Source of the DNA: Oligoflexales bacterium
GTDB taxonomy: Bacteria; Bdellovibrionota_B; Oligoflexia; Oligoflexales; JALZUQ01
NCBI GenBank assembly: GCA_023301465.1
Contig: JALZUQ010000030.1
Location: forward strand, 16,903-80,902
Direction: 5' to 3'
DNA: 64,000 nucleotides
Notes under the pieces: generated by a model
Told to the model about the DNA's origin: nothing
Databases searched by the model: none
The model's input: only the letters and a program-made list of their open reading frames with translations
Program-made: the position numbers and the translations under genes
Part shown: positions 1-64,000 of the stretch, one piece after another
How the letters are laid out: the number at the start of each line of letters is the position of its first letter
Position numbering within the stretch: the first letter of the stretch is position 1

Positions 1-79
1 TAGGCCAATCAGTGGATTCTTCTGGCCAGAACCACCATCCACCCACCAAAATCAATAATATCATTGAAATTCTTTGCAT
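1..79 (-). CDS. partial CDS, N-terminus only, continues past the left edge (MQRISMILLILVGGWWFWPEESTDWP...)
   Basis: ATG at 79-77 on the minus strand followed by a hydrophobic segment, open to the window edge. No clear SD. Confidence 0.25.
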   Translation of the reverse strand, partial: MQRISMILLILVGGWWFWPEESTDWP

Positions 80-149
80 AATAAAAATTTTATATTGAAA
101 AACCAGTACTTACAACCTAAATTAGTAGTATACAAATACCAATAAAGCA

Positions 150-1115
150 ATGAAGCAGACAGGGTTGATAACAATGAAAATTTTATGGATGATAACCATT
201 CTAGCGTTTAGCTCTCAGGCTTTTAGTAAAACTGACATCAAAAAAACCAGCCAGAATGTCACAGTTTCCAAACCAATGACACTCACCGAGAAAATTGACG
301 GTTTTCTTAAAACATATGTGTCGGATAATGGTGGTGTAGACTATATCGCCATCAATAAAAAGTTTAGCGACCTCGAAAAACTTTTGTACCTCCACAAAGA
401 AATTAAGATGAAGGAATTAAGCCGTCAGTATTCAGAAAACGAGAAACTAGCAACTTATATCAACCTTTATAATATCGGGATGATCTATAACGTTTTAAAG
501 TACATGAACTCAAAAAAATTTAGACTTACTGCAAGACGATTCTACCGAAGATTGGACATCAACAACATAAAAATATCAGGCAAAGATATTTGGAGTGGAG
601 AATACACTCTTCCTTTAGGTACTCTCAAAGTGAATTTAAATGATATCGAGCATAAATTAATAAGAGGCGTTAATGCAGGATCACTATCCCCATATAAGGT
701 AGAAAAACTCGACCCTCGAATACATGCTGCTGTCAACTGTGCTGCGATAAGCTGCCCAAAACTCTCTAATAGTGCATACACCCCAGAAAAGGTACAGTCT
801 AAACTACAGCGAAGCATGGTTGACTTTTTGTCTTCTAACGAACAAATACAAAAGAAGTCTCTAAGCACTATGAGAGCAAATAAAATTCTTTATTGGTACT
901 ATGATGACTTTGATAATCACGGAAAAAAACTAGGACTTAAAGGAGCTGGTGGATATTTATCTCAATTTATAAACCCGAAAGCCAAAGACAGTAAATGGAA
1001 ACAGCAGTTTTTTAAAAACAAGTTCAACAACAGATCCAAAGCTGGATTTTTCTTTAGCTCTGACTTTGACTTCCACTACGATTGGCGACCTAACGATTCC
1101 AGAAACCTTAAATAA
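150..1115 (+). CDS. DUF547 domain-containing exported protein
   Basis: N-terminal signal-like segment. The IHAAVNCAAISCPKL motif is typical of DUF547. Start could also be Met9 (174). Confidence 0.7.
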   Translation: MKQTGLITMKILWMITILAFSSQAFSKTDIKKTSQNVTVSKPMTLTEKIDGFLKTYVSDNGGVDYIAINKKFSDLEKLLYLHKEIKMKELSRQYSENEKLATYINLYNIGMIYNVLKYMNSKKFRLTARRFYRRLDINNIKISGKDIWSGEYTLPLGTLKVNLNDIEHKLIRGVNAGSLSPYKVEKLDPRIHAAVNCAAISCPKLSNSAYTPEKVQSKLQRSMVDFLSSNEQIQKKSLSTMRANKILYWYYDDFDNHGKKLGLKGAGGYLSQFINPKAKDSKWKQQFFKNKFNNRSKAGFFFSSDFDFHYDWRPNDSRNLK

Positions 1116-1363
1116 AAGAGACTATTATTCATTCTTCAACAGCATTATTTTCAGAGATTAACAAGCACACAAAAGTTGTTCTCTTTCACGCAAACTATAT
1201 TGACAAAGACTTCTCCCTTCAAAAAGACGCTTTTATTCTTATTGAAGAAGGAGTTATTCAAAAAATCTCAAGAAAAGATCACTTTGCTGAAGACATACTG
1301 AGATTTGACTCTTCTGAGTACTATATTCTACCGGGATTTATCAATTTACACACACATTGTGCC

Positions 1364-2434
1364 ATGAATTTCCTAAAGGGGTTTCATCAAAACACAGCTG
1401 ATGTTGTGAGTGATGTATTCTTTGAAACCGAAACTCAACTAGACCTTCAAAAAGTTGAAGATTTTAGCTACGCATATATTTATGATGGTATAAGAAGTGG
1501 TGTAACGACCTTCAATGATCATTACTTCTTTAGCAAGGGGACCCAAAAAGCCCTTTCCAGCTTGGGAGCACGTGGTTTTTGCGGTGAAACCATTATGAAC
1601 GACGAAGGCCCCTTCCCCTACCCTTCTCAAATCACAGACAATCTATTAAAGACCATAGATAACGAACTCATATCACCGGTTTTAGCTCCACATGCTTCAG
1701 ACACAGTCAATGAGCAAACTTGGATAGAGCTTTCAAACCTATCCAAACAAAGCAATACACCTCTGCATTTTCATTTGGCTCAACGCTCTCATGAAAACGA
1801 AGTTACACAGTCTAAATACAAAAAATCACCCGTACAATTTCTTCACGATTTAAAAGTCCTAGGCCCTAATTGTATTGCCGTGCATCTCATTCATGTGGAC
1901 GAGAAAGATCAGCAGACACTTGTAGACTCCAAAACAAACTTAGTCATTTGTCCGGGCTCTCAAATTTTATTTGAACATGTGTCCCCACTACTCAAAAAAC
2001 TGCATGAAATTGATCATGTCAGTATTGCCACCGATTGTGCTGCATCAAACGATAGCTGTGATTTACTTGCTGAACTCAGACTAACTGCAAGTCTCTATAA
2101 ACAAGAGACGGGACAGTACCTATCTCCAAAAAAACTACTGAAAATGATTACCATCAACCCTGCAAAGGCATTAGGAGCAGAATCTCATATTGGAAGCATA
2201 GAGCAGTCTAAACAAGCAGACTTAGTTTTTTTAAAGAAAACCCCAAACTTTCTTCCAGAAGAAAGGCTTTTAGAGCACTTGATATTCAGTAATGCATCAA
2301 AAGACATTGAACATCTCATGGTTGCAGGAAAGCCAGTACTTAGCAACAAACAACCTGTGAATATGACGGAACAAGAAATATCAAAAAAATTCACATCAGC
2401 TTATAAAAATATAATATTTCCAAAAAATTTATAG
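1364..2434 (+). CDS. amidohydrolase superfamily protein (MtaD/SsnA-like deaminase/chlorohydrolase); true N-terminus probably upstream
   Basis: Amidohydrolase-like HLAQ, VHLIH and ATDCAASN segments. The PGFINLHTH metal motif is encoded in frame upstream of this ATG (see finding). Confidence 0.7.
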   Translation: MNFLKGFHQNTADVVSDVFFETETQLDLQKVEDFSYAYIYDGIRSGVTTFNDHYFFSKGTQKALSSLGARGFCGETIMNDEGPFPYPSQITDNLLKTIDNELISPVLAPHASDTVNEQTWIELSNLSKQSNTPLHFHLAQRSHENEVTQSKYKKSPVQFLHDLKVLGPNCIAVHLIHVDEKDQQTLVDSKTNLVICPGSQILFEHVSPLLKKLHEIDHVSIATDCAASNDSCDLLAELRLTASLYKQETGQYLSPKKLLKMITINPAKALGAESHIGSIEQSKQADLVFLKKTPNFLPEERLLEHLIFSNASKDIEHLMVAGKPVLSNKQPVNMTEQEISKKFTSAYKNIIFPKNL

Positions 2435-2710
2435 CTTGCCAAAAATTGGTACAAATAAAGCAGAATACAAAAGTAAAAAAGCACCAATAAGAAACGGCCA
2501 TAATGTTAAGTGCATACCAACCACTCGAAGCTTAAGGTTTTTTGTTTTTTTGAAGTTCATCAAACCTCGAAAATGGAGCAACCTACCCACAAAAAACAAA
2601 ACTGCAATAGGTATACAAAGATACGAAACATTCTTTAAATTTAACTCTAACAACAAAATGAGAATGACTGATAAAGGAGCGTATGAGACAAAATTACTAT
2701 GAGCACTCAC
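2429..2710 (-). CDS. MAPEG family membrane protein, N-terminally short
   Basis: AHSNFVSYAPL...GRLLHFRG resembles the C-terminal two thirds of YecN-type MAPEG proteins. Only 43 nt separate it from the upstream gene. Confidence 0.45.
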   Translation of the reverse strand: MSAHSNFVSYAPLSVILILLLELNLKNVSYLCIPIAVLFFVGRLLHFRGLMNFKKTKNLKLRVVGMHLTLWPFLIGAFLLLYSALFVPIFGKL

Positions 2711-2753
2711 GACGTATGGAAGTAATATACGTGATAAATTCCTAGTTCATTCC

Positions 2754-3365
2754 TTATCTTACATAAGGTTGTTTTTTAATAAATTGAGGGCTGTAATAGC
2801 TATCCAAACCAGAAATACAAACAACGTTACTTTTACGAAAGTCAACGGTACTATCTGCAGCTAATATTTTTGTATCAATATGCAAATCAACCATTTTTCC
2901 AATAACGAGAACCGTTTCGTTAATCTTGATATGGTGTTCTTCTTCAAATTTCATCCCAAACTTTAAAGGGCTTTCTTGGACATATGGAACTGAAAAATCA
3001 TTGAGATATTCTTCTTGAAACCCACAAGCCTCAAACTCAGAGGTTTCTTTATCAAAACCTCGTGACGTCTCATGAGCGTTTTTTATAAATGGTGAGGAAA
3101 TAGCATTGATCGTATAAAATCCGGTTTCTTTGATATTTTCGTAAGTATGACGACTCACAAATGTGGGCCTCGTTGTAAAACCTACGATTGGAGGATGAGA
3201 CCCATAATGAGTCACAGAACTAAAAATAGCTAGATTGGTGCCAACCTCACCCTTTGTTGCAATAAGATTAGCACTTTTAAAACCTGTTATTGAATTGATG
3301 AGATTAAGCCTTGGAACTTTATCCAAATTCATAATCTCATCAAAAGTAAAAGTCTTAGTTTCCAT
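2754..3365 (-). CDS. flavin reductase family protein (FMN-binding split barrel)
   Basis: Length and the NLAIFSSVTHYGSHPPIVGF pattern are typical of the flavin reductase-like domain. Confidence 0.55.
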   Translation of the reverse strand: METKTFTFDEIMNLDKVPRLNLINSITGFKSANLIATKGEVGTNLAIFSSVTHYGSHPPIVGFTTRPTFVSRHTYENIKETGFYTINAISSPFIKNAHETSRGFDKETSEFEACGFQEEYLNDFSVPYVQESPLKFGMKFEEEHHIKINETVLVIGKMVDLHIDTKILAADSTVDFRKSNVVCISGLDSYYSPQFIKKQPYVR

Positions 3366-3675
3366 CTTGCTTGCCGGCTAGTGCATCTTGAAGTTTCTTG
3401 ATTCCTTTAAAACCAATGACTTTGGATTGCATCGCACCATTTTTGAAGACAAAGAAAACCGGAAGAACTTCAGTACCAGTAATCTCCATGATTTCTGGAT
3501 GTTCTTCAGTGTTTATTTTAACAAATTTAAAGTTATCAGCTTCTTTTTCTTCTAAGCGTGAAGTAGCAGATTCAGATAACTTGCAAGCACCACAACCGGG
3601 CTTCCATAGCTTGAGGAAAATACTCTTACCACCGTCTAGAGATTCTTTTAGATCTTTTGGGGTCCAGTCTTCCAT
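3355..3675 (-). CDS. thioredoxin-like protein (WKPGCGACK active site)
   Basis: CxxC thioredoxin motif. Start refined to Met27, preceded by AAGGAGG; the longer ORF would overlap the upstream gene. Confidence 0.65.
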   Translation of the reverse strand: MEDWTPKDLKESLDGGKSIFLKLWKPGCGACKLSESATSRLEEKEADNFKFVKINTEEHPEIMEITGTEVLPVFFVFKNGAMQSKVIGFKGIKKLQDALAGKQDGN

Positions 3676-3685
3676 GACTCCTCCT

Positions 3686-4243
3686 TTATGAGACTTCTGT
3701 AACTTTTCCTGTTGCCATATCACAAACCGCTGCAACGATCTTAAAGCTACCACTTTCTACGCTTTCACGGATACCTTGGCTCTTTTCCATCAACGCAGCT
3801 TTTGTTGCCAACGCATGCTCTGCGATTGCTTTTGCAAGATGGTCATCACTGGTTTTTGTTTTTTCAACAGCTGGCATAATATGCTTCACAAGGGTTTTGA
3901 GTGCCGGGGTTGGTGCTTGATCATTTTCATTAAAACACCTTAAAGCCTCGCCGACTGCACCACATTTGGAATGCCCCATCACGATACACAACGGTGTTTT
4001 AAGTACTAAACAAGCATACTCTATGGACGCAAGTGCAACATCGTCAACAACATTTCCCGCTGTACGAATCACAAATAATTCACCCACAGATTTTTTTTGA
4101 AAAATTACTTCAGGTGGAACCCTTGAGTCAGAACATGAAACAATAATAGCTTCAGGGTTTTGACCTTTAGCATCTAATGATTTTAAAACTTCATTGGTAG
4201 AACTACCCAAAAAACCTTCATTTGAGGAAATTAGATTCTGCAT
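3686..4243 (-). CDS. beta-class carbonic anhydrase
   Basis: CSDSRVPPE and GHSKCGAV zinc-ligand motifs. Confidence 0.8.
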   Translation of the reverse strand: MQNLISSNEGFLGSSTNEVLKSLDAKGQNPEAIIVSCSDSRVPPEVIFQKKSVGELFVIRTAGNVVDDVALASIEYACLVLKTPLCIVMGHSKCGAVGEALRCFNENDQAPTPALKTLVKHIMPAVEKTKTSDDHLAKAIAEHALATKAALMEKSQGIRESVESGSFKIVAAVCDMATGKVTEVS

Positions 4244-4457
4244 TTTCAGATCCTTATATTTTGTTGAATATTAACCATAACTTATTGCTATATTGTCAAT
4301 AATTCACATATTATTCAACTCAAAACACTCTTAAAGCCTCCTACTAAATCAACTTTAAAATGCTTTAGAATACAATGCTTTTTAATTGATTTCTAATGTA
4401 TTTTATATTAGGATTTTGCACATATCTCAATGTATTGTTTTTCTAGAAAGGACCATC

Positions 4458-5555
4458 ATGAATAGAAAATTTGCCATCGTAGGTATTATCGTACTGGGGC
4501 TTTTAACACTTGCTTACTCTTCTGGCCGGTACTACATCGCTCAAAACATTGACGAGACCCTAGAAAAAATCGAAAAAAGATTTACTGGTGTTGACCTTGA
4601 ATACAAAGACTTCTCAATTGATCCCTTAGGGATGGAGTTAGTATTACACGACGTATCAATGAACTATAATAAAGAGTTTATTGCAAATCTACTTGCGTCT
4701 TTTGACAACGGAAAACAGACCATAGACGATGAAACCCTTAAGTTACTAGATAGCGTCACTTTTACAATTGACGATCTTGCTTACCGTAAGTGCGATTTTA
4801 ATCATGCAGTTCCACGCTTTTGTGAAGCAAGCTTTAACAATATGATGGTAAATGTTGATCACCCTGAATGGGATAAAGTAAAAGAGAAAATATCTGAAAT
4901 TGTCGGTGGACCACTTGAGGTTGATGGTGAAATCAACCAAATCTTTAACGAAAAAGAAAACATTCTCACATCAAATGTTAGCTACAGCATCAATAAAGAT
5001 TTTTCAGCAATGGAAATCAACCAAAAAGTAAGCATGGATTTTGATAAGCTAGATCAAATCGTTGGTGAACTTCAAAAACTAGACACCCAATCTATAGATC
5101 AAGAAGCTTTAACTCAAATGTTTATGCAAAATCTGTCTGTTTTTACAGAAATGGAACTTGGTCAAATGGGCATGAAGATCACTGGATCAAAATCATGGAA
5201 CTTACTTCTCGCTCGAATACTAGAAGAACAAGAAAATTCTGAAGCAGCAAATGCAATGGATTTTGATACACTTCGTAGTAGTAAGTATATGGATGGAGAA
5301 ACAAGGTGGGACTTTATAAAAGATATTGTAACAGGAAATCCAATGTTACAAAAAGCTGAATATGCCGGGTTAGTTCCATTTATTAAAGACTTCATCAAAA
5401 ACCCCGATTCTCTTTCGATTGAATACAAAAGCGATAAGATGAAAAACCTTATGACTTTATTTCTTGAAAACTCAGCGATTCCTGTCACGGACGGACTAAA
5501 ATTAAAAGAGCGTGGTATCTCTTTTGAAATCAATAACAAAGCTGTTGACTTATAA
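4458..5555 (+). CDS. hypothetical membrane-anchored protein
   Basis: Start refined to MNRKFAIVGIIVLGLL (TM anchor) with AAAGGA upstream. No recognised domain. Confidence 0.5.
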   Translation: MNRKFAIVGIIVLGLLTLAYSSGRYYIAQNIDETLEKIEKRFTGVDLEYKDFSIDPLGMELVLHDVSMNYNKEFIANLLASFDNGKQTIDDETLKLLDSVTFTIDDLAYRKCDFNHAVPRFCEASFNNMMVNVDHPEWDKVKEKISEIVGGPLEVDGEINQIFNEKENILTSNVSYSINKDFSAMEINQKVSMDFDKLDQIVGELQKLDTQSIDQEALTQMFMQNLSVFTEMELGQMGMKITGSKSWNLLLARILEEQENSEAANAMDFDTLRSSKYMDGETRWDFIKDIVTGNPMLQKAEYAGLVPFIKDFIKNPDSLSIEYKSDKMKNLMTLFLENSAIPVTDGLKLKERGISFEINNKAVDL

Positions 5556-5586
5556 GTCTTTAGCTCCCATTCATACCTATATCATA

Positions 5587-5626
5587 GAGCCTGTTACAAA
5601 TTAAACTGTAACAGGCTCTTGTTTTT
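5587..5626 (+). terminator. rho-independent terminator after 4458..5555
   Basis: 12-bp perfect stem GAGCCTGTTACA/TGTAACAGGCTC followed by TTGTTTTT. Confidence 0.6.
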
Positions 5627-5656
5627 AGACAATCAAACATATGTCCCTACCTTGTA

Positions 5657-5836
5657 TTAGAATGGACGATGCCTCATAGAAGCCTCTGCTTTTTGGTGTT
5701 GTCTATGATGTTGGTACTCTAGACGTTCTTGCTCACTTGCAAATTTCTTAGGTGTACTCCTATAGAAACTTACGAATGAGAACATTCGTCTCCAATGTAA
5801 TCGTTTTAGACGGTTTAACGCCTTTGCACGTATCAT
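5657..5836 (-). CDS. small basic hypothetical protein, 59 aa (MIRAKALNRLKRLHWRRMFSF...)
   Basis: ATG preceded by AAGGAGA with a 5-nt spacer. One codon below the ORF-track cutoff. Arg/Lys/His-rich. Confidence 0.4.
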   Translation of the reverse strand: MIRAKALNRLKRLHWRRMFSFVSFYRSTPKKFASEQERLEYQHHRQHQKAEASMRHRPF

Positions 5837-5951
5837 GCTATTCTCCTTAGTAATCTTTTAGATCATGCAAATACTAGATCAAAAAGATGAATCAATAAAA
5901 ATAAGTTGGGGAATTAGTCTTAAGAGACCGAAGAAGCCTTAAACAATATGA

Positions 5952-6008
5952 TCAGAGAGATCTCATTGCCGAAGGTTTCTTGGTCAATGTAATAATATAA
6001 TCAATCAT
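5952..6008 (-). CDS. 18-codon small ORF (MIDYIITLTKKPSAMRSL)
   Basis: AAGGAGG SD 5 nt upstream of the ATG, about 115 nt upstream of the 59-aa ORF on the same strand. Confidence 0.3.
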   Translation of the reverse strand: MIDYIITLTKKPSAMRSL

Positions 6009-6105
6009 AGGAACCTCCTTTCAGTGTGTAAATTAAGCATACTAAAATGACTTACCAAGTGCAAACTTTCTTTTCATGTTAAAATATATTGAAGGAGGGT
6101 TTCTA

Positions 6106-6435
6106 ATGAAAATGAAAAAACTATATATTGCTGAGTCAACTCATGACGCCCACATCACACAAGACCTTTTAAAACAAAGAGGCCACGAAACAGAAATGAG
6201 AGACGCAAACCTTGCATCAACCTTTGGTCAAATACCTTTAAAAGCAGTAAAAACAACGCTATGGGTCACTGAAGAACTTTATGCAGACGCAAAAAAAGCC
6301 TTAACCGAAATAAAAAGCACCCCAGAGAAAGAATATAAACCATGGAATTGCCATCGCTGCGGTGAAAGCATTGAAGGCAACCTTCTAGAGTGCTGGAATT
6401 GTTCTGCCGAAAAGTTCGCTCATTCTCACAAGTAA
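6106..6435 (+). CDS. DUF2007-like domain protein with C-terminal CxxC...CxxC zinc ribbon
   Basis: GGAGGG SD before MKMKKLYIAES. C-terminal CHRCG...CWNC. Confidence 0.5.
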   Translation: MKMKKLYIAESTHDAHITQDLLKQRGHETEMRDANLASTFGQIPLKAVKTTLWVTEELYADAKKALTEIKSTPEKEYKPWNCHRCGESIEGNLLECWNCSAEKFAHSHK

Positions 6436-6436
6436 A

Positions 6437-7204
6437 CTAATCTTTCACGACAATCTGAACTGATTTCCCGTCTTTTTTCTTAAATAAGCAGTAGTCTTGA
6501 AAGATAAAAAGAAACATCAACAAAAACAACCATGATGAATGAAGTGGTACAACGTGCCAACCAAAAATTTCAAAATTACCCTTATGAAGTCCTTCGCCAA
6601 TCAATACAACACCAATTAAAGCTAATATTTGAAGACCAGTAAAAGTAAAAAGTTCGAATTTTTCTAAAAATGCAGACAAGCGATCTGCCAAAGCGATCAT
6701 AACGATGACTGATATAGAGATTGAAACAATCATGACCCATAGAATATCGGTAAGTGCAATCGCAGTTAAAATAGAATCAATTGAAAAGATAACGTTTAAG
6801 ATAACAATTTGAGTAATCACTGAACGAGTTGTCGCAGGCTTTTCGTTTTCTCCATCTGAGTGTGCAAGGTGAGCTTTTTTTGCTAGATGAATCATCTCAG
6901 TAACACTTTCAAAACATAGAAAGATACCGCCGCCAACCATGACTAACACTTCGAAACTCAAATCACCGCCAATCCAATCAAGGTGAAGACCCCAAAAAGG
7001 TTCAGTCATTGCTTTCATCGCATAATAAAGAACGAATAATAATATAATACGAGCAGCTCCAGCCATGATGACGCCAATATTTCTAGCAAACGCTCTCTTT
7101 TCTTTGGGTAGTTTATTTGCCTCAATAGAAATAAAAAGAGCATTATCTATTCCAAAGATAAGCTGCATCATTGTCAATAAGAATAAAGGGAATATCCAGT
7201 CCAT
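6437..7204 (-). CDS. TerC family integral membrane protein
   Basis: FGIDNALFISI and FSIDSILTA TerC signatures. Start refined to MDWIFPLF, preceded by GAGGAG. Confidence 0.75.
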   Translation of the reverse strand: MDWIFPLFLLTMMQLIFGIDNALFISIEANKLPKEKRAFARNIGVIMAGAARIILLFVLYYAMKAMTEPFWGLHLDWIGGDLSFEVLVMVGGGIFLCFESVTEMIHLAKKAHLAHSDGENEKPATTRSVITQIVILNVIFSIDSILTAIALTDILWVMIVSISISVIVMIALADRLSAFLEKFELFTFTGLQILALIGVVLIGEGLHKGNFEIFGWHVVPLHSSWLFLLMFLFIFQDYCLFKKKDGKSVQIVVKD

Positions 7205-7273
7205 TAAAAGCTCCTCAAATACAAGTTTTGATAATAGCTTAATAGAAAACACTCAAATATCCAAATTTACAGC

Positions 7274-7307
7274 TAAAACAACAAGGCCCTGCATGATGCA
7301 AGGCCTT
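7274..7307 (-). terminator. rho-independent terminator after the lipoprotein gene 7333..7830
   Basis: Minus strand AAGGCCTTGCA-TCA-TGCAGGGCCTT (11 bp, one G-U) followed by GTTGTTTT. Confidence 0.55.
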
Positions 7308-7332
7308 AGTATTAAGTTGATGTTTATATTTT

Positions 7333-7830
7333 TTAGAAACCACCACTGATTAGACCGCAAACAACCGAGATAATCGCACCAGCTGTTGCACACCTATCAC
7401 CAGTACCAAGTGAGGATCCTAAACCACCAGTACCAAGCGAAGACCCTAAACCACCCGTTAAGTCTGAAAGGCCAGAGCTACCACCGATTGTAAACGCTGA
7501 GCCATCTCCAGTATCAATGGTCAAACCACCACTTGAACCTGACCCAATACTAATATCTGATTCACTACCTAGGGAACTACCAGAAGTTGTACCAGTTGGT
7601 AAAAGTGTACCTGATGCTGCTAAATCATCCGACGTAGTTGATGTTGATAGCCCATCATCAAATGAATCATCTGCAACTGTTGGTGTAAGCTCTTCATCAA
7701 AAGGAGATGAGGTATCAGTCCCAGCTACAATTCCTGCTGGTGAACCACTGTTAGAATCTAATGTAGGCTCTGCTGGTTCTTCACCACAACTAATCATAAA
7801 CCCTAGTAATAAAATATAAGCGTATCTCAT
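7333..7830 (-). CDS. Ser/Gly/Thr/Asp-rich low-complexity lipoprotein
   Basis: Lipobox LGFMISC. Internal tandem GGLGSSLGTG x2. Confidence 0.6.
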   Translation of the reverse strand: MRYAYILLLGFMISCGEEPAEPTLDSNSGSPAGIVAGTDTSSPFDEELTPTVADDSFDDGLSTSTTSDDLAASGTLLPTGTTSGSSLGSESDISIGSGSSGGLTIDTGDGSAFTIGGSSGLSDLTGGLGSSLGTGGLGSSLGTGDRCATAGAIISVVCGLISGGF

Positions 7831-8012
7831 GTGCTCTCCTCTAAAATAAAGCGTCTCTTCAACTTAAATATATACGATGTTCAAAGGTCTTATCGGCAAC
7901 ACATGAGGCAAGATATAACTACAGAGAATAAACTTGTAATTACAAATACTTAAAGAGCCTTTTTTTTAGAGATATGTATAAGTTTTTAAGGACAGCAAAA
8001 ACAGGACAAGCC

Positions 8013-8723
8013 TTAGATGCCTTTCAAGACACGATCTTTTCTAAACCCTGATTGTTCTTTGTCACCATTACCAACTTGCTGGTCACTCCAAAGAACACAA
8101 AGTGCCTTTGCAATAATATCTTTTCTAGAGATCACACCAAAAGAACGAGAGTCATTTGTATCAGAGCGTTTATCGCTTAGAACAAAAACTTTATCTTCGT
8201 CAATTTTTATAGGACCCCACTCAAACCATGCATCATTATCAGAGTCAAAATTGAGCTGATAAGATTTTTGATAAATGACTTCTTTGCCTGTTTCATCAGA
8301 TACCGGTTTATCATTTAAGTAAAGGATACCACCTATCACCTGAACTTTATCGCCGGGAATGCCAACAACTCTTTTTACATAATACAACGAAGGGATATGT
8401 GGATTGCGAAAAATAACAATATCTCCACGCACAGGATAAGCCCAACTATAAATCGGTGTTTTCTGAAAAGGCAGAGTCAAGCCATACGCTAATTTATAGC
8501 CAAGGAGACGATCTCCAGATTGAACCGTCGGATTCATGGATCCAGTTGGCACGTAATAAGGGGAAATAATAGACCAGCGAGCAATAAAAATAATGACGAA
8601 AGCAACTAACAAAGAAAACCAAAAAGGTTTCTTGTTCACTTTTCTATACTCCCTTTCGACAGCAGAACCATCAAGATCCGCTAAATCAGAAAGTGTTTCT
8701 TCATTAGAGCTATAACGTGTCAT
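8013..8723 (-). CDS. lepB: signal peptidase I
   Basis: GSMNPTV (catalytic Ser), YVKRVVGIPGD (catalytic Lys) and the DSRSFG box. Confidence 0.85.
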   Translation of the reverse strand: MTRYSSNEETLSDLADLDGSAVEREYRKVNKKPFWFSLLVAFVIIFIARWSIISPYYVPTGSMNPTVQSGDRLLGYKLAYGLTLPFQKTPIYSWAYPVRGDIVIFRNPHIPSLYYVKRVVGIPGDKVQVIGGILYLNDKPVSDETGKEVIYQKSYQLNFDSDNDAWFEWGPIKIDEDKVFVLSDKRSDTNDSRSFGVISRKDIIAKALCVLWSDQQVGNGDKEQSGFRKDRVLKGI

Positions 8724-9694
8724 TGTATCTTTGGTATCACCTTATTATTTAATGTCACACCTACTTTGGTAATAATATCTGCAGCAATAAGGGCTGCGTT
8801 ATTACCGCATGTAGTTAAGTCTTTTCCAGCTGCATAGCTATGTAAAAAACCAGCTGCAAAACTATCACCGGCACCTGTTGTGTCTACGACATCAACCCTG
8901 CATGGCTCTATATCAAACCGCTTCTCACCTTGAATAATCACAGCACCTTTTGATCCACGCTTTAAAACTGCTATCTTTGTCATGTCTTTAAGCTTTGCAG
9001 CTTGTTGTTCTAAAGTTCCTTCAACCAACATGTTTGTTTCTTCTTCATTTGCAAAAACAATATCTGCATAGTCGTTGATTGCTCCCAGAAGCTCTTCACG
9101 AAAGTTCTGAACTACAAATGGGTCAGCCACATCAAGACTGACCAAACATCCGTTTTCTTTTGCTTTCTTCATGCTCGCATAAGCGGCTTCTTTGAGGTTT
9201 GGAAGCGTCCACATATATCCAGACAAATGGAAAATAGATGTTTTTTTGAAGAAGTCATCATTTAGTTGGTTTTGGTTGAGTTGTGAGGCAGCACCTAAGT
9301 GAGTAACCATTGTACGTTCACCGTCAGGGGTAATAAGCACAAAGCAAGTACCAGAATGATGGTCGGATGATTTGACACTATGGTCTTGAATTCCTAAGTC
9401 TTTCATTCTCGCTGCCATTGCATTGCCTACTTCATCTTCACCAATACAGCCCATGAATTTTGTTTGGTTTCCAAGAATACTAAGAATACGAATCGCATTT
9501 AAACACGTACCACCAAGCTCTCTTGTTGGACTCGAATTATTGGTAGACTCCATAACGCTTTGTTGAAGTTTCTCGTCAGCGAGCAACATCGTGCCTTTAT
9601 GTAAATCGTGTTTTGCTAAGAAATCATCATCTACTTGAACTAAAAAATCCATCAATGGAGAACAAACACTAGATATAAATGGTCTTTCTGTCAC
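8720..9694 (-). CDS. PfkB family carbohydrate/adenosine kinase
   Basis: DTTGAGDSFAAGF signature. 4-nt overlap with lepB. Confidence 0.75.
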   Translation of the reverse strand: MTERPFISSVCSPLMDFLVQVDDDFLAKHDLHKGTMLLADEKLQQSVMESTNNSSPTRELGGTCLNAIRILSILGNQTKFMGCIGEDEVGNAMAARMKDLGIQDHSVKSSDHHSGTCFVLITPDGERTMVTHLGAASQLNQNQLNDDFFKKTSIFHLSGYMWTLPNLKEAAYASMKKAKENGCLVSLDVADPFVVQNFREELLGAINDYADIVFANEEETNMLVEGTLEQQAAKLKDMTKIAVLKRGSKGAVIIQGEKRFDIEPCRVDVVDTTGAGDSFAAGFLHSYAAGKDLTTCGNNAALIAADIITKVGVTLNNKVIPKIQ

Positions 9695-9709
9695 ACTACC
9701 CTCACTTTA

Positions 9710-10516
9710 TCATTTGCTGGTAAACGTACCAAAAAGATCAGAATAATTCTTCCAAATTGTCTGAGCCATTTCAGCCTCGGAAATGCCTCTTATTTGTGCC
9801 ATCTCTTTAACAGTGTCTACGACATTTGCTGGTTCGTTACGTGTACCGGGAACAGGACTTAGGTAAGGTGCATCTGTTTCTGTTAGTAAGCTTGTGATGG
9901 GAAGCTTTTTAGTCATAGACTGAAAGCTTTCACTACGCTTTATGTTTGCAGGGATTGAAAACTTCCAATTGTCATGTTTTTGGGCAGCTGCTACGGCGAA
10001 CTTGGTTTTTCCACAGTAGCAATGAAAGTCGACTCTTTTTTGACCATGAACATCCAATAGCTCTATGCATCGTTTTTCTAGTTTTCTGGAGTGGATAATA
10101 ATTGGCAAATCATGGTCATAGGCAATTTCCATCAAAGCTAGAAAAACTCGTTCTTGCTCAGCAAAAGTTTCTACACCATGCCAATAACCATCTAAACCAC
10201 ACTCACCAACCGCAATAATGCGACCGTTTTTGGCTTGCTCCTTGATAAAGGCAATTTCTGCTTTTACATCAAAAACCTTTAGATTAAGCTTATCGTTATC
10301 GCATAAATGAGCGATTCCTTGGCTAGGGTATATTCCAAGTGCAGGCTTAATTTCAGGAAACTGTTTGGCTAGCTCTAAAATTTGACGATTTGACTCAGGC
10401 TCAAGACCATTGACAACAATTGCTTTTAAACCTGCATCAACTGCACGCTGAATCACCTGATGAAGATCAGGTGCGAATTTGGGGTGTGTGAGATGTGTGT
10501 GTACATCGACGTACAT
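9710..10516 (-). CDS. TatD family metal-dependent hydrolase
   Basis: MYVDVHTHL, VGECGLD and TETDAPYL motifs. Confidence 0.8.
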   Translation of the reverse strand: MYVDVHTHLTHPKFAPDLHQVIQRAVDAGLKAIVVNGLEPESNRQILELAKQFPEIKPALGIYPSQGIAHLCDNDKLNLKVFDVKAEIAFIKEQAKNGRIIAVGECGLDGYWHGVETFAEQERVFLALMEIAYDHDLPIIIHSRKLEKRCIELLDVHGQKRVDFHCYCGKTKFAVAAAQKHDNWKFSIPANIKRSESFQSMTKKLPITSLLTETDAPYLSPVPGTRNEPANVVDTVKEMAQIRGISEAEMAQTIWKNYSDLFGTFTSK

Positions 10517-10555
10517 TGTGCTAACCTACCTTGATTCTCATAGCATAGGTGTTTC

Positions 10556-11551
10556 ATGGCACAAAACCAAGTTATTCTTTGTCATTTTGGGGGCCCCACC
10601 AAAAAAGAGCAGGTCCGGCCATTTCTTAAAAAATTATTTCTAGATCCATTTATTATACGTGCGTCTTTTCCAGATTTTTTCAGAAGATTCTTAGCAGAGC
10701 GTATATCTTCCAAAAGGTGGGAACACGCAAATGCTCAGTATGAGCAAATTGGGTACTCACCCATCAACCATTACACGGATGTTCAAGCCAACCACCTTGA
10801 GGCTCAGCTTCAAAAAGTAGATCAAAACACCAAAGTTTTTGTCGTCAACCGCTACACAGAGCCATACGCTGAAGAAGTAGTAAAGGACATGAGCTTTGAG
10901 CCCGGCACTAGAAATTTCTTAGTAAGCCTTTATCCGCATTTTTGCCACTCCACAACCGCATCAAGTTTTAGAGAGTTTGAGCTGGCTTTTCGCCAAAAAT
11001 GTAAAAACCCGGGTCAATTCCCACGAAGGGTTTATTCATGGTGGTGTCACCCAAGTTACCTTGATTATAGTTATCACCTACTCCAAAAAAAGCTTTCAGA
11101 GGTTTCTCAAACAAACAAAAAGATCACCGTGCTCTTTTCGGCACATGGACTTCCAAAGCGTTATGTCATGCGAGGTGATCCTTACTACTACGAAATCACC
11201 GCTCACTTTCAAGAGCTTCAAAACCGTGCCATTCAGTGGTTAAACTCAGAAAACAAAAACATTGATATCCGTTGGGAACTTGGTTTTCAATCTAGGGTTG
11301 GTAGAGTGGAATGGGTTGGCCCATATACAGAAGATGTTATCGAAAAAACTGCTGATTCAGAACGAACCATTGTTTTAGTTCCTATCAGTTTTGTCAGCGA
11401 TCATATCGAGACTCTTTACGAGATGGATATTGAGTATAAAGACTTAGCTCTTAAATCTGGCTATGGTGGATACAACCGCGTAGAAGCACCAAATGAAGAC
11501 CCTAAACTGGCAGAGTGCCTCGTGAAAATTTTACAAAGTAATGGGTTTTAA
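10556..11551 (+). CDS. hemH: ferrochelatase
   Basis: N-terminal GGP...FLKKLFLDPFI and PISFVSDHIETLYEMD signatures. Confidence 0.85.
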   Translation: MAQNQVILCHFGGPTKKEQVRPFLKKLFLDPFIIRASFPDFFRRFLAERISSKRWEHANAQYEQIGYSPINHYTDVQANHLEAQLQKVDQNTKVFVVNRYTEPYAEEVVKDMSFEPGTRNFLVSLYPHFCHSTTASSFREFELAFRQKCKNPGQFPRRVYSWWCHPSYLDYSYHLLQKKLSEVSQTNKKITVLFSAHGLPKRYVMRGDPYYYEITAHFQELQNRAIQWLNSENKNIDIRWELGFQSRVGRVEWVGPYTEDVIEKTADSERTIVLVPISFVSDHIETLYEMDIEYKDLALKSGYGGYNRVEAPNEDPKLAECLVKILQSNGF

Positions 11552-11564
11552 TGAAGGAGATACT

Positions 11565-11948
11565 ATGAATATTGCATTTTATTGCGTTGCTATTAACGGT
11601 TTACTTCCAATTTTATGGGTTGGTTTTGCAAAAATGTTCGGCGGCTTCAAACTAAAAGACAACGTTCAACCAAGAGAATTTCTCTCAAAACAATCTGGAT
11701 TATCAGCAAGAGCTAATGCAGCACAAGCAAACTCATGGGAAGCGTTTGCACCTTTTGCTGCTGCAGTGATCATTGCTTATGTTGCAGGAGGACACCAAGA
11801 CACTCTTGATAAAATATGTATGTTTTATACTGGTTTTCGAATTGTTTATGGCATCACTTATCTAGCCAATCAACATATTTTTAGATCTATTGTTTGGTCT
11901 TGTGCATTATTATGTAACTTAGCTTGTTACGGTCTTTTAATAATGTAG
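11565..11948 (+). CDS. MAPEG family membrane protein
   Basis: AAGGAGA SD before MNIAFY. Has the NSWEAFAPFAAAV and FRIVYGITY MAPEG-like pattern. Full-length paralog type of 2429..2710. Confidence 0.6.
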   Translation: MNIAFYCVAINGLLPILWVGFAKMFGGFKLKDNVQPREFLSKQSGLSARANAAQANSWEAFAPFAAAVIIAYVAGGHQDTLDKICMFYTGFRIVYGITYLANQHIFRSIVWSCALLCNLACYGLLIM

Positions 11949-11954
11949 TTTCAC

Positions 11955-12845
11955 ATGAAGCAACGAAAAATGTACAAACTCACAAAAAACACACTGACAA
12001 GCTGCTTAATCATTTTAAGCAGCTATTTACTTGCGTCAAAAAATTGCCATCATTATTTTATGAAAGCACCTAAAAAATCTAAAACTGCATTTGCAAACTT
12101 AAAAGCAGCAAAACCCACATCTTTTCTATTAAACAAAAAACAAATACGCAGCATATACAAACAATCAAGGCAAAAATGGACCGATGCATACAATCAACAA
12201 CAAGTTGATACAATCCTCCATGCTCTTAGTAACAACCCAGGCGACGCTCATAAAAAAAACCTAAAAAACCTGAAAAACTTAAGACTACACGGGCAAATAC
12301 TAAGAAGTAACATCATTATTTTAAATACCTCTAAACTTAAAACAAATCACTTTTTAGACTTTATTAGAGTACTTGGAAAATTAAACGACTCATTAACTAA
12401 CAGACACGAAAGCAAAACCAAACACTACGCCGACATCCTAATAAAAATAAACCAAAATAATTTTATGTTAGATCGCTTCAAACCTTTAGAAAAACTGCAA
12501 TTCAAATATAGGATAAACAGATTAATCAGATCTATTAGGGAAATGTTTTCAAAAAAAGAAGATTCTATTTCTGCAAACCACCTTCATCATATTAGAAAAA
12601 AACTAAGAGACATCACTTTTATTTTAAAACAAGATCAAAGCTTTAAGAACTCCAAGGTCAAAGACGACTTTTACCTCTATATGAATCATTTAAACTCTGC
12701 ACTTGGGTGGATTAATGATAAATCTGTACGAATAAGCATTCAAAAAGACATAAAGTACTCATCCATATATGTTTTGCTACCAAGATCATTACTCAAAGCA
12801 CTAACAAATGCACTTGATCTTCTTGATGAAAGCATCAACTTATAA
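11955..12845 (+). CDS. hypothetical Lys/Asn-rich protein
   Basis: ORF only. Hydrophobic N-terminus. No domain recognised with confidence. Confidence 0.45.
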   Translation: MKQRKMYKLTKNTLTSCLIILSSYLLASKNCHHYFMKAPKKSKTAFANLKAAKPTSFLLNKKQIRSIYKQSRQKWTDAYNQQQVDTILHALSNNPGDAHKKNLKNLKNLRLHGQILRSNIIILNTSKLKTNHFLDFIRVLGKLNDSLTNRHESKTKHYADILIKINQNNFMLDRFKPLEKLQFKYRINRLIRSIREMFSKKEDSISANHLHHIRKKLRDITFILKQDQSFKNSKVKDDFYLYMNHLNSALGWINDKSVRISIQKDIKYSSIYVLLPRSLLKALTNALDLLDESINL

Positions 12846-12847
12846 CA

Positions 12848-13264
12848 TTATTCAGAACGACTGATCTGAAAATATCTAGAAGCGTGTTTTTCGAAAACAT
12901 TCCTTGGCTTTGCAAACAGGTCTTTTGAATAGCTTGAATCACAATACAGACTGTAATCATTCGTAGACAAGATCAGATAGCGGTCAATCATAGGGTTTGG
13001 AAATATGATTTTTTCTTCTTTATATTCCCACATGCTTCCTCTACTCAACTTGATGTTGCTTAGTTTAAAGTTTTCCAGAACACAAAAACTGGTCCTCAGT
13101 TTCTCTATATCTACAATATTTGCTTTCCTTGTCTTACCGTTTAGGAACACTGTGAACTTTGCTTCTTTGTCCACAGCTAATGGACTTACAAGGCCAACAC
13201 TATACGAAGACGAAACACAGCTAACAAAGACAAAAAACTGTAATATTAAACTAATTATTTTCAT
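12848..13264 (-). CDS. hypothetical lipoprotein
   Basis: GGGGAG SD before MKIISLILQFFVFVSC (lipobox). Confidence 0.5.
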   Translation of the reverse strand: MKIISLILQFFVFVSCVSSSYSVGLVSPLAVDKEAKFTVFLNGKTRKANIVDIEKLRTSFCVLENFKLSNIKLSRGSMWEYKEEKIIFPNPMIDRYLILSTNDYSLYCDSSYSKDLFAKPRNVFEKHASRYFQISRSE

Positions 13265-13342
13265 GGTGGCTCCCCAAATCATAATTATATGGCAGATCTT
13301 ATGATAATACTCTAAATGAATCCTTTTATTTTCTTATTAAAA

Positions 13343-13376
13343 ACAAAAAAAATGCCGACTCCACTTGGAATCGGCA
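13343..13376 (-). terminator. rho-independent terminator after 13397..14620
   Basis: Minus strand TGCCGATTCCA...TGGAGTCGGCA stem followed by TTTTTTTT. Confidence 0.55.
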
Positions 13377-13396
13377 AAACTTTTAAAAATAACGAT

Positions 13397-14620
13397 TTAC
13401 TTCTCTTCAGAGAGACCATTTCTTTTGTTTTGAGTTGCTGCATAAATAAGTTTTCTAGCACGTTGAATACCGCCTATACCACGCATACTTGGTAGTGCGT
13501 GAGAGGGGTTAAAAGACATCGCTTCACATGTTTCATTTTTTGCAAAAGAATTCTTAGGCAGTGAAACAATCGCTAATGTCTTATACTCAGGCTTCGTTCC
13601 ATCTTCTAACTCCCATGGAAGAGCTGCATCTTCAATGGAAGGCATCCCAGGCTCATGAAAAATTGCTTGCAGCTCAAAACAGTATGAACCTGTACCACTT
13701 AACTCTTTTTGAAGACCGTTTGCTAAAAAGTTAGGATCTCTCTTTTCGGCATCTGATGGAACCAGCTGAGCTTTAATGCAAGGTGTTAAACGATATTTAA
13801 CAGCTTTTTTAGGCCCAAAAGCATAAGGAACCCAACTATTATATGTTTCAGCTAAAACATTGTCCGTTTTACTTGATCCACTGACCTGTAACAAACGACC
13901 AACTGGTGCTTGTAGATCAGGTTTTAAAGTTGAAATATACTCTTTGAAAAATATTTTTCCAGGAATTTTTGCAATATCTTCTTTAGAAGCACCAGACTGA
14001 ATTGCTTTTCCAACTGCAGGTTTTATCATTTGCACTGCTTTAAAAAAAGCGGGATAAGAACCAACATCATTTACCATGAACTCTTCGATTGCATTAATCA
14101 TGATAATATCTGCTGATTTATAATAATTCTTTGGGAGTTTATATTTTTCACCCGGAATATCAGGAATTAACTTTTGTAGATTTTCAGGTAACAAAATCTT
14201 AAGAGCCAAGCCTTGCGAACCTGGAGTTGCATCGTGAACCTTAGGATCAGAAGACCCAGAAGAAAACCGCACAACACCTTTATATCTTGCATTTGGAGTA
14301 GCAAAAATTCCTTGCTGATACTCTTTAGCAAGGTTTGGACTAATGTTAATATCAACATTTTCGACACAACCATGAGCTTTAGGGTGAGCATCACGCTGGT
14401 TTGTAATTGAATTTAAAATATTTGAAGTTAGTACTTGAATGAGTGCTGTTTCTTTTTTTGCATCTACGCCGCCATTTGCATCAAGTTGAGCTTCCAAAGA
14501 ATGACGCTTTTCGTTATCTGTTGCTTTAGTTCTACTACTTGTTGTTGTTGATTGAGTACTACAAGATATAATAGCAATTGTAGTCACCATAAATAGTGAA
14601 AATGATATAAAAATTTTCAT
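13397..14620 (-). CDS. catalase-related haem protein (y4iL-like), lipoprotein
   Basis: Lipobox IISCS. RDAHPKAHGCV resembles the distal-His motif of the catalase-like family. Confidence 0.5.
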   Translation of the reverse strand: MKIFISFSLFMVTTIAIISCSTQSTTTSSRTKATDNEKRHSLEAQLDANGGVDAKKETALIQVLTSNILNSITNQRDAHPKAHGCVENVDINISPNLAKEYQQGIFATPNARYKGVVRFSSGSSDPKVHDATPGSQGLALKILLPENLQKLIPDIPGEKYKLPKNYYKSADIIMINAIEEFMVNDVGSYPAFFKAVQMIKPAVGKAIQSGASKEDIAKIPGKIFFKEYISTLKPDLQAPVGRLLQVSGSSKTDNVLAETYNSWVPYAFGPKKAVKYRLTPCIKAQLVPSDAEKRDPNFLANGLQKELSGTGSYCFELQAIFHEPGMPSIEDAALPWELEDGTKPEYKTLAIVSLPKNSFAKNETCEAMSFNPSHALPSMRGIGGIQRARKLIYAATQNKRNGLSEEK

Positions 14621-14760
14621 AGAGTCTCCATTTCTTAGGGGTGTTTAATTATTTAGCTTATTGCTAGAAACGGTTTATAGACCGGTGTAGATTAAAGTGT
14701 CAACATGATGTTTTGAATAATCAATACTTATTTTTTTTAAATAAAATTAAACACTTATAT

Positions 14761-15849
14761 TCAACTGACATAGATTTTTTTTGCCAAATGCTCTCTAAGA
14801 TCACTATGAGAATCCATTGGGCCTAAGAAATAATCTTCTAGATAGCTGCCTGCAACTCCCGCTGCCGCTTTACCCCCATCTAATACTGCCTTATAAAGCA
14901 GTTCAGGGCGATAATCTTCAGGCTTTGCATCAAATAGCCCAAGACGATCTTGGTGTTGAAGTCGGTCTTGGTAATCAAGCCAACGCATTTCCTCCCATGG
15001 GTTTACAGTCACATGGGAGTCTGAACCTATAGAAAATTTCCCACCAAGACGCAGAAACTTCCTAAGAGGAAAGTAACCGTCTCCAAGATTTGCTTCTGTT
15101 GTGGGACATATAACGACGTGAGCGTTTTGATCGACAATCATGTGGAGTTCTTCATCACTCACATTAGTAGCATGCACTAAATGCATATTAGGGTGATCGC
15201 CCTGCTCCTCTAAAAATAGTTGGGTAGGAGGTTTACCGTAGTGTTTCACACATTCCCTAACTTCTGCTACCTGCTCTGATAAATGAATATGAAAAGGAAG
15301 GTGATGAAATGCAGATGTTATTTCTTTGACCCATTTTATGGGGCAAGCCCTTAAAGAATGAACTCCATACCCTAAACGATGGTTACCAGACTTTGGGATC
15401 AAATGAGAACATGCTTCTACGTGGTTTAGAAATTTTGTTGGAGATTCAAAATAAAAACGTTTTTGAGTCTCTTTGATCTTTTGCTCAAAACCACCTGAGT
15501 GATAAAAAACAGGAACAACTGTCATGCCAATACCTACGTCACTAGCAAGATCATATAAACATTTTACAGTGTCTAAAGGGTCATTTGTCACATGATGGAG
15601 ATAATGAAACTCAACAACGTGACCATAGCCACTTTCAAGACATTTTGTTAAAAATTTTCGGTTTATTTCTGCAAATTTATCGAGATTCATCTCAGAAACT
15701 AACCGGTACATGGAGTCACGCCAAGTCCAAAAGGAATCTGATTGGTTACTTGAGTATTCGGCTAATCCAGCCATTGCATATTGAAAACCGTGAGAGTGTG
15801 CATTGACGATACTCTCACAAAAAACTTTATTTCCAACTTGCTTTATCAC
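14761..15849 (-). CDS. formimidoylglutamate deiminase-like amidohydrolase (short form)
   Basis: NAHSHGFQYAMAGLAEY...DSFWTWRDSMY matches the HutF-type N-terminal motif. GTG start 3 nt after the feoB stop. Confidence 0.6.
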   Translation of the reverse strand: MIKQVGNKVFCESIVNAHSHGFQYAMAGLAEYSSNQSDSFWTWRDSMYRLVSEMNLDKFAEINRKFLTKCLESGYGHVVEFHYLHHVTNDPLDTVKCLYDLASDVGIGMTVVPVFYHSGGFEQKIKETQKRFYFESPTKFLNHVEACSHLIPKSGNHRLGYGVHSLRACPIKWVKEITSAFHHLPFHIHLSEQVAEVRECVKHYGKPPTQLFLEEQGDHPNMHLVHATNVSDEELHMIVDQNAHVVICPTTEANLGDGYFPLRKFLRLGGKFSIGSDSHVTVNPWEEMRWLDYQDRLQHQDRLGLFDAKPEDYRPELLYKAVLDGGKAAAGVAGSYLEDYFLGPMDSHSDLREHLAKKIYVS

Positions 15850-15852
15850 GAC

Positions 15853-17673
15853 CTAGACAAAGATCCTGTAGGTTATAAACGCCCCAATGTAGGCAAGAGC
15901 TAGCATATAAAAGAACATGACAGCCGGCCATTTCCAACCTCCAGTTTCTTTTTTTGCCACCATAAATGTGGCTAAACATTGAGGAGAAAATATATACCAA
16001 ACCAGCAACGCCATCCCCGTTGCCAAACTCCAACTTGACTGGATTTTTTCAGTGAGGCTTTTTTGAACCACATCTTCATCATCAGAGTCATCGAGAGCGT
16101 AAACCGTTGCCAAAGCAGAAACCATGACTTCACGAGCAGCAAAACCGGGAATAAGACCAGTAGAAATCCGCCAATCAAAACCGATTGGCTCAAAAACTGG
16201 CTCAATAAATTTACCGATACGCCCTGCGTAAGAATACGTAATGTCTGGCTGATCATAATCAGTCGGTGCTTGAGGAAAGGTAGCCAAAAACCAAAGAGTA
16301 ACCGACACCCAAAAAATATAACCGCCAGCTTTCTTGAGAAAGTTCATACTCTTTTTCCAAAGAAAAACAGCCATGAGCCTCAAATCAGGCATTTTATAAC
16401 TAGGAAGCTCCATCACAAAAGACCCTGAGTTTCCTTTCAGTGTCGTTTTTCGAAAAAGAAAAGCAATGACAATAGCAGCCACCACACCAAACGCAAAAAG
16501 ACCAAACATGGCTAATCCTTGAGCTGTCAAAAAACCAAACACTGTTGTTGCAGGAACAAAAGCTCCGATCAATAAAACATAAACGGGAAGCCTAGCACTA
16601 CAAGCCATTAATGGAGCAATCAAAATCGTCGTCAATCTTTGACGCTCGTCTTTGATGGTTCGAGCTGCCATCACACCGGGAATGGCACAAGCGAATGATG
16701 ACAATAGCGGTACAAACGATTTACCTTGAAGCCCTATTAAAGACATCCCACGGTCCAGCAAAAAAGCTGCCCTTGTCATATAGCCTGTGCTTTCCATTAG
16801 ATAGATAAAGAAAAAGAGCATGATAATCTGCGGCAAAAACACCAATACTGAACCAACGCCAGCAATAAGCCCATCTACAATGAAACTCTGAAAAAGCCCT
16901 TCAGGAAGCACGCTACTTACAAACGCTCCCAAGCTTTCAATAGAGCCTTCGATAAAATCCATAGGAATGGAAGAGAAAGTAAATATTGACTGAAACACCA
17001 CTAATAAAATCGCAGCAAATATCAGCGTTCCAAATATAGGGTGTAATAGAATAGCGTCTAACTTCCGTGAAATTCTATCACCATCTGTCGGTGCCGACAC
17101 GACTTCTGATAAAACCTCATCTACATAATCAAGACGTTCTTTTACTGTATCAAAAGCTTTAATCTGTTGTGGTTTTGTAGGGTTCTGATCATAAAAACTA
17201 ATGACTTTTTTTAGGCTTTCTAATGAGTTTTTTTTTGTAGCAACCACCGGAACAACTGGAACACCAAGCTTTTTTTGAAGTGCTTCATGGTCTACTTTGA
17301 TGGATCTAGACTCTGCAATATCTGACATATTTAGAGCAACTACAATTGGCTTATTGATAGCACCTAACTCTAATATAAAACCAAGGCTTCTTTTAAGTTG
17401 AGTCGTATCAACAACAGCTAATATAGTATCAATATTATTTTCTTTGAGACGCTCTACAGAGATTTTCTCGTCTATTGAGTTAGGCTCTAAACCATATATC
17501 CCGGGCAAATCAACGACTTCAACCTTACGCTCATCAAGCAGCAAGGTTCCGCGTTTTCTTTCGACGGTTACACCAGGATAGTTACCAGTTTTTTGAAGAG
17601 ATCCTGTCAGCGTATTAAATAAAGTGGTTTTCCCACAATTTGGTTGTCCAATTAAAAGAACAGATGAACTCAT
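15853..17673 (-). CDS. feoB: ferrous iron transporter FeoB
   Basis: G-domain GQPNCGKTTLFN and DLPGIY plus a polytopic membrane domain. Confidence 0.9.
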   Translation of the reverse strand: MSSSVLLIGQPNCGKTTLFNTLTGSLQKTGNYPGVTVERKRGTLLLDERKVEVVDLPGIYGLEPNSIDEKISVERLKENNIDTILAVVDTTQLKRSLGFILELGAINKPIVVALNMSDIAESRSIKVDHEALQKKLGVPVVPVVATKKNSLESLKKVISFYDQNPTKPQQIKAFDTVKERLDYVDEVLSEVVSAPTDGDRISRKLDAILLHPIFGTLIFAAILLVVFQSIFTFSSIPMDFIEGSIESLGAFVSSVLPEGLFQSFIVDGLIAGVGSVLVFLPQIIMLFFFIYLMESTGYMTRAAFLLDRGMSLIGLQGKSFVPLLSSFACAIPGVMAARTIKDERQRLTTILIAPLMACSARLPVYVLLIGAFVPATTVFGFLTAQGLAMFGLFAFGVVAAIVIAFLFRKTTLKGNSGSFVMELPSYKMPDLRLMAVFLWKKSMNFLKKAGGYIFWVSVTLWFLATFPQAPTDYDQPDITYSYAGRIGKFIEPVFEPIGFDWRISTGLIPGFAAREVMVSALATVYALDDSDDEDVVQKSLTEKIQSSWSLATGMALLVWYIFSPQCLATFMVAKKETGGWKWPAVMFFYMLALAYIGAFITYRIFV

Positions 17674-17906
17674 GATAATTCCTTCACAAAAATTTGCTCA
17701 GCATCTGATAAACGCATTGCAATGACACTACCTCGAACGTTGATGGCAAGAGGGCCACCAAATGAAGAGGTTTGATATAAAGATACTTCTTCGCCTTTCA
17801 CAAAACCCAAACACTCAAATTGTCTTTGAGTACTTTCGGAGTCGGCAGAGTAACTACTCACTTGGTAAGTTTTCTGTTTTTTTGCATTAGCAAGTGTGAG
17901 AGACAT
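17670..17906 (-). CDS. feoA: FeoA family protein
   Basis: Small SH3-like FeoA pattern. 4-nt overlap with feoB. Start refined to the ATG preceded by AAAGGA. Confidence 0.75.
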   Translation of the reverse strand: MSLTLANAKKQKTYQVSSYSADSESTQRQFECLGFVKGEEVSLYQTSSFGGPLAINVRGSVIAMRLSDAEQIFVKELS

Positions 17907-17953
17907 GCATTTCCTTTCTATCTCAAACAAGCCTAGGTGCTGCCTAAGCCATT

Positions 17954-17972
17954 GAGAATGATTATCAATATT
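17954..17972 (-). promoter_or_regulatory. Fur box upstream of feoAB
   Basis: GAGAATGATTATCAATATT matches the 19-bp consensus GATAATGATAATCATTATC at 15/19 positions, 48 nt upstream of the feoA ATG. Confidence 0.55.
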
Positions 17973-18316
17973 ATTGAAGCATGTCTAAATTTATTTTAAA
18001 AGTGTAAATTCAACCTTTTACAAGAACTTGATGGGCTTAGCAGTAGCGTCAAAATGCCGCTCCATAGGCATTCCAAAGACTGGCTCCATTCCGGCCCATA
18101 TATCTTTTGGAGTGAGCATGTGACCGCCTGCTTTTGGTTTACCTGTTTTAAGGTCAACAGCTTGTGCGACATGAGCAATATACTTGTCGCCATCTTTTTT
18201 ATGACACTCTTGATTTTAGTGATCAAGGTTTTAAACGTGGGTTTGTTTTATTAAAAATGGTGGTGCTATTGACATTAAAGGCGAACAACCAATGTGGGTA
18301 AAAATCGATTAATGAA

Positions 18317-19468
18317 TCATATATGGTTCTGATCAAATTTCATCCAGAAAAATAATGGAGTTAAGATGGCAACCAGCAAAAGTGGCAAAGTAATCCATTG
18401 AACACCCCAGTAAGGAATTAAAAAACCAACACTGGAATAAACCAACATATTAATAAGACTAAGCCTAGAGTTCACAAGACCCCATACTTCTAGAGATCTT
18501 ATATCTTGTGGGATACGCGATTGAATAATCGCCCGCATGTTTCCACCAATTTTCGCCGATAACAAACCAGAGATTGCAAATACAAAGCAACTAAACCAGA
18601 ATTGTGGAAATTGATAAAACATCCCAAGCAACACCCCGTAAAGGATAAATAATTTATTAATGTATGTTTTAACTTGAAAACCTGCAGTTAAAAAAGCAAC
18701 AAGACCACCTACACCCCAAGCACCAACAACATATCCAATTTGCGACTTTGTATAAGAAGCTAAATTAAAAAGCCCAAATTCACCTGCATTAATCAAAGCC
18801 CCTAAAACTAGTACTGAATACCAAAAAAATAAACTTTTACGCAGACTAGAAGGATAAGATATTTCTTTCATAGAGTAAAATTGCTTTTTAATAATATCAG
18901 ATTCGTGATTTTTTGTAGTAAGATCTTGTTTGGTCCCTTTAAACACGAATAGAAATAGTATGGCAGCTATGCAAAATGTAACAGCATCTACAACATATAC
19001 AAATGAATAACCTAAACTAGTCGCTAAGCTAGCTCCAATAGGCGGAGCAATACACAAAATACTTGCAGACAAACTACCTGCCTTCGTTAAAACCCTATCT
19101 AATTCAGCTTTCTCAAATGATTCAGCAATGAGAGTATCTAACAATGGCTTTGCAAAAGCAGAAATGCAGCTTGCAACAAGTAAGTAGAAATATACATTCC
19201 AGAGGCTATCAGCTCGAATCAACAACAATACATTTACTGCCATAAGAAACAAACTTATTAAATATGATTTTTTTTGATGTCTTATTGGAATAGCATTAAC
19301 AGCACTTCTAGAAAGCAGTAAAGCAGGCATGCTAGAAATTAAAAATGCATAAGCTACCTTATCTGCACCAAACTTTTCGTTGACAAAAAGTGCTACCGCT
19401 AAAAATGTCATCCAACTACCGAGTGCAGAAGCAGCTCCAGCAATATAAAATAAAGTTTCTCTATACAT
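18317..19468 (-). CDS. MFS transporter
   Basis: About 11-12 hydrophobic spans. 8-nt overlap with the upstream gene. Confidence 0.7.
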   Translation of the reverse strand: MYRETLFYIAGAASALGSWMTFLAVALFVNEKFGADKVAYAFLISSMPALLLSRSAVNAIPIRHQKKSYLISLFLMAVNVLLLIRADSLWNVYFYLLVASCISAFAKPLLDTLIAESFEKAELDRVLTKAGSLSASILCIAPPIGASLATSLGYSFVYVVDAVTFCIAAILFLFVFKGTKQDLTTKNHESDIIKKQFYSMKEISYPSSLRKSLFFWYSVLVLGALINAGEFGLFNLASYTKSQIGYVVGAWGVGGLVAFLTAGFQVKTYINKLFILYGVLLGMFYQFPQFWFSCFVFAISGLLSAKIGGNMRAIIQSRIPQDIRSLEVWGLVNSRLSLINMLVYSSVGFLIPYWGVQWITLPLLLVAILTPLFFWMKFDQNHI

Positions 19469-20081
19469 TAAAGACCTGTGTATTAAAAAAGAAGTTCTGT
19501 GTTAGTCGACCATCTTGAGCCTCAAAACCAAAACCGTTTGCATGAGAATGAAATAATTTACTAGCTTTAAAAACCACACAGCGATTATACTTAAACGGTA
19601 CAGTTTTTACTACATCCCAAGCTTGATCATCCAATGTATCTGGAACAACGACCTTTTCTTCGAAATCTTTTAAATCATTGTAGCCCAACACCTTCATCCC
19701 TTCCCCGCTTGGAGGGCCATATAAACCAGTTCTTTTATGCTGATAAAGGTTTGTACCAACTTTTTTTGTATTTGGAAACGTAGATGCTAAGTAAACAACA
19801 ACCGTCCAGTCAGTCATGTCAGTATGCACTTTGAGCCTTGAAGAGCCGCCTTCGAGGATATAACGAAAGTAACCCATTTTATCACGTGATGATTCTAAGT
19901 CTATTTTTGCACCTACTATTTTTTCAAATTTTTGAATCACTGATTCTGATAAACAAGGAATTTCAGACTGAAAGCCAGGATAGTTAGGAGTAGATTTATT
20001 TTCATAATTTAAACTCAAAGCAAAATTTCTGACCTGATCTGGGTTTTGGTAAAAATCATCAATAATATATAATTCAGACAT
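19461..20081 (-). CDS. 2OG/Fe(II) oxygenase-like protein (DUF6445-like), paralog A
   Basis: IIDDFYQNPDQVR N-terminus, VHTDMTD (HxD), FHSH distal His, RLTQNFFF. Start taken at Met5. Confidence 0.55.
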   Translation of the reverse strand: MSELYIIDDFYQNPDQVRNFALSLNYENKSTPNYPGFQSEIPCLSESVIQKFEKIVGAKIDLESSRDKMGYFRYILEGGSSRLKVHTDMTDWTVVVYLASTFPNTKKVGTNLYQHKRTGLYGPPSGEGMKVLGYNDLKDFEEKVVVPDTLDDQAWDVVKTVPFKYNRCVVFKASKLFHSHANGFGFEAQDGRLTQNFFFNTQVFNV

Positions 20082-20706
20082 ATGTTTTCTCACTTAAAGC
20101 ATTAAAAAAGAAGTTTTGAGTAATACGAGCATTTTCTTTATTTGAACCAAAGAAACAATTAGAACCATGGAAATATTTTTTCCCTTTAAGAATGAGACAC
20201 CGGTTAAACTTCATTTCACAATAGTCTATAACTTCCCAAGCATCTTCAATTAATGAGTCTCTTAAAACTATGTTTGTATCAAACTCTTGTTTTGTGAGAC
20301 CAAGATCTGATAGTTCACTTCTATTAGGGTAATGATCAAGACCCGTTTCTTTATGCCGATAAAAACAAGTCCCACCCTTAGAGTGTTTGTTTAAAGATAA
20401 ATATATGACTGCTGTGTAATCCGTATTATCGGTATGTACTTGAGTTCTTCTCTTATCTTCTTCACACATAATTCTAAACCTACCAAAAGCATTATTCTTA
20501 GGTCTGCAATCAATACGTTGCCCTACAAGCATTTGAAACCTTTCAATAACTGATTGACTGTACGCACTTATCTCGCTTTCTATACCTGCGACATTATCAC
20601 TTAAAGCACCTTGTTCATGGTACTCAGTATTCAAAGAGAGATTCCTGACAAGGTGAGGCTCCTTATAAAAATCATCTATTTGAATGAACATTTTTTCTGA
20701 ATTCAT
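20074..20706 (-). CDS. 2OG/Fe(II) oxygenase-like protein (DUF6445-like), paralog B
   Basis: IDDFYKEPHLVR, VHTDNTD (HxD), YFHGS, RITQNFFF. Collinear with paralog A, roughly one third identical by eye. Confidence 0.55.
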   Translation of the reverse strand: MNSEKMFIQIDDFYKEPHLVRNLSLNTEYHEQGALSDNVAGIESEISAYSQSVIERFQMLVGQRIDCRPKNNAFGRFRIMCEEDKRRTQVHTDNTDYTAVIYLSLNKHSKGGTCFYRHKETGLDHYPNRSELSDLGLTKQEFDTNIVLRDSLIEDAWEVIDYCEMKFNRCLILKGKKYFHGSNCFFGSNKENARITQNFFFNALSEKTYV

Positions 20707-21854
20707 ACTATCTCCAGAATATTAATTTTATTATTTAAAAATTCAATTCTTTCATGATCTATTTCACTTCTAACAACAACAGAAACAAATTGAGTCAAAA
20801 AATAATCGAGCTCTGTTTTTGAAAACACAGAAAACTTTAAAATTCTATCAAAGGACCATTTTAGAAAAATCTCATCTAAATATTTATGATTCATACCGCC
20901 TATAACCACCGACAAGAAAGACAAAGCATTTTTTGACGATGATGTGATCTCAGATAAATCATTCTCATTAATAGATTCATTTTTTAAGACAGAATGCAAA
21001 TAATTATTGTTCAACATACCTGAATTATTCCAACGAGATGCAAACTCTTTATCAACTCCTTCAAAATCAGGAAGACTATCTCTTACCTTACTTATCAAAA
21101 CATTTTTTTTATATTTTATTCGATGTTTTTGAATATTTAAAACAAGTTGATCTTTTATTTTTAAATGATCAATGTTCATCAATCTAAATTGTCGATTTTT
21201 TCTTGAAGCTATCATAGTCATATTACGACGATAGGGTATATAGGAAACTTCATTCGTTATTGTTTGTAGTTTAGATGCCACAAAACTTTCTGCTACTCCA
21301 AGCTGTTCGATTGATAGCGGTGAGGCTGTAGTAAAACAATTAACTGCGACAGACCCATTAAAACTTAATACATCATTAAGTTTGGAATAGAATTTTTGGT
21401 GATTCATACACGGGGCGTACCCAGTATTTGTATACAAATCTACCCATATAAGATCATATTCAGAACGACAAGATTCAAGGAATGCTTCAGCGTCATTGTG
21501 AACAAACTCTAGACATTGAATATCTGGAAAGTAATCTTCAAAAATTTTCTTTGTTTCTAGCAAAGATTTTTTATCTGTATCTACAAGTGTTATTTTACAA
21601 GATGAATGACTAGCTAAAATTGGTCGAACACAAGCCCCTTTACCCGCACCCAAAACCAAAACTTTCAATTTATCAGCACTTGGTTTTTGAGCTAAAAGCA
21701 GACCAAATTCATCCCAATAATCACCAGTAAATACGTTAGAAGTATGCCAACATGAGTCAAAACCTCGGCTCTTTTTCTTTTGTATAGATATTTGTTGGTT
21801 TGAGTATAAAATAAAAAACCTCTTAAATAAATAAAGCAGTGGGCTTACGCCCAC
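20703..21854 (-). CDS. spermidine synthase-like class I SAM-dependent transferase with an uncharacterised C-terminal half of about 180 aa
   Basis: VLVLGAGKGACVRPIL, ITLVDTD, HNDAEAFL and YDLIWVDLY are arranged as in SpeE-type folds. The only canonical start (GTG 21854) lies inside a hairpin stem. Confidence 0.6.
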   Translation of the reverse strand: MGVSPLLYLFKRFFILYSNQQISIQKKKSRGFDSCWHTSNVFTGDYWDEFGLLLAQKPSADKLKVLVLGAGKGACVRPILASHSSCKITLVDTDKKSLLETKKIFEDYFPDIQCLEFVHNDAEAFLESCRSEYDLIWVDLYTNTGYAPCMNHQKFYSKLNDVLSFNGSVAVNCFTTASPLSIEQLGVAESFVASKLQTITNEVSYIPYRRNMTMIASRKNRQFRLMNIDHLKIKDQLVLNIQKHRIKYKKNVLISKVRDSLPDFEGVDKEFASRWNNSGMLNNNYLHSVLKNESINENDLSEITSSSKNALSFLSVVIGGMNHKYLDEIFLKWSFDRILKFSVFSKTELDYFLTQFVSVVVRSEIDHERIEFLNNKINILEIV

Positions 21855-21855
21855 T
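21825..21855 (-). terminator. GC-rich hairpin plus U-rich tract directly after the 41-aa ORF (attenuator or leaky terminator)
   Basis: Minus strand AGTGGGC-GTAA-GCCCACT (7-bp stem, GNRA loop) followed by GCTTTATTTATTT. Confidence 0.45.
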
Positions 21856-21859
21856 ATGA

Positions 21860-21985
21860 TTACTTAACCTTTAGAATTTCTTCGATTTCCTGCTGTTGTT
21901 TCGCAGAAATAGATACCGAAGGACTAGTTGGAAATTGCATGTTATTTTCAGAATGACTTACTGGATTAATGTTCTCTTTTTTCAT
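21860..21985 (-). CDS. small ORF, 41 aa (MKKENINPVSHSENNMQFPTSPSVSISAKQQQEIEEILKVK), first gene of the operon
   Basis: AAGGAGA SD 5 nt upstream of the ATG. Stop lies 5 nt before the next ORF. Below the ORF-track cutoff. Confidence 0.55.
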   Translation of the reverse strand: MKKENINPVSHSENNMQFPTSPSVSISAKQQQEIEEILKVK

Positions 21986-22368
21986 ATGATTCTCCTTGAG
22001 TTACTTATATTATTAAGTACTAATTAAATTTTTAATAAATTGAAGATAACTTTACTTTTTGAAATTAAAAACTTTAACCTCCTTTCAGAAATCACAATGA
22101 GCAAGTTCTTCAGAAAGGAGTACTTCAAGCGACATGCCAAACTGTCTTATCGAGTATTATTCGATTAAAAAACACTAAATTGACGCAAAGATTAAATGAG
22201 ATTTTTTTTTATTTACAGGCAACATATATGAAAAAAAACTCTGTTTTTATAGTGATTATGTTTAAATTAGACAAAAACTCATTTTTGAATGACAGCTATA
22301 AATGATTTAAAGGATCTTTGATTATCTGTTGCACTGCTTAATGTTTACGCCGCCATTTTAAGTAAGAT

Positions 22369-22387
22369 CGGTGTCAAAATGACACCG
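22369..22387 (-). terminator. possible terminator hairpin after the TPR/barrel operon
   Basis: Perfect CGGTGTC-N5-GACACCG stem about 60 nt past the stop of 22450..22878. The U tract is weak. Confidence 0.3.
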
Positions 22388-22449
22388 GCAAAACCAAAAG
22401 TAGACTACTCTAATTATTTTCAGACAAGTGATGTAGAATTTATGAACGT

Positions 22450-22878
22450 TTATTTTACAAGAGCTCGAACGGCTGCACCAGAGTTTCTCAGTTCATTTCT
22501 AAAGTTTCGTCTTAAATGGATTAATTGATTAAAATCTTGTTTAATCTGCCCATTTAAAAACATGTTTTGAGGAACTTTTCTTTCACCTTCAATGGCTGCT
22601 GCATCAAAGTCTACTTTTGTTGTATCACGTGAAATAGTTTTAGATTTTTTTGCAGGCTTATTACTAGTTTTTTTAACTTGATTTGAATCTGCGGATTTGT
22701 TGTTTTCAGAATTCGAATCTTCAGTTTTTGTCTCGGACTGTTTTTCTTCAGTTGTTTCGTTTTCTGAGAGATCATCAAGACCTAATTCATTTTCTAATTC
22801 ACTTTTAGACTCATCTGCTTGAGAAACTAAAGGAGATGAAAAACAAAATAATGCTAGTAGAACCCATTTAATGTGCAT
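22450..22878 (-). CDS. small exported acidic/low-complexity protein (GltF/NfsF position)
   Basis: Signal peptide MHIKWVLLALFCFSSPLVSQA. Last gene of the cluster. Confidence 0.5.
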   Translation of the reverse strand: MHIKWVLLALFCFSSPLVSQADESKSELENELGLDDLSENETTEEKQSETKTEDSNSENNKSADSNQVKKTSNKPAKKSKTISRDTTKVDFDAAAIEGERKVPQNMFLNGQIKQDFNQLIHLRRNFRNELRNSGAAVRALVK

Positions 22879-23932
22879 CAAAAATCTCACTTTCCAAGTC
22901 TTGAATTTCACCTTCTTCAGGGCTTGCTTGTTGAATTTCTACATCTGATTCACCTAGTATTTCATCTTCAGGGCTTTCATCTTCAATATCTTTTGCCAAC
23001 GCCTGAACTTCTTCATCTGTAATAGGAGATTTTCCTTTTCTTGCTTTTGCGTCTTTAATTTCATCAATCAAAGCAAAAACACTGTCAACAGAAGATCTTT
23101 TTGCCATAGGTGTTTTAAGAAATTTACGTAGGTTTACAAGTGCTTTATCTCTTTTATCCATTCGATTATACATTACTGCTGAATTGTATAGAGCAACAGG
23201 GTTCTTGGGACTTTCATCTAATACTTTATCAAATTTATTTTCTGCTTTTTCATAAGCACCAGCTGCTGTATCGACAATAGCTGAATACATGATTGCATCT
23301 AAATTTTCTGGAAAAATCCTTAACACTCTTTCAAACTCTATACCGGCCTGTCTTACTTGATGATGATTCATCAATAGAATTCCTAAATTCATTCTAGCCG
23401 CTAAGTCACGTGAGTTTAGTTCAATTGCTTTATTAAATAGTGCTTTAGCTTGACTCGTCTTTGATTTTTGAACAGCCAAAAGTGCCATTAAATTAATAAT
23501 TTCACTATCTTTAGAATTAACTCCACCAATATTATTGATAATAATTGAGGCCAGATTATAGTTTTTATTTCTATACGCTACTTTAGCTAATATTTTTTTT
23601 GCTTCAACACCTTTAAGATCTTGCTCAAGGGCTTTACTTGCATATTTCTTTGCCGATTTAAACTCTTCTCTTACCAAGTGTAATTTTGCCAAATCCAAAA
23701 AAGATTCTTTGTTTTTTGGATTTTTTTTAATTTCTTGTTTCAACGCAGTGATTGTATTCTTGATGCTTTTGTTTGATTTAGGACTTGGCATTGCTGTAGG
23801 TGAAGCTTTCGTGGAATAAAGCGTAACTTGGCCACGATCACGATCAACACGTGATATCTTTGAGTTTGTTGTTTGACAAGAAACTGCCGTGAGCACAAAG
23901 GTTAATACAAAATAATTTAATTTTTGAAACAT
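22868..23932 (-). CDS. TPR-repeat lipoprotein (GltE/NfsE-like by position)
   Basis: Lipobox LTAVSC. Several TPR-like repeats (LAKLHLVREEFKSAKKY and others). Confidence 0.65.
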   Translation of the reverse strand: MFQKLNYFVLTFVLTAVSCQTTNSKISRVDRDRGQVTLYSTKASPTAMPSPKSNKSIKNTITALKQEIKKNPKNKESFLDLAKLHLVREEFKSAKKYASKALEQDLKGVEAKKILAKVAYRNKNYNLASIIINNIGGVNSKDSEIINLMALLAVQKSKTSQAKALFNKAIELNSRDLAARMNLGILLMNHHQVRQAGIEFERVLRIFPENLDAIMYSAIVDTAAGAYEKAENKFDKVLDESPKNPVALYNSAVMYNRMDKRDKALVNLRKFLKTPMAKRSSVDSVFALIDEIKDAKARKGKSPITDEEVQALAKDIEDESPEDEILGESDVEIQQASPEEGEIQDLESEIFDAH

Positions 23933-23946
23933 TTTTTCAAACTCCA

Positions 23947-26900
23947 TTAATGGGCTAATTCTGATGTTAATTTTCTGATTTTCAATGTATGAGATAAGTA
24001 TACTGGCGACCCTGTTTTTAAGTCTATTTTAGGGTGTTTTTTACTATCAATACTTGTCATTTTCTCATGAATTTTCATACTCCACTTAGAGAACGTCTCA
24101 AGGTCTTTAGTGCCTTTATACGCTTGCATATAGTAATCTTTTGCTTGATCTTGCAACGGAAACGCTACTTTTTCTAGGTCACTTTTAAATTTATTTACCG
24201 CAGCAGTACTTCCTTCTGGCGGCAAAGCCTTGAACAAAGTTTCAGCAAAATTATCATGCATTTCACCTAAACGATATAATGAAGCTATCGCGTATTCCGC
24301 ATTTCTTACAGCAACAATCTTTTCATAGTTTTTGGCAACAGATTGCAATGCTTTTTGTTTTGCTGCTGCTTGCTTCTCAATCTTAGATGGTTCACGAAAT
24401 TCCAACTGTTTAAACTTCTTAAAATTTAATTCATTAATTTTAAAATAAGATTTTGCAACAATCTCTCTTGCATCATAAGCTTCTTGATTCTCATTTTGCA
24501 CGAGCAAATCATAGACATTGTTTAAAGCATTAAAACCTGCATTTCTGTCAACATGGTTATATGTGATTTCTGCTGACTTTGCAGACGCAAATGCAACTTG
24601 ATTTGAGTTTTTCATGAAATTTTTTGCATAAAATTGATAAGCCTGAGCAGACTCTGAGTATTTGTTGATTTTTTCTAACAAAGCCGCCTTCTCTAGTTGT
24701 GCATCTCCTGCAATATCAGAGTTAGGATATGACTTAACATAAGCATCAAATAACCTGACCGCTTCTACTTCATTTTCCAAACCTTTATTCAAAGCTGCAG
24801 CATTATAAAGAGCGTCAGCAGATCTTTTGTCTGAAGGATAATCTGAAGCTAATCTTTTATAGTAGATTGACGCTGTTTTAAATTCTCCAATTGCATTGTT
24901 TGTTTCTGCTAATGACGCAAATGCATTTGCTCTTAACGGTGACTTCTTAAAGTTTGAAATTAAGTATTTTGAAGAGCTCAATGAAGCAGAAATATTTCCA
25001 GCTTTTCTATAGTTGATACTTGCATTATACACAGCCTTATCAGAATTTTTGTCAGTAGGAAAAGTTTTTGCATATTTCATAAACTCTTCTGCAGACTTCT
25101 CATTATTCCCAAGTTTTTCTTGTTTGGCTGCTGATTTAAACATTGCAGTTCTTCGCATTTTTTTAACATAGATACCAACAGGTTCTTGAGACATTAGAAC
25201 TTTATTTTTCATAAATGATTCAGCGTCATTGATAACATCCGTCCACTCAGATTTTTTTGAAGAATAACCTAGAACAAATTTTACTGAAGATTTTGCCTGA
25301 ACTGTCAAAGGTCGTTCTTTTGTGATTGTTTTGAATCTTTCAATAGCAGCACTATAATGACCATGATCAAAATACACTCTTGCAGCTGTAAACCTCATTG
25401 GGTCGCCTTCTTTGGCTTTCGGTAGTATTTTCATATATTGATCAATAACATTTACAAGTGCCATTTTTTCTGTTGGAATTTTAAATTCGCTTTTTGCTTC
25501 ACCCGGCTTAGGAAGCTTTGCATACTTCTTTGACTTAACAAGTGTGAATATTGAATCAACACCACTATTAGCAGCATCTTTTAAAAATTTACCTTTTTTT
25601 GGTTTTTGCTCTGCAACCATCATATAGTTTTTGGATGCTTGAGAGTACCTCTTTAAATCATATAATAGTTCAGCCATATAAAACCGAAGTTCATAGTTGT
25701 CACTATCTTTTGGAAAAGAAGCTAGAAATGCACCATATAGTTTTACAGCAGATTTTTTATATGACTCATCTTTTGTCTTAATAGCTCTTTGATGATAAAT
25801 CGTCGCATATCTATGTAAGTTATGGTTGGTTTTATCTTGAGCGTTTTTTACTGTATCATCATCGTTTTTATATTTTTTTATCCATTTTGTTTTGCCTACA
25901 AACTCCTTGTTCATTAGGAGTAAGCTAGCAACCGTTTTCTTTGGTTTATTTAATTTATCAAAAATCTCAGCTAATCTGCTATAAATTTTCGGTGTTGACT
26001 TCCTTAGCGAAGCACCTTTCAAAAGTCTAGTGTAAATCTTTGCTGCTTGTTGGTTTTTACCTTGTTCCATATAAATCCAACCAAGTCTCTCTAGAAAATC
26101 ATAAAACTTTGTTTTTTCATCTAATGAACTAAAATACTCCCATGCACTATCAACTGACTCTGCATCAGCCCATACCATCACAAGATCATTAAGTGCTTCA
26201 TTTCTAAGATCAAATTTCTGTTTGTTTTTCTTACTTGTTAGTTTTACAACTAATTTAAATGCTGCAACAGAACGTTTGTAGTTTTTTGTGACGGCTTCAT
26301 TTGTATCACCTTGAGCATTATAGTATGCCCAACCCAGCTTATATACCGCATACGGATAGACTTTAGATTTTTTATATTTTGATACTTTTTTATATGCTGC
26401 AACTGCTTGTTTGATCTCATTACGATCAAAGTGAAACTCACCTAATGCTAAGTATGCATCAGGAATAAGTTTGCTTTTTTTGTGATCTTTGAACAATTGA
26501 TTAAAATACAGAACACAACTATCATCACCAATTCTAGCGAGGGTTGTTGCTAATGCGTAAATAGCTTTATCTGCTCTTTTTTCTTTTCTAAATTTTCTCA
26601 CAAGCTTTCTATATTCTGCGAGAGCTTTCTGCATTTCAGATTTTGACCTAGAATAACTAGCTACAGGCTCATTACCTTTTGCACCAGCTTTTTCCCAAGC
26701 GTCATATCTCTTTGTAAACGATTGTATTTCTAAGTCACGAATGTAATCGTGACGCTCAATTAAAATTTCACCTTTTCTTAAAAGAAGTTCAAATTCACGA
26801 AACCCACTAACATTCGAACTTTTTAAAATTGAGTCAATAGAACGTATTGTTTTACGCCTAATTTGATCTGCTTTTTTCAGATTTGCTTGACTTATGCCAT

Positions 26901-27087
26901 TTGAACCAGATTCTTTATAAAAATCGGATGAATCATCAATTGTTGGTGCGTTTTTTGCTCCTTCAACGTCAAACGTTGCACGACCAACTGACCCTGAAAA
27001 TGCGATTGAGTCAATCAACATTCCAAAGCCAAAGCATAAAGCTAATGTCAGCCTTGTTTTGTTCATTTTTTTACTCCAATTCATCAT
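23947..27087 (-). CDS. large exported TPR-repeat protein, 1046 aa (GltD/NfsD-like by size and position)
   Basis: Signal peptide. YbgF/BamD-style TPR units repeat along the whole length. Confidence 0.65.
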   Translation of the reverse strand: MMNWSKKMNKTRLTLALCFGFGMLIDSIAFSGSVGRATFDVEGAKNAPTIDDSSDFYKESGSNGISQANLKKADQIRRKTIRSIDSILKSSNVSGFREFELLLRKGEILIERHDYIRDLEIQSFTKRYDAWEKAGAKGNEPVASYSRSKSEMQKALAEYRKLVRKFRKEKRADKAIYALATTLARIGDDSCVLYFNQLFKDHKKSKLIPDAYLALGEFHFDRNEIKQAVAAYKKVSKYKKSKVYPYAVYKLGWAYYNAQGDTNEAVTKNYKRSVAAFKLVVKLTSKKNKQKFDLRNEALNDLVMVWADAESVDSAWEYFSSLDEKTKFYDFLERLGWIYMEQGKNQQAAKIYTRLLKGASLRKSTPKIYSRLAEIFDKLNKPKKTVASLLLMNKEFVGKTKWIKKYKNDDDTVKNAQDKTNHNLHRYATIYHQRAIKTKDESYKKSAVKLYGAFLASFPKDSDNYELRFYMAELLYDLKRYSQASKNYMMVAEQKPKKGKFLKDAANSGVDSIFTLVKSKKYAKLPKPGEAKSEFKIPTEKMALVNVIDQYMKILPKAKEGDPMRFTAARVYFDHGHYSAAIERFKTITKERPLTVQAKSSVKFVLGYSSKKSEWTDVINDAESFMKNKVLMSQEPVGIYVKKMRRTAMFKSAAKQEKLGNNEKSAEEFMKYAKTFPTDKNSDKAVYNASINYRKAGNISASLSSSKYLISNFKKSPLRANAFASLAETNNAIGEFKTASIYYKRLASDYPSDKRSADALYNAAALNKGLENEVEAVRLFDAYVKSYPNSDIAGDAQLEKAALLEKINKYSESAQAYQFYAKNFMKNSNQVAFASAKSAEITYNHVDRNAGFNALNNVYDLLVQNENQEAYDAREIVAKSYFKINELNFKKFKQLEFREPSKIEKQAAAKQKALQSVAKNYEKIVAVRNAEYAIASLYRLGEMHDNFAETLFKALPPEGSTAAVNKFKSDLEKVAFPLQDQAKDYYMQAYKGTKDLETFSKWSMKIHEKMTSIDSKKHPKIDLKTGSPVYLSHTLKIRKLTSELAH

Positions 27088-27098
27088 AGTAATTTCCT

Positions 27099-28742
27099 TT
27101 AAGAATCTTCTTTACTTGGCTTACACTTCGTCTTCTCATTATAAATATGCGAACCTATTTCATCCCACCAAAACTCACGTTTTTTATCACTCCAAGACTG
27201 ATTCCCTCTACCCCAACCTTTGATACGTTTTTTACTAGTTAGCTTTCGTATCTTTGTACTTGCGTGTAGTTCTTTACCTAAAAGCTTGTCTTTTTCACTC
27301 AAAAGGAGCTCCACAAACAAAAAATCAGCTTGGCCATAAAGCTTGTCGTATGCTTCACTAAGTTTTTTAAGTTCAACAAGGTAAGTTTTGCCTAGGTAGT
27401 TTTGAATAGCCTTAGATATCTCATCAATTTTGTTCATAACTTGCTTACTAGCTTTCTTTACCCCATAGACACCACGTTTCTCAAAACGACTTGCTTCAAC
27501 TAAAAAATCAGCGAACTCTTCTCTCCCAATTTTTAGTGCGTCTTGATCCGCAATAGTTAATAATACCTCACGCGGAGCACTCAAAGACTCAGAAGACACC
27601 CCTGTCAAAACGTTCTCCAAAAGCTTGTAAGCTTTCTTAGCGTCAAACGACTTGGCTTCCACTGCTTCACGAAGAGCAGTAATGCCCGGTGCATATTTCT
27701 CTAGAAAATCCGCTAATGCATTCTTACTATTTGCGTAATCACATAAGAAAAAATATGTAGAAGACCTCAAAATATCAATCTCTGGGTTACTTGTTTCTGG
27801 AAAGAATGGGCTCGTCGCTCCATAAAGAGCACCAAGTGCATGGTTCGCTTGACCCATCATAAACAAAGCCCAAGATTGTTCAAAAAGAGACTCATAAAAA
27901 AGCGAGCTTTTTCGTGTGACTTTCCTATAGTACTTGTAAGATAACTGAAAATTGCCTTTTTCGTAGTATATTCTTGCCAGAGCAAGATTTGAAAAATCTT
28001 TTATGATTCTTTTCTTACGAGCAGAAAGCGGAGAAGCGTTTGTTGCTGATTTTCTTAATATATTCTTGAGGACTAAAATTGCTGATGATAAATCGTTTTC
28101 CCTAACATAGGACATAGCCTGTTGGTATTTACCTGGCATGTAATATCTTGAAGATAAATTAAGGTTTTTATACATATTCGCTGCGAGTTTATGCTTATTT
28201 TTAGCTGCAACGGCAACTCCCAAAAAATAACTCCAATCAGATTTAAAGTAAGGTGGGTTTTTTGTGATTTTCTTTTTTATGATTGCTACCGCTAGGTTAT
28301 CCATAAGTTTATGAATATCTCTTTTTTTTGTGGTTGCTCTTAAGATCTTCCACAATGGTTTATAAACTTTCGTCATGGGCCTAGAAGTAAGCTTTAAAGA
28401 ATCTACCGCATAATAACTGGCCATCACTGGATAATTATCATCAGCAAGCATTCTTGAAGTATAGAGTGCCACTAAAGAGTTTTGCTCAATATCTAAATTA
28501 GACTTCTGTGAAGACAGCTTCATTAATGTACGCCATAATTTCTTCTTACTATATGAACTTTGACGATATTGCTTTTTTAATTTTTTGATTGTCTTAGCTA
28601 TCTTTTTATTATCAGATACAGGTTTTACTTTATCTAATGCTGAAAGTTCACTATGACATAACAACGTATAAGAGAAACATACTAACATAATAAATACTGT
28701 TAGCGTTCGAATTTTATGATGGATATTTGTGAAATACTTCAT
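27099..28742 (-). CDS. exported TPR/coiled-coil protein (GltC/NfsC-like by position)
   Basis: Start refined to MKYFTNIHHKIRTLTVFIMLV. TPR-like LALARIYYEKGNFQLSYKYY. Confidence 0.55.
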   Translation of the reverse strand: MKYFTNIHHKIRTLTVFIMLVCFSYTLLCHSELSALDKVKPVSDNKKIAKTIKKLKKQYRQSSYSKKKLWRTLMKLSSQKSNLDIEQNSLVALYTSRMLADDNYPVMASYYAVDSLKLTSRPMTKVYKPLWKILRATTKKRDIHKLMDNLAVAIIKKKITKNPPYFKSDWSYFLGVAVAAKNKHKLAANMYKNLNLSSRYYMPGKYQQAMSYVRENDLSSAILVLKNILRKSATNASPLSARKKRIIKDFSNLALARIYYEKGNFQLSYKYYRKVTRKSSLFYESLFEQSWALFMMGQANHALGALYGATSPFFPETSNPEIDILRSSTYFFLCDYANSKNALADFLEKYAPGITALREAVEAKSFDAKKAYKLLENVLTGVSSESLSAPREVLLTIADQDALKIGREEFADFLVEASRFEKRGVYGVKKASKQVMNKIDEISKAIQNYLGKTYLVELKKLSEAYDKLYGQADFLFVELLLSEKDKLLGKELHASTKIRKLTSKKRIKGWGRGNQSWSDKKREFWWDEIGSHIYNEKTKCKPSKEDS

Positions 28743-29440
28743 AAGAAGAACACACTCACACCGGCATCCACAGACCATGACTGCCTTAAGAAATCTTCGT
28801 CGGTGAATTGATTCGTTTCATTCCAAAAACGATCTTTTACATCTACTCTTAAAGAAAGGAATTTATATAAGTATAACCTAATACCAAAACCGAAATTTGG
28901 AGCAATTTTGTTACCTTGATCAGTATTGACTGAACCAATGCCTATAGATCCATAAATATCAGTATAAATGATTGCTAAGTCAAAAAAGTTCAATTTGCCA
29001 TAAAATGGCGTCATCACGGCTGAACCTTCAATAATTGTACTTACTCGATTGCGGTGAACATCTACTCTTTCAGTTTTAACTCGTGATGTTTCAACATCCA
29101 AAACATCAAACTCTTGCATCTGAATTGCATCAAAGTCCCTAGAATCAGAGTTTGTCACACTGGCATATTGTATATCTAAACCAAACCACTCACTCACAAA
29201 AATGGAAGCTCTCACACCAAACAAAAAAGTATCTAAGAAGGCTTCGTTTGTAATAGTTCCAGCAAACAACCCTAGCTCTGGACGAAAACGTTTTTTAAAA
29301 AAACGATTATGCAAAACAGAAATACTTCGTTCTTTGGTTTTGGTTCTAATCTCATCGGGCTTGATATCTAATGCAATAAGTCCGGATGGTGATAATAGTC
29401 CAGAGACTACGAGAATCATGATCGCTAAATTACGCCACAT
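28739..29440 (-). CDS. outer-membrane beta-barrel protein (GltA/NfsA-like)
   Basis: Signal peptide, alternating beta-strand pattern, VLHNRFFKKRFRPEL motif, C-terminal aromatic ending VSVFFL. Confidence 0.55.
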   Translation of the reverse strand: MWRNLAIMILVVSGLLSPSGLIALDIKPDEIRTKTKERSISVLHNRFFKKRFRPELGLFAGTITNEAFLDTFLFGVRASIFVSEWFGLDIQYASVTNSDSRDFDAIQMQEFDVLDVETSRVKTERVDVHRNRVSTIIEGSAVMTPFYGKLNFFDLAIIYTDIYGSIGIGSVNTDQGNKIAPNFGFGIRLYLYKFLSLRVDVKDRFWNETNQFTDEDFLRQSWSVDAGVSVFFL

Positions 29441-29673
29441 ACATTTACCTCTAAAAATAGAAAACAGAGCTTCTGTATTTGGATTCGGAGTGGGGTTTGA
29501 AAAGTTTAATTGAGTTTTGCAACAACCCACAAAAAAGACTACTTCACTAACTAATACACAGACTTATGAAGGGTATTTTTTGCCTAAAATTCAATGGTTT
29601 TTGGATGAAAAATCAAGATAAAGAATACTATTTTGTAATCATCAAGAGCCATAGTGCTCGTGCGTAAATTTAT

Positions 29674-29689
29674 TGGCACTATTATTGCT
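29674..29689 (+). promoter_or_regulatory. sigma54-type -24/-12 motif with no obvious downstream gene
   Basis: TGGCAC-TATTA-TTGCT has exact consensus spacing. It points antisense into the 3' end of 29725..31203. Confidence 0.3.
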
Positions 29690-29724
29690 AACAATTAGAA
29701 TTTTTTTTCTATTTTATTTGGTTA

Positions 29725-31203
29725 TTAAAGAAACCAAAAACATCCAAAAAGAATCAATGTAGGAACCATCGCTCCCGCTAAAAGATAAATCGGACTTACC
29801 ATCTTGTTAGGGAAGTACTTCGACAAAATCGACTGCCCAGCAGGGTTTGGAGCGTTTGCAATCACTGTCAAACCACCACCTGTTACCGCACCGGCAACAA
29901 CCGCATACTTCGCTGTATCCGATAAGCCGGGAACCAAAGTACTCAGGTACGTAATAGCGGCATTGTCATTAAAAGAAGTTAAAACTGTCGAAACTGTGAA
30001 TAAAGCTAGACTCCCTAATCCTCCGAGCACTGGTTCAATCCACCACCCTTGAAGACCACCATGGGTTACTAAGCCAGCCAAAAAGAAACCAACTAGTATT
30101 GGGCTTTCAAGCTTTAATCTATTTTGATGTTGTTCGGTCGCATGCATAAAGCCTAAAAAGAACAAAAAGCCACCTATAAACAGCACAGGATAATGAGCAT
30201 TAAATACTGTCCACCCCATAAATAAAACATGGACCAAGGTCACCCACCAAGGCACTAAGTCCGTTAAGTCATCAGAGGTGACTTCATCACCGTGTTCTTT
30301 ATGTTCTTTAGATTCTTTGAGCTTCGTATTGATACGTTTAAACTCCGAGATAAACATCATGTAGTAAACACCCGTTGCAATCAAAATACCAACGAGGGCT
30401 TTCCAACCAAAGTGAATTGCCATAAAACCCGATGTCCATTCCCAAGGAGCTGCTACCATAAGAACTGGAGGAGCAGCAAAATTTGTAAATGTTCCACCAA
30501 CGGAAATATTGACAAATAGTAGACCAATCGTCGCATACTTAAACTTTACAGAGGGTTTATGAACATAAAACTGTTTTCCAAGTAATAATGCCGCAATCGT
30601 TATAGCTGCAGGCTCAGTGATAAAACTCCCAAGTAAAGGGGCTACAATCAAAATAGACAACCACCAAGCAGACGGCTTTTGACCACCCAGAGATGCTAGG
30701 ATACGCAAGCTATTTTCCGCTAGATTTAAAATAGGTCTCGTCGAAGCAATCGCCATGATCACCACAACAAATAATGCTTCAGTATAAACAACTTTATGAG
30801 AAAGATACTCGACGGCAGTATGCCAATCATAACGAACACAGATTGCCACAATAAGAGCAATCACCCAGATCCCAAAAATTGCCTCTACTTCTCCAAGAAA
30901 GTGGAATATACGTCCCCAAAAAGATACATCTTGGTTTTCTTTTCCAATGGAGCCATCTTCTATAAGTTTTTTGACGTGTTTTTCTTGAATGTCATGCCCA
31001 ATTTTTCTGAAGAAACCAGCAAAAAATGTATGAACAATGGCACAAACAAATATAATAGCTGTAACTAAGTTAAAAGGTTCAGCTTCGATTCTTCCTGCAA
31101 GAATTTCTAACAAACCACCTGAGTCTTGGTAAGAAGTGAGCGCCCTAGGGATGGCTTCGCCGATGCTTTCACCGGAAACTTGCAACAAAGATGCTATGTT
31201 CAT
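29725..31203 (-). CDS. polytopic ion-transporter-superfamily membrane protein (putative Na+/H+ antiporter-like)
   Basis: About 12 TM segments. General resemblance to the DUF1504/NhaD-ArsB type. Family assignment is tentative. Confidence 0.5.
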   Translation of the reverse strand: MNIASLLQVSGESIGEAIPRALTSYQDSGGLLEILAGRIEAEPFNLVTAIIFVCAIVHTFFAGFFRKIGHDIQEKHVKKLIEDGSIGKENQDVSFWGRIFHFLGEVEAIFGIWVIALIVAICVRYDWHTAVEYLSHKVVYTEALFVVVIMAIASTRPILNLAENSLRILASLGGQKPSAWWLSILIVAPLLGSFITEPAAITIAALLLGKQFYVHKPSVKFKYATIGLLFVNISVGGTFTNFAAPPVLMVAAPWEWTSGFMAIHFGWKALVGILIATGVYYMMFISEFKRINTKLKESKEHKEHGDEVTSDDLTDLVPWWVTLVHVLFMGWTVFNAHYPVLFIGGFLFFLGFMHATEQHQNRLKLESPILVGFFLAGLVTHGGLQGWWIEPVLGGLGSLALFTVSTVLTSFNDNAAITYLSTLVPGLSDTAKYAVVAGAVTGGGLTVIANAPNPAGQSILSKYFPNKMVSPIYLLAGAMVPTLILFGCFWFL

Positions 31204-31402
31204 TTATTCACCTTCTATATAGAGAATCGTTGTTTGCTCATTGGTATCACAAACTTACACCTCGGGTGAACTGCGAATGGAGAAATGTCTTAGAATTAAT
31301 CATACTTGGTTTATTGTAACTCACATCAATTCGATGCTTGATTCGCCAATCATACAAAATTATCCTATAAAGCTAAGCAACAGATGCAAATGAAAGTAGA
31401 CC

Positions 31403-33034
31403 ATGACTCAAAAACCCCTTCTCGTTACAACTGCCCTACCTTACGCCAACGGTGATCTTCATATTGGGCATATTGTAGAACATACTCAAGCAGATATCTG
31501 GGTTCGCTTTCAAAGAATGTCTGGAAGAGAGTGCTATTTTTTTTCAGCAGATGACACCCATGGAACGCCCATTATGCTCAAAGCAAAATCTCAAGGCGTC
31601 CAACCAGAAGAACTGATTGCAAAAGTTCTGGAAGACCACAAAAGAGACTCAAACGATTACGGCACTTGCTTTGACAACTATGGATCAACGCACTCAGAAA
31701 GCAACAAAGCTATCACTTACGATATTTTTAAATATCTACAGTCCAAAGACAGCTTTGAAAAAAAAGAAATAGAACAGTTTTACTGTGAGCATGATCAAAT
31801 GTTTTTACCAGACCGCTTTATTGGTGGAACATGCCCTGCCTGTAAAACGCCTGAACAATATGGCGATCAATGTGAAAAATGCTCAAAGACATACGAGCCT
31901 AAAGACCTTCTTGAGCCAAAGTGCAGCCTTTGCAAGAATACACCAATCCTTAAACCAACAGAACACCTATACTTTAAACTTTCAGACCACCAAGACTTTC
32001 TTCAAAAATGGGTCCCCGCTCATACTCAAAAGGCGGTGTCTCAAAAACTAGATGAATGGTTAAAAGAATCACTCCAAGACTGGTGTATTTCAAGAGATGA
32101 GCCCTACTTTGGCTTTGAAATCCCAGATCATCCTGGCAAGTATTTTTATGTTTGGTTAGACGCACCTATTGGCTATATGAGTTCTGCTCAAGACTGGTGT
32201 AAAAAAAACAACAAAGACTTTGATAAACTTTGGCAAGATAGTGAGATTCACCATTTCATTGGAAAAGACATCATCGCTTTTCACTGTCTTTTTTGGCCTG
32301 CGTTACTCAAACAAGCAGACAAAAACACTCCTGAAGAAGTCCATGTTCATGGTTTTCTTACTGTAAATGGTGCAAAAATGTCCAAATCAAAAGGCACCTT
32401 CATACTGATCAAAGACTACCTCAAGTTTATGGAACCGACTTATCTTAGGTATTACCTTGCTTGTAAATTATCTGCGACGGTGGATGATTTTGATTTTAGC
32501 CTTGAAGATTTTGTGAACCGAGTGAACTCTGATCTTATCGGTAAGATTACAAATATTGGATCACGTGGTTTTCAAATGCTACAAAAGAAACTCGACGGAA
32601 AACTTGCTCCATTAGATGGGGATTCCCTGAAACTTTTAGAAAGAGCTACATCACGCTCTCAAGAAATCTCTGCATATTACCAAAACTGCGAGTTTTCAAA
32701 GGCAATGGTTGCAATACGTGAAGTTGCTGAAGACGCCAATAAGTATTTTGATGAAACAGCACCTTGGAAACTCATTAAAACTGACCCTGAAGCCACAAGA
32801 CAATCTCTTAGTTTAACGATCCACTGGTTCAGGGTACTTGCAATATACTTAAAACCTGTGATTCCTGAATTTGCAAAAAAAGTTGAAGCATTACTCAGTG
32901 AAGAGTTTAGCTGGGATAGCGTTCAAACAACCCTAGACCCTACATTGGAAATACCAACTTTTTCACACTTAGCCACCAGAATAGACCAAGAAACATTAGA
33001 AAAAATTATTGAAGCAGGAAAGCCTGGTGAATGA
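31403..33034 (+). CDS. metG: methionine--tRNA ligase (no C-terminal Trbp111 domain)
   Basis: PYANGDLHIGH, a zinc knuckle (CPACK...CEKC) and KMSKS. Confidence 0.9.
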   Translation: MTQKPLLVTTALPYANGDLHIGHIVEHTQADIWVRFQRMSGRECYFFSADDTHGTPIMLKAKSQGVQPEELIAKVLEDHKRDSNDYGTCFDNYGSTHSESNKAITYDIFKYLQSKDSFEKKEIEQFYCEHDQMFLPDRFIGGTCPACKTPEQYGDQCEKCSKTYEPKDLLEPKCSLCKNTPILKPTEHLYFKLSDHQDFLQKWVPAHTQKAVSQKLDEWLKESLQDWCISRDEPYFGFEIPDHPGKYFYVWLDAPIGYMSSAQDWCKKNNKDFDKLWQDSEIHHFIGKDIIAFHCLFWPALLKQADKNTPEEVHVHGFLTVNGAKMSKSKGTFILIKDYLKFMEPTYLRYYLACKLSATVDDFDFSLEDFVNRVNSDLIGKITNIGSRGFQMLQKKLDGKLAPLDGDSLKLLERATSRSQEISAYYQNCEFSKAMVAIREVAEDANKYFDETAPWKLIKTDPEATRQSLSLTIHWFRVLAIYLKPVIPEFAKKVEALLSEEFSWDSVQTTLDPTLEIPTFSHLATRIDQETLEKIIEAGKPGE

Positions 33035-33779
33035 ATCAGACCATGAAAAATCATTAGCTACTAAACTTTTAAATGAGTTTCAAAAACTTAAAAAAAACTG
33101 GAACACGAAAGACCAAAATCATTTGCTCTCAGGGTTTATAAGACTTTGCGAATTTTCAGACATTGCTGAGTTAAAAAGTTGGAAAACTAGAATCCATAAA
33201 GACCTAAGTGCCGAGCAATTGAAACCTTTCGAAATTGCCCTTCAAAGAATACACGCAGATAGTATTAAGGGCCGTGACGGCTACCAACACGACGCCCATG
33301 ACGACTCTTCATGCCAGCCATGCCCTCTTATAGTGGTGGCACACAACATACGTTCTGCCCATAACCTTGGCAGTATGATTCGAAGCTGCGAACACACTGG
33401 CGTAAAAAGGTTTATTCTTTCTGGCTACACGGCAGATATCGACCTTGATAAAATAAAAAAAACCTCTATGGGAACAGAGGATTACATAGATATCGAATGC
33501 AAAAGCGATCTTATGGAATCCTTAGAGAACTTTCAAGAGGATGGCTATGAAATAACCTCCATTGAAACCGTAAAAACAGCCCCCTCTCTTTATGACTACG
33601 CTTTTCAAGCAAAGACTCTCATGTTATTTGGTAACGAACGCATGGGGCTTGATCAAGCGGTTCTTGATATAAGCAAAACATTGCGAATCCCAAGCTACGG
33701 ACAAAAAAACTCACTCAATGTAGCCGTTGCCTGTGGAATTGGACTTAATTTTTATAGAAAGTGCTTTGATGCAACCTAA
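33009..33779 (+). CDS. TrmH/SpoU family RNA 2'-O-methyltransferase
   Basis: NLGSMIRSCE, LMLFGNERMGL and SLNVAVACGI motifs. Start uncertain (TTG 33009 or GTG 33027). Confidence 0.7.
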   Translation: MKQESLVNESDHEKSLATKLLNEFQKLKKNWNTKDQNHLLSGFIRLCEFSDIAELKSWKTRIHKDLSAEQLKPFEIALQRIHADSIKGRDGYQHDAHDDSSCQPCPLIVVAHNIRSAHNLGSMIRSCEHTGVKRFILSGYTADIDLDKIKKTSMGTEDYIDIECKSDLMESLENFQEDGYEITSIETVKTAPSLYDYAFQAKTLMLFGNERMGLDQAVLDISKTLRIPSYGQKNSLNVAVACGIGLNFYRKCFDAT

Positions 33780-34830
33780 GAAAGACGTTTTAATTTCAAA
33801 ATTTTCAACTATTGGACTTGGTGGAAAAGCAGATTATTTTTTTGATGTAGAATCCAAGGTTGAACTGCAAAAAGCAATTGATTGGTGCACAGAACAAAGT
33901 ATTGAATTTCGAATCGTTGGTGGGTTTAGCAACTTGTTGTTTTCTGATCATGGCTACCGAGGTGCATTGATTAGGTTAATAAACCAAGATTTAGAAATCA
34001 CCTCAAAAAACGATACTCACTGGCAAGTCAGGGTTGACGCCGGTTACGAATGGGATGAATTTGTGTCCTGGGCAATTTCTCAAGACCTAGCTGGAACTGA
34101 GTGCTTGTCAGGAATTCCCGGAAAAGTCGGGGCATCCCCTATCCAAAATATTGGAGCATATGGTCAAGACGTCTCTAAAACTATCACTGAAGTAGAGGTG
34201 TACGACCTAGAGTCTAAAAATTTTAAAAAACTTAGCAACTCTGATTGTAGTTTCAGCTACAGAAACTCTCGCTTTAAAAAAAGCATAAACCTCACAGAAA
34301 TCATTTGGAGTGTTAGCTTTGAGTTAGAACTTTTTGGTGAACCTCTCATGAAATATACAGATTTACTAAAGCGAGCAAAGTCCAATCACCGTTACAAACA
34401 ACAAGCCGCTGGAAAAGAACAACTGACAGCTGTTAGAAATACCGTACTTGAAATACGCAAATCAAAATCTATGATTTACAACCCAAAAGATAAAAACAGT
34501 AGATCGCTTGGATCATTCTTTTTAAACCCGGTTGTTTCAAAGGAATCTTTTGACTATATGTGTGAGCAATTAAGTGCAAAAAAAGAGGACATTCCCTATT
34601 TTTCTGTAGATAACGGAATCAAAATTTCTGCTGCATGGCTCATTGAACAAGCTGGTTTTAAAAGAGGACATCAATACCGTGGGGTTGGGTTATCCGAGAA
34701 GCATAGTTTGGCAATCATTAATAGAGGCGGAAGCACAAAAGAAGTTCTTGAACTTGCTGAGGCCATTCAACAAACAATTCATGAAAAATATAAAATAAAA
34801 CTAAAGCCTGAACCTCAACATATTCCTTAG
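33769..34830 (+). CDS. murB: UDP-N-acetylenolpyruvoylglucosamine reductase
   Basis: GLGGKADYF, GGFSNLL, GIPGKVGASPIQNIGAYG, YRNSRFK and GSFFLNP. Start refined to the ATG at 33769. Confidence 0.85.
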   Translation: MQPKKDVLISKFSTIGLGGKADYFFDVESKVELQKAIDWCTEQSIEFRIVGGFSNLLFSDHGYRGALIRLINQDLEITSKNDTHWQVRVDAGYEWDEFVSWAISQDLAGTECLSGIPGKVGASPIQNIGAYGQDVSKTITEVEVYDLESKNFKKLSNSDCSFSYRNSRFKKSINLTEIIWSVSFELELFGEPLMKYTDLLKRAKSNHRYKQQAAGKEQLTAVRNTVLEIRKSKSMIYNPKDKNSRSLGSFFLNPVVSKESFDYMCEQLSAKKEDIPYFSVDNGIKISAAWLIEQAGFKRGHQYRGVGLSEKHSLAIINRGGSTKEVLELAEAIQQTIHEKYKIKLKPEPQHIP

Positions 34831-34832
34831 AC

Positions 34833-35492
34833 TTACAGTGATTTTTGCCACTTCCCAGACCAATCAGTAATTGGTTTTCGCGTAACATGCACATGACCTA
34901 AAAGCAATTCTCTCATTGATTGAAGACTAGGAGAAACACCATTACTAGAGCTTGAATCTGGTTTGAAGTGATCTTCTATGCCACCGATGTTAGCACTTTT
35001 CTCAACTATCATGCCTGCGGTCTCACCGCGAAAAACTTTCACAACATCGCCATCTCTATAAGCAAGTAACGAAACCCAAACTGCTTTCCGCCCAATATAC
35101 TTTGAAAGTTCTGATGCCATCCATCTAATATTTGTTCCAATATCAACACCATCTACATACAAAGCAGAATCTTCTACAATGACACGCTTTCCATCTTCAT
35201 GAAAACGCGAAGCTTTATGAACGACAACACTAATATCATCAGCATCTATCTCTTCTAGATCTTCCCCTTCCCAACTAATGTTATGGCGATGAATCAAGGA
35301 ATCTAATATTTGACGTTTACGTGAATTAGAGGTGTTAAATAACCACTTTAGGCTCGGGTCAAGAGCCGGTTGATTAGAATCGAAATTGACAAAACATTGT
35401 GAACCATTAACAGGGTTGTTTTGATTGGAGTTTCCATGAGCGAACGTTGTTACAATAAAGGTAAATATTAAAACGTATGGTTGGAAGTACAC
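34833..35492 (-). CDS. exported Ham1/ITPase-like (non-canonical NTP pyrophosphatase fold) protein
   Basis: Signal-like N-terminus. FNTSNSRKRQ and VIVEDSALYVDG...IRWM align with the T-x-N-x-x-K and EDT-x-L...IKWF motifs of ITPases. Confidence 0.4.
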   Translation of the reverse strand: MYFQPYVLIFTFIVTTFAHGNSNQNNPVNGSQCFVNFDSNQPALDPSLKWLFNTSNSRKRQILDSLIHRHNISWEGEDLEEIDADDISVVVHKASRFHEDGKRVIVEDSALYVDGVDIGTNIRWMASELSKYIGRKAVWVSLLAYRDGDVVKVFRGETAGMIVEKSANIGGIEDHFKPDSSSSNGVSPSLQSMRELLLGHVHVTRKPITDWSGKWQKSL

Positions 35493-35686
35493 AAAAGCCC
35501 TTTCGCAAAGATCTCATGCTTAAAACTTCTACATCAAAACAACGGTAATTGAAAGCTCTTTTTAAAAGAAAATTTGTAGTATTTTCATATAACCTACTGA
35601 TAATACATTAATCAATAGCCGGACCTTCCTACTAGGGGAATACCTGACAACAAAGAGCCAGGGTTTATAACAATACTGGAATATAA

Positions 35687-36115
35687 CTATTCTGTGTAAT
35701 CAGGTATCTGGTACCGACTCACACTGCCTAAATCTGAATGATAATGAGATTTAAAACCATTATCTAAACACTTATTACTTTGAAAATTTAAAAAAGCTCT
35801 AGTAAAAATAATAAGGTCCTTATCATCTATAATTTGATCACGATTGAAATCAGACCATTCAGATTTTCTTCTTGAAATAACATCTTCTTCATCAAAATCA
35901 ACAGCTAGTGCATTAAGAAAATGTGTTATTTCAGTCCCTTCGTACATATAATTACCATTAAGATCACCAACAAGAGCCGAAAGGTTGCACTTTGTTTTAA
36001 GCGTATATAAATTATATTGCTGTGTCGCTGAAGCAGCTAAAATACTAATAATAGAAACAACAATCATTAGCTCTATTAGAGACAAACCTGATTCTTTTTG
36101 TTGTAATATACTCAT
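35687..36115 (-). CDS. type IV pilin/pseudopilin-like protein with two EF-hand/dockerin-like loops
   Basis: Prepilin motif ESG-LSLIELMIVVSIISILAA with Glu at +5. DLNGNYMYEGTE and DFNRDQIIDDKD loops. Confidence 0.65.
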   Translation of the reverse strand: MSILQQKESGLSLIELMIVVSIISILAASATQQYNLYTLKTKCNLSALVGDLNGNYMYEGTEITHFLNALAVDFDEEDVISRRKSEWSDFNRDQIIDDKDLIIFTRAFLNFQSNKCLDNGFKSHYHSDLGSVSRYQIPDYTE

Positions 36116-36414
36116 ACTTTGAATTATCGGAACTTTATCTCCAACTCTTTAGATAAGCTAAAGGTATATCTTATTTATCTGTAACACACTAAAAAACATG
36201 GCATTTTTTTCCATAATTTCTGTTTTTAAAACGAGATTATGAGGCAAAATAAGGGTTATCTAAGAAAACTAAATGTAAGTTTTCATCCGTTTTCTTCCTT
36301 TTCGTCTCACATCTTATCTTCAAATTTTTTGATCAATTTAAAACTTATTATTTTAATTTTCAGAATATTTAGAAAAAGTTATGTTCTGACGTGAGGGTGG
36401 ATAAGGAGTTTTAT

Positions 36415-37413
36415 ATGCAAACCATACAAATGAACCAAAAAAATGACCATTTTAATCGTTTTATAGAAACACCAAAAATATCACTGATTCAAAAACCAAC
36501 TCCAGTTCATAAATTGGAATATCTTGGTAAAAAATTAGGGGTTTCAGAATTATGGATCAAAAGAGAAGACCTAACCTCGACAGGTTACGGCGGAAATAAA
36601 GTTCGAAACCTTGAATACATTTTAGGAGAAGCAAAAAACAAGAATATTCGCAAGCTCATCACTGCTGCACCAAAAGGATCAAATTTTATCGCAGCACTTG
36701 CCTATCATGGTTCCAAAAATGGTTTTAATGTCCAAGTCGAACAATTTTGCCCAACAGAAACAGAACAAATTTTATCTCATAATCGTTTTTCAATTGATTC
36801 CGGAGCTTCTATTACAAAGCACTCGTATATGCACCCATACATAGATGCATCCGTAGGGTATATGAAAAGTATTTTAGCCTCTAACCTTGAAAAAGATACA
36901 TACAGAGTCCCTACAGGTGGGTCTTGTACCTTGGGGGTCCTTGGTCATGTAGGAGCTTTTCTTGAAATGGCCGAACAGATGAAAGGTCGAATGCCTGAGC
37001 AAATTATTGTTGGTGTTGGAACTTGTGGAACCATTGCAGGTCTTCATTGTGGTGCAAAATTATTGGGACTCAAAACAAAAATTATTGGTATTCGATGCGT
37101 TGATCCAATCATGGCAAACAAGTTGAATATATATAGACTGATTCAAAAAACACTTTCCATGCTTCAAACAAAAACGAAGGCATCATTTGAAGAGATTAAA
37201 CTTATGGACCCTGATCAGCATAAAGTTCAGTATGTCCGCAAAAACCAACAAGCTTTGGAAATGAGTGAATTCATGAAATATTACGAAAACGTATTACTTG
37301 ATACTACTTATACATCTAAGGTTATTTTAGGCCTCAAAAGCATGATAGAGAACGGTAAAATCAAAAATAAAAGAACAATGTACTGGCATACTTTCAATTC
37401 AAATGCTATTTAA
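36415..37413 (+). CDS. PLP-dependent D-cysteine desulfhydrase/ACC deaminase family protein
   Basis: GGNKVRNLEY (PLP lysine motif). AAGGAG SD before the ATG at 36415. Confidence 0.7.
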   Translation: MQTIQMNQKNDHFNRFIETPKISLIQKPTPVHKLEYLGKKLGVSELWIKREDLTSTGYGGNKVRNLEYILGEAKNKNIRKLITAAPKGSNFIAALAYHGSKNGFNVQVEQFCPTETEQILSHNRFSIDSGASITKHSYMHPYIDASVGYMKSILASNLEKDTYRVPTGGSCTLGVLGHVGAFLEMAEQMKGRMPEQIIVGVGTCGTIAGLHCGAKLLGLKTKIIGIRCVDPIMANKLNIYRLIQKTLSMLQTKTKASFEEIKLMDPDQHKVQYVRKNQQALEMSEFMKYYENVLLDTTYTSKVILGLKSMIENGKIKNKRTMYWHTFNSNAI

Positions 37414-37440
37414 TGAAGCAATACTTCGAGAGGAAAATTT

Positions 37441-39570
37441 ATGAGTAACGGGACAATATTTTTTATATTCATAACTATGCTTTTTTCGAATATCGGTTTT
37501 TCGCAAAAGTGCGAGTTTGACCCAAGAGAAAACTCTGGTGTCACATTAAGACAGATAGTCAGAAATTTAAGTCGCCCAGTCCAGATGGTATTTAAACCAA
37601 ACTCAACTGAGCATTTTATTGTTCAACAACGTGGTTTGATTATTACGAGAAAAGATTTAAAGAGCCCTTTCAAACCATGGTTGGATTACAGATCAAAAGT
37701 GAGCCAAAGTGCGAACGAAACCGGACTTTTAGGTTTTGCACTTCACCCTCAATTTCCAAAAACACCAAAGTTTTACCTAAACTACACAATTCAAACCAGT
37801 AGATTCCCAGAAACACACCGTACAAAAATCGTTGAAATGCGAATCATGCAAAACGGCATGCCAGATCTAAATTCAGAAAAATCCATCATGGAGTTTGATC
37901 AACCCTATACCAATCACAATGGCGGAGATATGAAGTTTGGCCCTGATGGCCTGCTTTATATTTCTGTTGGCGATGGCGGAAGCGGCAAAGACCCTGAAAA
38001 CCATAGTCAGAACCTAGCATCACCACTTGGCAAAATGCTAAGAGTCAATGTCGATAAACCATTTACGACAAGTGTCTTTGCGACAAATGCAAAAGGCAAC
38101 CCAAGCTTCCCAAAAACAAGTAGTTTTAGTAGCAGCCTTGCTATTCCACAAATATACGCCTACGGGCTTAGAAACCCTTGGAGGTTTAGCTTTGATTCAC
38201 TCACAAAACAGCTATGGACTGCCGATGTTGGACAAAACTTACAAGAAGAAGTGAACATCCTCCAATACAAAGGAAACTATGGCTGGAGAATCATGGAGGG
38301 CAAGAGCTGTCATATGCCTTCTGTAAATTGCAATCAACAAGGTCTTATCTTGCCTGTGTTCCAATACAAACACTCTGAAGGTAGATCTGCCACAGGTGGT
38401 TTTGTTTATAGGGGTAGCAAGATTCCCGGTCTATACGGTCACTACATTTTTGGAGATTATGTTAGCGGTAAAATTTGGGCTCTCAATTATGTAGGTGGAC
38501 AAGTAAAAAGTCATAAAGAAATATACAGTGCTGCAAATTTACAAGTTGTCTCTTTTGCTCAAGACTCAAAAGGTGAACTTTATGTCATAGGATTTAATGG
38601 AAATATCTATAGCATAGAACCAGCAAAAACAATCACTAACATCAAACCAATGCCAACTAAACTCAGTAGCACAGGCTGTTTCGCAAACATGGATCCCGAA
38701 AAACCTGTTTCGAACGCTATAAAAATAAATGTTAATGCTCCACTTTGGAGTGACGGTGCCATAAAAGACCGATACGTCCTTCTACAAGGAAACCAAAAAG
38801 CGTCTATTGGGCAAGATGGCACATGGAATTACCCTTTAGGCACCACTCTCATAAAAAACTTTTTTTTCAATGTCTTTCAAAAAGACGGAACATCGAAAAA
38901 GCAAATTGTAGAAACGAGATTTTTCATAAAAAAAACGAGTGGTTTTAAAGGCTACTCTTACCAATGGAATGATGATCAAACAGAAGCAATACTTCTTACT
39001 ACGAGAGCCACAAAAAATCTAAAAGTGGAACTTGCAGGAAAAACCATTAACCTAACCTACCAATACCCTTCATCAGCTGACTGCATTACATGTCATAGCA
39101 CCCAAACAGAAGGACCGTTGGCCCTCACAACCCTACAAACATTTAATGTGAATTCTACAGGTAAACAACAATGGACTGATTTTTTCAATAGAGGCCTATT
39201 AGATAAAGTACCTAATGGAAACTTCAATTCCTTGGATGGATATAATAAAAGCCAAAAAGCCCATGCGAGTAACTACTTACACGTCCATTGCGGTAGCTGT
39301 CATAATGGATCTGGTGGTGCAGGACGTGGGAATTTTAATTTTAGTTTGCCTAACCAAACTCCCGAAAAAGAACTTTGCGACCTGAAAGTAAATGTGAATG
39401 GCCAAGACCGTTCTTTGATTGACCCCAGCGACCCACAAAATTCCTGGCTTTATGTCAGAGCTGAGTCTAGTGACCCTCTGTTACGTATGCCGCCTATATC
39501 GACTTCGTTGAATTCATCTTTTCATTTGAATGCACTTGCAGATTGGATTGGTTCGGTTCAGTGCCCATAA
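37441..39570 (+). CDS. PQQ-dependent sugar dehydrogenase-like beta-propeller fused to a C-terminal region with two CxxCH haem motifs
   Basis: GLLGFALHPQF and HNGGDMKFGPDGLLYISVGDGGS. CITCH and CGSCH. Confidence 0.7.
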   Translation: MSNGTIFFIFITMLFSNIGFSQKCEFDPRENSGVTLRQIVRNLSRPVQMVFKPNSTEHFIVQQRGLIITRKDLKSPFKPWLDYRSKVSQSANETGLLGFALHPQFPKTPKFYLNYTIQTSRFPETHRTKIVEMRIMQNGMPDLNSEKSIMEFDQPYTNHNGGDMKFGPDGLLYISVGDGGSGKDPENHSQNLASPLGKMLRVNVDKPFTTSVFATNAKGNPSFPKTSSFSSSLAIPQIYAYGLRNPWRFSFDSLTKQLWTADVGQNLQEEVNILQYKGNYGWRIMEGKSCHMPSVNCNQQGLILPVFQYKHSEGRSATGGFVYRGSKIPGLYGHYIFGDYVSGKIWALNYVGGQVKSHKEIYSAANLQVVSFAQDSKGELYVIGFNGNIYSIEPAKTITNIKPMPTKLSSTGCFANMDPEKPVSNAIKINVNAPLWSDGAIKDRYVLLQGNQKASIGQDGTWNYPLGTTLIKNFFFNVFQKDGTSKKQIVETRFFIKKTSGFKGYSYQWNDDQTEAILLTTRATKNLKVELAGKTINLTYQYPSSADCITCHSTQTEGPLALTTLQTFNVNSTGKQQWTDFFNRGLLDKVPNGNFNSLDGYNKSQKAHASNYLHVHCGSCHNGSGGAGRGNFNFSLPNQTPEKELCDLKVNVNGQDRSLIDPSDPQNSWLYVRAESSDPLLRMPPISTSLNSSFHLNALADWIGSVQCP

Positions 39571-39665
39571 AAAACTTAGATTTTTGAGGGTAAGTAGCAA
39601 ACATTAAAAAACGATTGCCTTAAACCACATTTAATATGGCATCTACATTTGGAGCTTAAAATAAA

Positions 39666-39827
39666 TTATTTTCGTGGGTTCAACCAACCAGCAGCATCCA
39701 TGACAAAGCCTAGCTTATATGCCGCGAACACAAAAGGACCTACTAAACCAATAAAGAAACAAATCGGAAGAAACTCGATAAGATCAGATAGTTTTTCTAC
39801 TTTAAGGTCTTCTTTTGAAAAAATCAT
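39666..39827 (-). CDS. small membrane protein, 53 aa (MIFSKEDLKVEKLSDLIEFLPICFFIGLVGPFVFAAYKLGF...)
   Basis: GGAG 4 nt upstream of the ATG. One clear TM helix. Competes with a less plausible 80-aa plus-strand ORF. Confidence 0.35.
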   Translation of the reverse strand: MIFSKEDLKVEKLSDLIEFLPICFFIGLVGPFVFAAYKLGFVMDAAGWLNPRK

Positions 39828-39865
39828 TGTGCTCCGCCTTCAAAAAATGGATACACTAAACTCCC

Positions 39866-40198
39866 ATGAACCAAAAACGTTTTCAACATAAAAACCCACC
39901 TTTTCGCTGTGAACAGTGCGGCTTTGATGTGCCCCCTGCCTCAAAAACCTGCCGAAACCACTGCCCTCAGTGCTTTCATTCAAAGCATGTTGATATTTTA
40001 CCGGGAGATAGAGCAAACCCATGTCAGGGGCTGATGAAGCCTATTTCTTATGAATGGAAAAAATCAAACCTAGCCATTGAGTTTAAATGCACTAAATGTA
40101 ATCACATTGGTCGGAATAAAGCTGCTTTAGATGACCAGCAGCATGCAGATGAAATTGATCGTCTTATTCAGGTTTTAAACGACCTCAAAGAAGATTAA
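39866..40198 (+). CDS. RNHCP domain-containing protein
   Basis: CEQCG...CRNHCPQCFHSKHVD motif. Confidence 0.65.
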   Translation: MNQKRFQHKNPPFRCEQCGFDVPPASKTCRNHCPQCFHSKHVDILPGDRANPCQGLMKPISYEWKKSNLAIEFKCTKCNHIGRNKAALDDQQHADEIDRLIQVLNDLKED

Positions 40199-40243
40199 CC
40201 CATTAAAGTTCTCCGTTTAGATAGAAAAGAGGCATATTGAGTG

Positions 40244-40272
40244 TTGACTTTTTACTCAAATCCGTTACCAAT
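40244..40272 (+). promoter_or_regulatory. putative sigma70 promoter of rnpB
   Basis: TTGACT-N17-ACCAAT. The predicted TSS coincides with the 5' arm of the P1 stem. Confidence 0.3.
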
Positions 40273-40278
40273 ACACCA

Positions 40279-40677
40279 GAGAAAAAGAAGGTGAATCAGA
40301 CTGTCGCTGGTTACGTTTTTTATAAGTCGGCAACGATGATGAAGAAGCTAACGGGAGGAAAGTCCGGACTCCATAGGGAACAGTGCTAGTTAACGGCTAG
40401 GCGGGGTAACCCGACGGCAAGTGCAGCAGAAAGTAAACCGCCTGAGTACCCTCGGGTACTTCGGTAAGGGTGAAAGGGTGTGGTAAGAGCACACCAGAGG
40501 CTTGGCGACAAGTCTGCTAGGTAAACCCCACTGGGAGCAAGACCAAATAGGAATCTGCTTGATGTCTTCTCGGCAAAAAGATTCGGGTAGGTCGCATGAG
40601 TGGCGTGGCGACGCGTCACCTAGATGAATGACAGTTCTCGACAAAATCCGGCTTATAGTATTTGCCTTCTTTTTCTC
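40279..40677 (+). ncRNA. rnpB: RNase P RNA, bacterial type A
   Basis: GGAGGAAAGTCCGG, GGTAAGGGTGAAAGGGTG, AGATGAATGAC and ACAAAATCCGGCTTAT. P1 pairs 40279-40291 with 40665-40677. Confidence 0.9.
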
Positions 40678-40694
40678 ACTCCAAGATCATCTAG

Positions 40695-41396
40695 ATGAAA
40701 AAGGATCACCCATTGAAACCAGAAGTATTTCATCCATTCGATAATGAACCGACGATTTCAAAAGACATCAATCCGTACTTTCAAGAATACAACACACAAA
40801 AAACAAATCCTCACTCACACATCATTGGCGAGCAAAAACTCAAAGATATTTTAGGAAACTGGAAGCAGGAATTTAAAACCGAAAAATCTACTGGGAATAT
40901 TTACCTAGAAATTGGCTGTCATCTCGGAAAAACTATCAACGAAGCTGCAGAAAAGCACCCAGAAAACATGTTTATTGGAATGGACATCACCTATAAACGT
41001 GTGGTCACAACCGCACAAAGATCCAGAGAACATGGCAGAGAAAACCTGAAGGTCATGAAGCTAGACGCAAGGTACTTACCTGAAATTTTCGCTCCTGGTG
41101 AACTTTCTGGAGTAATGATTTTTTTTCCTGACCCTTGGCCAAAAAAGAAACACAGAAAACACAGACTCATCAACGAGGCTTTTCTTCAGTCTATTTTACC
41201 TCTGATCAAAAAATCAGGTTGGTTATGGGTAAAGATGGATCAAAAAGATTATTTTGAAGAAGTTTTGGCCGCAGTAAAATCTCAACCACTACTAGAAACA
41301 CAAAACATCCCGTTTGATTTGGAACCTACTACTTTTCAGAAGAAATTTATGAACGAAGGACTTCCTACATATCAGGGTGTTTGGAATTACATGTAA
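40695..41396 (+). CDS. trmB: tRNA (guanine-N7)-methyltransferase
   Basis: FFPDPWPKKKHRKHRL motif. Confidence 0.85.
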   Translation: MKKDHPLKPEVFHPFDNEPTISKDINPYFQEYNTQKTNPHSHIIGEQKLKDILGNWKQEFKTEKSTGNIYLEIGCHLGKTINEAAEKHPENMFIGMDITYKRVVTTAQRSREHGRENLKVMKLDARYLPEIFAPGELSGVMIFFPDPWPKKKHRKHRLINEAFLQSILPLIKKSGWLWVKMDQKDYFEEVLAAVKSQPLLETQNIPFDLEPTTFQKKFMNEGLPTYQGVWNYM

Positions 41397-41404
41397 TATT
41401 ACTG

Positions 41405-42118
41405 CTACTTGAATTTATTTTTTAGCACATCAAATAATTCTGGCAGCCCCTTTGAGGCTTTCCCAAAAAAACTCTCATCAAAGTATGCAGATATTTCGGT
41501 TTCTTCTAAGTTTACTTCTATTTTTTTGCATTCAGGCGGAACCATTTGCACAAAACCAGCAGCAGGATAAACCTGGCCTGAAGTACCCACCGCAATAAAA
41601 TAGTCTGCATCTGAAAGGAGGTTTTCGATCTCTTCCATAAACAATGGCATTTCACCAAACCAAACAATATGAGGTCTCAGGCTTCCCTTGAGTTCAGGTT
41701 TTTTTGGGTGCGGGGTTTCACTGGATAAACCTTTTTCCCAAGTAAACACTTCTCTTGTTTCTTGGCACCTTACTTTTTTGAGCTCACCATGCATATGGAT
41801 CACATGCTTGTTGCCTGCTCTTTCATGAAGGTCATCTACATTCTGTGTCACGACATAAGTATCTGGAAAAGTCTTTTGAAAGTTTGAGATACTCATATGA
41901 GCAAGGTTTGGCTCAACGGTTTGTAAATGGCTTCTACGCTCATTATAGAATGCATGCACAAGAGATGGGTTTCTTTCAAAGCCTTCTGGAGTTGCAACAT
42001 CGGATATCGAATGCCCATTCCATAGGCCATCACTTCCCCTGAAAGTTTGAATACCTGACTCCGCAGAAATACCTGCTCCGGTCAGTAAAACAACTTTTGG
42101 TTTTTGTATAGAAACCAT
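41405..42118 (-). CDS. cobB: NAD-dependent protein deacylase (Sir2 family)
   Basis: LTGAGISAESGIQTFRG and QNVDDLHERAG. Start refined to Met17 by comparison with usual CobB N-termini. Confidence 0.8.
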   Translation of the reverse strand: MVSIQKPKVVLLTGAGISAESGIQTFRGSDGLWNGHSISDVATPEGFERNPSLVHAFYNERRSHLQTVEPNLAHMSISNFQKTFPDTYVVTQNVDDLHERAGNKHVIHMHGELKKVRCQETREVFTWEKGLSSETPHPKKPELKGSLRPHIVWFGEMPLFMEEIENLLSDADYFIAVGTSGQVYPAAGFVQMVPPECKKIEVNLEETEISAYFDESFFGKASKGLPELFDVLKNKFK

Positions 42119-42380
42119 ATAAACACTAGTACTCCATGGGTGAAATTTAACAATATAATAATTCAATAGAAAAAATCAGATCTGATATTTAATGTCCTGT
42201 ATTTACTACACTAATCATTAAATTCATTCTTTTTCATTGATTCTTTTTCATTTTAGAAACTCCAAGTTATTTATAAATATCAGTAATTACAGCATCTTGT
42301 GAATCAACAACAGAACTGACCCAATAAAGTACAACTTTGCCCAAAAACCAACATAATTTTAGACTTTTATAAATTTATAT

Positions 42381-42407
42381 TTGACCAAAAGTACAATTTT
42401 TTATAAA
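42381..42407 (+). promoter_or_regulatory. putative sigma70 promoter of an orphan transcript
   Basis: TTGACC, then 15 nt, then TATAAA (or a 16-17 nt spacer to ATAAAC/TAAACA). Confidence 0.3.
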
Positions 42408-42413
42408 CAATTG

Positions 42414-42493
42414 TTTGTAGTCCTTTATCCTCCCCTCCCCCAAGATTTAGGACGAATTTAAATCCCCGTACATTGTACGGGGATTCGTTTTTT
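42414..42493 (+). ncRNA. candidate small RNA (about 80 nt) with a C-rich loop and an intrinsic terminator
   Basis: Stem GTCCT/AGGAC encloses CCTCCCCTCCCCC. Then AATCCCCGTAC...GTACGGGGATT and CGTTTTTT. No ORF. Confidence 0.4.
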
Positions 42494-42590
42494 CAGCTCA
42501 CTCAATATTCAGGCAATATCTCCACTTAGATTCCCCACAGTCACCTTAATCAATAAATGTTAAACTAAAGTAACGCACTTTGAGAAGCAT

Positions 42591-43421
42591 ATGAATTACC
42601 AAGACTACCAAAAACTCTACACAACCCTCACAAAGACCTCATTAGCGATTGTGCACCACATGGAATCAAAGCTATCGCCTGAGAGACCCAAGGGAATTCA
42701 AACAAGTGAGATACCAGATTGGTTGTGGGAAGTGATTTGTCAAAATATCATCAAGCTTAAGGGGGTTGAGCGAAAACTAGGCGGGCCGTACGCCGTTCAC
42801 CCAACCCGAATGGCGTTGGCGTTGCTAGAGATTATACCGGACACAAACATCTCTTTTGATTCTGCTGCTTATGCTGCGGTACATGACTACCTCGAAGAAG
42901 GTGATGGCAGATCCCCAAAAGCATACGCTGATGCACTAAAAGTTTTTGGAAACAACTCACATAAATGTGATGCGATGGTCTTACTTTCTGAACCAGAACT
43001 AGACTATAGCTCTTTCAACCTACCCCTAAGACTTGCAGAATATATTGGGTACCATTGGCAACTACAAACCAATAAGAAACTAAGCGAAGCTCACTTGAAT
43101 GCATGTTTTATGGATAAGATTGATAACGGGCAATCGTGGGACTACGTCCTCCATAAAAAAGGTTGGAACGATGAACGTAAACAAAAACACTTGATCATGA
43201 AAACAGTCATACAATTGGTACTTCTAGATGAATACGGAAGCACTGCCAACTCAACCATGACAGATTTTTTGACTGAGAACATTCAAGAAAACAGAACAAA
43301 GTATCAAATCTCAACTCAAACCATTCAAGAGCAAACCAAACGATATAAAGATCTTCTTTTAGAACATGAATCTGTCTTTAAAAAAGCAATCTTGAACTAC
43401 CATAAAGAAATGGACTTATAA
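42591..43421 (+). CDS. HD-domain protein (RelA/SpoT-hydrolase-like HD_4 pattern)
   Basis: GGPYAVHPTRMALALLE...AAVHDYLEEG resembles the HD_4 His...HD metal motif. Confidence 0.4.
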   Translation: MNYQDYQKLYTTLTKTSLAIVHHMESKLSPERPKGIQTSEIPDWLWEVICQNIIKLKGVERKLGGPYAVHPTRMALALLEIIPDTNISFDSAAYAAVHDYLEEGDGRSPKAYADALKVFGNNSHKCDAMVLLSEPELDYSSFNLPLRLAEYIGYHWQLQTNKKLSEAHLNACFMDKIDNGQSWDYVLHKKGWNDERKQKHLIMKTVIQLVLLDEYGSTANSTMTDFLTENIQENRTKYQISTQTIQEQTKRYKDLLLEHESVFKKAILNYHKEMDL

Positions 43422-44315
43422 CTACACCACTTGCAGGATCTCAAAGTCATCTTTAATTTGATTGATCCAAGTACGTTGACGTTTTGCATATTGCCTAGTT
43501 GCAATCACTATCTCTTCTTTTAAAACTGAGGTTGAGGGCATATTCCCAGAAAGAAGGTACTTTGAAACTTGGTGATAACCAATGGAACGCATCGGCAAGC
43601 AATCTGGTGAGCAACCACCATCTAAAAGCCCTTTGACTTCATCTACTAAACCAGCATCAAGCATCGATTTTGTTCTGACCTCAATACGCTTTAGTAGGAG
43701 TTCTCGCTCTGGGTTACAGAGTAAGATTTTTACTTTTAAGGGTTTTTCAGGTTTAGAAGTAAGCTCTGAAAAACTTTTGCCGGTGATTCGAACGATTTCT
43801 AGAGCACGTAAAATCCTAAAACGATCTTGTGGTTTTAGTTCAGCGGCTCGAACGGGATCTTCTTTCAGAAGAAATTCATACGCTTCAGGGGTTGATAGGA
43901 CTTCTAGCTCATTTCTAAGGGTTTGGTCTGATGGCAGCTCATGCCATTTATGACCCAAAAAAGCTCGCAAGTATAAACCAGTCCCCCCAACAAAGACGGA
44001 GGGAGTACTTGATTGCTGAAGCTGCTGATGCACACCCCGAGAAACCTCACGGTAAATGGCAGCGTCCATATCTTGTTTGGAGTCCACGACATCAATGAGG
44101 TGGTGCTTGACCTTACTGAGGTCCTCGGTTGTTGGTTTTGCAGATCCGATATTAAAGTTTTTGTAGAGTTGTACAGAGTCGTAATTCACGATCTCTCCGC
44201 CGATCTGCTGAGCCACTTTCATGGCAAGATCAGACTTTCCAGACGCAGTGGGACCGTAAATCGCTATGAGTTTATCATCTGGACCTAAGCCAGCGAGGGT
44301 TTTGTTACCTATCAA
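43422..44315 (-). CDS. miaA: tRNA dimethylallyltransferase
   Basis: IYGPTASGKSDLA P-loop and collinear MiaA pattern. Confidence 0.85.
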   Translation of the reverse strand: MIGNKTLAGLGPDDKLIAIYGPTASGKSDLAMKVAQQIGGEIVNYDSVQLYKNFNIGSAKPTTEDLSKVKHHLIDVVDSKQDMDAAIYREVSRGVHQQLQQSSTPSVFVGGTGLYLRAFLGHKWHELPSDQTLRNELEVLSTPEAYEFLLKEDPVRAAELKPQDRFRILRALEIVRITGKSFSELTSKPEKPLKVKILLCNPERELLLKRIEVRTKSMLDAGLVDEVKGLLDGGCSPDCLPMRSIGYHQVSKYLLSGNMPSTSVLKEEIVIATRQYAKRQRTWINQIKDDFEILQVV

Positions 44316-46164
44316 ACCATGATTCTACATTTGATTTTTGAAACCACCGAAAAACTCTTCTACCGTGTGGGCAGTTATGAAAGAAGTCAATTCCGTCTGC
44401 TTGAGACAATAAATTTTTGAGTTCTATTTCTGTAAGTCTTTCTCCAGCACGAACCGCACTATGACAGGCGATGGTTGAAAACTCTAAGTGAGCTAGGTTT
44501 TTGGAATGATCAGAACTCTCACCAGACTCTAAAACCTGAGCCATGGCAGACATCAGCTCTCCTGCTTCACGCTTTTGAAGTACCACTGGAACTGCACGAA
44601 GCTCTAATGTCGTATCTCCTAGGATTTCATAATCAAACCCCGATAATTGGAAACGGTCTTTTGATTCTTTTAATAATGCAATCTCACTAAAGCTCAACTC
44701 CACACACTCGGGAATCAATAAGGTTTGAGGTTTAATGTAGTCACCGGGATCAAGTAAAAGTTTTTCGTATAAAACCCTTTCGTGAAATGCGTGTTGGTCC
44801 ACGACTAATAATTGATGGTTTTGCTCAAACATTAAATAACAATCTGAAAAACAACCAATATACTCTAACTCTGCCCAGTTTGGTTTTAGGTCTTGAGCAT
44901 TTGATGTTTCTGCTTCACGAAACGCATCCGTATGTTGGCGGTTTAGTGATATTGATTCTTGCGAAGAAGGATAAGAGGCTCCAGAACTGTTTGTCCCCTC
45001 TATGAATGGCTTTGTACCCACACTACTGGTTGGAAACGAATAACTTGGCCTGTACGAATCTTGTGGATCTTGAGACCTCACTTGAGAAAAAGGTGTTTGG
45101 TGACTAGCACCCTGACGTGGGTCCATACCTGCTTCTGGTTGTGCCCAACCCACATCACGAATTAAAGACTTAATTTGGGATGCAATCTCTTGATTGATTT
45201 TTGAGCCGTATTGCAAACGTATTTCTGTTTTATGGGGATGAACATTTACGTCTACCAAAGTGGGGTCTATTTCAAGCATGAGAAAACAAACAGGATATCT
45301 GCCTTTTAGCATATGAGAGTGATAACCACGGTTAATCGCTGAACGAATGACTTTATCTTTGATCAAGCGACCATTTAAAAACACATGCTGACTCTTACTG
45401 GAATGACGGTCCACTCCCGGAGGAGAAAACATTCCAGAAAAACGGCAATAATCACCTTTGTGGCTTACCCATAACAGTTCATCTTTGATTCCGTAGACTT
45501 GCTCTACCCGCTTTTTAAATAGTTCCTCGTCTTCAAAACACTCTTTTGGAGAATTACAAATCTTAGGAGCATCGAGGGTAACTTTATCATTATGTGTCAA
45601 CACCCAACTAATTTCAGGATGAGCAAAAGCATAAGCGTGGATCCACTCCAAACATGCAGCGTACTCACTTGCTGGAGACTTTAAAAATTTTAGTCTTGCA
45701 GGTATTTGAGAAAAAAGATTCTCGACCACAACATGGGTTCCTTCTCCACCTTGCCAAGTAGTTACTGAAGGTGAGGCATCTCCAATAGATTGAAGCATGG
45801 AACCTTTGGAAGCACCCTGTCTTTTTGAGCGGATGGTAAAATCACTAACACTGCTAATAGATGATAATGCCTCCCCACGAAAACCGAGGGTTGAAACCGA
45901 GAACAAATCATCCAGTGTCTGGACTTTGCTGGTTGCGTGTCTCTCGATACTAAGCTCAAGGTCATCTTGTGAAATTCCAGATCCATTGTCTGTTACGGAG
46001 ATAAATTCCGTTCCACCAGCTTTGAGTTTGATGTTTATCGTAGATGACCCGGCATCGACTGCGTTTTCTACGAGTTCTTTGACAACGTTTGCGGGTCGGT
46101 CAACGACCTCTCCGGCAGCGATTTTATTGATGATATCTTGATCAAGTCTTTGGATAGCTTTCAC
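44305..46164 (-). CDS. mutL: DNA mismatch repair protein MutL
   Basis: IAAGEVVDRPANVVKELVENAVDAG. Start set to the GTG at 46164 (MKAIQRLD...), which matches usual MutL N-terminal length. The longest ORF reaches 46227. Confidence 0.85.
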   Translation of the reverse strand: MKAIQRLDQDIINKIAAGEVVDRPANVVKELVENAVDAGSSTINIKLKAGGTEFISVTDNGSGISQDDLELSIERHATSKVQTLDDLFSVSTLGFRGEALSSISSVSDFTIRSKRQGASKGSMLQSIGDASPSVTTWQGGEGTHVVVENLFSQIPARLKFLKSPASEYAACLEWIHAYAFAHPEISWVLTHNDKVTLDAPKICNSPKECFEDEELFKKRVEQVYGIKDELLWVSHKGDYCRFSGMFSPPGVDRHSSKSQHVFLNGRLIKDKVIRSAINRGYHSHMLKGRYPVCFLMLEIDPTLVDVNVHPHKTEIRLQYGSKINQEIASQIKSLIRDVGWAQPEAGMDPRQGASHQTPFSQVRSQDPQDSYRPSYSFPTSSVGTKPFIEGTNSSGASYPSSQESISLNRQHTDAFREAETSNAQDLKPNWAELEYIGCFSDCYLMFEQNHQLLVVDQHAFHERVLYEKLLLDPGDYIKPQTLLIPECVELSFSEIALLKESKDRFQLSGFDYEILGDTTLELRAVPVVLQKREAGELMSAMAQVLESGESSDHSKNLAHLEFSTIACHSAVRAGERLTEIELKNLLSQADGIDFFHNCPHGRRVFRWFQKSNVESWFDR

Positions 46165-46414
46165 GGTGCGTCCCTTGTTTTTTAAAGTTTTACCCAAAAA
46201 CCAAGGTTGCTTCAACCAAGCAATCAAACCACCTCACTCAAACCGACAATTAAGGTGTTGTCTTATCAAATAGTTGGTAACGAGCACTTATGAGGACTCA
46301 CTGAGTGGCACATGTGTGAGTGATTACTCAGCATTTTTGGGGATTCATTAAAGATTTCGGATACTAGGCAAGTTATGTTAGCGTCAGACGGCTTCAAAAA
46401 GGTGGACAAAAAAA

Positions 46415-46984
46415 TTGCAGTGTAGCTTTATCACATCCATTGGAAACCATACTCAAAAGTTTGAGTCTGAACTCCCTCTCGTTTGCATTATGGGAAGATC
46501 CAACTGCGGAAAATCTTCTCTCATCAACGCACTTGCCAACCACAAAACTCTCGCAAGAGCCGCAAAAACTCCAGGACGCACAAGACTCGTAAACTTGTTT
46601 GATATGAATGGAAAAATAGTCCTAGCCGATCTACCGGGATATGGTTACGCAAGGATCTCAAAAGGCGAACAACAAAAGTGGCACCACTTAACCAACTATT
46701 TTTTTGATAAACACCAAATTGATCGAATGTTGCTGTTACATGACATAAGACATTTTCCGGGAGAAGATGAGCTAGCTTTTTGGAAGGATGCATCCGAAAA
46801 CTACCAAACCACTGTGGTTAGTACGAAGATGGATAAGTTAAAACCAAGAGAATTAAAGACTGCGGTCGCAAACTTAGAAGAGTTTATAAGACGCCACCGC
46901 ATTAAAGTTGATCATAAAGTTCAGGTGTCTAGCTTGAAGAAAACGAATATCGAACAACTTCGTGAACACTTAGAGCTAAAATAA
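46415..46984 (+). CDS. engB: ribosome biogenesis GTP-binding protein YihA/EngB
   Basis: GRSNCGKSSLINAL and DLPGYGYA motifs. TTG start with AAAGGTGGA upstream. Confidence 0.8.
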   Translation: MQCSFITSIGNHTQKFESELPLVCIMGRSNCGKSSLINALANHKTLARAAKTPGRTRLVNLFDMNGKIVLADLPGYGYARISKGEQQKWHHLTNYFFDKHQIDRMLLLHDIRHFPGEDELAFWKDASENYQTTVVSTKMDKLKPRELKTAVANLEEFIRRHRIKVDHKVQVSSLKKTNIEQLREHLELK

Positions 46985-46985
46985 A

Positions 46986-47240
46986 CTAAGAAGTCTGTTT
47001 CAGACTGGCTTGTTTTTTGAGGACTTCGTGACAAATCTCCCAAAGTCTTTCTTTGTCTTCGTGACATTGGAGTAAATTACCAAGTCTATGTGATAAAACA
47101 CCCACGAGGTCTTTTAGGTCTAATTCTTTGTCGAGAAGATAGTGTTTGATGACTGCGTCGATATCATCTGAGAATTGACAGAGCTGGATGGTTTCTCGGG
47201 AAATCTTGTCCTTTGGAACAAATTTTACAATTTTTGCCAT
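46986..47240 (-). CDS. hypothetical small protein (84 aa)
   Basis: TAGGAGGA SD before MAKIVKFVPKD. No recognised domain. Confidence 0.45.
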   Translation of the reverse strand: MAKIVKFVPKDKISRETIQLCQFSDDIDAVIKHYLLDKELDLKDLVGVLSHRLGNLLQCHEDKERLWEICHEVLKKQASLKQTS

Positions 47241-47348
47241 AAGTAGGATCCTCCTATCTATATTATCGCCCATTTTAGCAAAAAAGTTAAATTTTCATGT
47301 AAAACAGTTGTTTTAACAGTCATTAATACTTTATTGCGTTTAATCTGG

Positions 47349-47357
47349 TGTTATAAT
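47349..47357 (+). promoter_or_regulatory. extended -10 promoter element (TGTTATAAT)
   Basis: TGnTATAAT ends 6 nt before the ATG at 47364, implying a leaderless or near-leaderless mRNA. Confidence 0.35.
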
Positions 47358-47363
47358 AACCGT

Positions 47364-48071
47364 ATGCAAAAACTTGTGATAAATATTGATGATTTTGGAA
47401 TGAGTGATGAGACCGATCGACGAATCTTGAGCCTTCTTGATTTAAAGTATGCCAACAGCGTATCCGTGTTTGTCAACGAAGACTATAAAAACTCTTTCAA
47501 ACAGCTAACAAAATATTCTCACTCTACTGATATTGGTGTACATCTCTTTCATGACTTCTCTGACCCATCTTATTCAAGCAAAGAAATCCTAGGTTGCTTT
47601 GAAGAGCAGATCAACCGTGCACTTTCCACCAATACTAGCATCTCCCATATTGATAACCACAGACCAGAAGTATACCTTCATCCTGATGTGTTTTTAGGTG
47701 TGATTGACCTAGCTGCAAAGTTTGAACTTTTTTTACGATATCCAATGGTCGGATTCGATGACAGCATGTGTTCATTACTCTCCAAAAAGTATCATATAAG
47801 ACCCAATAAAATTATTAGCCTGCATTCAGCTTACTACGAAAGAATCAAAATAAAAAACGTCAAACACCTTTCAGGACTATATGGAGCTGAGGGTCAAGAA
47901 CTTCATCCAAAAGACTTTTTTCATTTTACATCTCAAAAAAACCCGAAACATCTTGAAATTTTATCCCATGCTGGAAACTCTCATGAACACTACAAAAATG
48001 AAATCGGCTTTTTAAAGAGTATTTTAGATCACCCAAACACAAAACTTTTAAGACGACAAGAATCATACTAA
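47364..48071 (+). CDS. YdjC/ChbG family carbohydrate deacetylase-like protein
   Basis: MQKLVINIDDFGMS matches the YdjC N-terminal ADDFG motif. Confidence 0.65.
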   Translation: MQKLVINIDDFGMSDETDRRILSLLDLKYANSVSVFVNEDYKNSFKQLTKYSHSTDIGVHLFHDFSDPSYSSKEILGCFEEQINRALSTNTSISHIDNHRPEVYLHPDVFLGVIDLAAKFELFLRYPMVGFDDSMCSLLSKKYHIRPNKIISLHSAYYERIKIKNVKHLSGLYGAEGQELHPKDFFHFTSQKNPKHLEILSHAGNSHEHYKNEIGFLKSILDHPNTKLLRRQESY

Positions 48072-48090
48072 AATTGAAAGCCAAAATATA

Positions 48091-48747
48091 ATGACAACAC
48101 CAAACTATCACAAAACACTAATAGTATTCGACTTTGATGGAACTCTTTGCGACTCCCTACCTACGCTTATTCAAGCCATAAACGAACTACCAAAAATATT
48201 GAACATCAAAAAAATTCAAGACACAGAGGGAGAACACATAAGATCTTTGTCATCGCGAGAAATAATGAACTACTTGAATATCCGCTGGTATAAAATACCA
48301 TTGGTTATCAGTCTTTTAAAAAAATCTATAAGCTCACGGTCTAAACATTTGAAGCTTTTTGATGGGATTGCAAAAAGCGTTCAAGAGCTTAAAAACCATG
48401 AGTTTGAACTCTCCATTCTCTCATCTAACTCTTACAAAACTATTCAATCAATACTTTCAAGAGATCTTGCTAACTGTTTTTCTAGTATTCGCGGTGATTG
48501 TGGACCATTTAAAAAATCTAAAAAACTGGATGAGATACGCAATCAAAATAGTGACAGAGGATTTACAAACTTTGTATATGTTGGAGACGAGACGAGAGAC
48601 ATTCATGCTGCAAAGAAAGCGGGGTTCTATTCTGTTGGTGTAACGTGGGGATATAATAATCATGAGAGCATTTCATCTTTAAAACCAGACTTAGTGATAC
48701 AAGAAATAGAGTATCTTTCACCCTTACTAAAAAAGAGTTTTAGTTAA
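48091..48747 (+). CDS. HAD-superfamily phosphatase (phosphoglycolate phosphatase-like)
   Basis: VFDFDGTLCDS (motif I), SSNS (motif II) and VGDETRDIHAAKKAG (motif III/IV). Confidence 0.75.
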   Translation: MTTPNYHKTLIVFDFDGTLCDSLPTLIQAINELPKILNIKKIQDTEGEHIRSLSSREIMNYLNIRWYKIPLVISLLKKSISSRSKHLKLFDGIAKSVQELKNHEFELSILSSNSYKTIQSILSRDLANCFSSIRGDCGPFKKSKKLDEIRNQNSDRGFTNFVYVGDETRDIHAAKKAGFYSVGVTWGYNNHESISSLKPDLVIQEIEYLSPLLKKSFS

Positions 48748-48748
48748 T

Positions 48749-49567
48749 ATGAAATACATTATTAAAAGCTTAGGCTATAGAACAGACTTTATCTTTAACC
48801 GCTTAGATGGTGAGGTTTATGATAAGGGTGAGTACCTTGTCGCAAAGACCCATAGCAACCCAAACTACTTTTGGGGAAACTTAATACTATTCAAGTCAAA
48901 ACCAACGAAAGGTGACTTTAGACTGTGGAAAGAAATTTTCTTAAATGAATTTCAAAACCCTAGGATATACCATATGACCTTTGCTTGGGACTCACCAGAG
49001 GGAGAGCAAGGAGAATGCTCCGAGTTTTTAGAAAATGGCTTTGAAATTGAAAAAAATATCGTTTTAATAGCAACATCTGTCAATAAACCACCTAAACTCA
49101 ACGAAAGCATTGAAGTAAGACCCATTGATCTTGAAAACTACATGGAAGAATGCATTGAATGCCTCCTCTCTTGTGCTGATACAGAAAACCTATCAAAGGA
49201 ATCTTGGAAAAACTTTTATACAAATTCCATGAAGCAGTTTCATCAATTTACAAATAATGGTTATGGTAAGTGGTTTGGAGCTTTTATTGAAGGACGCCTT
49301 GCTGGGTCTCTTGGTGTTTTCTTAGATGGAGACGTAGCTCGCTACCAACTTGTAAGCACTCACCAAAGGTTTCAACGCAAAGGTGTTTGCAGTAGTTTAG
49401 TATATAAATCTGCAGTCCATGCTTTCCACCATATGGGAGCTAAAACTCTTGTAATGGTTGCAGATGGTGAGTACCACGCTGCAAAAATTTATGAATCTGT
49501 TGGGTTTAAGCCTGAGCAAACTCAAATTGGGATGTGTTATTGGAATAAAGAAAAACATGAATCATAA
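48749..49567 (+). CDS. GNAT family N-acetyltransferase
   Basis: HQRFQRKGVCSSLV (Q/RxxGxG/A-type motif A) in the C-terminal half. Confidence 0.6.
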   Translation: MKYIIKSLGYRTDFIFNRLDGEVYDKGEYLVAKTHSNPNYFWGNLILFKSKPTKGDFRLWKEIFLNEFQNPRIYHMTFAWDSPEGEQGECSEFLENGFEIEKNIVLIATSVNKPPKLNESIEVRPIDLENYMEECIECLLSCADTENLSKESWKNFYTNSMKQFHQFTNNGYGKWFGAFIEGRLAGSLGVFLDGDVARYQLVSTHQRFQRKGVCSSLVYKSAVHAFHHMGAKTLVMVADGEYHAAKIYESVGFKPEQTQIGMCYWNKEKHES

Positions 49568-49655
49568 AAAACAATCCTGCTACCTCGCTCGCTCAATTTT
49601 TTTCATAGAAGAGTTATGATATAATCTACCTTATATTAAAACCTGGAGTATTCTC

Positions 49656-49967
49656 TTGAATAAAATCATACTCACCGTATTATTCATTATTTTAGCTACT
49701 GCATCTGCGTACTTCTCACTACAAACACCCGATATAATAACACCTACAATGATGCTAAGGTGTGATAAAACCTCACATATAGTCGTCAATAAGTTATCAG
49801 ACACAAAAAACAACCCTCACACCTTATATTGGTCAGATGCCGCCTCTAAGGAATGCCCCGGACCAGGCTTTCCTAGAATTATTGTTGAGCACCCGAAAGT
49901 GAAGTACTGGGTTCAAGTCATCAAGGCAAATATTCCTTACGAATACTTAAACGGCCACACAGAGTGA
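49656..49967 (+). CDS. hypothetical exported protein
   Basis: Signal-like MNKIILTVLFIILATASAYF. Ends at a TGA that is in frame with the next ORF. Confidence 0.45.
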   Translation: MNKIILTVLFIILATASAYFSLQTPDIITPTMMLRCDKTSHIVVNKLSDTKNNPHTLYWSDAASKECPGPGFPRIIVEHPKVKYWVQVIKANIPYEYLNGHTE

Positions 49968-49970
49968 TGG

Positions 49971-50339
49971 ATGGGTAACATCCCTGCCAAAGATGGTGAT
50001 CTTATTTGGCTCGATATTTCAAAAAAGCATCGTGCATCACAAAATCCTTACTACACAGAAAATCCAGACCATATTCTGCACGACAATCCAAGTTGGGGGT
50101 TTCTTCCTTCGGATTCTAAAATCAAACAATTAGTATGGAGAGCATACCTTTATGGATTTCCGACAGACAACATCACTAGACAGCCTTGGGTCAAGCTAGA
50201 ATGGGGCTTTGATATGATTGCCGGACAAAAAAAATCAATCCCATTTAGACCAGTAGAGACTAATTTAAAAAATTTAACATCATTTTTAACTAAACTTAAA
50301 ACAAACCAAACAGTCATTAAAAACAAAAGAGAAAAATAA
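49971..50339 (+). CDS. hypothetical protein
   Basis: ORF only. Same frame as 49656..49967, separated only by TGA-TGG. Confidence 0.45.
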   Translation: MGNIPAKDGDLIWLDISKKHRASQNPYYTENPDHILHDNPSWGFLPSDSKIKQLVWRAYLYGFPTDNITRQPWVKLEWGFDMIAGQKKSIPFRPVETNLKNLTSFLTKLKTNQTVIKNKREK

Positions 50340-50395
50340 ATGACAACACTCACAAAAGAGCAATAAATATTTTGAGATATTACGAATTCGAAAAT

Positions 50396-50445
50396 AAATA
50401 TCCATTCAAAGAGAAGACAGAGTACTTTTCTTTGAATGGATATTT
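50396..50445. terminator. bidirectional terminator hairpin between convergent genes
   Basis: Perfect 17-bp stem AAATATCCATTCAAAGA/TCTTTGAATGGATATTT with A/T runs on both sides. Confidence 0.55.
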
Positions 50446-50472
50446 CTCAATTTTTAAATCATTAGCAAGTTT

Positions 50473-51162
50473 CTAAAAAGTATAACTAGACACAAACCAT
50501 TTAGAACCACCGCCCTCTAAAGCATACTCAACCATTATATTATTATGTTCGAGGCATATCTCTTTATCTGAAAGTGTTCTATGAATTTGAACCGTGTCTT
50601 CCGTTAATTCCACTTTGAAGAAATTCTTTTCAAATTCATCTTTTTTGAACTCTACCACTTGATTTGCATACTTAATGCTTTTTACATAACCACTTTGAAG
50701 ATCATCAACTTTCCAAACATATTTTAGTATGTGTTCTTTTTCATATAAATCACTTGTATAAGTCTCATCAACTTTTTCTCTTAAGGCCTTAATTGCTTTA
50801 ACAAGATGATTTACCTGAAACCCTTTGTAGGCAACAGCCTGCTGGATACATTTCATGTATTTTATAATTTCAGCCCAATATATCATGGCTTGAGAGTACT
50901 TTGTTCTAACTTCCAAGCATCTTGGCCTATACTCACGATAATCAAAATCATCCACAAGACCCGGTAAATCTAATTGCGGCCTAAGGTATGATTGGTCATA
51001 ACGCCCCATTAAAGAAGATATAATTCGATCAGAGTCGCTTAAGTTTTTTATGGCATGTTCAAGAGGTTTTTGTTCTAAATAAGGCTCAAAAAATATATGC
51101 TGTCCAAACACACTACTAGAAAAGACAAAAAACAATAAAAGATTAAGTACCTTCACTTTCAC
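50473..51162 (-). CDS. hypothetical secreted protein (gene 5 of operon)
   Basis: Signal peptide MKVKVLNLLLFFVFSSSVFGQ. 20-nt overlap with the upstream gene. Confidence 0.5.
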   Translation of the reverse strand: MKVKVLNLLLFFVFSSSVFGQHIFFEPYLEQKPLEHAIKNLSDSDRIISSLMGRYDQSYLRPQLDLPGLVDDFDYREYRPRCLEVRTKYSQAMIYWAEIIKYMKCIQQAVAYKGFQVNHLVKAIKALREKVDETYTSDLYEKEHILKYVWKVDDLQSGYVKSIKYANQVVEFKKDEFEKNFFKVELTEDTVQIHRTLSDKEICLEHNNIMVEYALEGGGSKWFVSSYTF

Positions 51163-51688
51163 CCTCCCCTAATTTTGCAACTTTTCTTTGAAGCCTCACT
51201 AGTCTTGCAGCGGAAAGACGGTGGGTTAAGCTTGAAAAAAACAGACTTTCTTGCACACTAAGTTCACCTTTATTATAGCGGTCAACATATTTTTTTATTT
51301 CCAGTAACTTTTCAATTTTTGCAATTAAAGTCGTTAACTTTCTAGAACTTAAATCATTGTACACAAACCTAATATTCTCTAATGTGGGTTGTTTCATATA
51401 ATCTACGCTCTGATTAAAAACTTGAACAAGCCTCACATCAAGATCCGCAGCGGTTAGTTTGTTTTTGCGACTCTTTTTTAATTCTGTTGCAGAATCTACT
51501 TTTTGATACCTTGCGTCTTCCAAAACCTTATTGTTTTTTGATTTTAGATCATTGATTTGGTTGTTTTTATGAGCATACTCACTAACCCCTACTTTAGTCT
51601 TCCCACTATCATCATGATCTTGAACCTTATAAATCACCGACAAGACAACTATCACAGCAAAAATTGATGTTAAAAAATACGTCTTCAT
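51143..51688 (-). CDS. hypothetical membrane-anchored protein (gene 4)
   Basis: N-terminal TM segment. 4-nt overlap with the upstream gene. Confidence 0.5.
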   Translation of the reverse strand: MKTYFLTSIFAVIVVLSVIYKVQDHDDSGKTKVGVSEYAHKNNQINDLKSKNNKVLEDARYQKVDSATELKKSRKNKLTAADLDVRLVQVFNQSVDYMKQPTLENIRFVYNDLSSRKLTTLIAKIEKLLEIKKYVDRYNKGELSVQESLFFSSLTHRLSAARLVRLQRKVAKLGEGESEGT

Positions 51689-51993
51689 GATTTTCCCTCC
51701 ATATACTTTATAATCTCAGTTGATTCAGACTTTGAAGGAGCACACTTTTGGCTCCGCTCAGATAATATTTTCATATATTCATAGTAGTTACTATTGCCTT
51801 GAGCTTGCTTCAATTCATTTAACTCCCCCTTGAAGCAAATAAACTCAAAAGCTGCCTTTTTGGAATCACTAGTTGGAGTTTCTAAAACAACATTAGGTGT
51901 TTTTTGACTCTCAAACCTATTCTCATCACTTCCACAACTAGGCAAAAAAATCGTACTTATGAATAGTAAAACTTTAAAGTCTAAGTTGCACAT
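51685..51993 (-). CDS. hypothetical lipoprotein (gene 3)
   Basis: Lipobox IFLPSCG. 20-nt overlap with the upstream gene. Confidence 0.45.
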   Translation of the reverse strand: MCNLDFKVLLFISTIFLPSCGSDENRFESQKTPNVVLETPTSDSKKAAFEFICFKGELNELKQAQGNSNYYEYMKILSERSQKCAPSKSESTEIIKYMEGKS

Positions 51994-52909
51994 TGATCTC
52001 TCCTTCTAATGATCCCGGCTCACGTGGAAGAGCTTTGATCATTGCTTTAAGACTTGAGTAGGTTTTCAAACTTAAATCATCACGAGTAAATTTAAACAAT
52101 GTTTTTAAAGCAGTTTTATCGTCTAACTGTGGTTTTGAGGCTATATACTTGCCTACTAGCAACCCAAACACAGTCGCTTTTTCAATAGACCCATACTCCT
52201 TAATATGATCATTCACGATGTCCATTTTTTTGTAGAGATCATAATATGTTTCAGCTTTTTCGATTGGCATATTTAATTGATATTGATAATCAACTTTTTT
52301 GACAACTGAAAGACTGATTTTATCTTTTTCTAACTCACAATATTGAAGTTTATTTAATAAGACCTTATCATTTTCACTTTTTACTTCTAGAACATCTTGT
52401 TGAAGCTTTAAACCATCTAAAGCAGTGCTCCACTTACTTGATCTGTTTACTAGCCTATATGAAGATTGCTGATCAGAGCTAATTTCAGCCGACGCCAAAG
52501 AAATCGTTTCTTTTTCTACATTTTTTTGAAATGCTATCGTATCAATCCTCGGCAGCCTTGAGATTTGGACATCTCCACTACTCAATTCAATATATTGAGG
52601 ATTTGAAAATCCAAAAGTTGAAATTTCTTGATCCCAAATTAAATCATATAATTTTGTTTTTAATGAATAACAACTATTCACATTTTTGTCTGAACGTTTA
52701 CATATTCTTACACGTGCTTCTAAATCCTCTAATCCTCTATAAAGCAATTTACAGTTTGGAGATTTATTGATTGTTTCCAATAGAATGCCACCTGACTTAG
52801 GTAACGCTATGTATTGATCACCGGATTTCTGGAGTAAATATGATGATTTATTTTGTGCATTTAATGCAAAACTAAACATACACAGGTAAATAATAACTAA
52901 ATTCTTCAT
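51974..52909 (-). CDS. hypothetical secreted protein (gene 2)
   Basis: Signal peptide MKNLVIIYLCMFSFALNAQ. Confidence 0.5.
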   Translation of the reverse strand: MKNLVIIYLCMFSFALNAQNKSSYLLQKSGDQYIALPKSGGILLETINKSPNCKLLYRGLEDLEARVRICKRSDKNVNSCYSLKTKLYDLIWDQEISTFGFSNPQYIELSSGDVQISRLPRIDTIAFQKNVEKETISLASAEISSDQQSSYRLVNRSSKWSTALDGLKLQQDVLEVKSENDKVLLNKLQYCELEKDKISLSVVKKVDYQYQLNMPIEKAETYYDLYKKMDIVNDHIKEYGSIEKATVFGLLVGKYIASKPQLDDKTALKTLFKFTRDDLSLKTYSSLKAMIKALPREPGSLEGEINVQLRL

Positions 52910-52920
52910 GACTTTCCTTT

Positions 52921-52951
52921 CAAAATTGGCCTACGCGGTATTGCATAGGCC
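52921..52951 (-). terminator. intercistronic hairpin/attenuator after the first operon gene
   Basis: Minus strand GGCCTATGC-AATAC-GCGTAGGCC (9 bp, one G-U) followed by AATTTTG. Confidence 0.4.
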
Positions 52952-52958
52952 GGATTAA

Positions 52959-54635
52959 CTATCTTTGGAAACTAACGCTATCTGACAACCAGAAATACTC
53001 TGAACCATTCATTTTCTCTGTAGCAGTGAAATTTGTTCGGTTGACATAGGTGTTTTCTACCGTAGAACTACCAAACATTGAATTTAGTGATTTAAACATC
53101 CAACCCGCAGCCTTACAGTAGATATTAATCTTTCCGCAAGTATCATTGATACCGTTTGCTAATACCATAGCCCCGGTTTCTGGTGCTGGGCCTGCATCTG
53201 GCATTTTAGCTGGTGCCACGCGAGTTGCTAATGAGTCCAGTATTCTCGCAACGACTTCTTTTCGCATCTTTACCTCTACAGTTGCACGATCATCCGTATT
53301 ATAGCTACTGCCCGGATCCCAATGAAACTCTATAGTGCTGTTTTTACGTGTATCTTCAATCACTGAAGCCGCAGACTTAGATGAGAAAAAACGTCTTTTC
53401 TTTTTATGTTTTTTAATAAGTGTATAAATCTTACTAGTGTTGTAAGTCATCGAAAAATCAAAATCAAACTTTGATTCATACTGGTAGTTCACTGAAAAAC
53501 CAAATTTATGAAAGTTTAAATCATCTAACTCTGGTTGATCATCAAGACCATCATAAAAATACTTATCTAACTTTCCACAAGTTGAAAGCAAACTCATTCG
53601 AAAGTCGCCACTCACCAATGCGTGAATAGCACTCTTTGTATGTTTTACTTTTTTGTCTCCAAAAGCGTCTAGCTCTACTTCAATGTCACCTTTTGCAACA
53701 CGCGGCATCCCACTTACATTGTAATCAAGCACGGAAGGCATACTACTCAGATAGTTTTCATTTTTTACGAAATCTAAATGAAAATTAAGATCAACGTTAT
53801 ATGTTGAAATTGGTTTAAAGTTAAACTCTGGGTACTTAGCTTGAAGTGAGGCAATAACTTCTTCCCACCTAGTCTCATAGTCAATTGCAGCCCAACCACC
53901 TTCTGTAACAGCGTCTACAGAGAACATCTCCATAAACTCAGCTCTCAAAGCGATCAGTTTACTGATTCTTTGAGCGTAAGGAGCAGAATAACTGTCTACA
54001 ACCCCTTGAGCTTGCTCAAGCCTACGCTCAGCTTTTTCAAATTCTCTAGCGATTACTTTGTTTTCTTTTCTTAGTTCGCGGTAAATGCTCTGATTATCTC
54101 GGAGAGTCTGCAATAAATCCGTATAACGCACTGATAGTTCACTACAACCTTGCTTACATTCATTTAACTCCTCGCCTACTTCTGTAAGTAAGTTGTTTGT
54201 GTCATCTATCTCTCTTTTTGCAGCTAATAGCTTTGCAGTCTCAGGTCTTGCTGATACTTCACCTAATAGTTCCCTAGCAATATTCTCTTTTTGAATAGCA
54301 GCATCAAGTAGGTGCTTATAATCATCTGCTCTCTCAGTAGCTTTCTTGATTTGATTTGTAACAGATGCACTTGCATCCAAAATTGTCTTCGCTTGACTAC
54401 AACGAGTTTTTAAAAATGGATCGTTAACGTCAGCTGAAAAGCTCTTTACTACTACTCTTCCTGTTTTTGGTGGCTTTACCCAAACTTGTTTGTTGGTATT
54501 AAACTCATGATCAGGAACAACCTCTGCTTCTGGTGAGTCCACTTTAAATCCAATTAATCCTTTCGCATATGGCGATGGTGCTGCTGAAATATACGCACTA
54601 CATACCAAACCGAGAGTAACCATGTACTTCTTCAT
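52959..54635 (-). CDS. hypothetical secreted coiled-coil protein, 558 aa (gene 1)
   Basis: Signal peptide, long heptad-like central region, AGAGGGGG SD. Confidence 0.55.
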   Translation of the reverse strand: MKKYMVTLGLVCSAYISAAPSPYAKGLIGFKVDSPEAEVVPDHEFNTNKQVWVKPPKTGRVVVKSFSADVNDPFLKTRCSQAKTILDASASVTNQIKKATERADDYKHLLDAAIQKENIARELLGEVSARPETAKLLAAKREIDDTNNLLTEVGEELNECKQGCSELSVRYTDLLQTLRDNQSIYRELRKENKVIAREFEKAERRLEQAQGVVDSYSAPYAQRISKLIALRAEFMEMFSVDAVTEGGWAAIDYETRWEEVIASLQAKYPEFNFKPISTYNVDLNFHLDFVKNENYLSSMPSVLDYNVSGMPRVAKGDIEVELDAFGDKKVKHTKSAIHALVSGDFRMSLLSTCGKLDKYFYDGLDDQPELDDLNFHKFGFSVNYQYESKFDFDFSMTYNTSKIYTLIKKHKKKRRFFSSKSAASVIEDTRKNSTIEFHWDPGSSYNTDDRATVEVKMRKEVVARILDSLATRVAPAKMPDAGPAPETGAMVLANGINDTCGKINIYCKAAGWMFKSLNSMFGSSTVENTYVNRTNFTATEKMNGSEYFWLSDSVSFQR

Positions 54636-54713
54636 TTTAAAACCCCCTCTTTCTTCGGTATTGAACCGACATAAAAATTAGTTAACGTGATGTTGATCAA
54701 CACAATTCTTATT

Positions 54714-54728
54714 ACAATTGCCGTGCCA
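54714..54728 (-). promoter_or_regulatory. sigma54-like -24/-12 element upstream of 52959..54635
   Basis: Minus strand TGGCACG-GCAA-TTGT has consensus spacing with one mismatch (TTGT for TTGC), about 80 nt upstream of the ATG. Confidence 0.35.
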
Positions 54729-54787
54729 CTGTTTCTTAGAAAACATTTCAAGTATATTTCACGAGTTATCAGCCTGTAGTTTTTAGT

Positions 54788-54826
54788 TGAGTCTCACCGA
54801 GTCTCACCGAGTCTCACCGAGTCTCA
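54788..54826. repeat. tandem 10-bp repeat, GAGTCTCACC x3.9
   Basis: Read directly: gagtctcacc gagtctcacc gagtctcacc gagtctcac. Confidence 0.95.
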
Positions 54827-54839
54827 CATAAAAAAATAT

Positions 54840-54859
54840 AGTCTCATATTTTTTGAGAC
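54840..54859. promoter_or_regulatory. inverted repeat AGTCTCA-N6-TGAGACT (candidate operator or UAS)
   Basis: Perfect 7-bp arms. Shares the 13-mer TATAGTCTCATAT with 57207-57219. Confidence 0.5.
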
Positions 54860-54995
54860 TGTTAGAATTTTTTTTCATCAAATCAAATTGATTCAAAAAA
54901 AATTAAAACTGGAATTTTGTACAATTAAAAAAATAAATTTTAGTTGAACCATTGAAAAAAAATTTATAGCTTTGTAAAAACCAAGGAGAAAAAAC

Positions 54996-56147
54996 ATGGC
55001 ACACAAATCTTTTTTAATAAAAATATTGATCTTACTTTTACTTAACATTTCTTGCGGAAAAGAGCTAAAAGACAAAAACCTAGGCAAAAAAAAATTTGAA
55101 AATAAATACTCAACGCATACAGACGACGACAGAAACATAAATAAAAACCAAGAAAAACCAGTCATCAACGACAACAAAAAAAATCAGAACAACTCACCAT
55201 TATATAAAAATAAATTTATTGAAGACGAATCAATTGTAGACAGGGAAGATGAAATACAAAAGAAGAAGCAAAGCATAAAACAAAATTGTTACATATTACA
55301 CGCACCACGACACGAAAGTTTTTCAGATAAACAATTCAAAATTACCAACCCAGAAGAAGGCAGTAGCTTTACGATAGAAGTCAATTCAGTTCATAGCAGC
55401 CTTTTATATATTAATATTGAAACTAAAAACGATGAAAGCCTACACACACTTATTCGTCAAAAAGACCTAAATTTTCTTGCAAACAAGTTTACCTTATTAA
55501 CATCTATAAAAAAACGCACCATAGAATCCAAGCCATTAGTTTTGCACAATCTTGATAAACTTTTAAACTCCTTGGACACCAACACACGTGTTAGTAACTT
55601 CAATAAATTAACTAATCACGAAATCGAAAACATCATACTATTTATCAAATACACAACCAAGAACATAAATGGATTACACAGAATCATAGAAAGCGAAACA
55701 ATATACAAACGCAACGCTAAAAAAACACAAGACAATATAGTCTTGAAGTTAAACACCTACCTTGCACACACAACTTTTGATAAAAATAAATCACATGTGT
55801 TTATTGATTCCACCTACTCAGACGACAATGGATTTCATATAGCAGTGGACAAAGATGGTAATAAAGTATATATAACAGCCTATCTAAAAAATTCTAAATT
55901 TTTTATTTTATCCGCTAATCATCATAAACTTACTTTTTTCTCAGACTTATTTTTAAAACATTCATTGAACAATGACACAAGAGAATCCATTGACTTATTA
56001 ATACAGCATTTAATAAAACTGACTCATTCAACTGACAGGTATTCTTTTTTAGAATATTTCTATGGTTTATCCGATGAAGATATAAAAAGAATGATTCATT
56101 ACATTAAATTTGTAGATCAGCATAAAAATGAGTTCGTTGAAAAATAG
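54996..56147 (+). CDS. modular lipoprotein, 383 aa, two internal repeat modules
   Basis: Lipobox LLNISCG and AAGGAGA SD. Each half ends in an L[TS]xx[DE]I[EK]x[IM]xx[FY]IK[YF]-like motif. Confidence 0.6.
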   Translation: MAHKSFLIKILILLLLNISCGKELKDKNLGKKKFENKYSTHTDDDRNINKNQEKPVINDNKKNQNNSPLYKNKFIEDESIVDREDEIQKKKQSIKQNCYILHAPRHESFSDKQFKITNPEEGSSFTIEVNSVHSSLLYINIETKNDESLHTLIRQKDLNFLANKFTLLTSIKKRTIESKPLVLHNLDKLLNSLDTNTRVSNFNKLTNHEIENIILFIKYTTKNINGLHRIIESETIYKRNAKKTQDNIVLKLNTYLAHTTFDKNKSHVFIDSTYSDDNGFHIAVDKDGNKVYITAYLKNSKFFILSANHHKLTFFSDLFLKHSLNNDTRESIDLLIQHLIKLTHSTDRYSFLEYFYGLSDEDIKRMIHYIKFVDQHKNEFVEK

Positions 56148-56287
56148 TAAAACCTTTAACTAGAATTCGGCTTTGCAGGACACTTTGAGTTCACAAAACC
56201 AATCTTACACGACATGAAAAATTTACGAGACTGCCATTTTACAGTTCCAAAACATTAATTTCTCTAAAAATTAATTCTATAATTCAC

Positions 56288-56302
56288 GAGACTTGTCTCA
56301 CC
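56288..56302. promoter_or_regulatory. GAGAC-TT-GTCTC palindrome (GAGACTTGTCTCACC)
   Basis: Same half-sites as the 54788-54859 and 57200-57217 elements, 57 nt upstream of the ATG at 56359. An extra CGAGACT half-site lies at about 56226. Confidence 0.4.
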
Positions 56303-56358
56303 ATTAATAGTCACATCGTTAACAGAACTACTATCATTAGAAAGCAAAAGGAGAAAAA

Positions 56359-57062
56359 CATGAAGCATAAAAAATTAATTTTCAAAACAGTTACACTACT
56401 TTTTTTAAATGCATCTTGCGGCGACAACCCTAAAGAAAAATTTAAAAATACAAAAAAACTAAAACAAATTATTCATCCAGCACAGAACCAGAAAACACAA
56501 TCAAAGAAAAAAGCGAGAACAGTGAAGAGAACGAAATAAACGGCAATATTCAACAACAAATTGAAACCCCCATAGGCAATTATGAAGGCTACGATTATGA
56601 AGACACAGGTTACGAGGAGAAAAAATAAAAAAAAATAAAAAAAAAAATAGCTTTACATTAAAATCCCCTGTTTTTGGAATATACTCAATAAAAGATTTCA
56701 CCATCACAAACACAGAAAAAAACACTAAATTTATGATACACACCACTCTAAATGAAAACCCATTTTTATTGATACGCATAACAGATGAATCAAACAAAAA
56801 AAGCACATTAGGGATACACCTAAAAAACCTTGCCTTCTTTATAGATGGATTTATTAAGCATTTAACCATTAAAGAGCAGGCTTTAGTTTCTGCTCAGTTA
56901 ATTTTACAAAACATCAATATTTTGCTCAACTCAACCGATTACGATGATCTCGAAAACAACTTCAATAAGTTCAACAATGATGACATAAAAAACATTGAAC
57001 AATACCTTCAATATATAGAAAAAAATGAAAATGATTTATATGCATTTAAACCAGCAGAATAA
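56359..57062 (+). pseudogene. frameshifted paralog of lipoprotein 54996..56147
   Basis: Same SD (AAGGAGAAAAAC-ATG) and lipobox (FLNASCG). The reading frame breaks at least 3 times. The C-terminal module (56601-57062) is paralogous. Confidence 0.55.
56620..56647 (+). repeat. homopolymeric tract A6-T-A9-T-A11 inside the disrupted lipoprotein gene
   Basis: Read directly from the sequence. It coincides with one of the frame changes. Confidence 0.95.
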
Positions 57063-57080
57063 TGATACACAACACAAACG

Positions 57081-57112
57081 CTTTGTAGGAGAATCACTAA
57101 GAGCCTACAAAG
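57081..57112 (+). terminator. hairpin after the disrupted lipoprotein gene
   Basis: CTTTGTAGG-N14-CCTACAAAG, a perfect 9-bp stem with a weak U tract. Confidence 0.4.
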
Positions 57113-57199
57113 CTGCTCTTACACTAGATTTAGGTAAGCCAATCAACATTTCATAGACCCTAATAGTTTGATTTTTATGAGAAATATAGCCTAGCAAAA

Positions 57200-57217
57200 A
57201 TGAGACTATAGTCTCAT
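57200..57217. promoter_or_regulatory. perfect 18-bp palindrome ATGAGACTATAGTCTCAT
   Basis: Read directly. About 110 nt upstream of the EamA gene start. Confidence 0.5.
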
Positions 57218-57327
57218 ATAACGCCTAAATATCTCAATAATATAAAGTGTTTGACACGATTCACCATAAAGACATACAACCCAAGAATGCACTGACTTTG
57301 TGCCAATGTAATCACTGAGGTTCCACC

Positions 57328-58266
57328 ATGAAAAAAGACACCAAAAATGACCAAATGGCATTCTTATTTGGAGTGCTTGCAAACACATTATGGGCCACCT
57401 CATTTCTCGCATCAAAATACACTCTTGAAACATGGGGTCCTTTTTCATCATCATTTTTTAGATTTATTCTCGCCTCGATATTAATGATTTGTTTGTATCC
57501 GTTTATAGGTCTAGAACTCAAATTTCCAAATAAAAAAGAATGGGCACCAATTCTCTTGGTGGCGTTGTTTCAGTTTGGTTTACTATATCCGCTACAGCTA
57601 TATGGATTAGAGTATTTGGATACTTCGGTTTCTGCCGCTATCATGCTCATATCACCGTTATTTGTTATCTCATTAGCCGGCATGCTCTTGTCTGAAGTTA
57701 TCACCATACAAAAAGTTTTAGCTATCCTGATAGGGATCATTGGTGGACTCGTTCTTTTTGGAGAACACATTTTCCAAAACAACAGCTACACCAAGGGATT
57801 ATTACTTACATTTTCAGCGGCACTTTGCCTAGCAATCTCCATTGTATTAACCAGAAAATACGGAAAAAAAATCGAGACTTCACATTTAACCTTGTGGTCA
57901 ATGATCATTGGAAGCTTTTTACTGTTCCCATTTTTTCTATCGGAGCCTCAAACCAAAGACGGGTTAGTGTTTAGTTGGAGTAATCATAAACAATCCATCA
58001 CTGCATTATTCTATTTATCAATCGTTTGCTCAGCTTTTACATTCTACATTTGGAACAAAGCACTCAAAATGACAGAAGCAAAAAACCTTGCCAGCACGAT
58101 GCATTTAAAGACACCTGTTGCTATCATCATTGGCGTTATTATTGCAAAAGAAGAACTTTCGACATCTATTATTCTTGGAACGATCATTATTTTTCTTGGG
58201 GTTTGGTTCTCTCAAGCAAAAATTAATAATTCTATCCTTTTAAAAAAGATAAAAGGAAGAAACTAA
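57328..58266 (+). CDS. EamA/DMT family transporter
   Basis: 10-TM pattern with two EamA-like halves. Confidence 0.75.
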   Translation: MKKDTKNDQMAFLFGVLANTLWATSFLASKYTLETWGPFSSSFFRFILASILMICLYPFIGLELKFPNKKEWAPILLVALFQFGLLYPLQLYGLEYLDTSVSAAIMLISPLFVISLAGMLLSEVITIQKVLAILIGIIGGLVLFGEHIFQNNSYTKGLLLTFSAALCLAISIVLTRKYGKKIETSHLTLWSMIIGSFLLFPFFLSEPQTKDGLVFSWSNHKQSITALFYLSIVCSAFTFYIWNKALKMTEAKNLASTMHLKTPVAIIIGVIIAKEELSTSIILGTIIIFLGVWFSQAKINNSILLKKIKGRN

Positions 58267-58352
58267 TATGCAACAACTTATTATGACCAAAAACTTAAAA
58301 TCAAAATGAACCATTTACACGTAGTGAGATACTACATAAGGAAGGACCTAAC

Positions 58353-59060
58353 ATGCTAGAAATTAACCTTGGAAGCCAAAGCAGGACATATAGTCCAGCT
58401 CCATTATATCAGACTGACTTTGCTCCTGACCTCGTGATAGAGGTTACCAGTATCTGTGACCGAGCATGCCATGGGTGTTATGCAAACAATATCCTTGCAA
58501 AAGGTGACAAAGCAACTGTTGCAAAAAAATTTCCGCAACTATTTCTCAAGTTATCAGACTTAACCTCAAATCTTCATGCCTTAGAAACTTCTCCCGCCTC
58601 TCTATCATTTCGCGGGGGAGAGCCAACGAGACACCCTGAACTCCACCGAATACTTGAAATTGCATCGAGCAGTACACCTTCGAAAAAAAACTACTTAGAG
58701 ACCCACGGTCGTTGGCTATTTAATGATGATAACAAAGACCTCTTAGATGCTATTGCCAAAACGGGCACCATTGTCAAAATATCCCATGACTCAATGCACG
58801 AACTTTCGACAGAAGACCTAAAAAAAATAACCGACTTATTAATATCAAAAGACATTGAATTCCTCATTGCCATTACTGAGAACAGCTATAATGAGTTTTT
58901 AAAATGTAGAAATGATATTGCATTTGTTCAAAATGAAAAAATCGTCTTTCAACAAAAGGCACAGTTTGACCACGAGCTTTTAAAACCAAAAATTGGTGTT
59001 ATTTCTTGTGATGGAACTTTAAAGAAAACACTCAACTCAAAGATAGGCTTTAAAAAATAA
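58353..59060 (+). CDS. small radical SAM domain protein
   Basis: CDRACHGC (CxxxCxxC) cluster motif and FRGGEPT SAM-binding motif. Confidence 0.6.
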   Translation: MLEINLGSQSRTYSPAPLYQTDFAPDLVIEVTSICDRACHGCYANNILAKGDKATVAKKFPQLFLKLSDLTSNLHALETSPASLSFRGGEPTRHPELHRILEIASSSTPSKKNYLETHGRWLFNDDNKDLLDAIAKTGTIVKISHDSMHELSTEDLKKITDLLISKDIEFLIAITENSYNEFLKCRNDIAFVQNEKIVFQQKAQFDHELLKPKIGVISCDGTLKKTLNSKIGFKK

Positions 59061-59061
59061 T

Positions 59062-60201
59062 ATGAACAAAATTGCTATCATCATATTCTTTATTCTTAGT
59101 CATCATGCACTTGGCAAAAAAATCCGAGTTGGCATTGCATCGAATTTTTCAAAAATAAGTTCCAGTGCCTCAAATCCTTACGGCAACTACTTTAGAGACG
59201 CTATCTACCTTGCTCTTTCACAAAAAAAGAAAAACTTGAAAAAAAAGAACATTGAAATTGAATTAGTTGAATTTGATTACGGAGACTCTAAACTTGCTGT
59301 ACTTAAATCTGCAAATAATGCATGTGCCTCAGATGTATCGGTTGTGATTGGTTATGGTTTTTCAAGCCATGCATTACTTGCTGCCCCCATTCATGAAAAA
59401 TGCAAACTTAGCATGATCACTCCTACAGCAACTGCAGACAGTCTCAGCAAATTTGAAAAATACGTCCATAGAGGCTCTTTTGATAACGCTTACCAAGGTG
59501 AGACATTGGCAAAGCTTGTAAAAAGCTGGAACAAAAAAAGCAAAGCTATTATTATAAGCATTGCTGACTGTGCTTACTGCCAAGACTTAGCAAAAGCCTT
59601 CGAAACGCAATACTCTAAACTAGGCGGTGAAACTTTAAAACATTACAGGACTTTGGATAACGAAAAAGACATTCAAAAATTAGTTTCAAAACTAGAAAAA
59701 AACTCCTTTGATGTCGTTGTTGTACCAAATCACGAGTTGGTTTCTGCAAGTATATTAGAAGCTGTATCTAGAGAACACCCGAACGCTGTGTTTTTAGGGG
59801 GCGATGGATGGGGAGATATCGGACAACAAATTAAATCTGTTGTTAAAGAACGCCATATAAAGCGGTACTGGGTCACCCATTGGCTTAAAGCTATCAATAC
59901 AAAAAAAATAAATGGTTTTATTAAAGCATATCAAAAAATGTTTATGAAATCACCAAACGAAACATCAGCACTGACATACGACAGTATGAATATCCTCATA
60001 AACGCAATCATGAACTCTAAAAACCACTCCAGAAAATCCATAGAAAACTCATTAAAAAAAATAAAGTTTCACAATGGAGTTACCGGCGACTTCATATTCA
60101 GAAGCAAAAGAGCACCCAAGAAAAGCATAGTTTTGTTAGAAAACCACTTAGGAACTAATAGATTAGTCAAGATCATCAACCCAACAAAAAGCATACCATG
60201 A
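59062..60201 (+). CDS. periplasmic ligand-binding protein (LivK/Peripla_BP_6-like)
   Basis: Signal peptide. Type I periplasmic binding protein (PBP)-like pattern (VIGYGFSSHALLAAP, GGDGWG). Confidence 0.65.
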   Translation: MNKIAIIIFFILSHHALGKKIRVGIASNFSKISSSASNPYGNYFRDAIYLALSQKKKNLKKKNIEIELVEFDYGDSKLAVLKSANNACASDVSVVIGYGFSSHALLAAPIHEKCKLSMITPTATADSLSKFEKYVHRGSFDNAYQGETLAKLVKSWNKKSKAIIISIADCAYCQDLAKAFETQYSKLGGETLKHYRTLDNEKDIQKLVSKLEKNSFDVVVVPNHELVSASILEAVSREHPNAVFLGGDGWGDIGQQIKSVVKERHIKRYWVTHWLKAINTKKINGFIKAYQKMFMKSPNETSALTYDSMNILINAIMNSKNHSRKSIENSLKKIKFHNGVTGDFIFRSKRAPKKSIVLLENHLGTNRLVKIINPTKSIP

Positions 60202-61574
60202 GCAAATCGCTGAGAGAAAAAATCAATAAAATTACTGTTCAATCTACAGTAGCAATTATTTCTCTCACCATTATTATTGTTTGTGCTTACTGGTTTATGA
60301 TTAAAGAAGCCTCATTGAAAGAAGTGAGCAATATCCTGCTACAGAACTCTGAAACACAAAAAACTAATTTGATACCATCCATCATTCTAGAAGAACAAAA
60401 AATTGGCATTAACTTACTTCTCAATAAAATCAAACAAGTAGAAAACCTGTCTTCCATAAAATTGATCAAAAAGGACCAAAGCACCATTCAATCAGAGTGT
60501 TTCTTGAGAGAAAAAGGTTATTATGAATGCCCTAACTCCCCCAGCACACTAAAACTTGCCATACCTATTAACTACGGTAACGCTGAATTTGGTTTTTTGG
60601 TAAAAGAAAAAGAAATTGAATCTATTGTATCTGGAAACCGAGTTATTATCGTTTCATTATTTGCGATTGCATTATTCTTAATTTTCTCCATGACATTATT
60701 AAAATCTTTTAAAAGACTTACTGCCACAGAAATCCCAAACTCCCTTGATCAGCTTGTCTGTTTTGTGGATGGTTGGTTAAAAGGCAATGACATAAACATA
60801 GAAGGCAACATTCAATTCTCTGAGTTTCAAGAGCTCGCAGCCACGATTAAAGAAGTTTTTAAAATATACGAAACAAAGCGAAACCAAGCAATTGTCGGTC
60901 AAATTTCAAGTGGAATACTCCATGATATTAGAACGGATTTACAATCAATATTAGCAGCACATTGCTTAATTAGCGAAGCTACAGCAGAAGGTAAAGACCA
61001 TAAAATAGAGAAACTAAACAAAAACCTTTTTAACGTACTCGAAAGAAAACTTCCGCACCTTGTCAGTGTTGTAGAAACCACCTTAGATGTGAATAGAGAG
61101 ATCTCTCTTGACCCTAAGTTTGAGTGCTTGAACAAAACTATTCATAGCTCTATTTCAAACCTTGAAAACTCTATCTCTAAGCTCGATGCTAAAATCAACA
61201 TTCATACTCCTAAAAACAGCATTAAGGCTTATCACGACCCTGTTCAAATCAAGAGAGTGATGCGAAACCTTATCAGAAACTCCTTACAAGCGATCACAGA
61301 GAACACTGACAAATTAATTCATATCTTCCTAGAAGAAACCAATTACAATATCAAAATTCGATTAGAAGACAATGGCAGTGGCATAACACTAAAAAAACAT
61401 GATTTATTTAAGGCTTTTAAGTCTGGAAAAGGTAAAGAAGGCACCGGGCTTGGCCTATTTAACTCCATGCAAATCATAAACGCACATGGCGGCTCTATCA
61501 AGTTTGTAAAACCTAGCATTTTAACCGGTGCATGCTGTGAAATAATGTTACCAAGAGGGGATTTTCATGAGTAA
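60198..61574 (+). CDS. sensor histidine kinase
   Basis: Two TM segments, H-box SSGILHDIRTDL, and an ATPase domain with DNGSGI and GTGLGL. Confidence 0.75.
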   Translation: MSKSLREKINKITVQSTVAIISLTIIIVCAYWFMIKEASLKEVSNILLQNSETQKTNLIPSIILEEQKIGINLLLNKIKQVENLSSIKLIKKDQSTIQSECFLREKGYYECPNSPSTLKLAIPINYGNAEFGFLVKEKEIESIVSGNRVIIVSLFAIALFLIFSMTLLKSFKRLTATEIPNSLDQLVCFVDGWLKGNDINIEGNIQFSEFQELAATIKEVFKIYETKRNQAIVGQISSGILHDIRTDLQSILAAHCLISEATAEGKDHKIEKLNKNLFNVLERKLPHLVSVVETTLDVNREISLDPKFECLNKTIHSSISNLENSISKLDAKINIHTPKNSIKAYHDPVQIKRVMRNLIRNSLQAITENTDKLIHIFLEETNYNIKIRLEDNGSGITLKKHDLFKAFKSGKGKEGTGLGLFNSMQIINAHGGSIKFVKPSILTGACCEIMLPRGDFHE

Positions 61575-62931
61575 ACTAAAGCCAAAAGTACTTGGAATAG
61601 ATGACGATGTCAGTTGGCTAGAACAGCTAAATCTTATCCTTGAAGATGATTGTATGGTCTGTGGAGCTGACACAATTGAAAAAGGCCTTAACATCATCAA
61701 TGATAATTTTTTTGATATTATTATCTTGGATCTAAATTTTAATGATGAAGAAAAATCTGGCTTAGACATCTTAAAAGTCATCCATGCCATGGATCAGGGT
61801 GTGGATGTCGTTGTTATCAGCGGTGAAACAGATTACCGAAAAATCATTAAGGTTATTGACTCAGGGGTCACTAAATTTATTCCAAAACCAGCAACACCTG
61901 AAAAGATCAGATCTGCGATACAAGAAATCATCACAAAACGTGAAAGTAAACGAAGAGCCTTAGCTCATATTGGAAACGACTCTCAAAACCCATTTATTGG
62001 AAGCTCACCGCTTATTTATAAGCTAAGAGAAGACATTCAAAGTATTATTGACTCAGGAACAAAAGATATCCTCATTCAAGGTGAGTCCGGAACAGGAAAA
62101 GAGCTTATAGCACAATGCATCGCCAACAGCTCAGATCGCTTTGGAAGAATGGTGTCAGTGCATTGCGGAGCTATATCTGACTCATTAGCAGAGTCTGAAC
62201 TCTTTGGTCATGAAAAAGGAGCTTTTACAGGAGCCAATACAAACCGCGTTGGCGTCTTTGAAGCCGCTAAAGGTGGGTTTGTATTTTTGGATGAAATTGG
62301 AGAAATGCCACTTTTGCAACAAGCCAAACTTTTGCGTGTCATACAAGAAAGAAAAATTAGGCCCGTTGGAAGCAGCATCGAAAAACAAATTAATTTTCGA
62401 AGCATATCAGCTACGAATAGAAATATTGAACAAGAAGTACAAAAAGGTAATTTTCGTGAAGACTTATTCTACCGAATCGCTAAAGAAACCATTTCTGTTC
62501 CACCGTTAAGAGAACGAAGAGAAGACATACCTGAATTAGTTTATTATTTTCTACAAAAAGAAGCTCAAGGTAAAAAAATAGATGTTTCTATGGACGCAAT
62601 GAGAATGCTACAAGCATATACATGGAAAGGCAATGTCAGGGAACTCATCTCTGTAGTCTATAAAATCACATCCAGACTCAAAGAAGGCACCATCAAAGAA
62701 AAGCATGTCTGCCAAGCCCTACCACAATTTGCAAATTCATTTTCGAAGTCTTATGTCCGCAAAAAAGTGAGAATCTTTAATACCGAATCAGCATTAGAAA
62801 AAAAACGTTTTGAAGAGGCTATTTTGCAAGCTGGGGGAAACAGGACAAAAGCAGCTGAGATACTAAATATATCTAGAGCAACTTTTTTTAGGAAAGCTAA
62901 ATCCCTTGGGCTTGTTAATTCTAGAGTTTAG
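61567..62931 (+). CDS. sigma54-dependent response regulator (NtrC family enhancer-binding protein)
   Basis: Receiver domain, GESGTGKE Walker A, GAFTGA sigma54-contact loop, C-terminal Fis-type HTH. Confidence 0.85.
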   Translation: MSKLKPKVLGIDDDVSWLEQLNLILEDDCMVCGADTIEKGLNIINDNFFDIIILDLNFNDEEKSGLDILKVIHAMDQGVDVVVISGETDYRKIIKVIDSGVTKFIPKPATPEKIRSAIQEIITKRESKRRALAHIGNDSQNPFIGSSPLIYKLREDIQSIIDSGTKDILIQGESGTGKELIAQCIANSSDRFGRMVSVHCGAISDSLAESELFGHEKGAFTGANTNRVGVFEAAKGGFVFLDEIGEMPLLQQAKLLRVIQERKIRPVGSSIEKQINFRSISATNRNIEQEVQKGNFREDLFYRIAKETISVPPLRERREDIPELVYYFLQKEAQGKKIDVSMDAMRMLQAYTWKGNVRELISVVYKITSRLKEGTIKEKHVCQALPQFANSFSKSYVRKKVRIFNTESALEKKRFEEAILQAGGNRTKAAEILNISRATFFRKAKSLGLVNSRV

Positions 62932-62964
62932 TATGCTTAAATCTTCAATAAAAAAGGAAGAATT

Positions 62965-63591
62965 GTGAATTTTAATTACCAAGCCTCATCACAAATTCAA
63001 GATTTATCCAGAAATCACTATCTACTACGTAAAGCAAGTAAAGAAGATATAAAAATCGTGACAAACCTGATCCGAGAATCTTATCAGCACTGGGTTGCTG
63101 TTGGGTTAAAGGTTAGGCCTGCATTTCAGACGGAAGAAACTACTGAGACTCACCTCTTGAATGGTGGGATGGTTCTTGAAAAAAAAGACCATGAAATCGT
63201 TGGTACATTTAGCTTTGACACTGCTAAAGTCACCCATCAAGATTCTTTCTTGATGGCAGATTATACCAATCCTTCTGAACATGTAGAATACGCCCCAAAA
63301 CTTGAGACCAACCAGCAATCTATAGACGGTAAATACCTTGTCTTTAAAAAGCTAGCTATCTCTCCTAGCCTACAAAAAGCTGGCCTAGGCAGAAAGCTTT
63401 ACGATTTTGCTGAGGAGTATGGGCGTACCAAGGCGTTTAAGGGAATGATGCTTGAAACTATCGTTGAAGCTGATTGGTTGTATCAGTGGTATATCAATAT
63501 GGGTTTTGAGGTGATTGGGGGTGTTACTTATGCTGGGTCTGAGATTGAGACTTTATTGTTACGAAAATTTTTTGATAGAAAGAATAACTAG
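62965..63591 (+). CDS. GNAT family N-acetyltransferase
   Basis: LAISPSLQKAGLGRKLYDFAEEYG motif A. GTG start with AAGGAAG SD. Confidence 0.6.
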   Translation: MNFNYQASSQIQDLSRNHYLLRKASKEDIKIVTNLIRESYQHWVAVGLKVRPAFQTEETTETHLLNGGMVLEKKDHEIVGTFSFDTAKVTHQDSFLMADYTNPSEHVEYAPKLETNQQSIDGKYLVFKKLAISPSLQKAGLGRKLYDFAEEYGRTKAFKGMMLETIVEADWLYQWYINMGFEVIGGVTYAGSEIETLLLRKFFDRKNN

Positions 63592-63607
63592 AGCTGCACA
63601 CCTTTGG

Positions 63608-64000
63608 TTAAAACAAAACCGGAAACCCAAGACTTGTTGCTTCCGGGTCTAAGTTCCATATGGACTGATCCCAGCTTGCATTATCTGCATCAAAAACATC
63701 AATAACACCATCGCTATTTGCATCGGTTATAAATTGTTCTGTACTGAGCCCCTCCCCAATAGGACTTTTAAACCCAACACCTGAAGTATCTAAACTCCAA
63801 AATGAATTTTGAACAGATCCGGAGCCAATGAATGGACCAGTGGATTGGCAAAGCCCTTGACATGAAACCAACCCTGCTGAATAACTATCACTAATTAAAG
63901 CATTTACTGCCTCCCCAACAAACCCACCTAAATAAGTATTTATTGTCTTAGGGTTTCTATTAGATACTGAAGCTAATGCATAACTATCTGTAATCGCAAC
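63608..64000 (-). CDS. partial CDS, C-terminal end of a large GLUG-motif surface protein (continues past the right edge)
   Basis: The frame is open to position 64000. Has GLUG-like YLGGFVGEAVNALISDSYSAG and a DANSDGVIDVFD Ca-loop-like segment. Confidence 0.5.
   Translation of the reverse strand, partial: VAITDSYALASVSNRNPKTINTYLGGFVGEAVNALISDSYSAGLVSCQGLCQSTGPFIGSGSVQNSFWSLDTSGVGFKSPIGEGLSTEQFITDANSDGVIDVFDADNASWDQSIWNLDPEATSLGFPVLF

Follow-up and report, generated by a model that had tools for sequence, protein, structure and literature searches.

The window (the whole stretch of DNA analysed, 64,000 nucleotides) contains on its minus strand five co-directional genes between positions 18317 and 21985. 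These genes and the elements around them are as follows.

18317-19468, minus strand: MFS exporter, DHA3/EntS-like type, 383 aa (MFS_1 and TIGR00900 matches)
19461-20093, minus strand: DUF6445 Fe(II)/2OG oxygenase, 210 aa, position-2 orthologue group (Pfam and structure model)
20074-20706, minus strand: DUF6445 Fe(II)/2OG oxygenase, 210 aa, position-1 orthologue group (Pfam)
20703-21854, minus strand: SpeE-fold class I SAM-dependent transferase, 383 aa (Spermine_synth match; C-terminal domain family-specific, all-helical)
21824-21856, minus strand: junction hairpin with T-rich tail, 7 perfect pairs (AGTGGGC/GCCCACT), GTAA loop
21860-21985, minus strand: putative precursor peptide gene, 41 aa (ORF; 45-peptide family; leave-one-out HMM)
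21991-21997, minus strand: Shine-Dalgarno sequence AAGGAGA of the peptide gene, 5 nt ahead of its ATG
21986-22449, minus strand: AT-rich upstream region, 464 nt, GC 0.28-0.30
22079-22120, no strand assigned: inverted repeat, 12-nt arms (22079-22090 and 22109-22120), 18-nt spacer, 92% complementary
22369-22387, within the upstream region: terminator-like hairpin of the preceding gene

All five packed ORFs described in the first-pass annotation were found in place, and the junctions between them are, as annotated, a 5-nt gap followed by overlaps of 4, 20 and 8 nt. The 20-nt overlap, however, is probably shorter. The second DUF6445 gene, listed in the database with a 206-aa product (P0006), probably starts at ATG 20081, and its overlap with the preceding oxygenase gene would then be 8 nt. 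The annotated GTG start of the SAM enzyme gene falls within the junction hairpin, and homologues begin at the position of Ile15 of the window protein (M-LYSN). This start is probably wrong, the true one probably being ATT 21812, with AAGAGG 6 nt upstream.

The AT-rich region, put earlier at about 460 bp, is real and should hold the promoter of the cassette. Neither a Fur box scoring at least 14/19 nor an Rfam family matched anywhere in 21986-22449. The inverted repeat exists as reported, some 95-135 nt ahead of the start of the peptide gene, with arms of 12 nt and not 8; it could serve as an operator or form a stem in the 5'-UTR. The AAGGAGA sequence was likewise found where expected, and in most of the other loci checked the peptide gene has a comparably strong Shine-Dalgarno sequence.

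A family of small peptides with an invariant core

The 41-aa peptide has the layout MKKENINPVSH-SENNM-QFPTSPSVSISAK-QQQEIEEILKVK, in which two segments are conserved.

21938-21952, minus strand: core codons S12-E13-N14-N15-M16, family motif S-x-[N/D]-N-M
21863-21898, minus strand: amphipathic follower QQQEIEEILKVK at the C-terminus, with the conserved pattern E-phi-x-x-[IL]-L-x-V

A search with a profile built from the peptides matched 44 small database proteins (best E 5e-17). The motif S-x-[N/D]-N-M occurs in 45/45 peptides examined; S, N and M are each present in all 45, and the N/D position is split 43/2. When the 1297 stop-to-stop segments of the window were searched with an HMM built without the window sequence, the 41-aa ORF was the sole match (37.2 bits, E 1.3e-10), the next segment scoring 7.7 bits. 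The Ser/Pro/Thr-rich stretch FPTSPSVSIS, previously proposed as the core, proved to be a variable linker, the invariant core being S12-x-N14-N15-M16. All family peptides end in an amphipathic-helix pattern; the follower segment is presumed to be a recognition helix, its helicity being our reading of this pattern. In subfamily II nearly the whole peptide is conserved (R-T-S-S-N-N-M-[LM]-C-x-V-x-Y-E-P-L-P...). Inspection of the family sequences revealed neither a signal peptide nor a double-glycine-type leader.

The core lies at a nearly fixed distance from the C-terminus: 25 aa separate the core Met from the end in 32/45 peptides, and in 39/40 single-core peptides the motif lies 23-26 residues before it. 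Five peptides (P0102, P0105, P0109, P0112 and P0120) carry tandem cores, two in four of them and three in one, with a repeat unit of 12-13 aa; here cores lie 28-30 and about 40 residues before the C-terminal end. Such tandem cores are typical of precursors of ribosomally synthesised, post-translationally modified peptides (RiPPs). As judged by conservation, the 41-codon ORF is a genuine, widely conserved precursor-like peptide.

Recurrence of the cassette

The peptide recurs beside the same enzymes across independent loci. The combination of peptide, SpeE-fold enzyme, two DUF6445 oxygenases and DHA3/EntS-type MFS was found in 11 independent loci. Recurrences are L001/2, L003/4, L005, L006, L008, L010, L013, L019/20, L021 and L022-26, whose enzymes are only 26-35% identical to those of the window and whose GC content ranges from 31 to 55%. 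The parts are kept together in two gene orders, P-S-O1-O2-T and P-O1-O2-T-S, both comprising all five, and the peptide gene is first in every cassette. Peptide subfamilies are mirrored by enzyme clades, consistent with co-diversification. Two exceptions were seen: L021 lacks the MFS gene and L012 has the SAM enzyme alone. We found no description of the peptide or the cassette in searchable family models and papers. The earlier proposal of a novel biosynthetic operon is supported in that the cassette is conserved and undescribed.

The hairpin noted earlier behind the small ORF has counterparts at the junction of the peptide gene with the next gene in 8/11 loci (the window, L003, L006, L008, L010, L013, L019 and L022), with a T-run in 7 of those 8; the sequences all differ. 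It probably acts as a leaky terminator and thereby fixes how much peptide mRNA is made relative to enzyme mRNA. Alternatively, the ORF could have a regulatory role in cis, as a leader or arrest peptide like SpeFL or TnaC. Ribosome stalling on or close to the stop codon would then melt the hairpin and switch on the three enzymes, which would serve a polyamine-like or amino-acid-derived small-molecule pathway. The constant spacing of the motif in single-core peptides and the invariable first position of the ORF would fit such a role, as would hairpins that begin 3-8 nt past the stop codon in the window (3 nt), L003, L006 and L008, and an operon with a polyamine-synthase-fold enzyme and a transporter, as in speFL-speF-potE. 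However, a core in two or three tandem copies, 28-30 and about 40 residues before the end, would be senseless for a tunnel-sensing motif. Moreover, L001 and L005 have no hairpin, only gaps of 23-24 nt; the hairpin of L010 starts 16 nt past the stop codon, beyond a terminating ribosome; inspection of the window ORF revealed no antiterminator partner complementary to the 5' arm of the terminator; and the peptides end in an amphipathic pattern, not a fixed arrest sequence. We consider a regulatory leader distinctly unlikely; the comparative data point to the signature of a RiPP precursor.

The cassette encodes neither a RiPP recognition element (RRE) domain nor a protease. The peptide might be modified but uncleaved. 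It would then be a small protein, or a peptide resembling a bacteriocin, 40-80 aa long and acting as such or as an intracellular cofactor or scaffold, with an immunity or unrelated role for the MFS. The missing protease is consistent with this, as is the conservation of subfamily II far beyond the core. On the other hand, precursors with several cores suggest that units are cut out, nearly all loci keep a DHA3-type MFS, and the peptides lack the signal peptide or double-glycine-type leader mentioned above. We consider an uncleaved product very unlikely.

The oxygenases and the SAM enzyme

Both oxygenase paralogues match DUF6445 above the Pfam cut-off (E 5e-10 and 2e-14), and H90, D92, H182 and R196 are invariant among 56-62 DUF6445 sequences, bearing out the predicted 2OG/Fe(II) triad and Arg. 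The position-2 protein was modelled with a pLDDT of 92.4 as a double-stranded beta-helix oxygenase. Its closest structural matches are OGFOD1, the protein hydroxylases PHD2 and P4H and the amino-acid hydroxylases/halogenases BesD/Hal. O1 and O2 of the cassettes form two orthologous clades of their own within the broad, uncharacterised DUF6445 family (PF20043/phrog_1644), which shares the H-x-D...H...R residues. Distant members lie on phage-like contigs beside glycosyl- and carbamoyl-transferases, and phrog_1644 is labelled 'minor coat protein' in PHROG.

The SAM enzyme matches Spermine_synth (E 4e-10) over residues 63-169 only, in line with the spermidine-synthase-type fold recognised earlier in its N-terminal half; the C-terminal half still has no domain match in the family-model search. 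The 63 representatives show no variation in the SAM motifs and in a D-[LI]-Y motif, and the catalytic Asp equivalent is kept (D139 in the 383-aa ORF, D125 in trimmed numbering). The enzyme lacks two of the three spermidine-synthase signature Asp residues; that of GGGDG, which selects decarboxylated SAM, and the second, substrate-binding Asp of DSSD are not conserved. It is not a spermidine synthase, and the earlier classification does not extend to the substrate-defining residues. SpeE/PF01564 provides the best sequence and structure matches, but the window enzyme scores 45 vs 250 bits, far below the cut-offs of all equivalog models, has no N-terminal beta-domain match and is extended by a helical domain of about 190 aa. 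That this domain docks the peptide is a guess, because its model has a pLDDT of only about 50-65. In an exhaustive profile search, fused MFS/spermidine synthase proteins (NF037959) were the nearest outgroup of the SAM domain, and to this extent the link drawn earlier was right. They too pair an MFS with a SpeE-fold domain; here, however, the genes are separate, the MFS is of the DHA3 type and the window enzyme reaches 20 bits against a cut-off of 40.

The transporter and the iron genes

The transporter was correctly recognised as MFS (MFS_1, E 2e-17; TIGR00900, E 1.8e-18) and weakly matches a bacillibactin exporter; MFS_3/MFS_1 genes lie inside the cassettes of L003, L007, L008, L010, L013, L019 and L022. 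Downstream are FeoA and FeoB genes, and feoA is preceded by its own Fur-box-like site (16/19), the sole strong Fur box within the window. The first-pass annotation had feoAB directly downstream; the genes are there, with 386 nt between the MFS gene and feoA. This neighbourhood had suggested a polyamine- or nicotianamine-like metallophore pathway, in which the SAM enzyme would put an aminopropyl or aminocarboxypropyl group on a free amine, the oxygenases would hydroxylate the product, the MFS would export it and the small ORF would be accessory. The SpeE fold, the EntS/DHA3-type exporter and the free-amino-acid oxygenases of the BesD/Hal type among the structural neighbours speak for this pathway. 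It has little support because the adjacency to feoAB is not conserved, neither feoAB nor any other iron gene lying beside the cassette in any other locus examined, and because the only good Fur box fronts feoA and not the cassette. That the GGGDG and second substrate-binding Asp residues are not conserved also speaks against it, and it offers no explanation for a family of 45 peptides whose invariant core can be repeated. We regard this pathway as highly unlikely.

Discussion

The idea that the small ORF is a RiPP-like precursor is strongly supported by synteny, the large peptide family and the tandem cores, and we think it probable that the locus is a self-contained RiPP-type cassette with the 41-aa peptide as precursor. 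The substrate would be the product of 21860-21985, in which the invariant S-E-N-N-M lies between a short N-terminus and a linker, both variable, ahead of the C-terminal amphipathic follower, which would serve for docking. The leaky hairpin terminator behind the peptide gene would lead to an excess of peptide mRNA. Using SAM and not decarboxylated SAM, the SpeE-fold enzyme would alkylate a nitrogen nucleophile in or beside the core; the most conservative guess is methylation of the side-chain amide of an Asn. The two anciently diverged oxygenases would each oxidise one core position, most simply by beta-hydroxylation of adjacent Asx residues. An unlinked protease would then free a small product for export by the EntS-type MFS. 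MFS exporters are unusual for peptides, so that a RiPP pathway must further be assumed to end in a small product. Also counting against it are the incomplete cassettes of L021 and L012, the lack of an RRE or protease, and the very constant 25-residue Met-to-stop distance and close hairpin, which also fit a ribosome-arrest leader.

Pantocin A offers the closest architecture (PMC12250964): its precursor of 30 aa has a 3-residue core between leader and follower and is accompanied by a 2OG oxygenase and a transporter. Like the cassette, the Pantoea cluster paaPABC, which has a homologue on a Vibrio maritimus plasmid (L027), combines a tiny precursor gene in first position and a short, fully conserved internal core with one main tailoring enzyme, a 2OG/Fe(II) oxygenase, a membrane exporter and a small-molecule product. 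The resemblance is one of architecture only: the ThiF-like PaaA is replaced here by the SpeE-fold SAM enzyme, PaaB belongs to Pfam 2OG-FeII_Oxy_3/4 and not DUF6445 (hhalign probability 2.5%), the pantocin transporter is DMT/EamA and not MFS, the pantocin core is EEN instead of S-x-N-N-M, and two oxygenases are present here.

For the chemistry, polytheonamides combine Asn side-chain N-methylation with beta-hydroxy-Asn (PMC11285071). Proteusin tailoring (polytheonamide/aeronamide, with PoyE/AerE as the N-methyltransferase of Asn side chains), in which a class I SAM enzyme and hydroxylation act on Asn of a ribosomal peptide, is by analogy the nearest chemical precedent for the invariant Asn-Asn core. 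Proteusins differ in their long precursors with a nitrile-hydratase-like leader, and their clusters contain radical SAM epimerases. Taken together, the cassette points to a family, as yet undescribed, of peptide products that are made on the ribosome and modified by enzymes.

Gene organization of the cassette

The five minus-strand ORFs of the cassette lie where the first-pass annotation had placed them, and are joined by a 5-nt gap followed by overlaps of 4, 20 and 8 nt:

21860-21985, minus strand: peptide ORF, 41 aa (ORF scan)
20703-21854, minus strand: SAM enzyme ORF, 383 aa (Pfam Spermine_synth, E 4e-10, residues 63-169 only)
20074-20706, minus strand: first DUF6445 ORF, 210 aa (DUF6445, E 5e-10, 40.1 bits)
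19461-20093, minus strand: second DUF6445 ORF, 210 aa (DUF6445, E 2e-14, 54.5 bits)
18317-19468, minus strand: MFS ORF, 383 aa (MFS_1, E 2e-17; TIGR00900 (DHA3), 1.8e-18)

Pfam and NCBIfam bear out the earlier domain calls for these genes and for feoAB, whose FeoA and FeoB domains were found downstream of the cassette. The AT-rich upstream region corresponds to a 464-nt spacer of 28-30% GC. The Shine-Dalgarno sequence AAGGAGA, the hairpin behind the small ORF and the upstream inverted repeat, all described before, were each found in the sequence, the arms of the repeat being 12 nt long (22079-22090 and 22109-22120). No Rfam family was detected upstream of or inside the cassette; a weak Rfam match to BTnc231 (30 versus 80 bits) was attributed to chance. 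Elsewhere in the window, a bacterial RNase P RNA of class A is located at 40288-40672 on the plus strand (298 bits).

The N-termini of SAM enzyme homologues align with window residue Ile15, and the annotated GTG falls inside the hairpin; the ATT at 21812, which is preceded by AAGAGG, is more likely than the GTG to be the true start. For the second DUF6445 gene, the ATG at 20081 is the probable start; in the database gene call (P0006) its product comprises 206 aa.

A peptide family with an invariant five-residue core

Wherever a SAM-enzyme or oxygenase relative could be placed on a contig extending far enough upstream, a short ORF is the first cassette gene. A family profile built from ten locus peptides and searched against 5.8 billion sequences yielded 44 small proteins, which are 38-85 aa long and match at E-values as low as 5e-17. 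Each of the 45 peptides examined contains the motif S-x-[N/D]-N-M, Ser, the second Asn and Met being found in 45/45. When the window peptide was left out of the profile, this ORF alone was matched out of the window's 1297 stop-to-stop segments (37.2 bits, E 1.3e-10), the next-best segment scoring 7.7 bits. No NCBIfam family, precursor or other, matched any of the 10 peptides scanned, and Pfam gave chance-level matches only. Its conservation marks the small ORF as a genuine gene.

The peptides fall into subfamily I, with the signature H-S-[S/E]-N-N-M-Q (12 members including the window peptide), and subfamily II, with R-T-S-S-N-N-M-[L/M]-C-x-V-x-Y-E-P-L-P. Both finish with an amphipathic segment of the type E-phi-x-x-[I/L]-L-x-V, the follower, and start with a variable part of 9 to 50 residues that shows no conservation. 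The core occurs twice in the family members P0102, P0105, P0109 and P0112 and three times in P0120, in tandem repeat units of 12-13 residues such as PTAHSSNNMQCG. The Ser/Pro/Thr-rich stretch that had been taken for the core in the window peptide turned out to be variable linker; the invariant core is S12-E-N-N-M16. A generic RiPP precursor consists of a recognition segment and a core, the latter possibly repeated. The same division is seen here in the invariant core, present in two or three copies in five peptides, and the conserved C-terminal amphipathic segment.

Two short peptide patterns, run against genome_contigs and metagenome_contigs, matched 2 and 3 loci, respectively; these numbers are limited by the patterns and do not represent a census. 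P0124, a 378-aa 'FAD-dependent urate hydroxylase' in the 90% cluster of the 48-aa peptide P0084, shows no similarity to it and was discarded as a database clustering artefact.

Conservation of the cassette

Related cassette loci were found on contigs L001/L002, L003/L004, L005, L006, L008, L010, L013, L019/L020, L021 and L022-L026. Their enzymes share just 26-35% identity with those of the window, and locus GC content ranges from 31 to 55%. The first-pass annotation had asked whether the small ORF is conserved along with the enzymes: 11 independent loci were found, in which the peptide always accompanies the oxygenases, so that the putative precursor adjoins the tailoring enzymes and is conserved with them as is generic for RiPP clusters. 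Two gene orders occur. Peptide, SAM enzyme, O1, O2 and MFS follow one another in the window, L003, L008, L010 and L013, and the order peptide, O1, O2, MFS and SAM enzyme is seen in L019/L020 and L022. The position-1 (O1) and position-2 (O2) oxygenases form two orthologous clades, which also track the peptide subfamilies; the duplication is thus old, and both copies have been kept.

No gene beyond the cassette parts is conserved around the cassette in the loci compared. Its neighbours include HSP33, a sigma-54 regulator, IS66, trypsin-like and S8 proteases, and PIN/SSB/TraG. A SAM enzyme gene stands alone, devoid of peptide, oxygenases and MFS, at L012 4384-5544 (Pseudobdellovibrio sp. MAG JBKBTW010000056); the HSP33 ... 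Peptidase_M10 ... HSP20 neighbourhood is that seen around the full cassette of L010, and L012 is apparently a decayed cassette. Organism-named related loci come from Bdellovibrionota MAGs only, namely Bacteriovoracaceae and Pseudobdellovibrio, the latter with the SAM enzyme alone surviving. Bdellovibrionota is a largely predatory phylum, and its secondary metabolism is, to our knowledge, almost unexplored.

The flanks of a cassette variant at L021 79-5682 encode PIN, SSB and a TraG/T4SS coupling protein; the variant has a third DUF6445 gene, which is read from the opposite strand, and no MFS gene in view. Its flanks and make-up suggest that it is carried on a mobile element. Proteases are encoded near some cassettes (trypsin-like, L022 6728-7579; subtilisin S8, L007 4844-6193; M10, L010 8021-8677), none of them conserved across loci beside the cassette; they are possible candidates for maturation proteases.

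In 8/11 loci (window, L003, L006, L008, L010, L013, L019 and L022), a hairpin separates the peptide gene from the one that follows; its sequence differs each time, and a T-run accompanies it in 7/8, the exception being L013. At the same junction, L001 and L005 have gaps of 23-24 nt only. A serious alternative to a precursor is that the small ORF encodes a ribosome-arrest leader peptide, as the constant spacing of 25 residues between core and stop codon and the hairpin just behind the stop codon might suggest. However, the tandem core copies contradict this explanation, as do the loci that have no hairpin, the hairpin of L010, which begins 16 nt past the stop, and the lack of an ORF sequence complementary to the 5' arm of the terminator.

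Relationship to feoAB

The first-pass annotation had also considered a polyamine- or nicotianamine-like metallophore pathway, tied to the adjacent feoAB genes. Among the loci compared, feoAB stands beside the cassette in the window only, and an iron-gene neighbourhood is not conserved in the others. The best match to a Fur box in the whole 64 kb, AATATTGATAATCATTCTC at 17954-17972 on the minus strand (16/19 to the E. coli consensus), lies about 25-40 nt upstream of feoA, and the same scan gave no Fur box of 14/19 or better upstream of the cassette. The position of this putative box argues for an iron-responsive promoter of feoAB that would be separate from that of the cassette. Furthermore, staphylopine and pseudopaline clusters encode a CntL-type nicotianamine-synthase-like enzyme and the CntM opine dehydrogenase, whereas Pfam and NCBIfam detect neither domain in the cassette. 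With feoAB adjacency unique to the window and the Fur box belonging in front of feoA, the metallophore reading loses its main support.

The 386-nt spacer between the MFS gene and feoA contains, at 17996-18180 on the minus strand, a 60-codon open frame (KKDGDKYIAHVAQAVDLKTGKPKAGGHMLTPKDIWAGMEPVFGMPMERHFDATAKPIKFL*) with a stop but no canonical start; it looks protein-like yet has no Pfam match, and could represent the remains of a gene or else a small gene whose start is unusual. Starting 4 nt past feoB, a formimidoylglutamate-deiminase-like (HutF) ORF of 362 aa (14761-15849, minus strand) covers model positions of about 49-380 of 455 and scores under the equivalog cut-offs; it may be truncated or divergent.

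The SpeE-fold SAM enzyme

Both by sequence and by fold, the SAM enzyme best matches spermidine synthases. Its assignment as a spermidine synthase was rejected: it scores far below every equivalog cut-off (TIGR00417, 45 bits versus 249.6; NF002010, 43.5 versus 260), and two substrate-binding residues are not kept. SpeE structures have established that the Asp of the GGGDG motif keeps SAM out and binds dcSAM at its aminopropyl amine. This position is Lys in the window enzyme (GAGKG) and Y/L/F/Q/D/R/H/S across 63 representatives. Similarly, spermidine synthase uses the second Asp of DSSDP to bind putrescine at its distal amine; this residue is Thr in the window and T/D/S/L/N/A across the family. 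The catalytic Asp after beta-4, the first of DSSDP, is kept in 63/63 (D139 of the 383-aa ORF; D125 in trimmed numbering). Also invariant or nearly so, in the same trimmed numbering, are the SAM motifs G55, G59, D/E78 and D107-A108, D125-[L/I]-Y127, and a P-x-R-R-N-x-T motif. From these residues we infer a SAM-dependent N-alkyl transferase, which would transfer either a methyl or an aminoalkyl group.

The C-terminal ~190 residues have no known relatives and are predicted, at low confidence, to be helical; the model was computed from an alignment of 5 sequences (mean pLDDT 64) and is unreliable in this domain. An RRE is a PqqD-like domain that is common, but not obligatory, in RiPP clusters. Pfam and NCBIfam gave no RRE match in any cassette protein, and an all-helical C-terminal domain, as tentatively predicted, would not be a canonical winged-helix RRE.

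An exhaustive profile search retrieved 78 full-length representatives of the SAM enzyme at E<=1e-30, the nearest outgroup being the fused MFS/spermidine-synthase family NF037959; a word-indexed homologue search had returned 5 matches only, a misleading sign of extreme rarity.

The DUF6445 oxygenases

Both window paralogues score above the Pfam gathering threshold for DUF6445 (PF20043) of 24 bits, with 40.1 and 54.5 bits. An AlphaFold model of DUF6445 from 62 sequences (pLDDT 92.4) displays a double-stranded beta-helix fold. Its best PDB neighbours by Foldseek are the protein prolyl hydroxylases OGFOD1, PHD2 and Pseudomonas P4H and the amino-acid hydroxylases and halogenases BesD/HalA-D, followed by WelO5, HygX and AlkB. 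Lack of a metal site in a structure prediction had been named as grounds for refuting the operon proposal; the H-x-D...H triad and the 2OG-binding Arg are present, and H90, D92, H182 and R196 are invariant. Fold and motif place the pair in the Fe(II)/2-oxoglutarate oxygenase superfamily, with predicted binding of metal and 2OG.

Distant DUF6445 members sit in phage-like contigs. One of them, at L016 3640-4191 (a 154-kb JGI contig), has a glycosyltransferase on one side and a carbamoyltransferase on the other, with GTP cyclohydrolase I and DUF2828 nearby. In PHROGs the family corresponds to phrog_1644; its label there, 'minor coat protein', was probably given in error to a 2OG oxygenase. A role of the cassette in anti-phage defence was rejected, PADLOC giving only a 15-bit generic 2OG match.

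Comparison with known systems and interpretation

The closest architectural precedent of the cassette is pantocin A, which is made from a 30-aa precursor with leader, follower and an internal three-residue core by one main enzyme and a 2OG oxygenase, together with a transporter (PMC12250964). Membership in the pantocin A family was rejected: the ThiF-like adenylyltransferase PaaA of that system is found in none of the cassettes, and a homologue of pantocin PaaB shows no profile similarity to DUF6445 (hhalign probability 2.5%; different Pfam families). For the Asn-centred core, the closest chemical precedent is proteusin tailoring, in which Asn amide N-methylation by PoyE/AerE occurs together with beta-hydroxy-Asn (PMC11285071).

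In the open-access literature we found no paper mentioning DUF6445 or PF20043 and nothing relevant tying RiPPs to aminopropyltransferases or spermidine synthase, and the motif strings were absent. Spermidine-synthase-like enzymes and aminopropyl or carboxypropyl transfer go unmentioned in a review of RiPP methyltransferases from 2024.

Taken together, the data fit a RiPP-type pathway with the peptide as substrate, on account of the repeatable conserved core, the recognition-like follower, the compact tailoring set and the exporter, and of a precursor that is the first gene, with a strong Shine-Dalgarno sequence and a putatively leaky terminator behind. The RiPP-like reading first put forward for the small ORF is well supported by the peptide family, its repeatable core and the synteny, and we classify the locus as a RiPP cluster whose enzyme set and precursor family are without precedent. 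Reaching beyond the folds and motifs, we propose that the follower would guide N-alkylation by the SAM enzyme, that two oxidations would take place on the Asx-Asn(-Met) core, and that a small product would be released and then exported. The five-residue invariant core, present in 1-3 copies, and the compact four-enzyme set make the pathway directly testable in E. coli. If true, it would bring RiPP biosynthesis a family with an enzyme set so far unrecorded there, give DUF6445 its first functional context, and open a way into the fused MFS/spermidine-synthase proteins, which are equally obscure.

We consider it rather unlikely, yet worth stating, that the cassette represents a new RiPP class in which the SpeE-fold enzyme performs unprecedented peptide chemistry, two oxygenases act on the Asn-Asn pair and a small molecule is exported. 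SAM or dcSAM could serve as donor of an aminopropyl or 3-amino-3-carboxypropyl group; alternatively, the invariant Met could be alkylated, and the resulting sulfonium might drive either cyclisation or a release of the follower that needs no protease and resembles cyanogen bromide cleavage. We know of no RiPP enzyme that carries out such chemistry on a ribosomal peptide.

Follow-up and report, generated by a model that had tools for sequence, protein, structure and literature searches.

The 64,000-nt stretch of an Oligoflexales contig analyzed here (the window) carries five co-oriented genes for exported proteins, and raises the questions of what these proteins are and how their expression is controlled. 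An initial annotation had described the five genes as an operon of orphan proteins with a σ54-like promoter, repeat elements at enhancer distance, a hairpin after the first gene, and an NtrC-type activator encoded nearby. We evaluated these elements in the window and in other loci that encode homologs of the first gene (L and P numbers).

Results and Discussion

A Conserved Cassette of Exported Proteins

The list of open reading frames bore out the five genes with the coordinates, strand, and overlaps first assigned to them (Table 1): all five run on the minus strand, from 54635 to 50473, and genes 2 to 5 overlap by 20, 4, and 20 nt. A signal peptide, lipobox, or transmembrane (TM) anchor had been predicted for each product (A to E, in gene order), and a hydrophobic N-terminal segment was found in five of five, with signal-peptide-like starts in genes 1, 2, and 5.

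Table 1. Positions of the features discussed in the text, in order along the window. Negative numbers are distances from the predicted transcription start at 54702.
Feature	Position	Strand	Description
Terminator	50397..50444		20-bp stem; between the end of gene 5 and a convergent gene (49971-50339)
Gene 5 (E)	50473..51162	minus	229 aa; signal peptide; GTG start
Gene 4 (D)	51143..51688	minus	181 aa; single N-terminal TM-like anchor and helical C-terminal part
Gene 3 (C)	51685..51993	minus	102-aa lipoprotein; lipobox LPSC, Cys20
Gene 2 (B)	51974..52909	minus	311 aa; signal peptide and conserved cysteines
Hairpin	52928..52951	minus	GC-rich, 9 bp; directly after the gene 1 stop, then AAUUUUG
Gene 1 (A)	52959..54635	minus	558 aa; signal peptide; signature protein of the cassette
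Predicted leader	54636..54702	minus	67 nt; opens with the 12-bp palindrome TGTTGATCAACA, strong Shine-Dalgarno at its end
-24/-12 element	54713..54728	minus	TGGCACGGCAATTGTA; core TGGCACGGCAATTGT at 54714-54728
Direct repeats	54789..54827		four perfect 10-bp repeats, TGAGACT each on the operon strand; -87 to -125
Everted palindrome	54840..54860		AGTCTCA-N7-TGAGACT; -138 to -158
Divergent lipoprotein gene	54996..56147	plus	383 aa; shares a 360-bp intergenic region with the operon
Further motif copies	56220..56299		ACGAGACT at 56225-56232; palindrome GAGACTTGTCTC at 56288-56299
Candidate operator	57201..57218		18-bp perfect palindrome ATGAGACT-AT-AGTCTCAT; upstream of the activator module
Activator module	57328..63591	plus	six genes with Pfam matches; gene order conserved
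EamA transporter	57328-58266	plus	module gene
Radical-SAM-like protein	58353-59060	plus	module gene
Periplasmic binding protein	59062-60201	plus	module gene
Histidine kinase	60198-61574	plus	module gene
σ54 activator	61567-62931	plus	module gene; REC-AAA+-HTH_8
GNAT	62965-63591	plus	module gene

Searches of proteins A to E against Pfam, NCBIfam, and PADLOC returned zero matches other than sub-threshold coiled-coil noise, and none had a significant match among PDB sequences. The description of the products as orphans does not hold for gene 1, which belongs to a large, uncharacterized family. This family comprises 288 cluster representatives (E ≤ 0.001) of ~550 aa, with members in Oligoflexales, Bdellovibrionia, and Polyangiaceae. 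Gene 1 is ~30% identical to the members P0001 and P0002 across 99% of its length and retains the conserved Cys, Pro, and Gly columns of the family, with the GGFFSSK motif reading RRFFSSK here.

Besides its signal peptide, the product of gene 1 has a small N-terminal beta element, a helical hairpin or bundle of ~170 residues with a conserved CxxxC at the hairpin tip, and a beta-rich C-terminal domain that also carries conserved cysteines. Structure prediction and Foldseek comparison, which the initial annotation had suggested, were carried out for this gene and identified no matching solved fold in the PDB or BFVD. The full-length AF2 model (pLDDT 83) had a best E of 1.2e-3 against the PDB with TM ≤ 0.18, involving the coiled coil only; the model of the C-terminal domain (pLDDT 70) had a best E of 0.39 and no fold match; and nothing in BFVD matched, the coiled coil aside.

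The window locus fits a cassette that consists of a ~550-aa protein with conserved motifs and, after it, four small exported proteins, a five-gene layout that recurs in more than 10 unrelated contigs. In every locus gene A is followed by a syntenic ~300-aa counterpart of gene 2; an alignment of 12 of these sequences reveals conserved cysteines and an NRxxAC(D/E)L motif, and gene 2 yielded a weak tblastn match to L014. The position of gene 3 is occupied by a ~90-116-aa gene in L001, L005, L015, L020, L021, and the P0012 locus, with a lipobox in the L001 copy and no detectable sequence similarity between gene 3 and these small genes. Gene 4 shares the motif Y(V/I)(D/E)RxNxG(E/Q) with its counterparts in L001 and L011. 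The position of gene 5 holds a syntenic exported protein of ~200-420 aa in other loci, with undetectable sequence similarity to gene 5. We propose that the cassette is a conserved five-protein extracytoplasmic set of Bdellovibrionota- and Myxococcota-type bacteria.

A Hairpin After the First Gene

The hairpin that had been noted after gene 1 is present (-17.3 kcal/mol, z = -2.9 to -3.8), and its position, not its sequence, is kept in 9 of 12 loci (z = -2.2 to -5.4). The U-run that follows is just UUUU in the window and is longer in L001 and L015, and a simple terminator scan of the window did not report the hairpin. We regard it as a candidate partial terminator or mRNA stabilizer. Its positional conservation suggests that gene 1 encodes the abundant subunit.

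P-pilus operons have a stem-loop after papA, the gene for the major subunit. The operon resembles papA-type operons in its stable hairpin and short gap after the first gene, its overlapping accessory genes, and the expected excess of the first product; unlike them, it shows no homology to pilins, chaperones, or ushers.

A Predicted σ54-Type Promoter

Upstream of gene 1, the initial annotation placed a σ54-like promoter with a single mismatch in the -12 GC. When compared to TGGCACG-N4-TTGCW, the TGGCACG of this element is perfect and its GG (-25/-24, at 54727-54726) and spacing are right, whereas its -13/-12 dinucleotide (54715-54714) is GT rather than GC. A weighted matrix scored the element at 14.9 bits, rank 2 of 127,970 window positions; the bare pattern with one mismatch had four matches versus 3.2 expected, which is not above chance. 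The element ends 77 nt before the gene 1 ATG, and the -24/-12 spacing predicts a leader close in length to the ~70-nt 5' UTR that had been anticipated. The RNA structure of this leader is ordinary (z = +0.6).

In six other loci, comparable σ54 sites precede gene 1 by 46-77 nt. The site before gene A is the best σ54 match of the contig in L006, L007, L011, and L019 (46-66 nt upstream) and the second best in L021, these five sites together spanning 46-71 nt upstream, and the site in L001 is weaker, its GG-N10-GC spacing being correct. By our own arithmetic, the four rank-1 sites in the 70-nt zone among 17 loci compare with ~0.07 expected. The -12 dinucleotide is GC in all six of these sites versus GT in the window. 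The matrix rank, the recurrence of such sites, and the presence of a REC-σ54 activator gene beside the cassette in three loci support the predicted promoter. No σ54 site was found upstream in L005, L009, L010, L012-L015, L018, and L020, about half of the family loci, and the cassette is therefore not invariably under σ54 control. The focus of σ54 regulons has been described as the cell exterior (PMC3162934). The annotated ORFs of the 64-kb window do not include rpoN; the presence of an activator gene implies that rpoN is encoded elsewhere in the genome.

Repeats Upstream of the Predicted Promoter and a Candidate Activator

The array upstream of the promoter comprises 3.9 perfect tandem copies of GAGTCTCACC (TRF score 78), the exact 9-mer of which occurs nowhere else in the window. 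Beyond it lies the everted palindrome, the spacer of which is 7 nt and not the 6 nt first given. Together these elements hold six copies of the TGAGACT half-site at -87 to -158, within the 80-200 bp enhancer range, so that the proposed enhancer distance is upheld. The GAGACT half-site is found 11 times within 54.8-57.2 kb, of 32 occurrences in 128 kb (both strands).

The NtrC-type activator encoded at 61567-62931 had been singled out for its intact GAFTGA loop, and domain matches (Response_reg, 5.8e-17; Sigma54_activat, 1.6e-59; HTH_8, 4.4e-08) and alignment agree with this identification. Its best relatives in the PDB are NtrC4 and NtrC1 from Aquifex. Its family is common across Bdellovibrionota and counts more than 100 clusters, which are ~50% identical and have an HTH that hardly varies. 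From 47 to 64 kb, we found no DNA-binding domain other than that of this activator.

The 13-mer TATAGTCTCATAT of the everted palindrome is identical to positions 57207-57219, before the activator module, where the candidate operator is separated by 33 nt from a downstream TTGACA hexamer and by ~110 nt from the EamA gene. The gene order of the module recurs in L022 and L023, with an activator that is 70% identical. In L022, two copies of the ATGAGACT-NN-AGTCTCAT palindrome are found at the orthologous place and form the longest conserved block of the intergenic region before the module; the downstream TTGACA is also conserved, and one copy of the extended unit CGAGTCTCAC lies near the module promoter. 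The HTH segments of the window and L022 activators are nearly identical. Because a palindrome of the same half-site stands at the module of this activator and is conserved in a 70%-identical relative, we infer that the repeats are tied to this activator; the shared half-site, the palindrome conserved in L022, and the HTH support the earlier suggestion that the repeats are putative activator sites. A point against this link is that the operon-side sites are half-sites, direct or everted, and that the activator module has an N2 palindrome instead.

This arrangement resembles NtrC/NtrB-type σ54 systems (glnAp2) in its kinase-paired activator with REC, AAA+ (GAFTGA), and Fis-type HTH domains, its -24/-12 promoter with multiple activator sites ~90-160 bp upstream, and the occurrence of the motif also at the σ70-type promoter of the regulator itself, as for NtrC at the glnL/glnAp1 region. 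It differs in having four direct half-sites and an everted pair rather than dyads, and GT at -12; in a sensor side that adds a Peripla_BP_6 protein, a radical-SAM-like protein, and an EamA transporter; and in targets that are envelope proteins rather than nitrogen-assimilation enzymes.

Alternative Readings of the Promoter Region

The operon may be σ54-dependent and yet respond to a different activator, an ortholog of a cassette-linked subfamily encoded outside of the window, with TGAGACT serving the local module and the divergent lipoprotein genes. This we consider unlikely. A gene for a REC-σ54 activator of the same domain order does adjoin the cassette divergently in L001 and the P0012 locus and lies two genes off in L007, each flanking the same cassette with a σ54 site, and the cassette-linked activators form a subfamily of their own (42% identity, 376 bits between L001 and L007). 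No such gene adjoins the window cassette, and we rejected the window activator as a member of this subfamily, given that it scores 171-180 bits against those activators versus 229 against Aquifex NtrC4/NtrC1. Furthermore, motif copies precede three plus-strand genes without σ54 sites (54996, 56360, and 57328), and in L022 no cassette was found within 10 kb of the activator module. However, the region from -80 to -200 of the operon promoter shows no other candidate activator site, and the six half-sites lie exactly within this enhancer zone. Linkage of activator and cassette is also not required, as L006, L011, L019, and L021 have a σ54 site and no activator gene in the contig DNA examined. In other loci, candidate activator sites also precede the cassette promoter: L001 has a pair of GTCGGAATCCGAC palindromes, and both L007 and L019 have inverted repeats.

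The repeats and the palindrome are just as near to the divergent lipoprotein gene (136-207 nt from its ATG), which could be their target no less than the operon. It is a further step, and one that we hold to be distinctly improbable, to read these elements as ordinary operators of this gene and its paralog, acting at σ70-type promoters and irrelevant to the operon. The degraded paralog (56360-57062) is preceded by the motif copies listed in Table 1, and the motif at 61-72 nt before the fragment overlaps a σ70-like promoter match; the palindrome is 136 nt from the ATG at 54996; and the motif at the activator module lies just upstream of the conserved TTGACA. Both roles could nevertheless coexist in a divergent region, the sites are spaced from the σ54 element as in a classic enhancer, and the plus strand shows no σ70-like match from 54861 to 54995.

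Could the 10-bp array instead be a slipped-strand contingency repeat, the copy number of which tunes or switches surface proteins by altering how many sites there are or how far the palindrome lies from the promoter? The four copies are 100% identical, linkers included, which fits recent amplification better than independent upkeep; a unit of one helical turn would keep phase as copies are gained or lost; and the neighboring lipoprotein paralog contains a 28-nt A-rich tract. Four copies are, however, short for frequent slippage, and the locus is represented by one sequence; the protein collection has one other copy, which does not differ from gene 3 in the 85 residues common to the two. We consider such a role very unlikely.

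We hold it to be highly improbable that the σ54-like match arose by chance and that an unrecognized σ70-type promoter drives the operon. The GT at -12, the chance-level pattern count, and the missing σ54 sites in about half of the family loci speak for this reading. Against it stand a rank of 2 of 127,970 at the expected position and in the expected orientation, the recurrence of σ54 sites at this position in six other loci, an adjacent activator gene in three, and a minus strand without any σ70-like match from 54636 to 54995.

A Model for the Control and Role of the Cassette

The reading that we prefer, at a probability of roughly 0.55, combines a σ54 operon, the local NtrC-type activator acting on TGAGACT sites, an envelope cassette, and a hairpin that favors A. 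The five genes would form one transcription unit, read on the minus strand from 54702 to about 50440 from a σ54-dependent promoter. Activation would most probably be by the two-component activator encoded 7 kb away, which would bind the half-sites at -87 to -158 (four direct, one helical turn apart, and an everted pair), assemble there into an active oligomer, and meet the σ54-holoenzyme across a spacer of 60 bp and 70% A+T, in which no IHF consensus was found. The same activator would bind the TGAGACT-N2-AGTCTCA palindrome before the EamA-rSAM-PBP-kinase-activator module, and the activating signal would be the one to which the periplasmic binding protein and the kinase respond.

Of the predicted products, A would be a large exported protein with coiled-coil and beta regions, B an exported protein rich in cysteines, C a small lipoprotein, D a helical protein anchored in the membrane, and E a further exported protein. 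The hairpin after gene A may raise A over B-E through partial termination or protection of the upstream mRNA, and A would for this reason be the abundant structural or effector subunit, with B-E as partners in envelope anchoring or assembly. Sequence and comparison directly support the genes, their export signals, the family, the recurrent σ54 sites, the positionally conserved hairpin, and the shared motif with its conservation; promoter use, the identity of the protein that binds the motif, the effect on stoichiometry, and any role of the products are predictions of this model.

Curli are assembled outside the cell independently of ATP, from CsgA/B with CsgE, CsgF, and the lipoprotein CsgG. 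By analogy only, the cassette is like curli in that all of its parts are exported, with no ATPase or cytoplasmic part, and in its compact gene set with a major subunit, a small lipoprotein, and accessories; unlike curli, no sequence or fold similarity was found, and A is a 558-aa coiled-coil/beta protein rather than an amyloid repeat protein. Tentatively, and with some doubt, we suggest that the five genes encode an undescribed, ATPase-free envelope apparatus of Bdellovibrionota and Myxococcota, or a secreted effector with its handling factors, in which the fold of A has no solved relative. The cassette would be σ54-controlled in several lineages; here, a widespread NtrC-like sensor module would have captured it by way of a single half-site that was amplified into a direct-repeat enhancer.

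Implications

The regulation described here is of a known, textbook kind, consisting of a σ54 promoter, distant activator sites, and a two-component activator, and the locus leaves the general view of transcription unchanged. An enhancer in which four identical half-sites follow each other at intervals of one helical turn is unusual in layout, and such a direct-repeat enhancer could show how activator oligomers nucleate. The value of the locus is practical: it ties the TGAGACT motif to a defined family of activators, widespread among the Bdellovibrionota, and it ties a conserved five-gene envelope cassette, without library annotation or fold relative, to sensory input. Through inducing conditions and regulator mutants, this would provide a handle on a protein family of predatory and gliding bacteria, the envelope biology of which is poorly known.

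Operon Layout and Exported Products

The observation of a five-gene operon is confirmed with small corrections: the five minus-strand ORFs and their overlaps (20, 4, and 20 nt among genes 2–5) described in the initial annotation were recovered. As had also been claimed, every product (proteins A–E) carries a hydrophobic N-terminal segment, with signal-peptide-like starts in genes 1, 2, and 5, a lipobox (LPSC) in gene 3, and a single N-terminal TM-like helix in gene 4. Screening of all five proteins against Pfam, NCBIfam, and PADLOC yielded only sub-threshold coiled-coil matches, in agreement with the earlier statement that no domains are recognizable, and profiles of families A and B, searched against PDB sequences, returned coiled-coil noise only. 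The cassette, comprising these five genes and their counterparts elsewhere, includes no ATPase or cytoplasmic component and is without a described relative in any library searched.

Coordinates of the operon and of associated sequence elements
Feature	Position	Strand	Remarks
Genes 1–5 (A, 558 aa; B, 311 aa; C, 102 aa; D, 181 aa; E, 229 aa)	54635 to 50473	-	
σ54-like element TGGCACGGCAATTGT	54714-54728	-	GG at -25/-24; GT, not GC, at -12
3.9 perfect copies of GAGTCTCACC	54789-54827		-87 to -125 of predicted start
Palindrome AGTCTCA-N7-TGAGACT	54840-54860		-138 to -158 of predicted start
9-bp GC-rich hairpin, then AAUUUUG	52951-52928		-17.3 kcal/mol; z = -2.9 to -3.8
Terminator, 20-bp stem	50397-50444		closes operon
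18-bp perfect TGAGACT palindrome ATGAGACT-AT-AGTCTCAT	57201-57218		

The hairpin noted earlier after gene 1 is present, and its position is retained: a stable hairpin (z of -2.2 to -5.4) directly follows the stop codon of the gene-1 homolog in nine of 12 loci. The hairpin sequences are unrelated among loci, and a longer T-run follows the hairpin in loci L001 and L015. The proposed effect on stoichiometry is an inference; a conserved hairpin followed by overlapping genes fits a first product made in excess, which suggests that A is abundant and that B–E are accessory.

An AlphaFold2 model of protein A built from 59 sequences was confident (pLDDT 83, pTM 0.64). A small N-terminal beta element is predicted, followed by a long helical hairpin or bundle (residues 73–242) with CxxxC at its tip. 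The predicted C-terminal domain is beta-rich; its strands are very long, and it includes a helical hairpin that two conserved cysteines close. Foldseek searches of the full model against the PDB recovered coiled-coil proteins only (best E = 1.2e-3, TM <= 0.18); the C-terminal-domain model alone (pLDDT 70) had no match in the PDB (best E = 0.39), and the full model had no credible match in BFVD. As modeled, protein A is without a solved fold relative.

Distribution and Conservation of the Cassette

The label 'orphan' does not hold for gene 1, for which HMMER searches of 1.84 billion cluster representatives identified 288 relatives at E <= 0.001, 157 of them at E <= 1e-10. Almost all have a length of ~550 aa, and the best shares 32% identity. 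Named carriers are MAGs of Oligoflexales, Pseudobdellovibrionaceae, Bdellovibrionia, and Polyangiaceae, together with a partial match in Zooshikella. Alignments revealed the conserved motifs WVLPP, CxxxC, LEGG, YNLYKxYE, GGFFSSKS, VLAxGLxxTCGxNxYC, and AIFGSS, as well as invariant Cys, Pro, and Gly columns; protein A of the window departs from some of these (e.g., RRFFSSKS for GGFFSSKS). A collection scan with a narrower gene-1 alignment (A3) recovered five genome loci and three metagenome loci, and a word-indexed homolog search with gene 1 recovered one relative only, even with a profile. Protein A itself is present in the 15-billion-protein collection, where its 90% cluster is represented by P0275, an unrelated-looking, low-complexity fragment of 36 aa that is a clustering artifact. 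This representative explains why the word-indexed search never returned protein A.

The same type of cassette is located downstream of gene 1 in every locus with enough DNA. Gene 1 is followed, in order, by a ~300-aa signal-peptide protein, a ~100-aa protein that is a lipoprotein wherever the sequence is readable, a ~130–180-aa membrane-anchored protein, and a 200–420-aa exported protein. Evolution of the accessory proteins is rapid. Alignment of gene 2 across 12 loci was possible only via conserved cysteines and the motif NRxxAC(D/E)L, gene 4 retains the motif Y(V/I)(D/E)RxNxG, and genes 3 and 5 are recognizable in other loci by position alone.

Two candidate paralogs of protein A were rejected: protein B, when compared to the C-terminal domain of A (hhalign probability 0.1%), and the product of a 559-aa ORF (27099-28778) that proved unrelated to gene 1. 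A minus-strand cluster at 22868-29530 encodes 263-aa and 559-aa proteins without Pfam matches along with TPR proteins of 1046 and 359 aa. At the P0012 locus, which belongs to the gene-1 family, genes for an EamA transporter and an M23 peptidase directly follow the five-gene cassette, and in the window an EamA gene is located 2.7 kb from the cassette; this recurrence may be meaningful.

A σ54-Like Promoter Element Upstream of Gene 1

The σ54-like element reported upstream of gene 1 is present on the minus strand with its one mismatch at -12 (GT for GC). Matches to the bare σ54 pattern were not above chance in the window (four versus 3.2 expected). When scored with a weighted matrix, the element reached 14.9 bits and ranked second among 127,970 window positions. 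Measured from the GG at -25/-24, transcription is predicted to start at 54702 and to yield a leader of 67 nt, close to the ~70 nt predicted previously. No special RNA structure was detected in this leader, and the spacer yielded no match to the IHF consensus.

Comparison among loci provides what we consider the decisive evidence for the predicted element. The best σ54 match of the contig is positioned 46–66 nt upstream of the gene-1 homolog in L006, L007, L011, and L019, and the second-best match is positioned 71 nt upstream in L021. By our arithmetic, chance would produce ~0.07 rank-1 placements of this kind across the 17 loci examined, versus the four observed. L001 has a weaker site, correctly spaced as GG-N10-GC, 47 nt upstream of the gene-1 homolog, and two GTCGGAATCCGAC palindromes are present at enhancer distance. 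Moreover, a gene encoding a REC-σ54-activator is found beside the cassette in three loci: in L001 and the P0012 locus it is the immediate, divergently oriented neighbor, and in L007 it lies two genes away. No σ54 site was detected in about half of the loci (L005, L009, L010, L012–L015, L018, and L020), suggesting that σ54 control is recurrent but not universal in the gene-1 family.

Several further sequences were observed at or near σ54-like sites. A perfect 12-bp palindrome, TGTTGATCAACA, which includes GATC, starts exactly at the predicted operon start (54691-54702, minus strand), with GTTAAC 5 nt past it; the palindrome may be an operator or a coincidence. In L011, an inverted repeat (TCCGGAAT...ATTCCGGA, 6330-6385) flanks the σ54 element and might allow a regulator to bind across this promoter. 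The highest-scoring σ54 match of the window, TGGCACTATTATTGCT (29674-29689, plus strand, 16.7 bits), is in an intergenic region (29531-29724) and is aimed into the 3' end of a convergent gene for an Na+/H+ antiporter (29725-31203, minus strand). This site is not followed by any plus-strand gene; it may be the promoter of a small RNA or an antisense transcript, or it may have no function.

The TGAGACT Motif and Its Putative Activator

The repeats and the palindrome upstream of the operon are at enhancer distance, as the initial annotation stated; the palindrome's spacer is 7 nt rather than the 6 nt given there. The four repeat units are identical, linker included, which suggests recent tandem amplification and possibly slippage. 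A simple scan flagged the palindromes as transcription terminators, a reading rejected since no gene ends there in either direction. Eleven of the 32 GAGACT occurrences in the window are concentrated in three intergenic regions within 54.8–57.2 kb. Upstream of the operon, TGAGACT occurs as direct or everted half-sites without the N2 palindrome form, and these sites are equally close to the operon and to a divergent gene for a 383-aa lipoprotein.

The only activator encoded in the window (61567-62931) comprises REC, Sigma54_activat, and HTH_8 domains with an intact GAFTGA, in agreement with the earlier assignment to the NtrC type. Its gene belongs to a tightly packed module of six genes (EamA, radical-SAM-like, Peripla_BP_6, kinase, activator, and GNAT) headed by EamA. 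The 18-bp palindrome precedes a TTGACA hexamer by 33 nt and EamA by ~110 nt, and the operon's palindrome and that of the module have an exact 13-mer, TATAGTCTCATAT, in common. P0155, an ortholog of the window activator with 70% identity and a nearly identical HTH segment, is encoded in the same six-gene module on its contig (L022/L023). L022 carries two copies of this palindrome (ATGAGACT-CA-AGTCTCAT and ATGAGACT-AC-AGTCTCAT) upstream of EamA, along with an additional TGAGACT, an equally distant TTGACA, and a single CGAGTCTCAC, the unit that is present four times in the window. In pairwise alignment, the longest block conserved between the two intergenic regions is the palindrome. The 47–64 kb region yielded no other DNA-binding domains. 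Read most simply, these sequence comparisons make TGAGACT the predicted recognition element of the window activator, which would use it both at the σ70-type promoter of its own module and as an enhancer of the operon's σ54 promoter. Four features weaken this reading: the direct or everted half-site arrangement upstream of the operon, the equal closeness of these sites to the divergent lipoprotein gene, the perfect identity of the repeat units, and the lack of a cassette within 10 kb of the module in the relative.

The window activator is not an ortholog of the cassette-linked activators. Those of L001 and L007 share 42% identity over their full length (376 bits), whereas the scores of the window activator are 171–180 bits with these two and 229 bits with Aquifex NtrC4/NtrC1. 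In the closest relative, no cassette was found within 10 kb of the P0155 module. The region upstream of that module (L022, 1-5515) encodes an MmeI-type restriction-modification enzyme, a DEAD helicase, and a T5orf172 protein; it resembles a defense island in the place taken in the window by the cassette and lipoprotein genes.

In L019, inverted TGAGAAT repeats (TGAGAAT-AAGA-ATTCTCA-AT-TGAGAAT, ~4730-4790) are located ~90–120 nt upstream of the top-ranked σ54 site. This half-site is one base off TGAGACT, and the cassette may thus be controlled by one activator family in two lineages. Within the window's module, a σ54-like sequence, TGGCGTTATTATTGCA (58131-58146, plus strand, 12.2 bits, rank 9 in the window), is inside the 3' end of EamA and precedes the radical-SAM-like gene by 207 nt; it could serve as an internal promoter for positive autoregulation of the kinase-activator genes, or be a chance match.

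The 383-aa lipoprotein (54996-56147, plus strand) contains an internal duplication, and two short plus-strand ORFs (59 and 109 aa) at 56360-57062 match its N-terminal lipoprotein signal and its internal or C-terminal repeat, respectively; residues ~153–234 and ~312–380 both align to the 109-aa fragment. These ORFs look like a degraded or frameshifted paralog, and a 28-nt A-rich tract between them (56620-56647) could be a slippage-prone site. The sole Rfam match in the window is a bacterial RNase P RNA class A (40288-40672, plus strand, 298 bits).

Proposed Regulation and Significance

Collectively, these comparisons support the regulatory interpretation originally proposed. Under the mechanism judged most probable, the binding protein and kinase would detect a periplasmic signal, and the kinase would phosphorylate the window activator. 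Once on the TGAGACT array (-87 to -158), the activator would oligomerize and remodel the σ54-holoenzyme located at 54713-54728. Genes 1–5 would be read as one transcript, with partial termination or stabilization at the hairpin, and the exported products would assemble in the envelope without an ATPase.

The regulatory mechanism proposed for the operon is of an ordinary kind. It resembles NtrC-type σ54 systems but differs in its unusual enhancer layout and in the GT at -12. In general, σ54 regulons have to do with the cell exterior (PMC3162934), a theme that an envelope operon fits. By layout, the closest analogy is to curli or pilus operons, with a major subunit and assembly or anchoring factors, although no homology backs this analogy; alternatively, the products may be a secreted toxin-like effector and its handling or immunity proteins. 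The link among a sensor-activator module, a motif, and an unannotated, conserved envelope cassette makes this Bdellovibrionota/Myxococcota family experimentally approachable.

Follow-up and report, generated by a model that had tools for sequence, protein, structure and literature searches.

Three neighbouring intergenic regions in a 64-kb stretch of Oligoflexales DNA, referred to below as the window, share the words TGAGACT and AGTCTCA in tandem, everted and palindromic arrangements, raising the question of which protein, if any, reads them. To our knowledge, little is established about how genes are regulated in the Bacteriovoracaceae and in other Bdellovibrio-like predators. In our view, the words are likely to be DNA-binding half-sites for a single transcription factor, and the NtrC-family sigma-54 regulator encoded in the same window is the most probable candidate. 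The reading of the words as docking sites for a two-component activator encoded 4 kb away is based on their recurrence at equivalent places in about 20 related genomes of the Bacteriovoracaceae, a group of predatory bacteria. As a gene switch, it would be of an ordinary kind and is not known to have been described for the Bacteriovoracaceae.

Half-site elements in three intergenic regions

Inspection of the sequence against the ORFs confirmed that every copy of the element lies between genes (Table 1). TRF detected 3.9 copies of GAGTCTCACC at 54789-54827 (100% matches, score 78), in agreement with the original prediction of a 3.9-copy array except for a 1-nt offset (54788-54826 had been given). 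The array provides four direct copies of the half-site AGTCTCA, at 54790, 54800, 54810 and 54820, i.e., one per helical turn. The adjacent everted pair is also present, with a spacer of 7 nt and an end at 54860 in place of the predicted 6 nt and 54859. The predicted GAGAC-TT element was found at 56287-56302 (56288-56302 had been given), and the 13-mer TATAGTCTCATAT does occur identically twice, at 57207-57219 as proposed and at 54837-54849, not 54836-54848; identity between the two copies ends at 13 nt. The lone CGAGACT placed at about 56226 and the 18-bp perfect palindrome were found as predicted. Read on the other strand, CGAGACT corresponds to AGTCTCG, a G variant that accounts for 13% of the half-sites of the relatives described below. 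Downstream of the palindrome, the ATCTCA remnant is in the +20-bp register in which the relatives have their second palindrome, itself often degenerate (cf. L011, L015, L016 and L017).

Table 1. Coordinates of the elements, promoters and genes in the window
Feature	Position	Strand	Remarks
Five-gene operon of signal-peptide proteins (558, 311, 102, 181 and 229 aa)	50473-54635	minus	proposed sigma-54/activator target
Sigma-54-type promoter TGGCACGGCAATTGTA	54728->54713	minus	1 mismatch to TGGCACG-N4-TTGCW; GG-N10-GT spacing
Tandem array, 4 x 10 bp (GAGTCTCACC x3, with GAGTCTCACA as fourth unit)	54789-54828		direct read, TRF
Everted pair AGTCTCA-N7-TGAGACT	54840-54860		half-sites 5 and 6 of the cluster; direct read
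ORFan lipoprotein gene, 383 aa, internally duplicated domain	54996-56147	plus	possible additional target
Lone half-site CGAGACT	56226-56232		AGTCTCG on the other strand; direct read
Abutting pair CGAGACT-TGTCTCA(CC), CGAGACTTGTCTCACC	56287-56302		58-73 nt upstream of second lipoprotein ORF
Second lipoprotein paralogue	56360-57062	plus	broken by A-rich tract 56620-56647
Perfect 18-bp palindrome ATGAGACTATAGTCTCAT (A-TGAGACT-AT-AGTCTCA-T)	57200-57217		orthologue of the palindrome upstream of EamA in relatives
ATCTCA, right-half remnant of second palindrome	57231-57236		read from sequence and alignment of relatives
Sigma-70-like promoter TTGACA-N16/17-(C)ATACAA	57251-57279	plus	EamA operon; by-eye alignment; -10 tentative
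Six-gene conserved operon: EamA exporter, radical SAM, periplasmic binding protein, histidine kinase, sigma-54 response regulator, GNAT	57328-63591	plus	
NtrC-family response regulator: receiver, sigma-54 AAA+ (GAFTGA), Fis-type HTH	61567-62931	plus	proposed half-site binder

Searching both strands of the window for AGTCTC[AG] returned 19 copies, 10 of which fall in the three intergenic regions, although these comprise only 837 nt (1.3% of the window; binomial P = 1e-14). Enrichment persisted when the array was counted once (7 of 16 copies; P = 7e-10). The motif had not been noticed elsewhere in the window, where seven further exact AGTCTCA copies were found. They occur at chance density (8.4 +/- 2.9 copies per whole window in shuffles), and the remaining copies in the 64 kb form neither clusters nor palindromes.

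Conservation of the sites and of the adjacent regulator

The EamA gene downstream of the sites was used to retrieve relatives (35-61% protein identity; GC 37-60%). Of the 24 loci with upstream DNA, 21 carry the palindrome TGAGAC[T/A]-NN-[A/T]GTCTCA (16 bp, at most 1 mismatch) in the 320 nt that precede EamA. The other 327,748 nt contained a single match, itself located inside a sigma-54 enhancer cluster. In the window, exact-protein look-up of the 312-aa EamA ORF gave no match, which is explained by the later start assigned to this gene. The six-gene operon with its sigma-54 regulator is kept beside the sites, the regulator being found where a locus extends sufficiently far in the downstream direction, and this regulator is the sole DNA-binding protein common to the neighbourhoods, as judged from the gene lists of L003-L007. 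At L030, which served as a negative control, the neighbouring regulator is only 30% identical and the motif is absent.

The regulator comprises, according to Pfam, a Sigma54_activat domain (1.6e-59) with the GAF[TS]GA signature, a Response_reg domain and a C-terminal HTH_8 domain (4.4e-08). It reached no NCBIfam equivalog cut-off, scoring 285 bits against the 559 required for ntrC and 273 against 800 for LuxO. Six relatives (L009, L010, L012, L013, L017 and L019) carry the variant words TGAGACA/TGTCTCA, and in the four of them with an alignable regulator (L009, L012, L013 and L017) the HTH reads SRATFY..A[T/S]ELGLIQ versus SRATFF..AKELGLV. Since the co-variation of HTH and motif is confined to what is probably a single clade, it should be valued as about one independent change.

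The variable spacing of the half-sites, which had been considered odd, is real and also occurs in the relatives (N0, N1, N2 and direct repeats). This suggests that the unit recognised is the half-site. Together, the conserved palindrome, the sigma-54 geometry and the adjacent NtrC-family gene support the proposal that the elements are operator or UAS sites of one dimeric regulator with a local regulon.

Proposed target promoters and mode of action

The promoter TGGCACGGCAATTGTA is one of only three sites in the 64-kb window with at most 1 mismatch, and its orientation fits the gene for the 558-aa protein (ATG at 54635). The mismatch consists of GT for GC at -12, the -12 element being TTGTA instead of TTGCA. 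The six half-sites of the array and everted pair are located 61-132 nt upstream of the -24 element, leaving a gap of 61 nt between the cluster and that element. The same geometry was found in 12 relatives, in which these half-sites form a second cluster in addition to the palindrome, giving 13 loci in which two to six half-sites lie 47-79 nt upstream of TGGCAY-N3-5-TTG[CT]A; at L003, the near-identical promoter TGGCACAGCACTTGTA stands behind its own half-site cluster. The -24/-12 spacing is 1 bp below the canonical value in ten relatives and 2 bp below it in L016, which casts some doubt on how the promoters of those relatives work. The rpoN gene is located outside the 64-kb window.

No Pfam family was assigned to any of the five proteins of the leftward operon. 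The sole homologue of the 558-aa protein (P0075; 30% identity), encoded at locus L035, heads an operon of Pfam-less genes that adjoins a sigma-54 activator gene and is preceded by a sigma-54 promoter. The neighbouring activator differs from that of the window, and so does the dyad, which is GTCGGAATCCGAC, present twice. The predicted control of this locus by sigma-54 with another activator and another dyad suggests that this type of operon is an activator target and that the sequence of the sites follows the neighbouring activator.

A sigma-54-type element was found in the window for the leftward operon only, with none for the EamA or lipoprotein genes. Since the promoters of the latter are not of the sigma-54 type, the activator would have to behave there as a classical operator-binding protein. 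The sigma-70-like promoter of the EamA operon was assigned solely from cross-genome conservation of TTGAC, which is found upstream of EamA in 23 of the 25 displayed regions (the exceptions given are L030 and L004, though TTGACA occurs there too); a sigma-70 consensus scan of the window did not pick up this TTGACA promoter. The 383-aa lipoprotein had no homologue other than itself among 5.8e9 proteins. Its paralogue is split into a signal-peptide ORF (56360-56539) and a domain frame (56649-57062).

In the mechanism that we propose, a ligand would be sensed by the periplasmic LivJ-like binding protein together with the translationally coupled membrane histidine kinase, which would phosphorylate the regulator. 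The regulator would then assemble on the six half-sites at 54790-54860, formed by the four direct repeats spaced by one helical turn and the everted pair, and from about -85 to -160 would activate the sigma-54-type promoter, leading to leftward transcription of the secreted-protein operon. The operon that encodes this protein has the 16-bp palindrome at about -78 relative to its sigma-70-like promoter, and binding of the protein there would provide autoregulation of either sign. It would probably also occupy the sites by the promoter of the second lipoprotein gene, and control of the ORFan lipoprotein genes by this regulator is probable. The 10-bp array would reflect lineage-specific creation of half-sites by tandem duplication of a single site.

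A broader and rather unlikely reading is that the six-gene unit forms a self-contained Bacteriovoracaceae circuit for making, exporting and sensing a small molecule, similar to quorum sensing, with an enhancer of about six freely arranged half-sites, supplied in this genome by the 10-bp tandem array, and, in ten relatives, target promoters with a -24/-12 spacing 1 bp below a value that is otherwise regarded as invariant. If the circuit exists, the boxes at its own promoter would provide feedback and its outputs would be lineage-specific secreted and surface proteins.

Alternative readings and comparison with known systems

The elements could be genuine operators of another transcription factor whose gene lies elsewhere in the genome, in which case the adjacent sigma-54 regulator would use other, unrecognised sites. 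The sigma-70-like promoter of the EamA operon is in keeping with such a factor, as is the half-site found in its spacer in most relatives (TTGAC-N8-AGTCTCA), a classical repressor position. Variable spacing of half-sites is, in addition, unusual for a fixed HTH dimer, and the assignment of the binder to the sigma-54 regulator is derived from sequence. We nevertheless regard a different factor as unlikely: at the 13 loci the clusters are at enhancer distance from sigma-54-type promoters, which need this family of activators; no DNA-binding gene other than that of the sigma-54 regulator was seen to travel with the sites; the variant of the motif tracks the changes in its HTH; and the homologous operon of L035 has a different dyad beside a different activator. 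Assigning the half-sites to the adjacent regulator is compatible with the additional, quite unlikely, proposal that the 10-bp array is a contingency locus in which slippage alters the number of sites, or the distance and phase to the promoters, and thereby switches expression between cells. A perfect four-unit tandem repeat in a divergent control region for surface and secreted proteins would suit this role, and an A-rich tract does interrupt the neighbouring lipoprotein paralogue. However, four units of 10 bp are short for efficient slippage, and four are also present in Logan contig L001, the only independent assembly of this DNA, which is identical to the window and therefore carries no information on polymorphism; searches of proteins and metagenomes yielded no close relative for comparison.

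The original prediction had offered a small repeat or MITE-like element as an alternative, and the 13-mer copies could be att-like sites that mark both ends of an inserted 2.37-kb low-GC lipoprotein cassette. The segment that they bracket does have a GC content of 28-31% versus 36-40% in the flanks and holds only the ORFan lipoprotein genes; in the relatives, no lipoprotein genes are found between the site clusters and the operon. We consider this origin very improbable, as the identity does not extend past the 13-mer, no recombinase or transposase was found among the Pfam-scanned ORFs (33.7-64 kb), and the same words occupy orthologous promoter positions in about 20 genomes that lack the cassette. 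Nor is a MITE origin of the elements supported: the copies resemble each other over 7-13 nt only, are not dispersed in the window, form no other cluster in the 64 kb and are kept in place across genomes. Folding of the inverted repeats into RNA hairpins, acting as bidirectional terminators, attenuators or a small RNA with GAGUCUCACC repeats, is the reading to which we give the least credit. A terminator scan flagged 54838-54862 on both strands and 57217-57200 on the minus strand, and the predicted hairpins have energies of -8 to -12 kcal/mol (z-scores of -2.3 to -4.6). Yet the relatives keep the sequence and not the pairing, the 2-nt centre of the palindrome cannot form a loop, single half-sites and direct repeats cannot fold, and Rfam gave no match. 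The elements do not fit intrinsic terminators either, since they lie between divergent starts and upstream of promoters rather than after genes, with stems of 3 GC pairs. Explanations as GANTC/CcrM-type sites or as GTCTC restriction sites were also rejected, GANTC arising only where the variable spacer happens to supply a G.

Recognition of the half-sites by the NtrC-family regulator would place the locus close to several known systems. In enteric bacteria, NtrC (NRI) binds an enhancer at glnAp2 and operators at glnAp1 and glnLp. Like NtrC, the candidate is a two-component sigma-54 activator with a C-terminal Fis-type HTH, has predicted dyad sites roughly 80-150 bp upstream of a -24/-12 promoter and is proposed to act also at a sigma-70 promoter of its own regulatory operon. 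Unlike NtrC, for which the site is TGCACC-N5-GGTGCA, the dyad is TGAGACT-N2-AGTCTCA, and the half-sites additionally form direct repeats, N0/N1 dyads and an everted pair. The input would be provided by a periplasmic binding protein and a membrane kinase, not by NtrB/PII, and the targets would be secreted ORFan proteins. The locus also resembles LuxP/LuxQ-LuxO of Vibrio, in which a periplasmic binding protein and a membrane histidine kinase signal to a sigma-54 response regulator acting on dyads upstream of sigma-54 promoters. The same components are predicted here, including the dyads, whereas a phosphorelay protein and small-RNA targets were not seen, and the operon adds an exporter, a radical SAM enzyme and a GNAT protein. 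The pho boxes of PhoB are direct repeats one helical turn apart, bound by winged-helix proteins of the OmpR family at sigma-70 promoters. The 10-bp phasing of the four identical direct half-sites would likewise align them on one face of the helix. The proposed binder in the window, by contrast, belongs to the AAA+ activators and has a Fis-type HTH, and the same half-site occurs in several arrangements, of which the direct array is one.

The analysis provides a concrete regulon proposal consisting of a 7-bp half-site, a candidate regulator and sensor, a sigma-54 target promoter, and secreted and lipoprotein targets without homologues, which may mediate interaction with prey or surfaces. The locus also offers a putative case of an enhancer built by tandem duplication of a single half-site and points to a conserved exporter/radical-SAM/GNAT/sensor module. 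Literature searches on the motif itself brought up nothing but noise from primers and miRNAs, those combining Bdellovibrio and sigma-54 yielded no description of the system, and nothing on the promoter spacing was found in Francke et al. 2011 (PMC3162934). No match was obtained when metagenomes were scanned for the array together with its flank. A scan of viral contigs for two array units gave one match, assumed to be due to chance, and the two metagenome contexts that contain three array units, a 12-unit minisatellite and an XRE-HTH promoter in a phage-like element, are unrelated.

Half-sites in the window and upstream of EamA

The 7-bp word TGAGACT/AGTCTCA recurs in three neighboring intergenic regions of the window, in the elements listed in the table, GAGTCTCACA being the fourth unit of the 10-bp array. 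Rereading of positions 54300-57700 recovered all of the elements of the original prediction, with coordinates differing by 1 nt, although the spacer of the everted pair is N7 rather than N6. As had been claimed, every element is intergenic. Ten of the 19 occurrences of AGTCTC[AG] in the window fall within the three regions (837 nt; binomial P = 1e-14, or 7e-10 with the array counted once). The motif had been reported nowhere else in the window, which holds for clusters and palindromes but not for single words, since seven exact copies of AGTCTCA occur outside the site regions, at chance level (8.4 ± 2.9 in the shuffled whole window), with no cluster or palindrome among them.

The window is chromosomal, encoding MutL, MiaA, and MurB, and has a GC content of 36.5%. 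The sites are flanked on the left by a five-gene operon encoding signal-peptide proteins, none of which matched a Pfam family. Two lipoprotein paralogues separate the site groups. The first, of 383 residues, had zero homologues among 5.8e9 proteins and contains one domain twice; an open frame of the second, with this domain, is 32% identical to its residues 98 to 234. The second is split by stop codons within an A-rich tract and is either a pseudogene or a slippage-prone switch. To the right, a plus-strand operon encodes, in order, an EamA exporter, a radical SAM protein, a LivJ-like periplasmic binding protein, a membrane histidine kinase, an NtrC-family sigma-54 response regulator, and a GNAT protein. 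The first two form a single fused polypeptide in three homologues of window 57328-59060 (P0049, P0067, and P0071), which argues for a shared function.

EamA homologues led to contigs with this six-gene operon. Scanning the EamA alignment against GTDB species genomes gave 27 loci, none from the window's own genome, nearly all from Bdellovibrionota and mostly from Bacteriovoracaceae or Oligoflexia MAGs. The palindrome TGAGAC(T/A)-NN-(A/T)GTCTCA, with at most one mismatch, was present within 320 nt upstream of EamA in 21 of the 24 loci having DNA upstream of that gene and only once in the remaining 327,748 nt. Typically, two palindromes 20 bp apart precede TTGAC, which is found in nearly all loci and is followed eight bases further by another half-site in most relatives. 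The window retains the first palindrome and TTGACA, and the intervening ATCTCA, in the same register as in the relatives, reads as a remnant of the second. Persisting across 37 to 60% GC, the palindrome is a phylogenetic footprint marking a putative protein-binding DNA site. The consensus of 159 clustered sites in the relatives, (A/T)GTCTC-A without strong flanking preference, is matched by all 11 window sites.

Coordinates of features in the window and in other loci (L)
Feature	Sequence	Position	Strand	Remarks
Secreted operon		50473-54635	-	
Sigma-54-type promoter	TGGCACGGCAATTGTA	54728->54713	-	Faces 558-aa gene
Tandem array	GAGTCTCACC	54789-54827		TRF: period 10, 3.9 copies, 100% matches
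Everted pair	AGTCTCA-N7-TGAGACT	54840-54860		Read from sequence
Shared 13-mer	TATAGTCTCATAT	54837-54849, 57207-57219		Identical copies
Single half-site	CGAGACT	56226-56232		Read from sequence
Intergenic element	CGAGACTTGTCTCACC	56287-56302		Read from sequence
Second lipoprotein paralogue		56360-57062		Signal-peptide ORF, 56360-56539; A-rich tract, 56620-56647; open frame, 56649-57062
Perfect palindrome	ATGAGACTATAGTCTCAT	57200-57217		Read from sequence
Candidate remnant	ATCTCA	57231-57236		
TTGAC element	TTGACA	57251-57256		
Low-GC segment		54800-57200		28-31% GC; flanks, 36-40%
Further near-consensus sigma-54 promoter	TGGCACTATTATTGCT	29674-29689	+	Intergenic, between two minus-strand ORFs
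Short-spaced promoters	TGGCAY-N4-TTGCA	L005 16468, L008 16494, L009 17714, L010 15698, L012 8992, L013 12446, L018 16755, L020 7003, L021 7756, L025 19083		
N3-spaced promoter		L016 15686		Sigma-54-like
Extra half-site	(A/T)GTCTCA	L008 ~16532, L009 ~17753, L010, L012 ~9031, L013 ~12485, L018 ~16796, L025 ~19122		
Dyad	GTCGGAATCCGAC	L035 9791-9803, 9826-9838		Two copies
Canonical sigma-54 promoter	TGGACCAGCCATTGC	L035 9938-9952		
Phage-like element site	AGTCTCA-aa-AGTCTCACCGAGTCTCACCGAGTCTCAC	L038 1882-1925	-	
Degenerate array		L039 1400-1510		~12 of the 10-bp units

Sigma-54-type promoters beside the clusters

Six half-sites (the array and the everted pair) stop 61 nt from TGGCACGGCAATTGTA, one of only three sites in the 64 kb with at most one mismatch to the sigma-54 consensus. 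Twelve relatives harbor a second cluster of two to six half-sites, located after the operon in the inspected loci L003 and L005, and TGGCAY-N3-5-TTG[CT]A occurs 47 to 79 nt past it, directly upstream of a gene. The window shares this arrangement, on the opposite side of the EamA operon. In L003, TGGCACAGCACTTGTA lies behind the cluster, and the downstream gene encodes a signal peptide ending in AAPSPYSK (AAPSPYAK in the window protein). Both promoters have canonical spacing and a TTGTA -12 element. The promoters of L016 and of ten relatives with the short spacing GG-N9-GC behind their second clusters are 1 to 2 bp under the canonical GG-N10-GC. Because the -24/-12 spacing of sigma-54 promoters is commonly taken as fixed, either RpoN in these relatives tolerates or prefers a shorter spacer or these elements work differently. 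Seven relatives carry an extra conserved half-site 38 to 41 nt past the TGG of the sigma-54-like promoter, in the 5' leader just ahead of the ribosome-binding site; it is absent from the window. No TGAGACT site lies near TGGCACTATTATTGCT.

The 558-aa protein has a single database homologue (30% identity), from a freshwater metagenome (L035), also encoded by the first gene of a Pfam-less operon. That operon is divergent from one encoding a different sigma-54 regulator, SBP_bac_5, YcaO, and a kinase, and its dyad differs from that of the window. The different activator and dyad indicate that this type of operon is an activator target and that the enhancer sequence follows the neighboring activator.

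Candidate regulator and alternative readings

Cross-genome conservation and the sigma-54 link support the original proposal of operator or upstream activating sites for one regulator; the sites are putative enhancers or operators belonging to a known kind, the sigma-54 two-component system. Sigma-54 promoters need an activator of the NtrC type. The operon's regulator (receiver, AAA+, and HTH_8 domains; below every cutoff of the NCBIfam equivalog models) is the sole DNA-binding gene common to the neighborhoods with gene lists, and its type is present in loci extending far enough downstream. The closest of the aligned regulators is that of L003 (64% identity). The variant half-site TGAGACA/TGTCTCA accompanies the helix-turn-helix SRATFY..A[T/S]ELGLIQ (L009, L012, L013, and L017), as opposed to SRATFF..AKELGLV in the remaining loci, a covariation offering weak support because the variant loci probably form one clade. 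L030 lacks the motif, and its neighboring regulator is only 30% identical. Binding by some other regulator appears unlikely.

The sole point in favor of a cassette or MITE, the latter raised in the original prediction, is that the two 13-mer copies flank the low-GC segment with the lipoprotein genes; conservation across genomes contradicts such a reading, and the footprint excludes a mobile repeat. The segment holds no genes other than the ORFan lipoprotein genes. In the relatives, the EamA control region and its sites have no intervening genes. The control region may once have been continuous, with the lipoprotein segment a later insertion into it or a duplication within it. RNA hairpins or terminators are predicted as a by-product of the palindromes and matched no Rfam family. 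Phase variation of the array is possible.

In the proposed mechanism, ligand bound by the periplasmic protein and the kinase would lead to phosphorylation of the regulator, which would assemble on the six half-sites and, through ATP hydrolysis, activate the sigma-54 promoter that precedes the secreted operon. The regulator would also bind at approximately -78 relative to the sigma-70-like promoter of the operon that encodes it, and beside the second lipoprotein promoter. No description of this system was found in the literature searched. Beyond the routine are the array of half-sites, the conservation of the exporter/radical-SAM/GNAT/sensor module, and the sigma-54-like promoters 1 bp short in ten relatives. 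The array, which places four half-sites on the same helix face, may derive from tandem duplication of one half-site. In the relatives, similar numbers of sites are reached with different layouts (++--+, +++---, N1 dyads, and 7-bp overlapping repeats). The 10-bp unit also occurs in two metagenome contigs, L038 and L039. In L038, a phage-like element has it in the divergent promoter region of its XRE-type HTH genes. Both occurrences appear unrelated to the Bacteriovoracaceae system.
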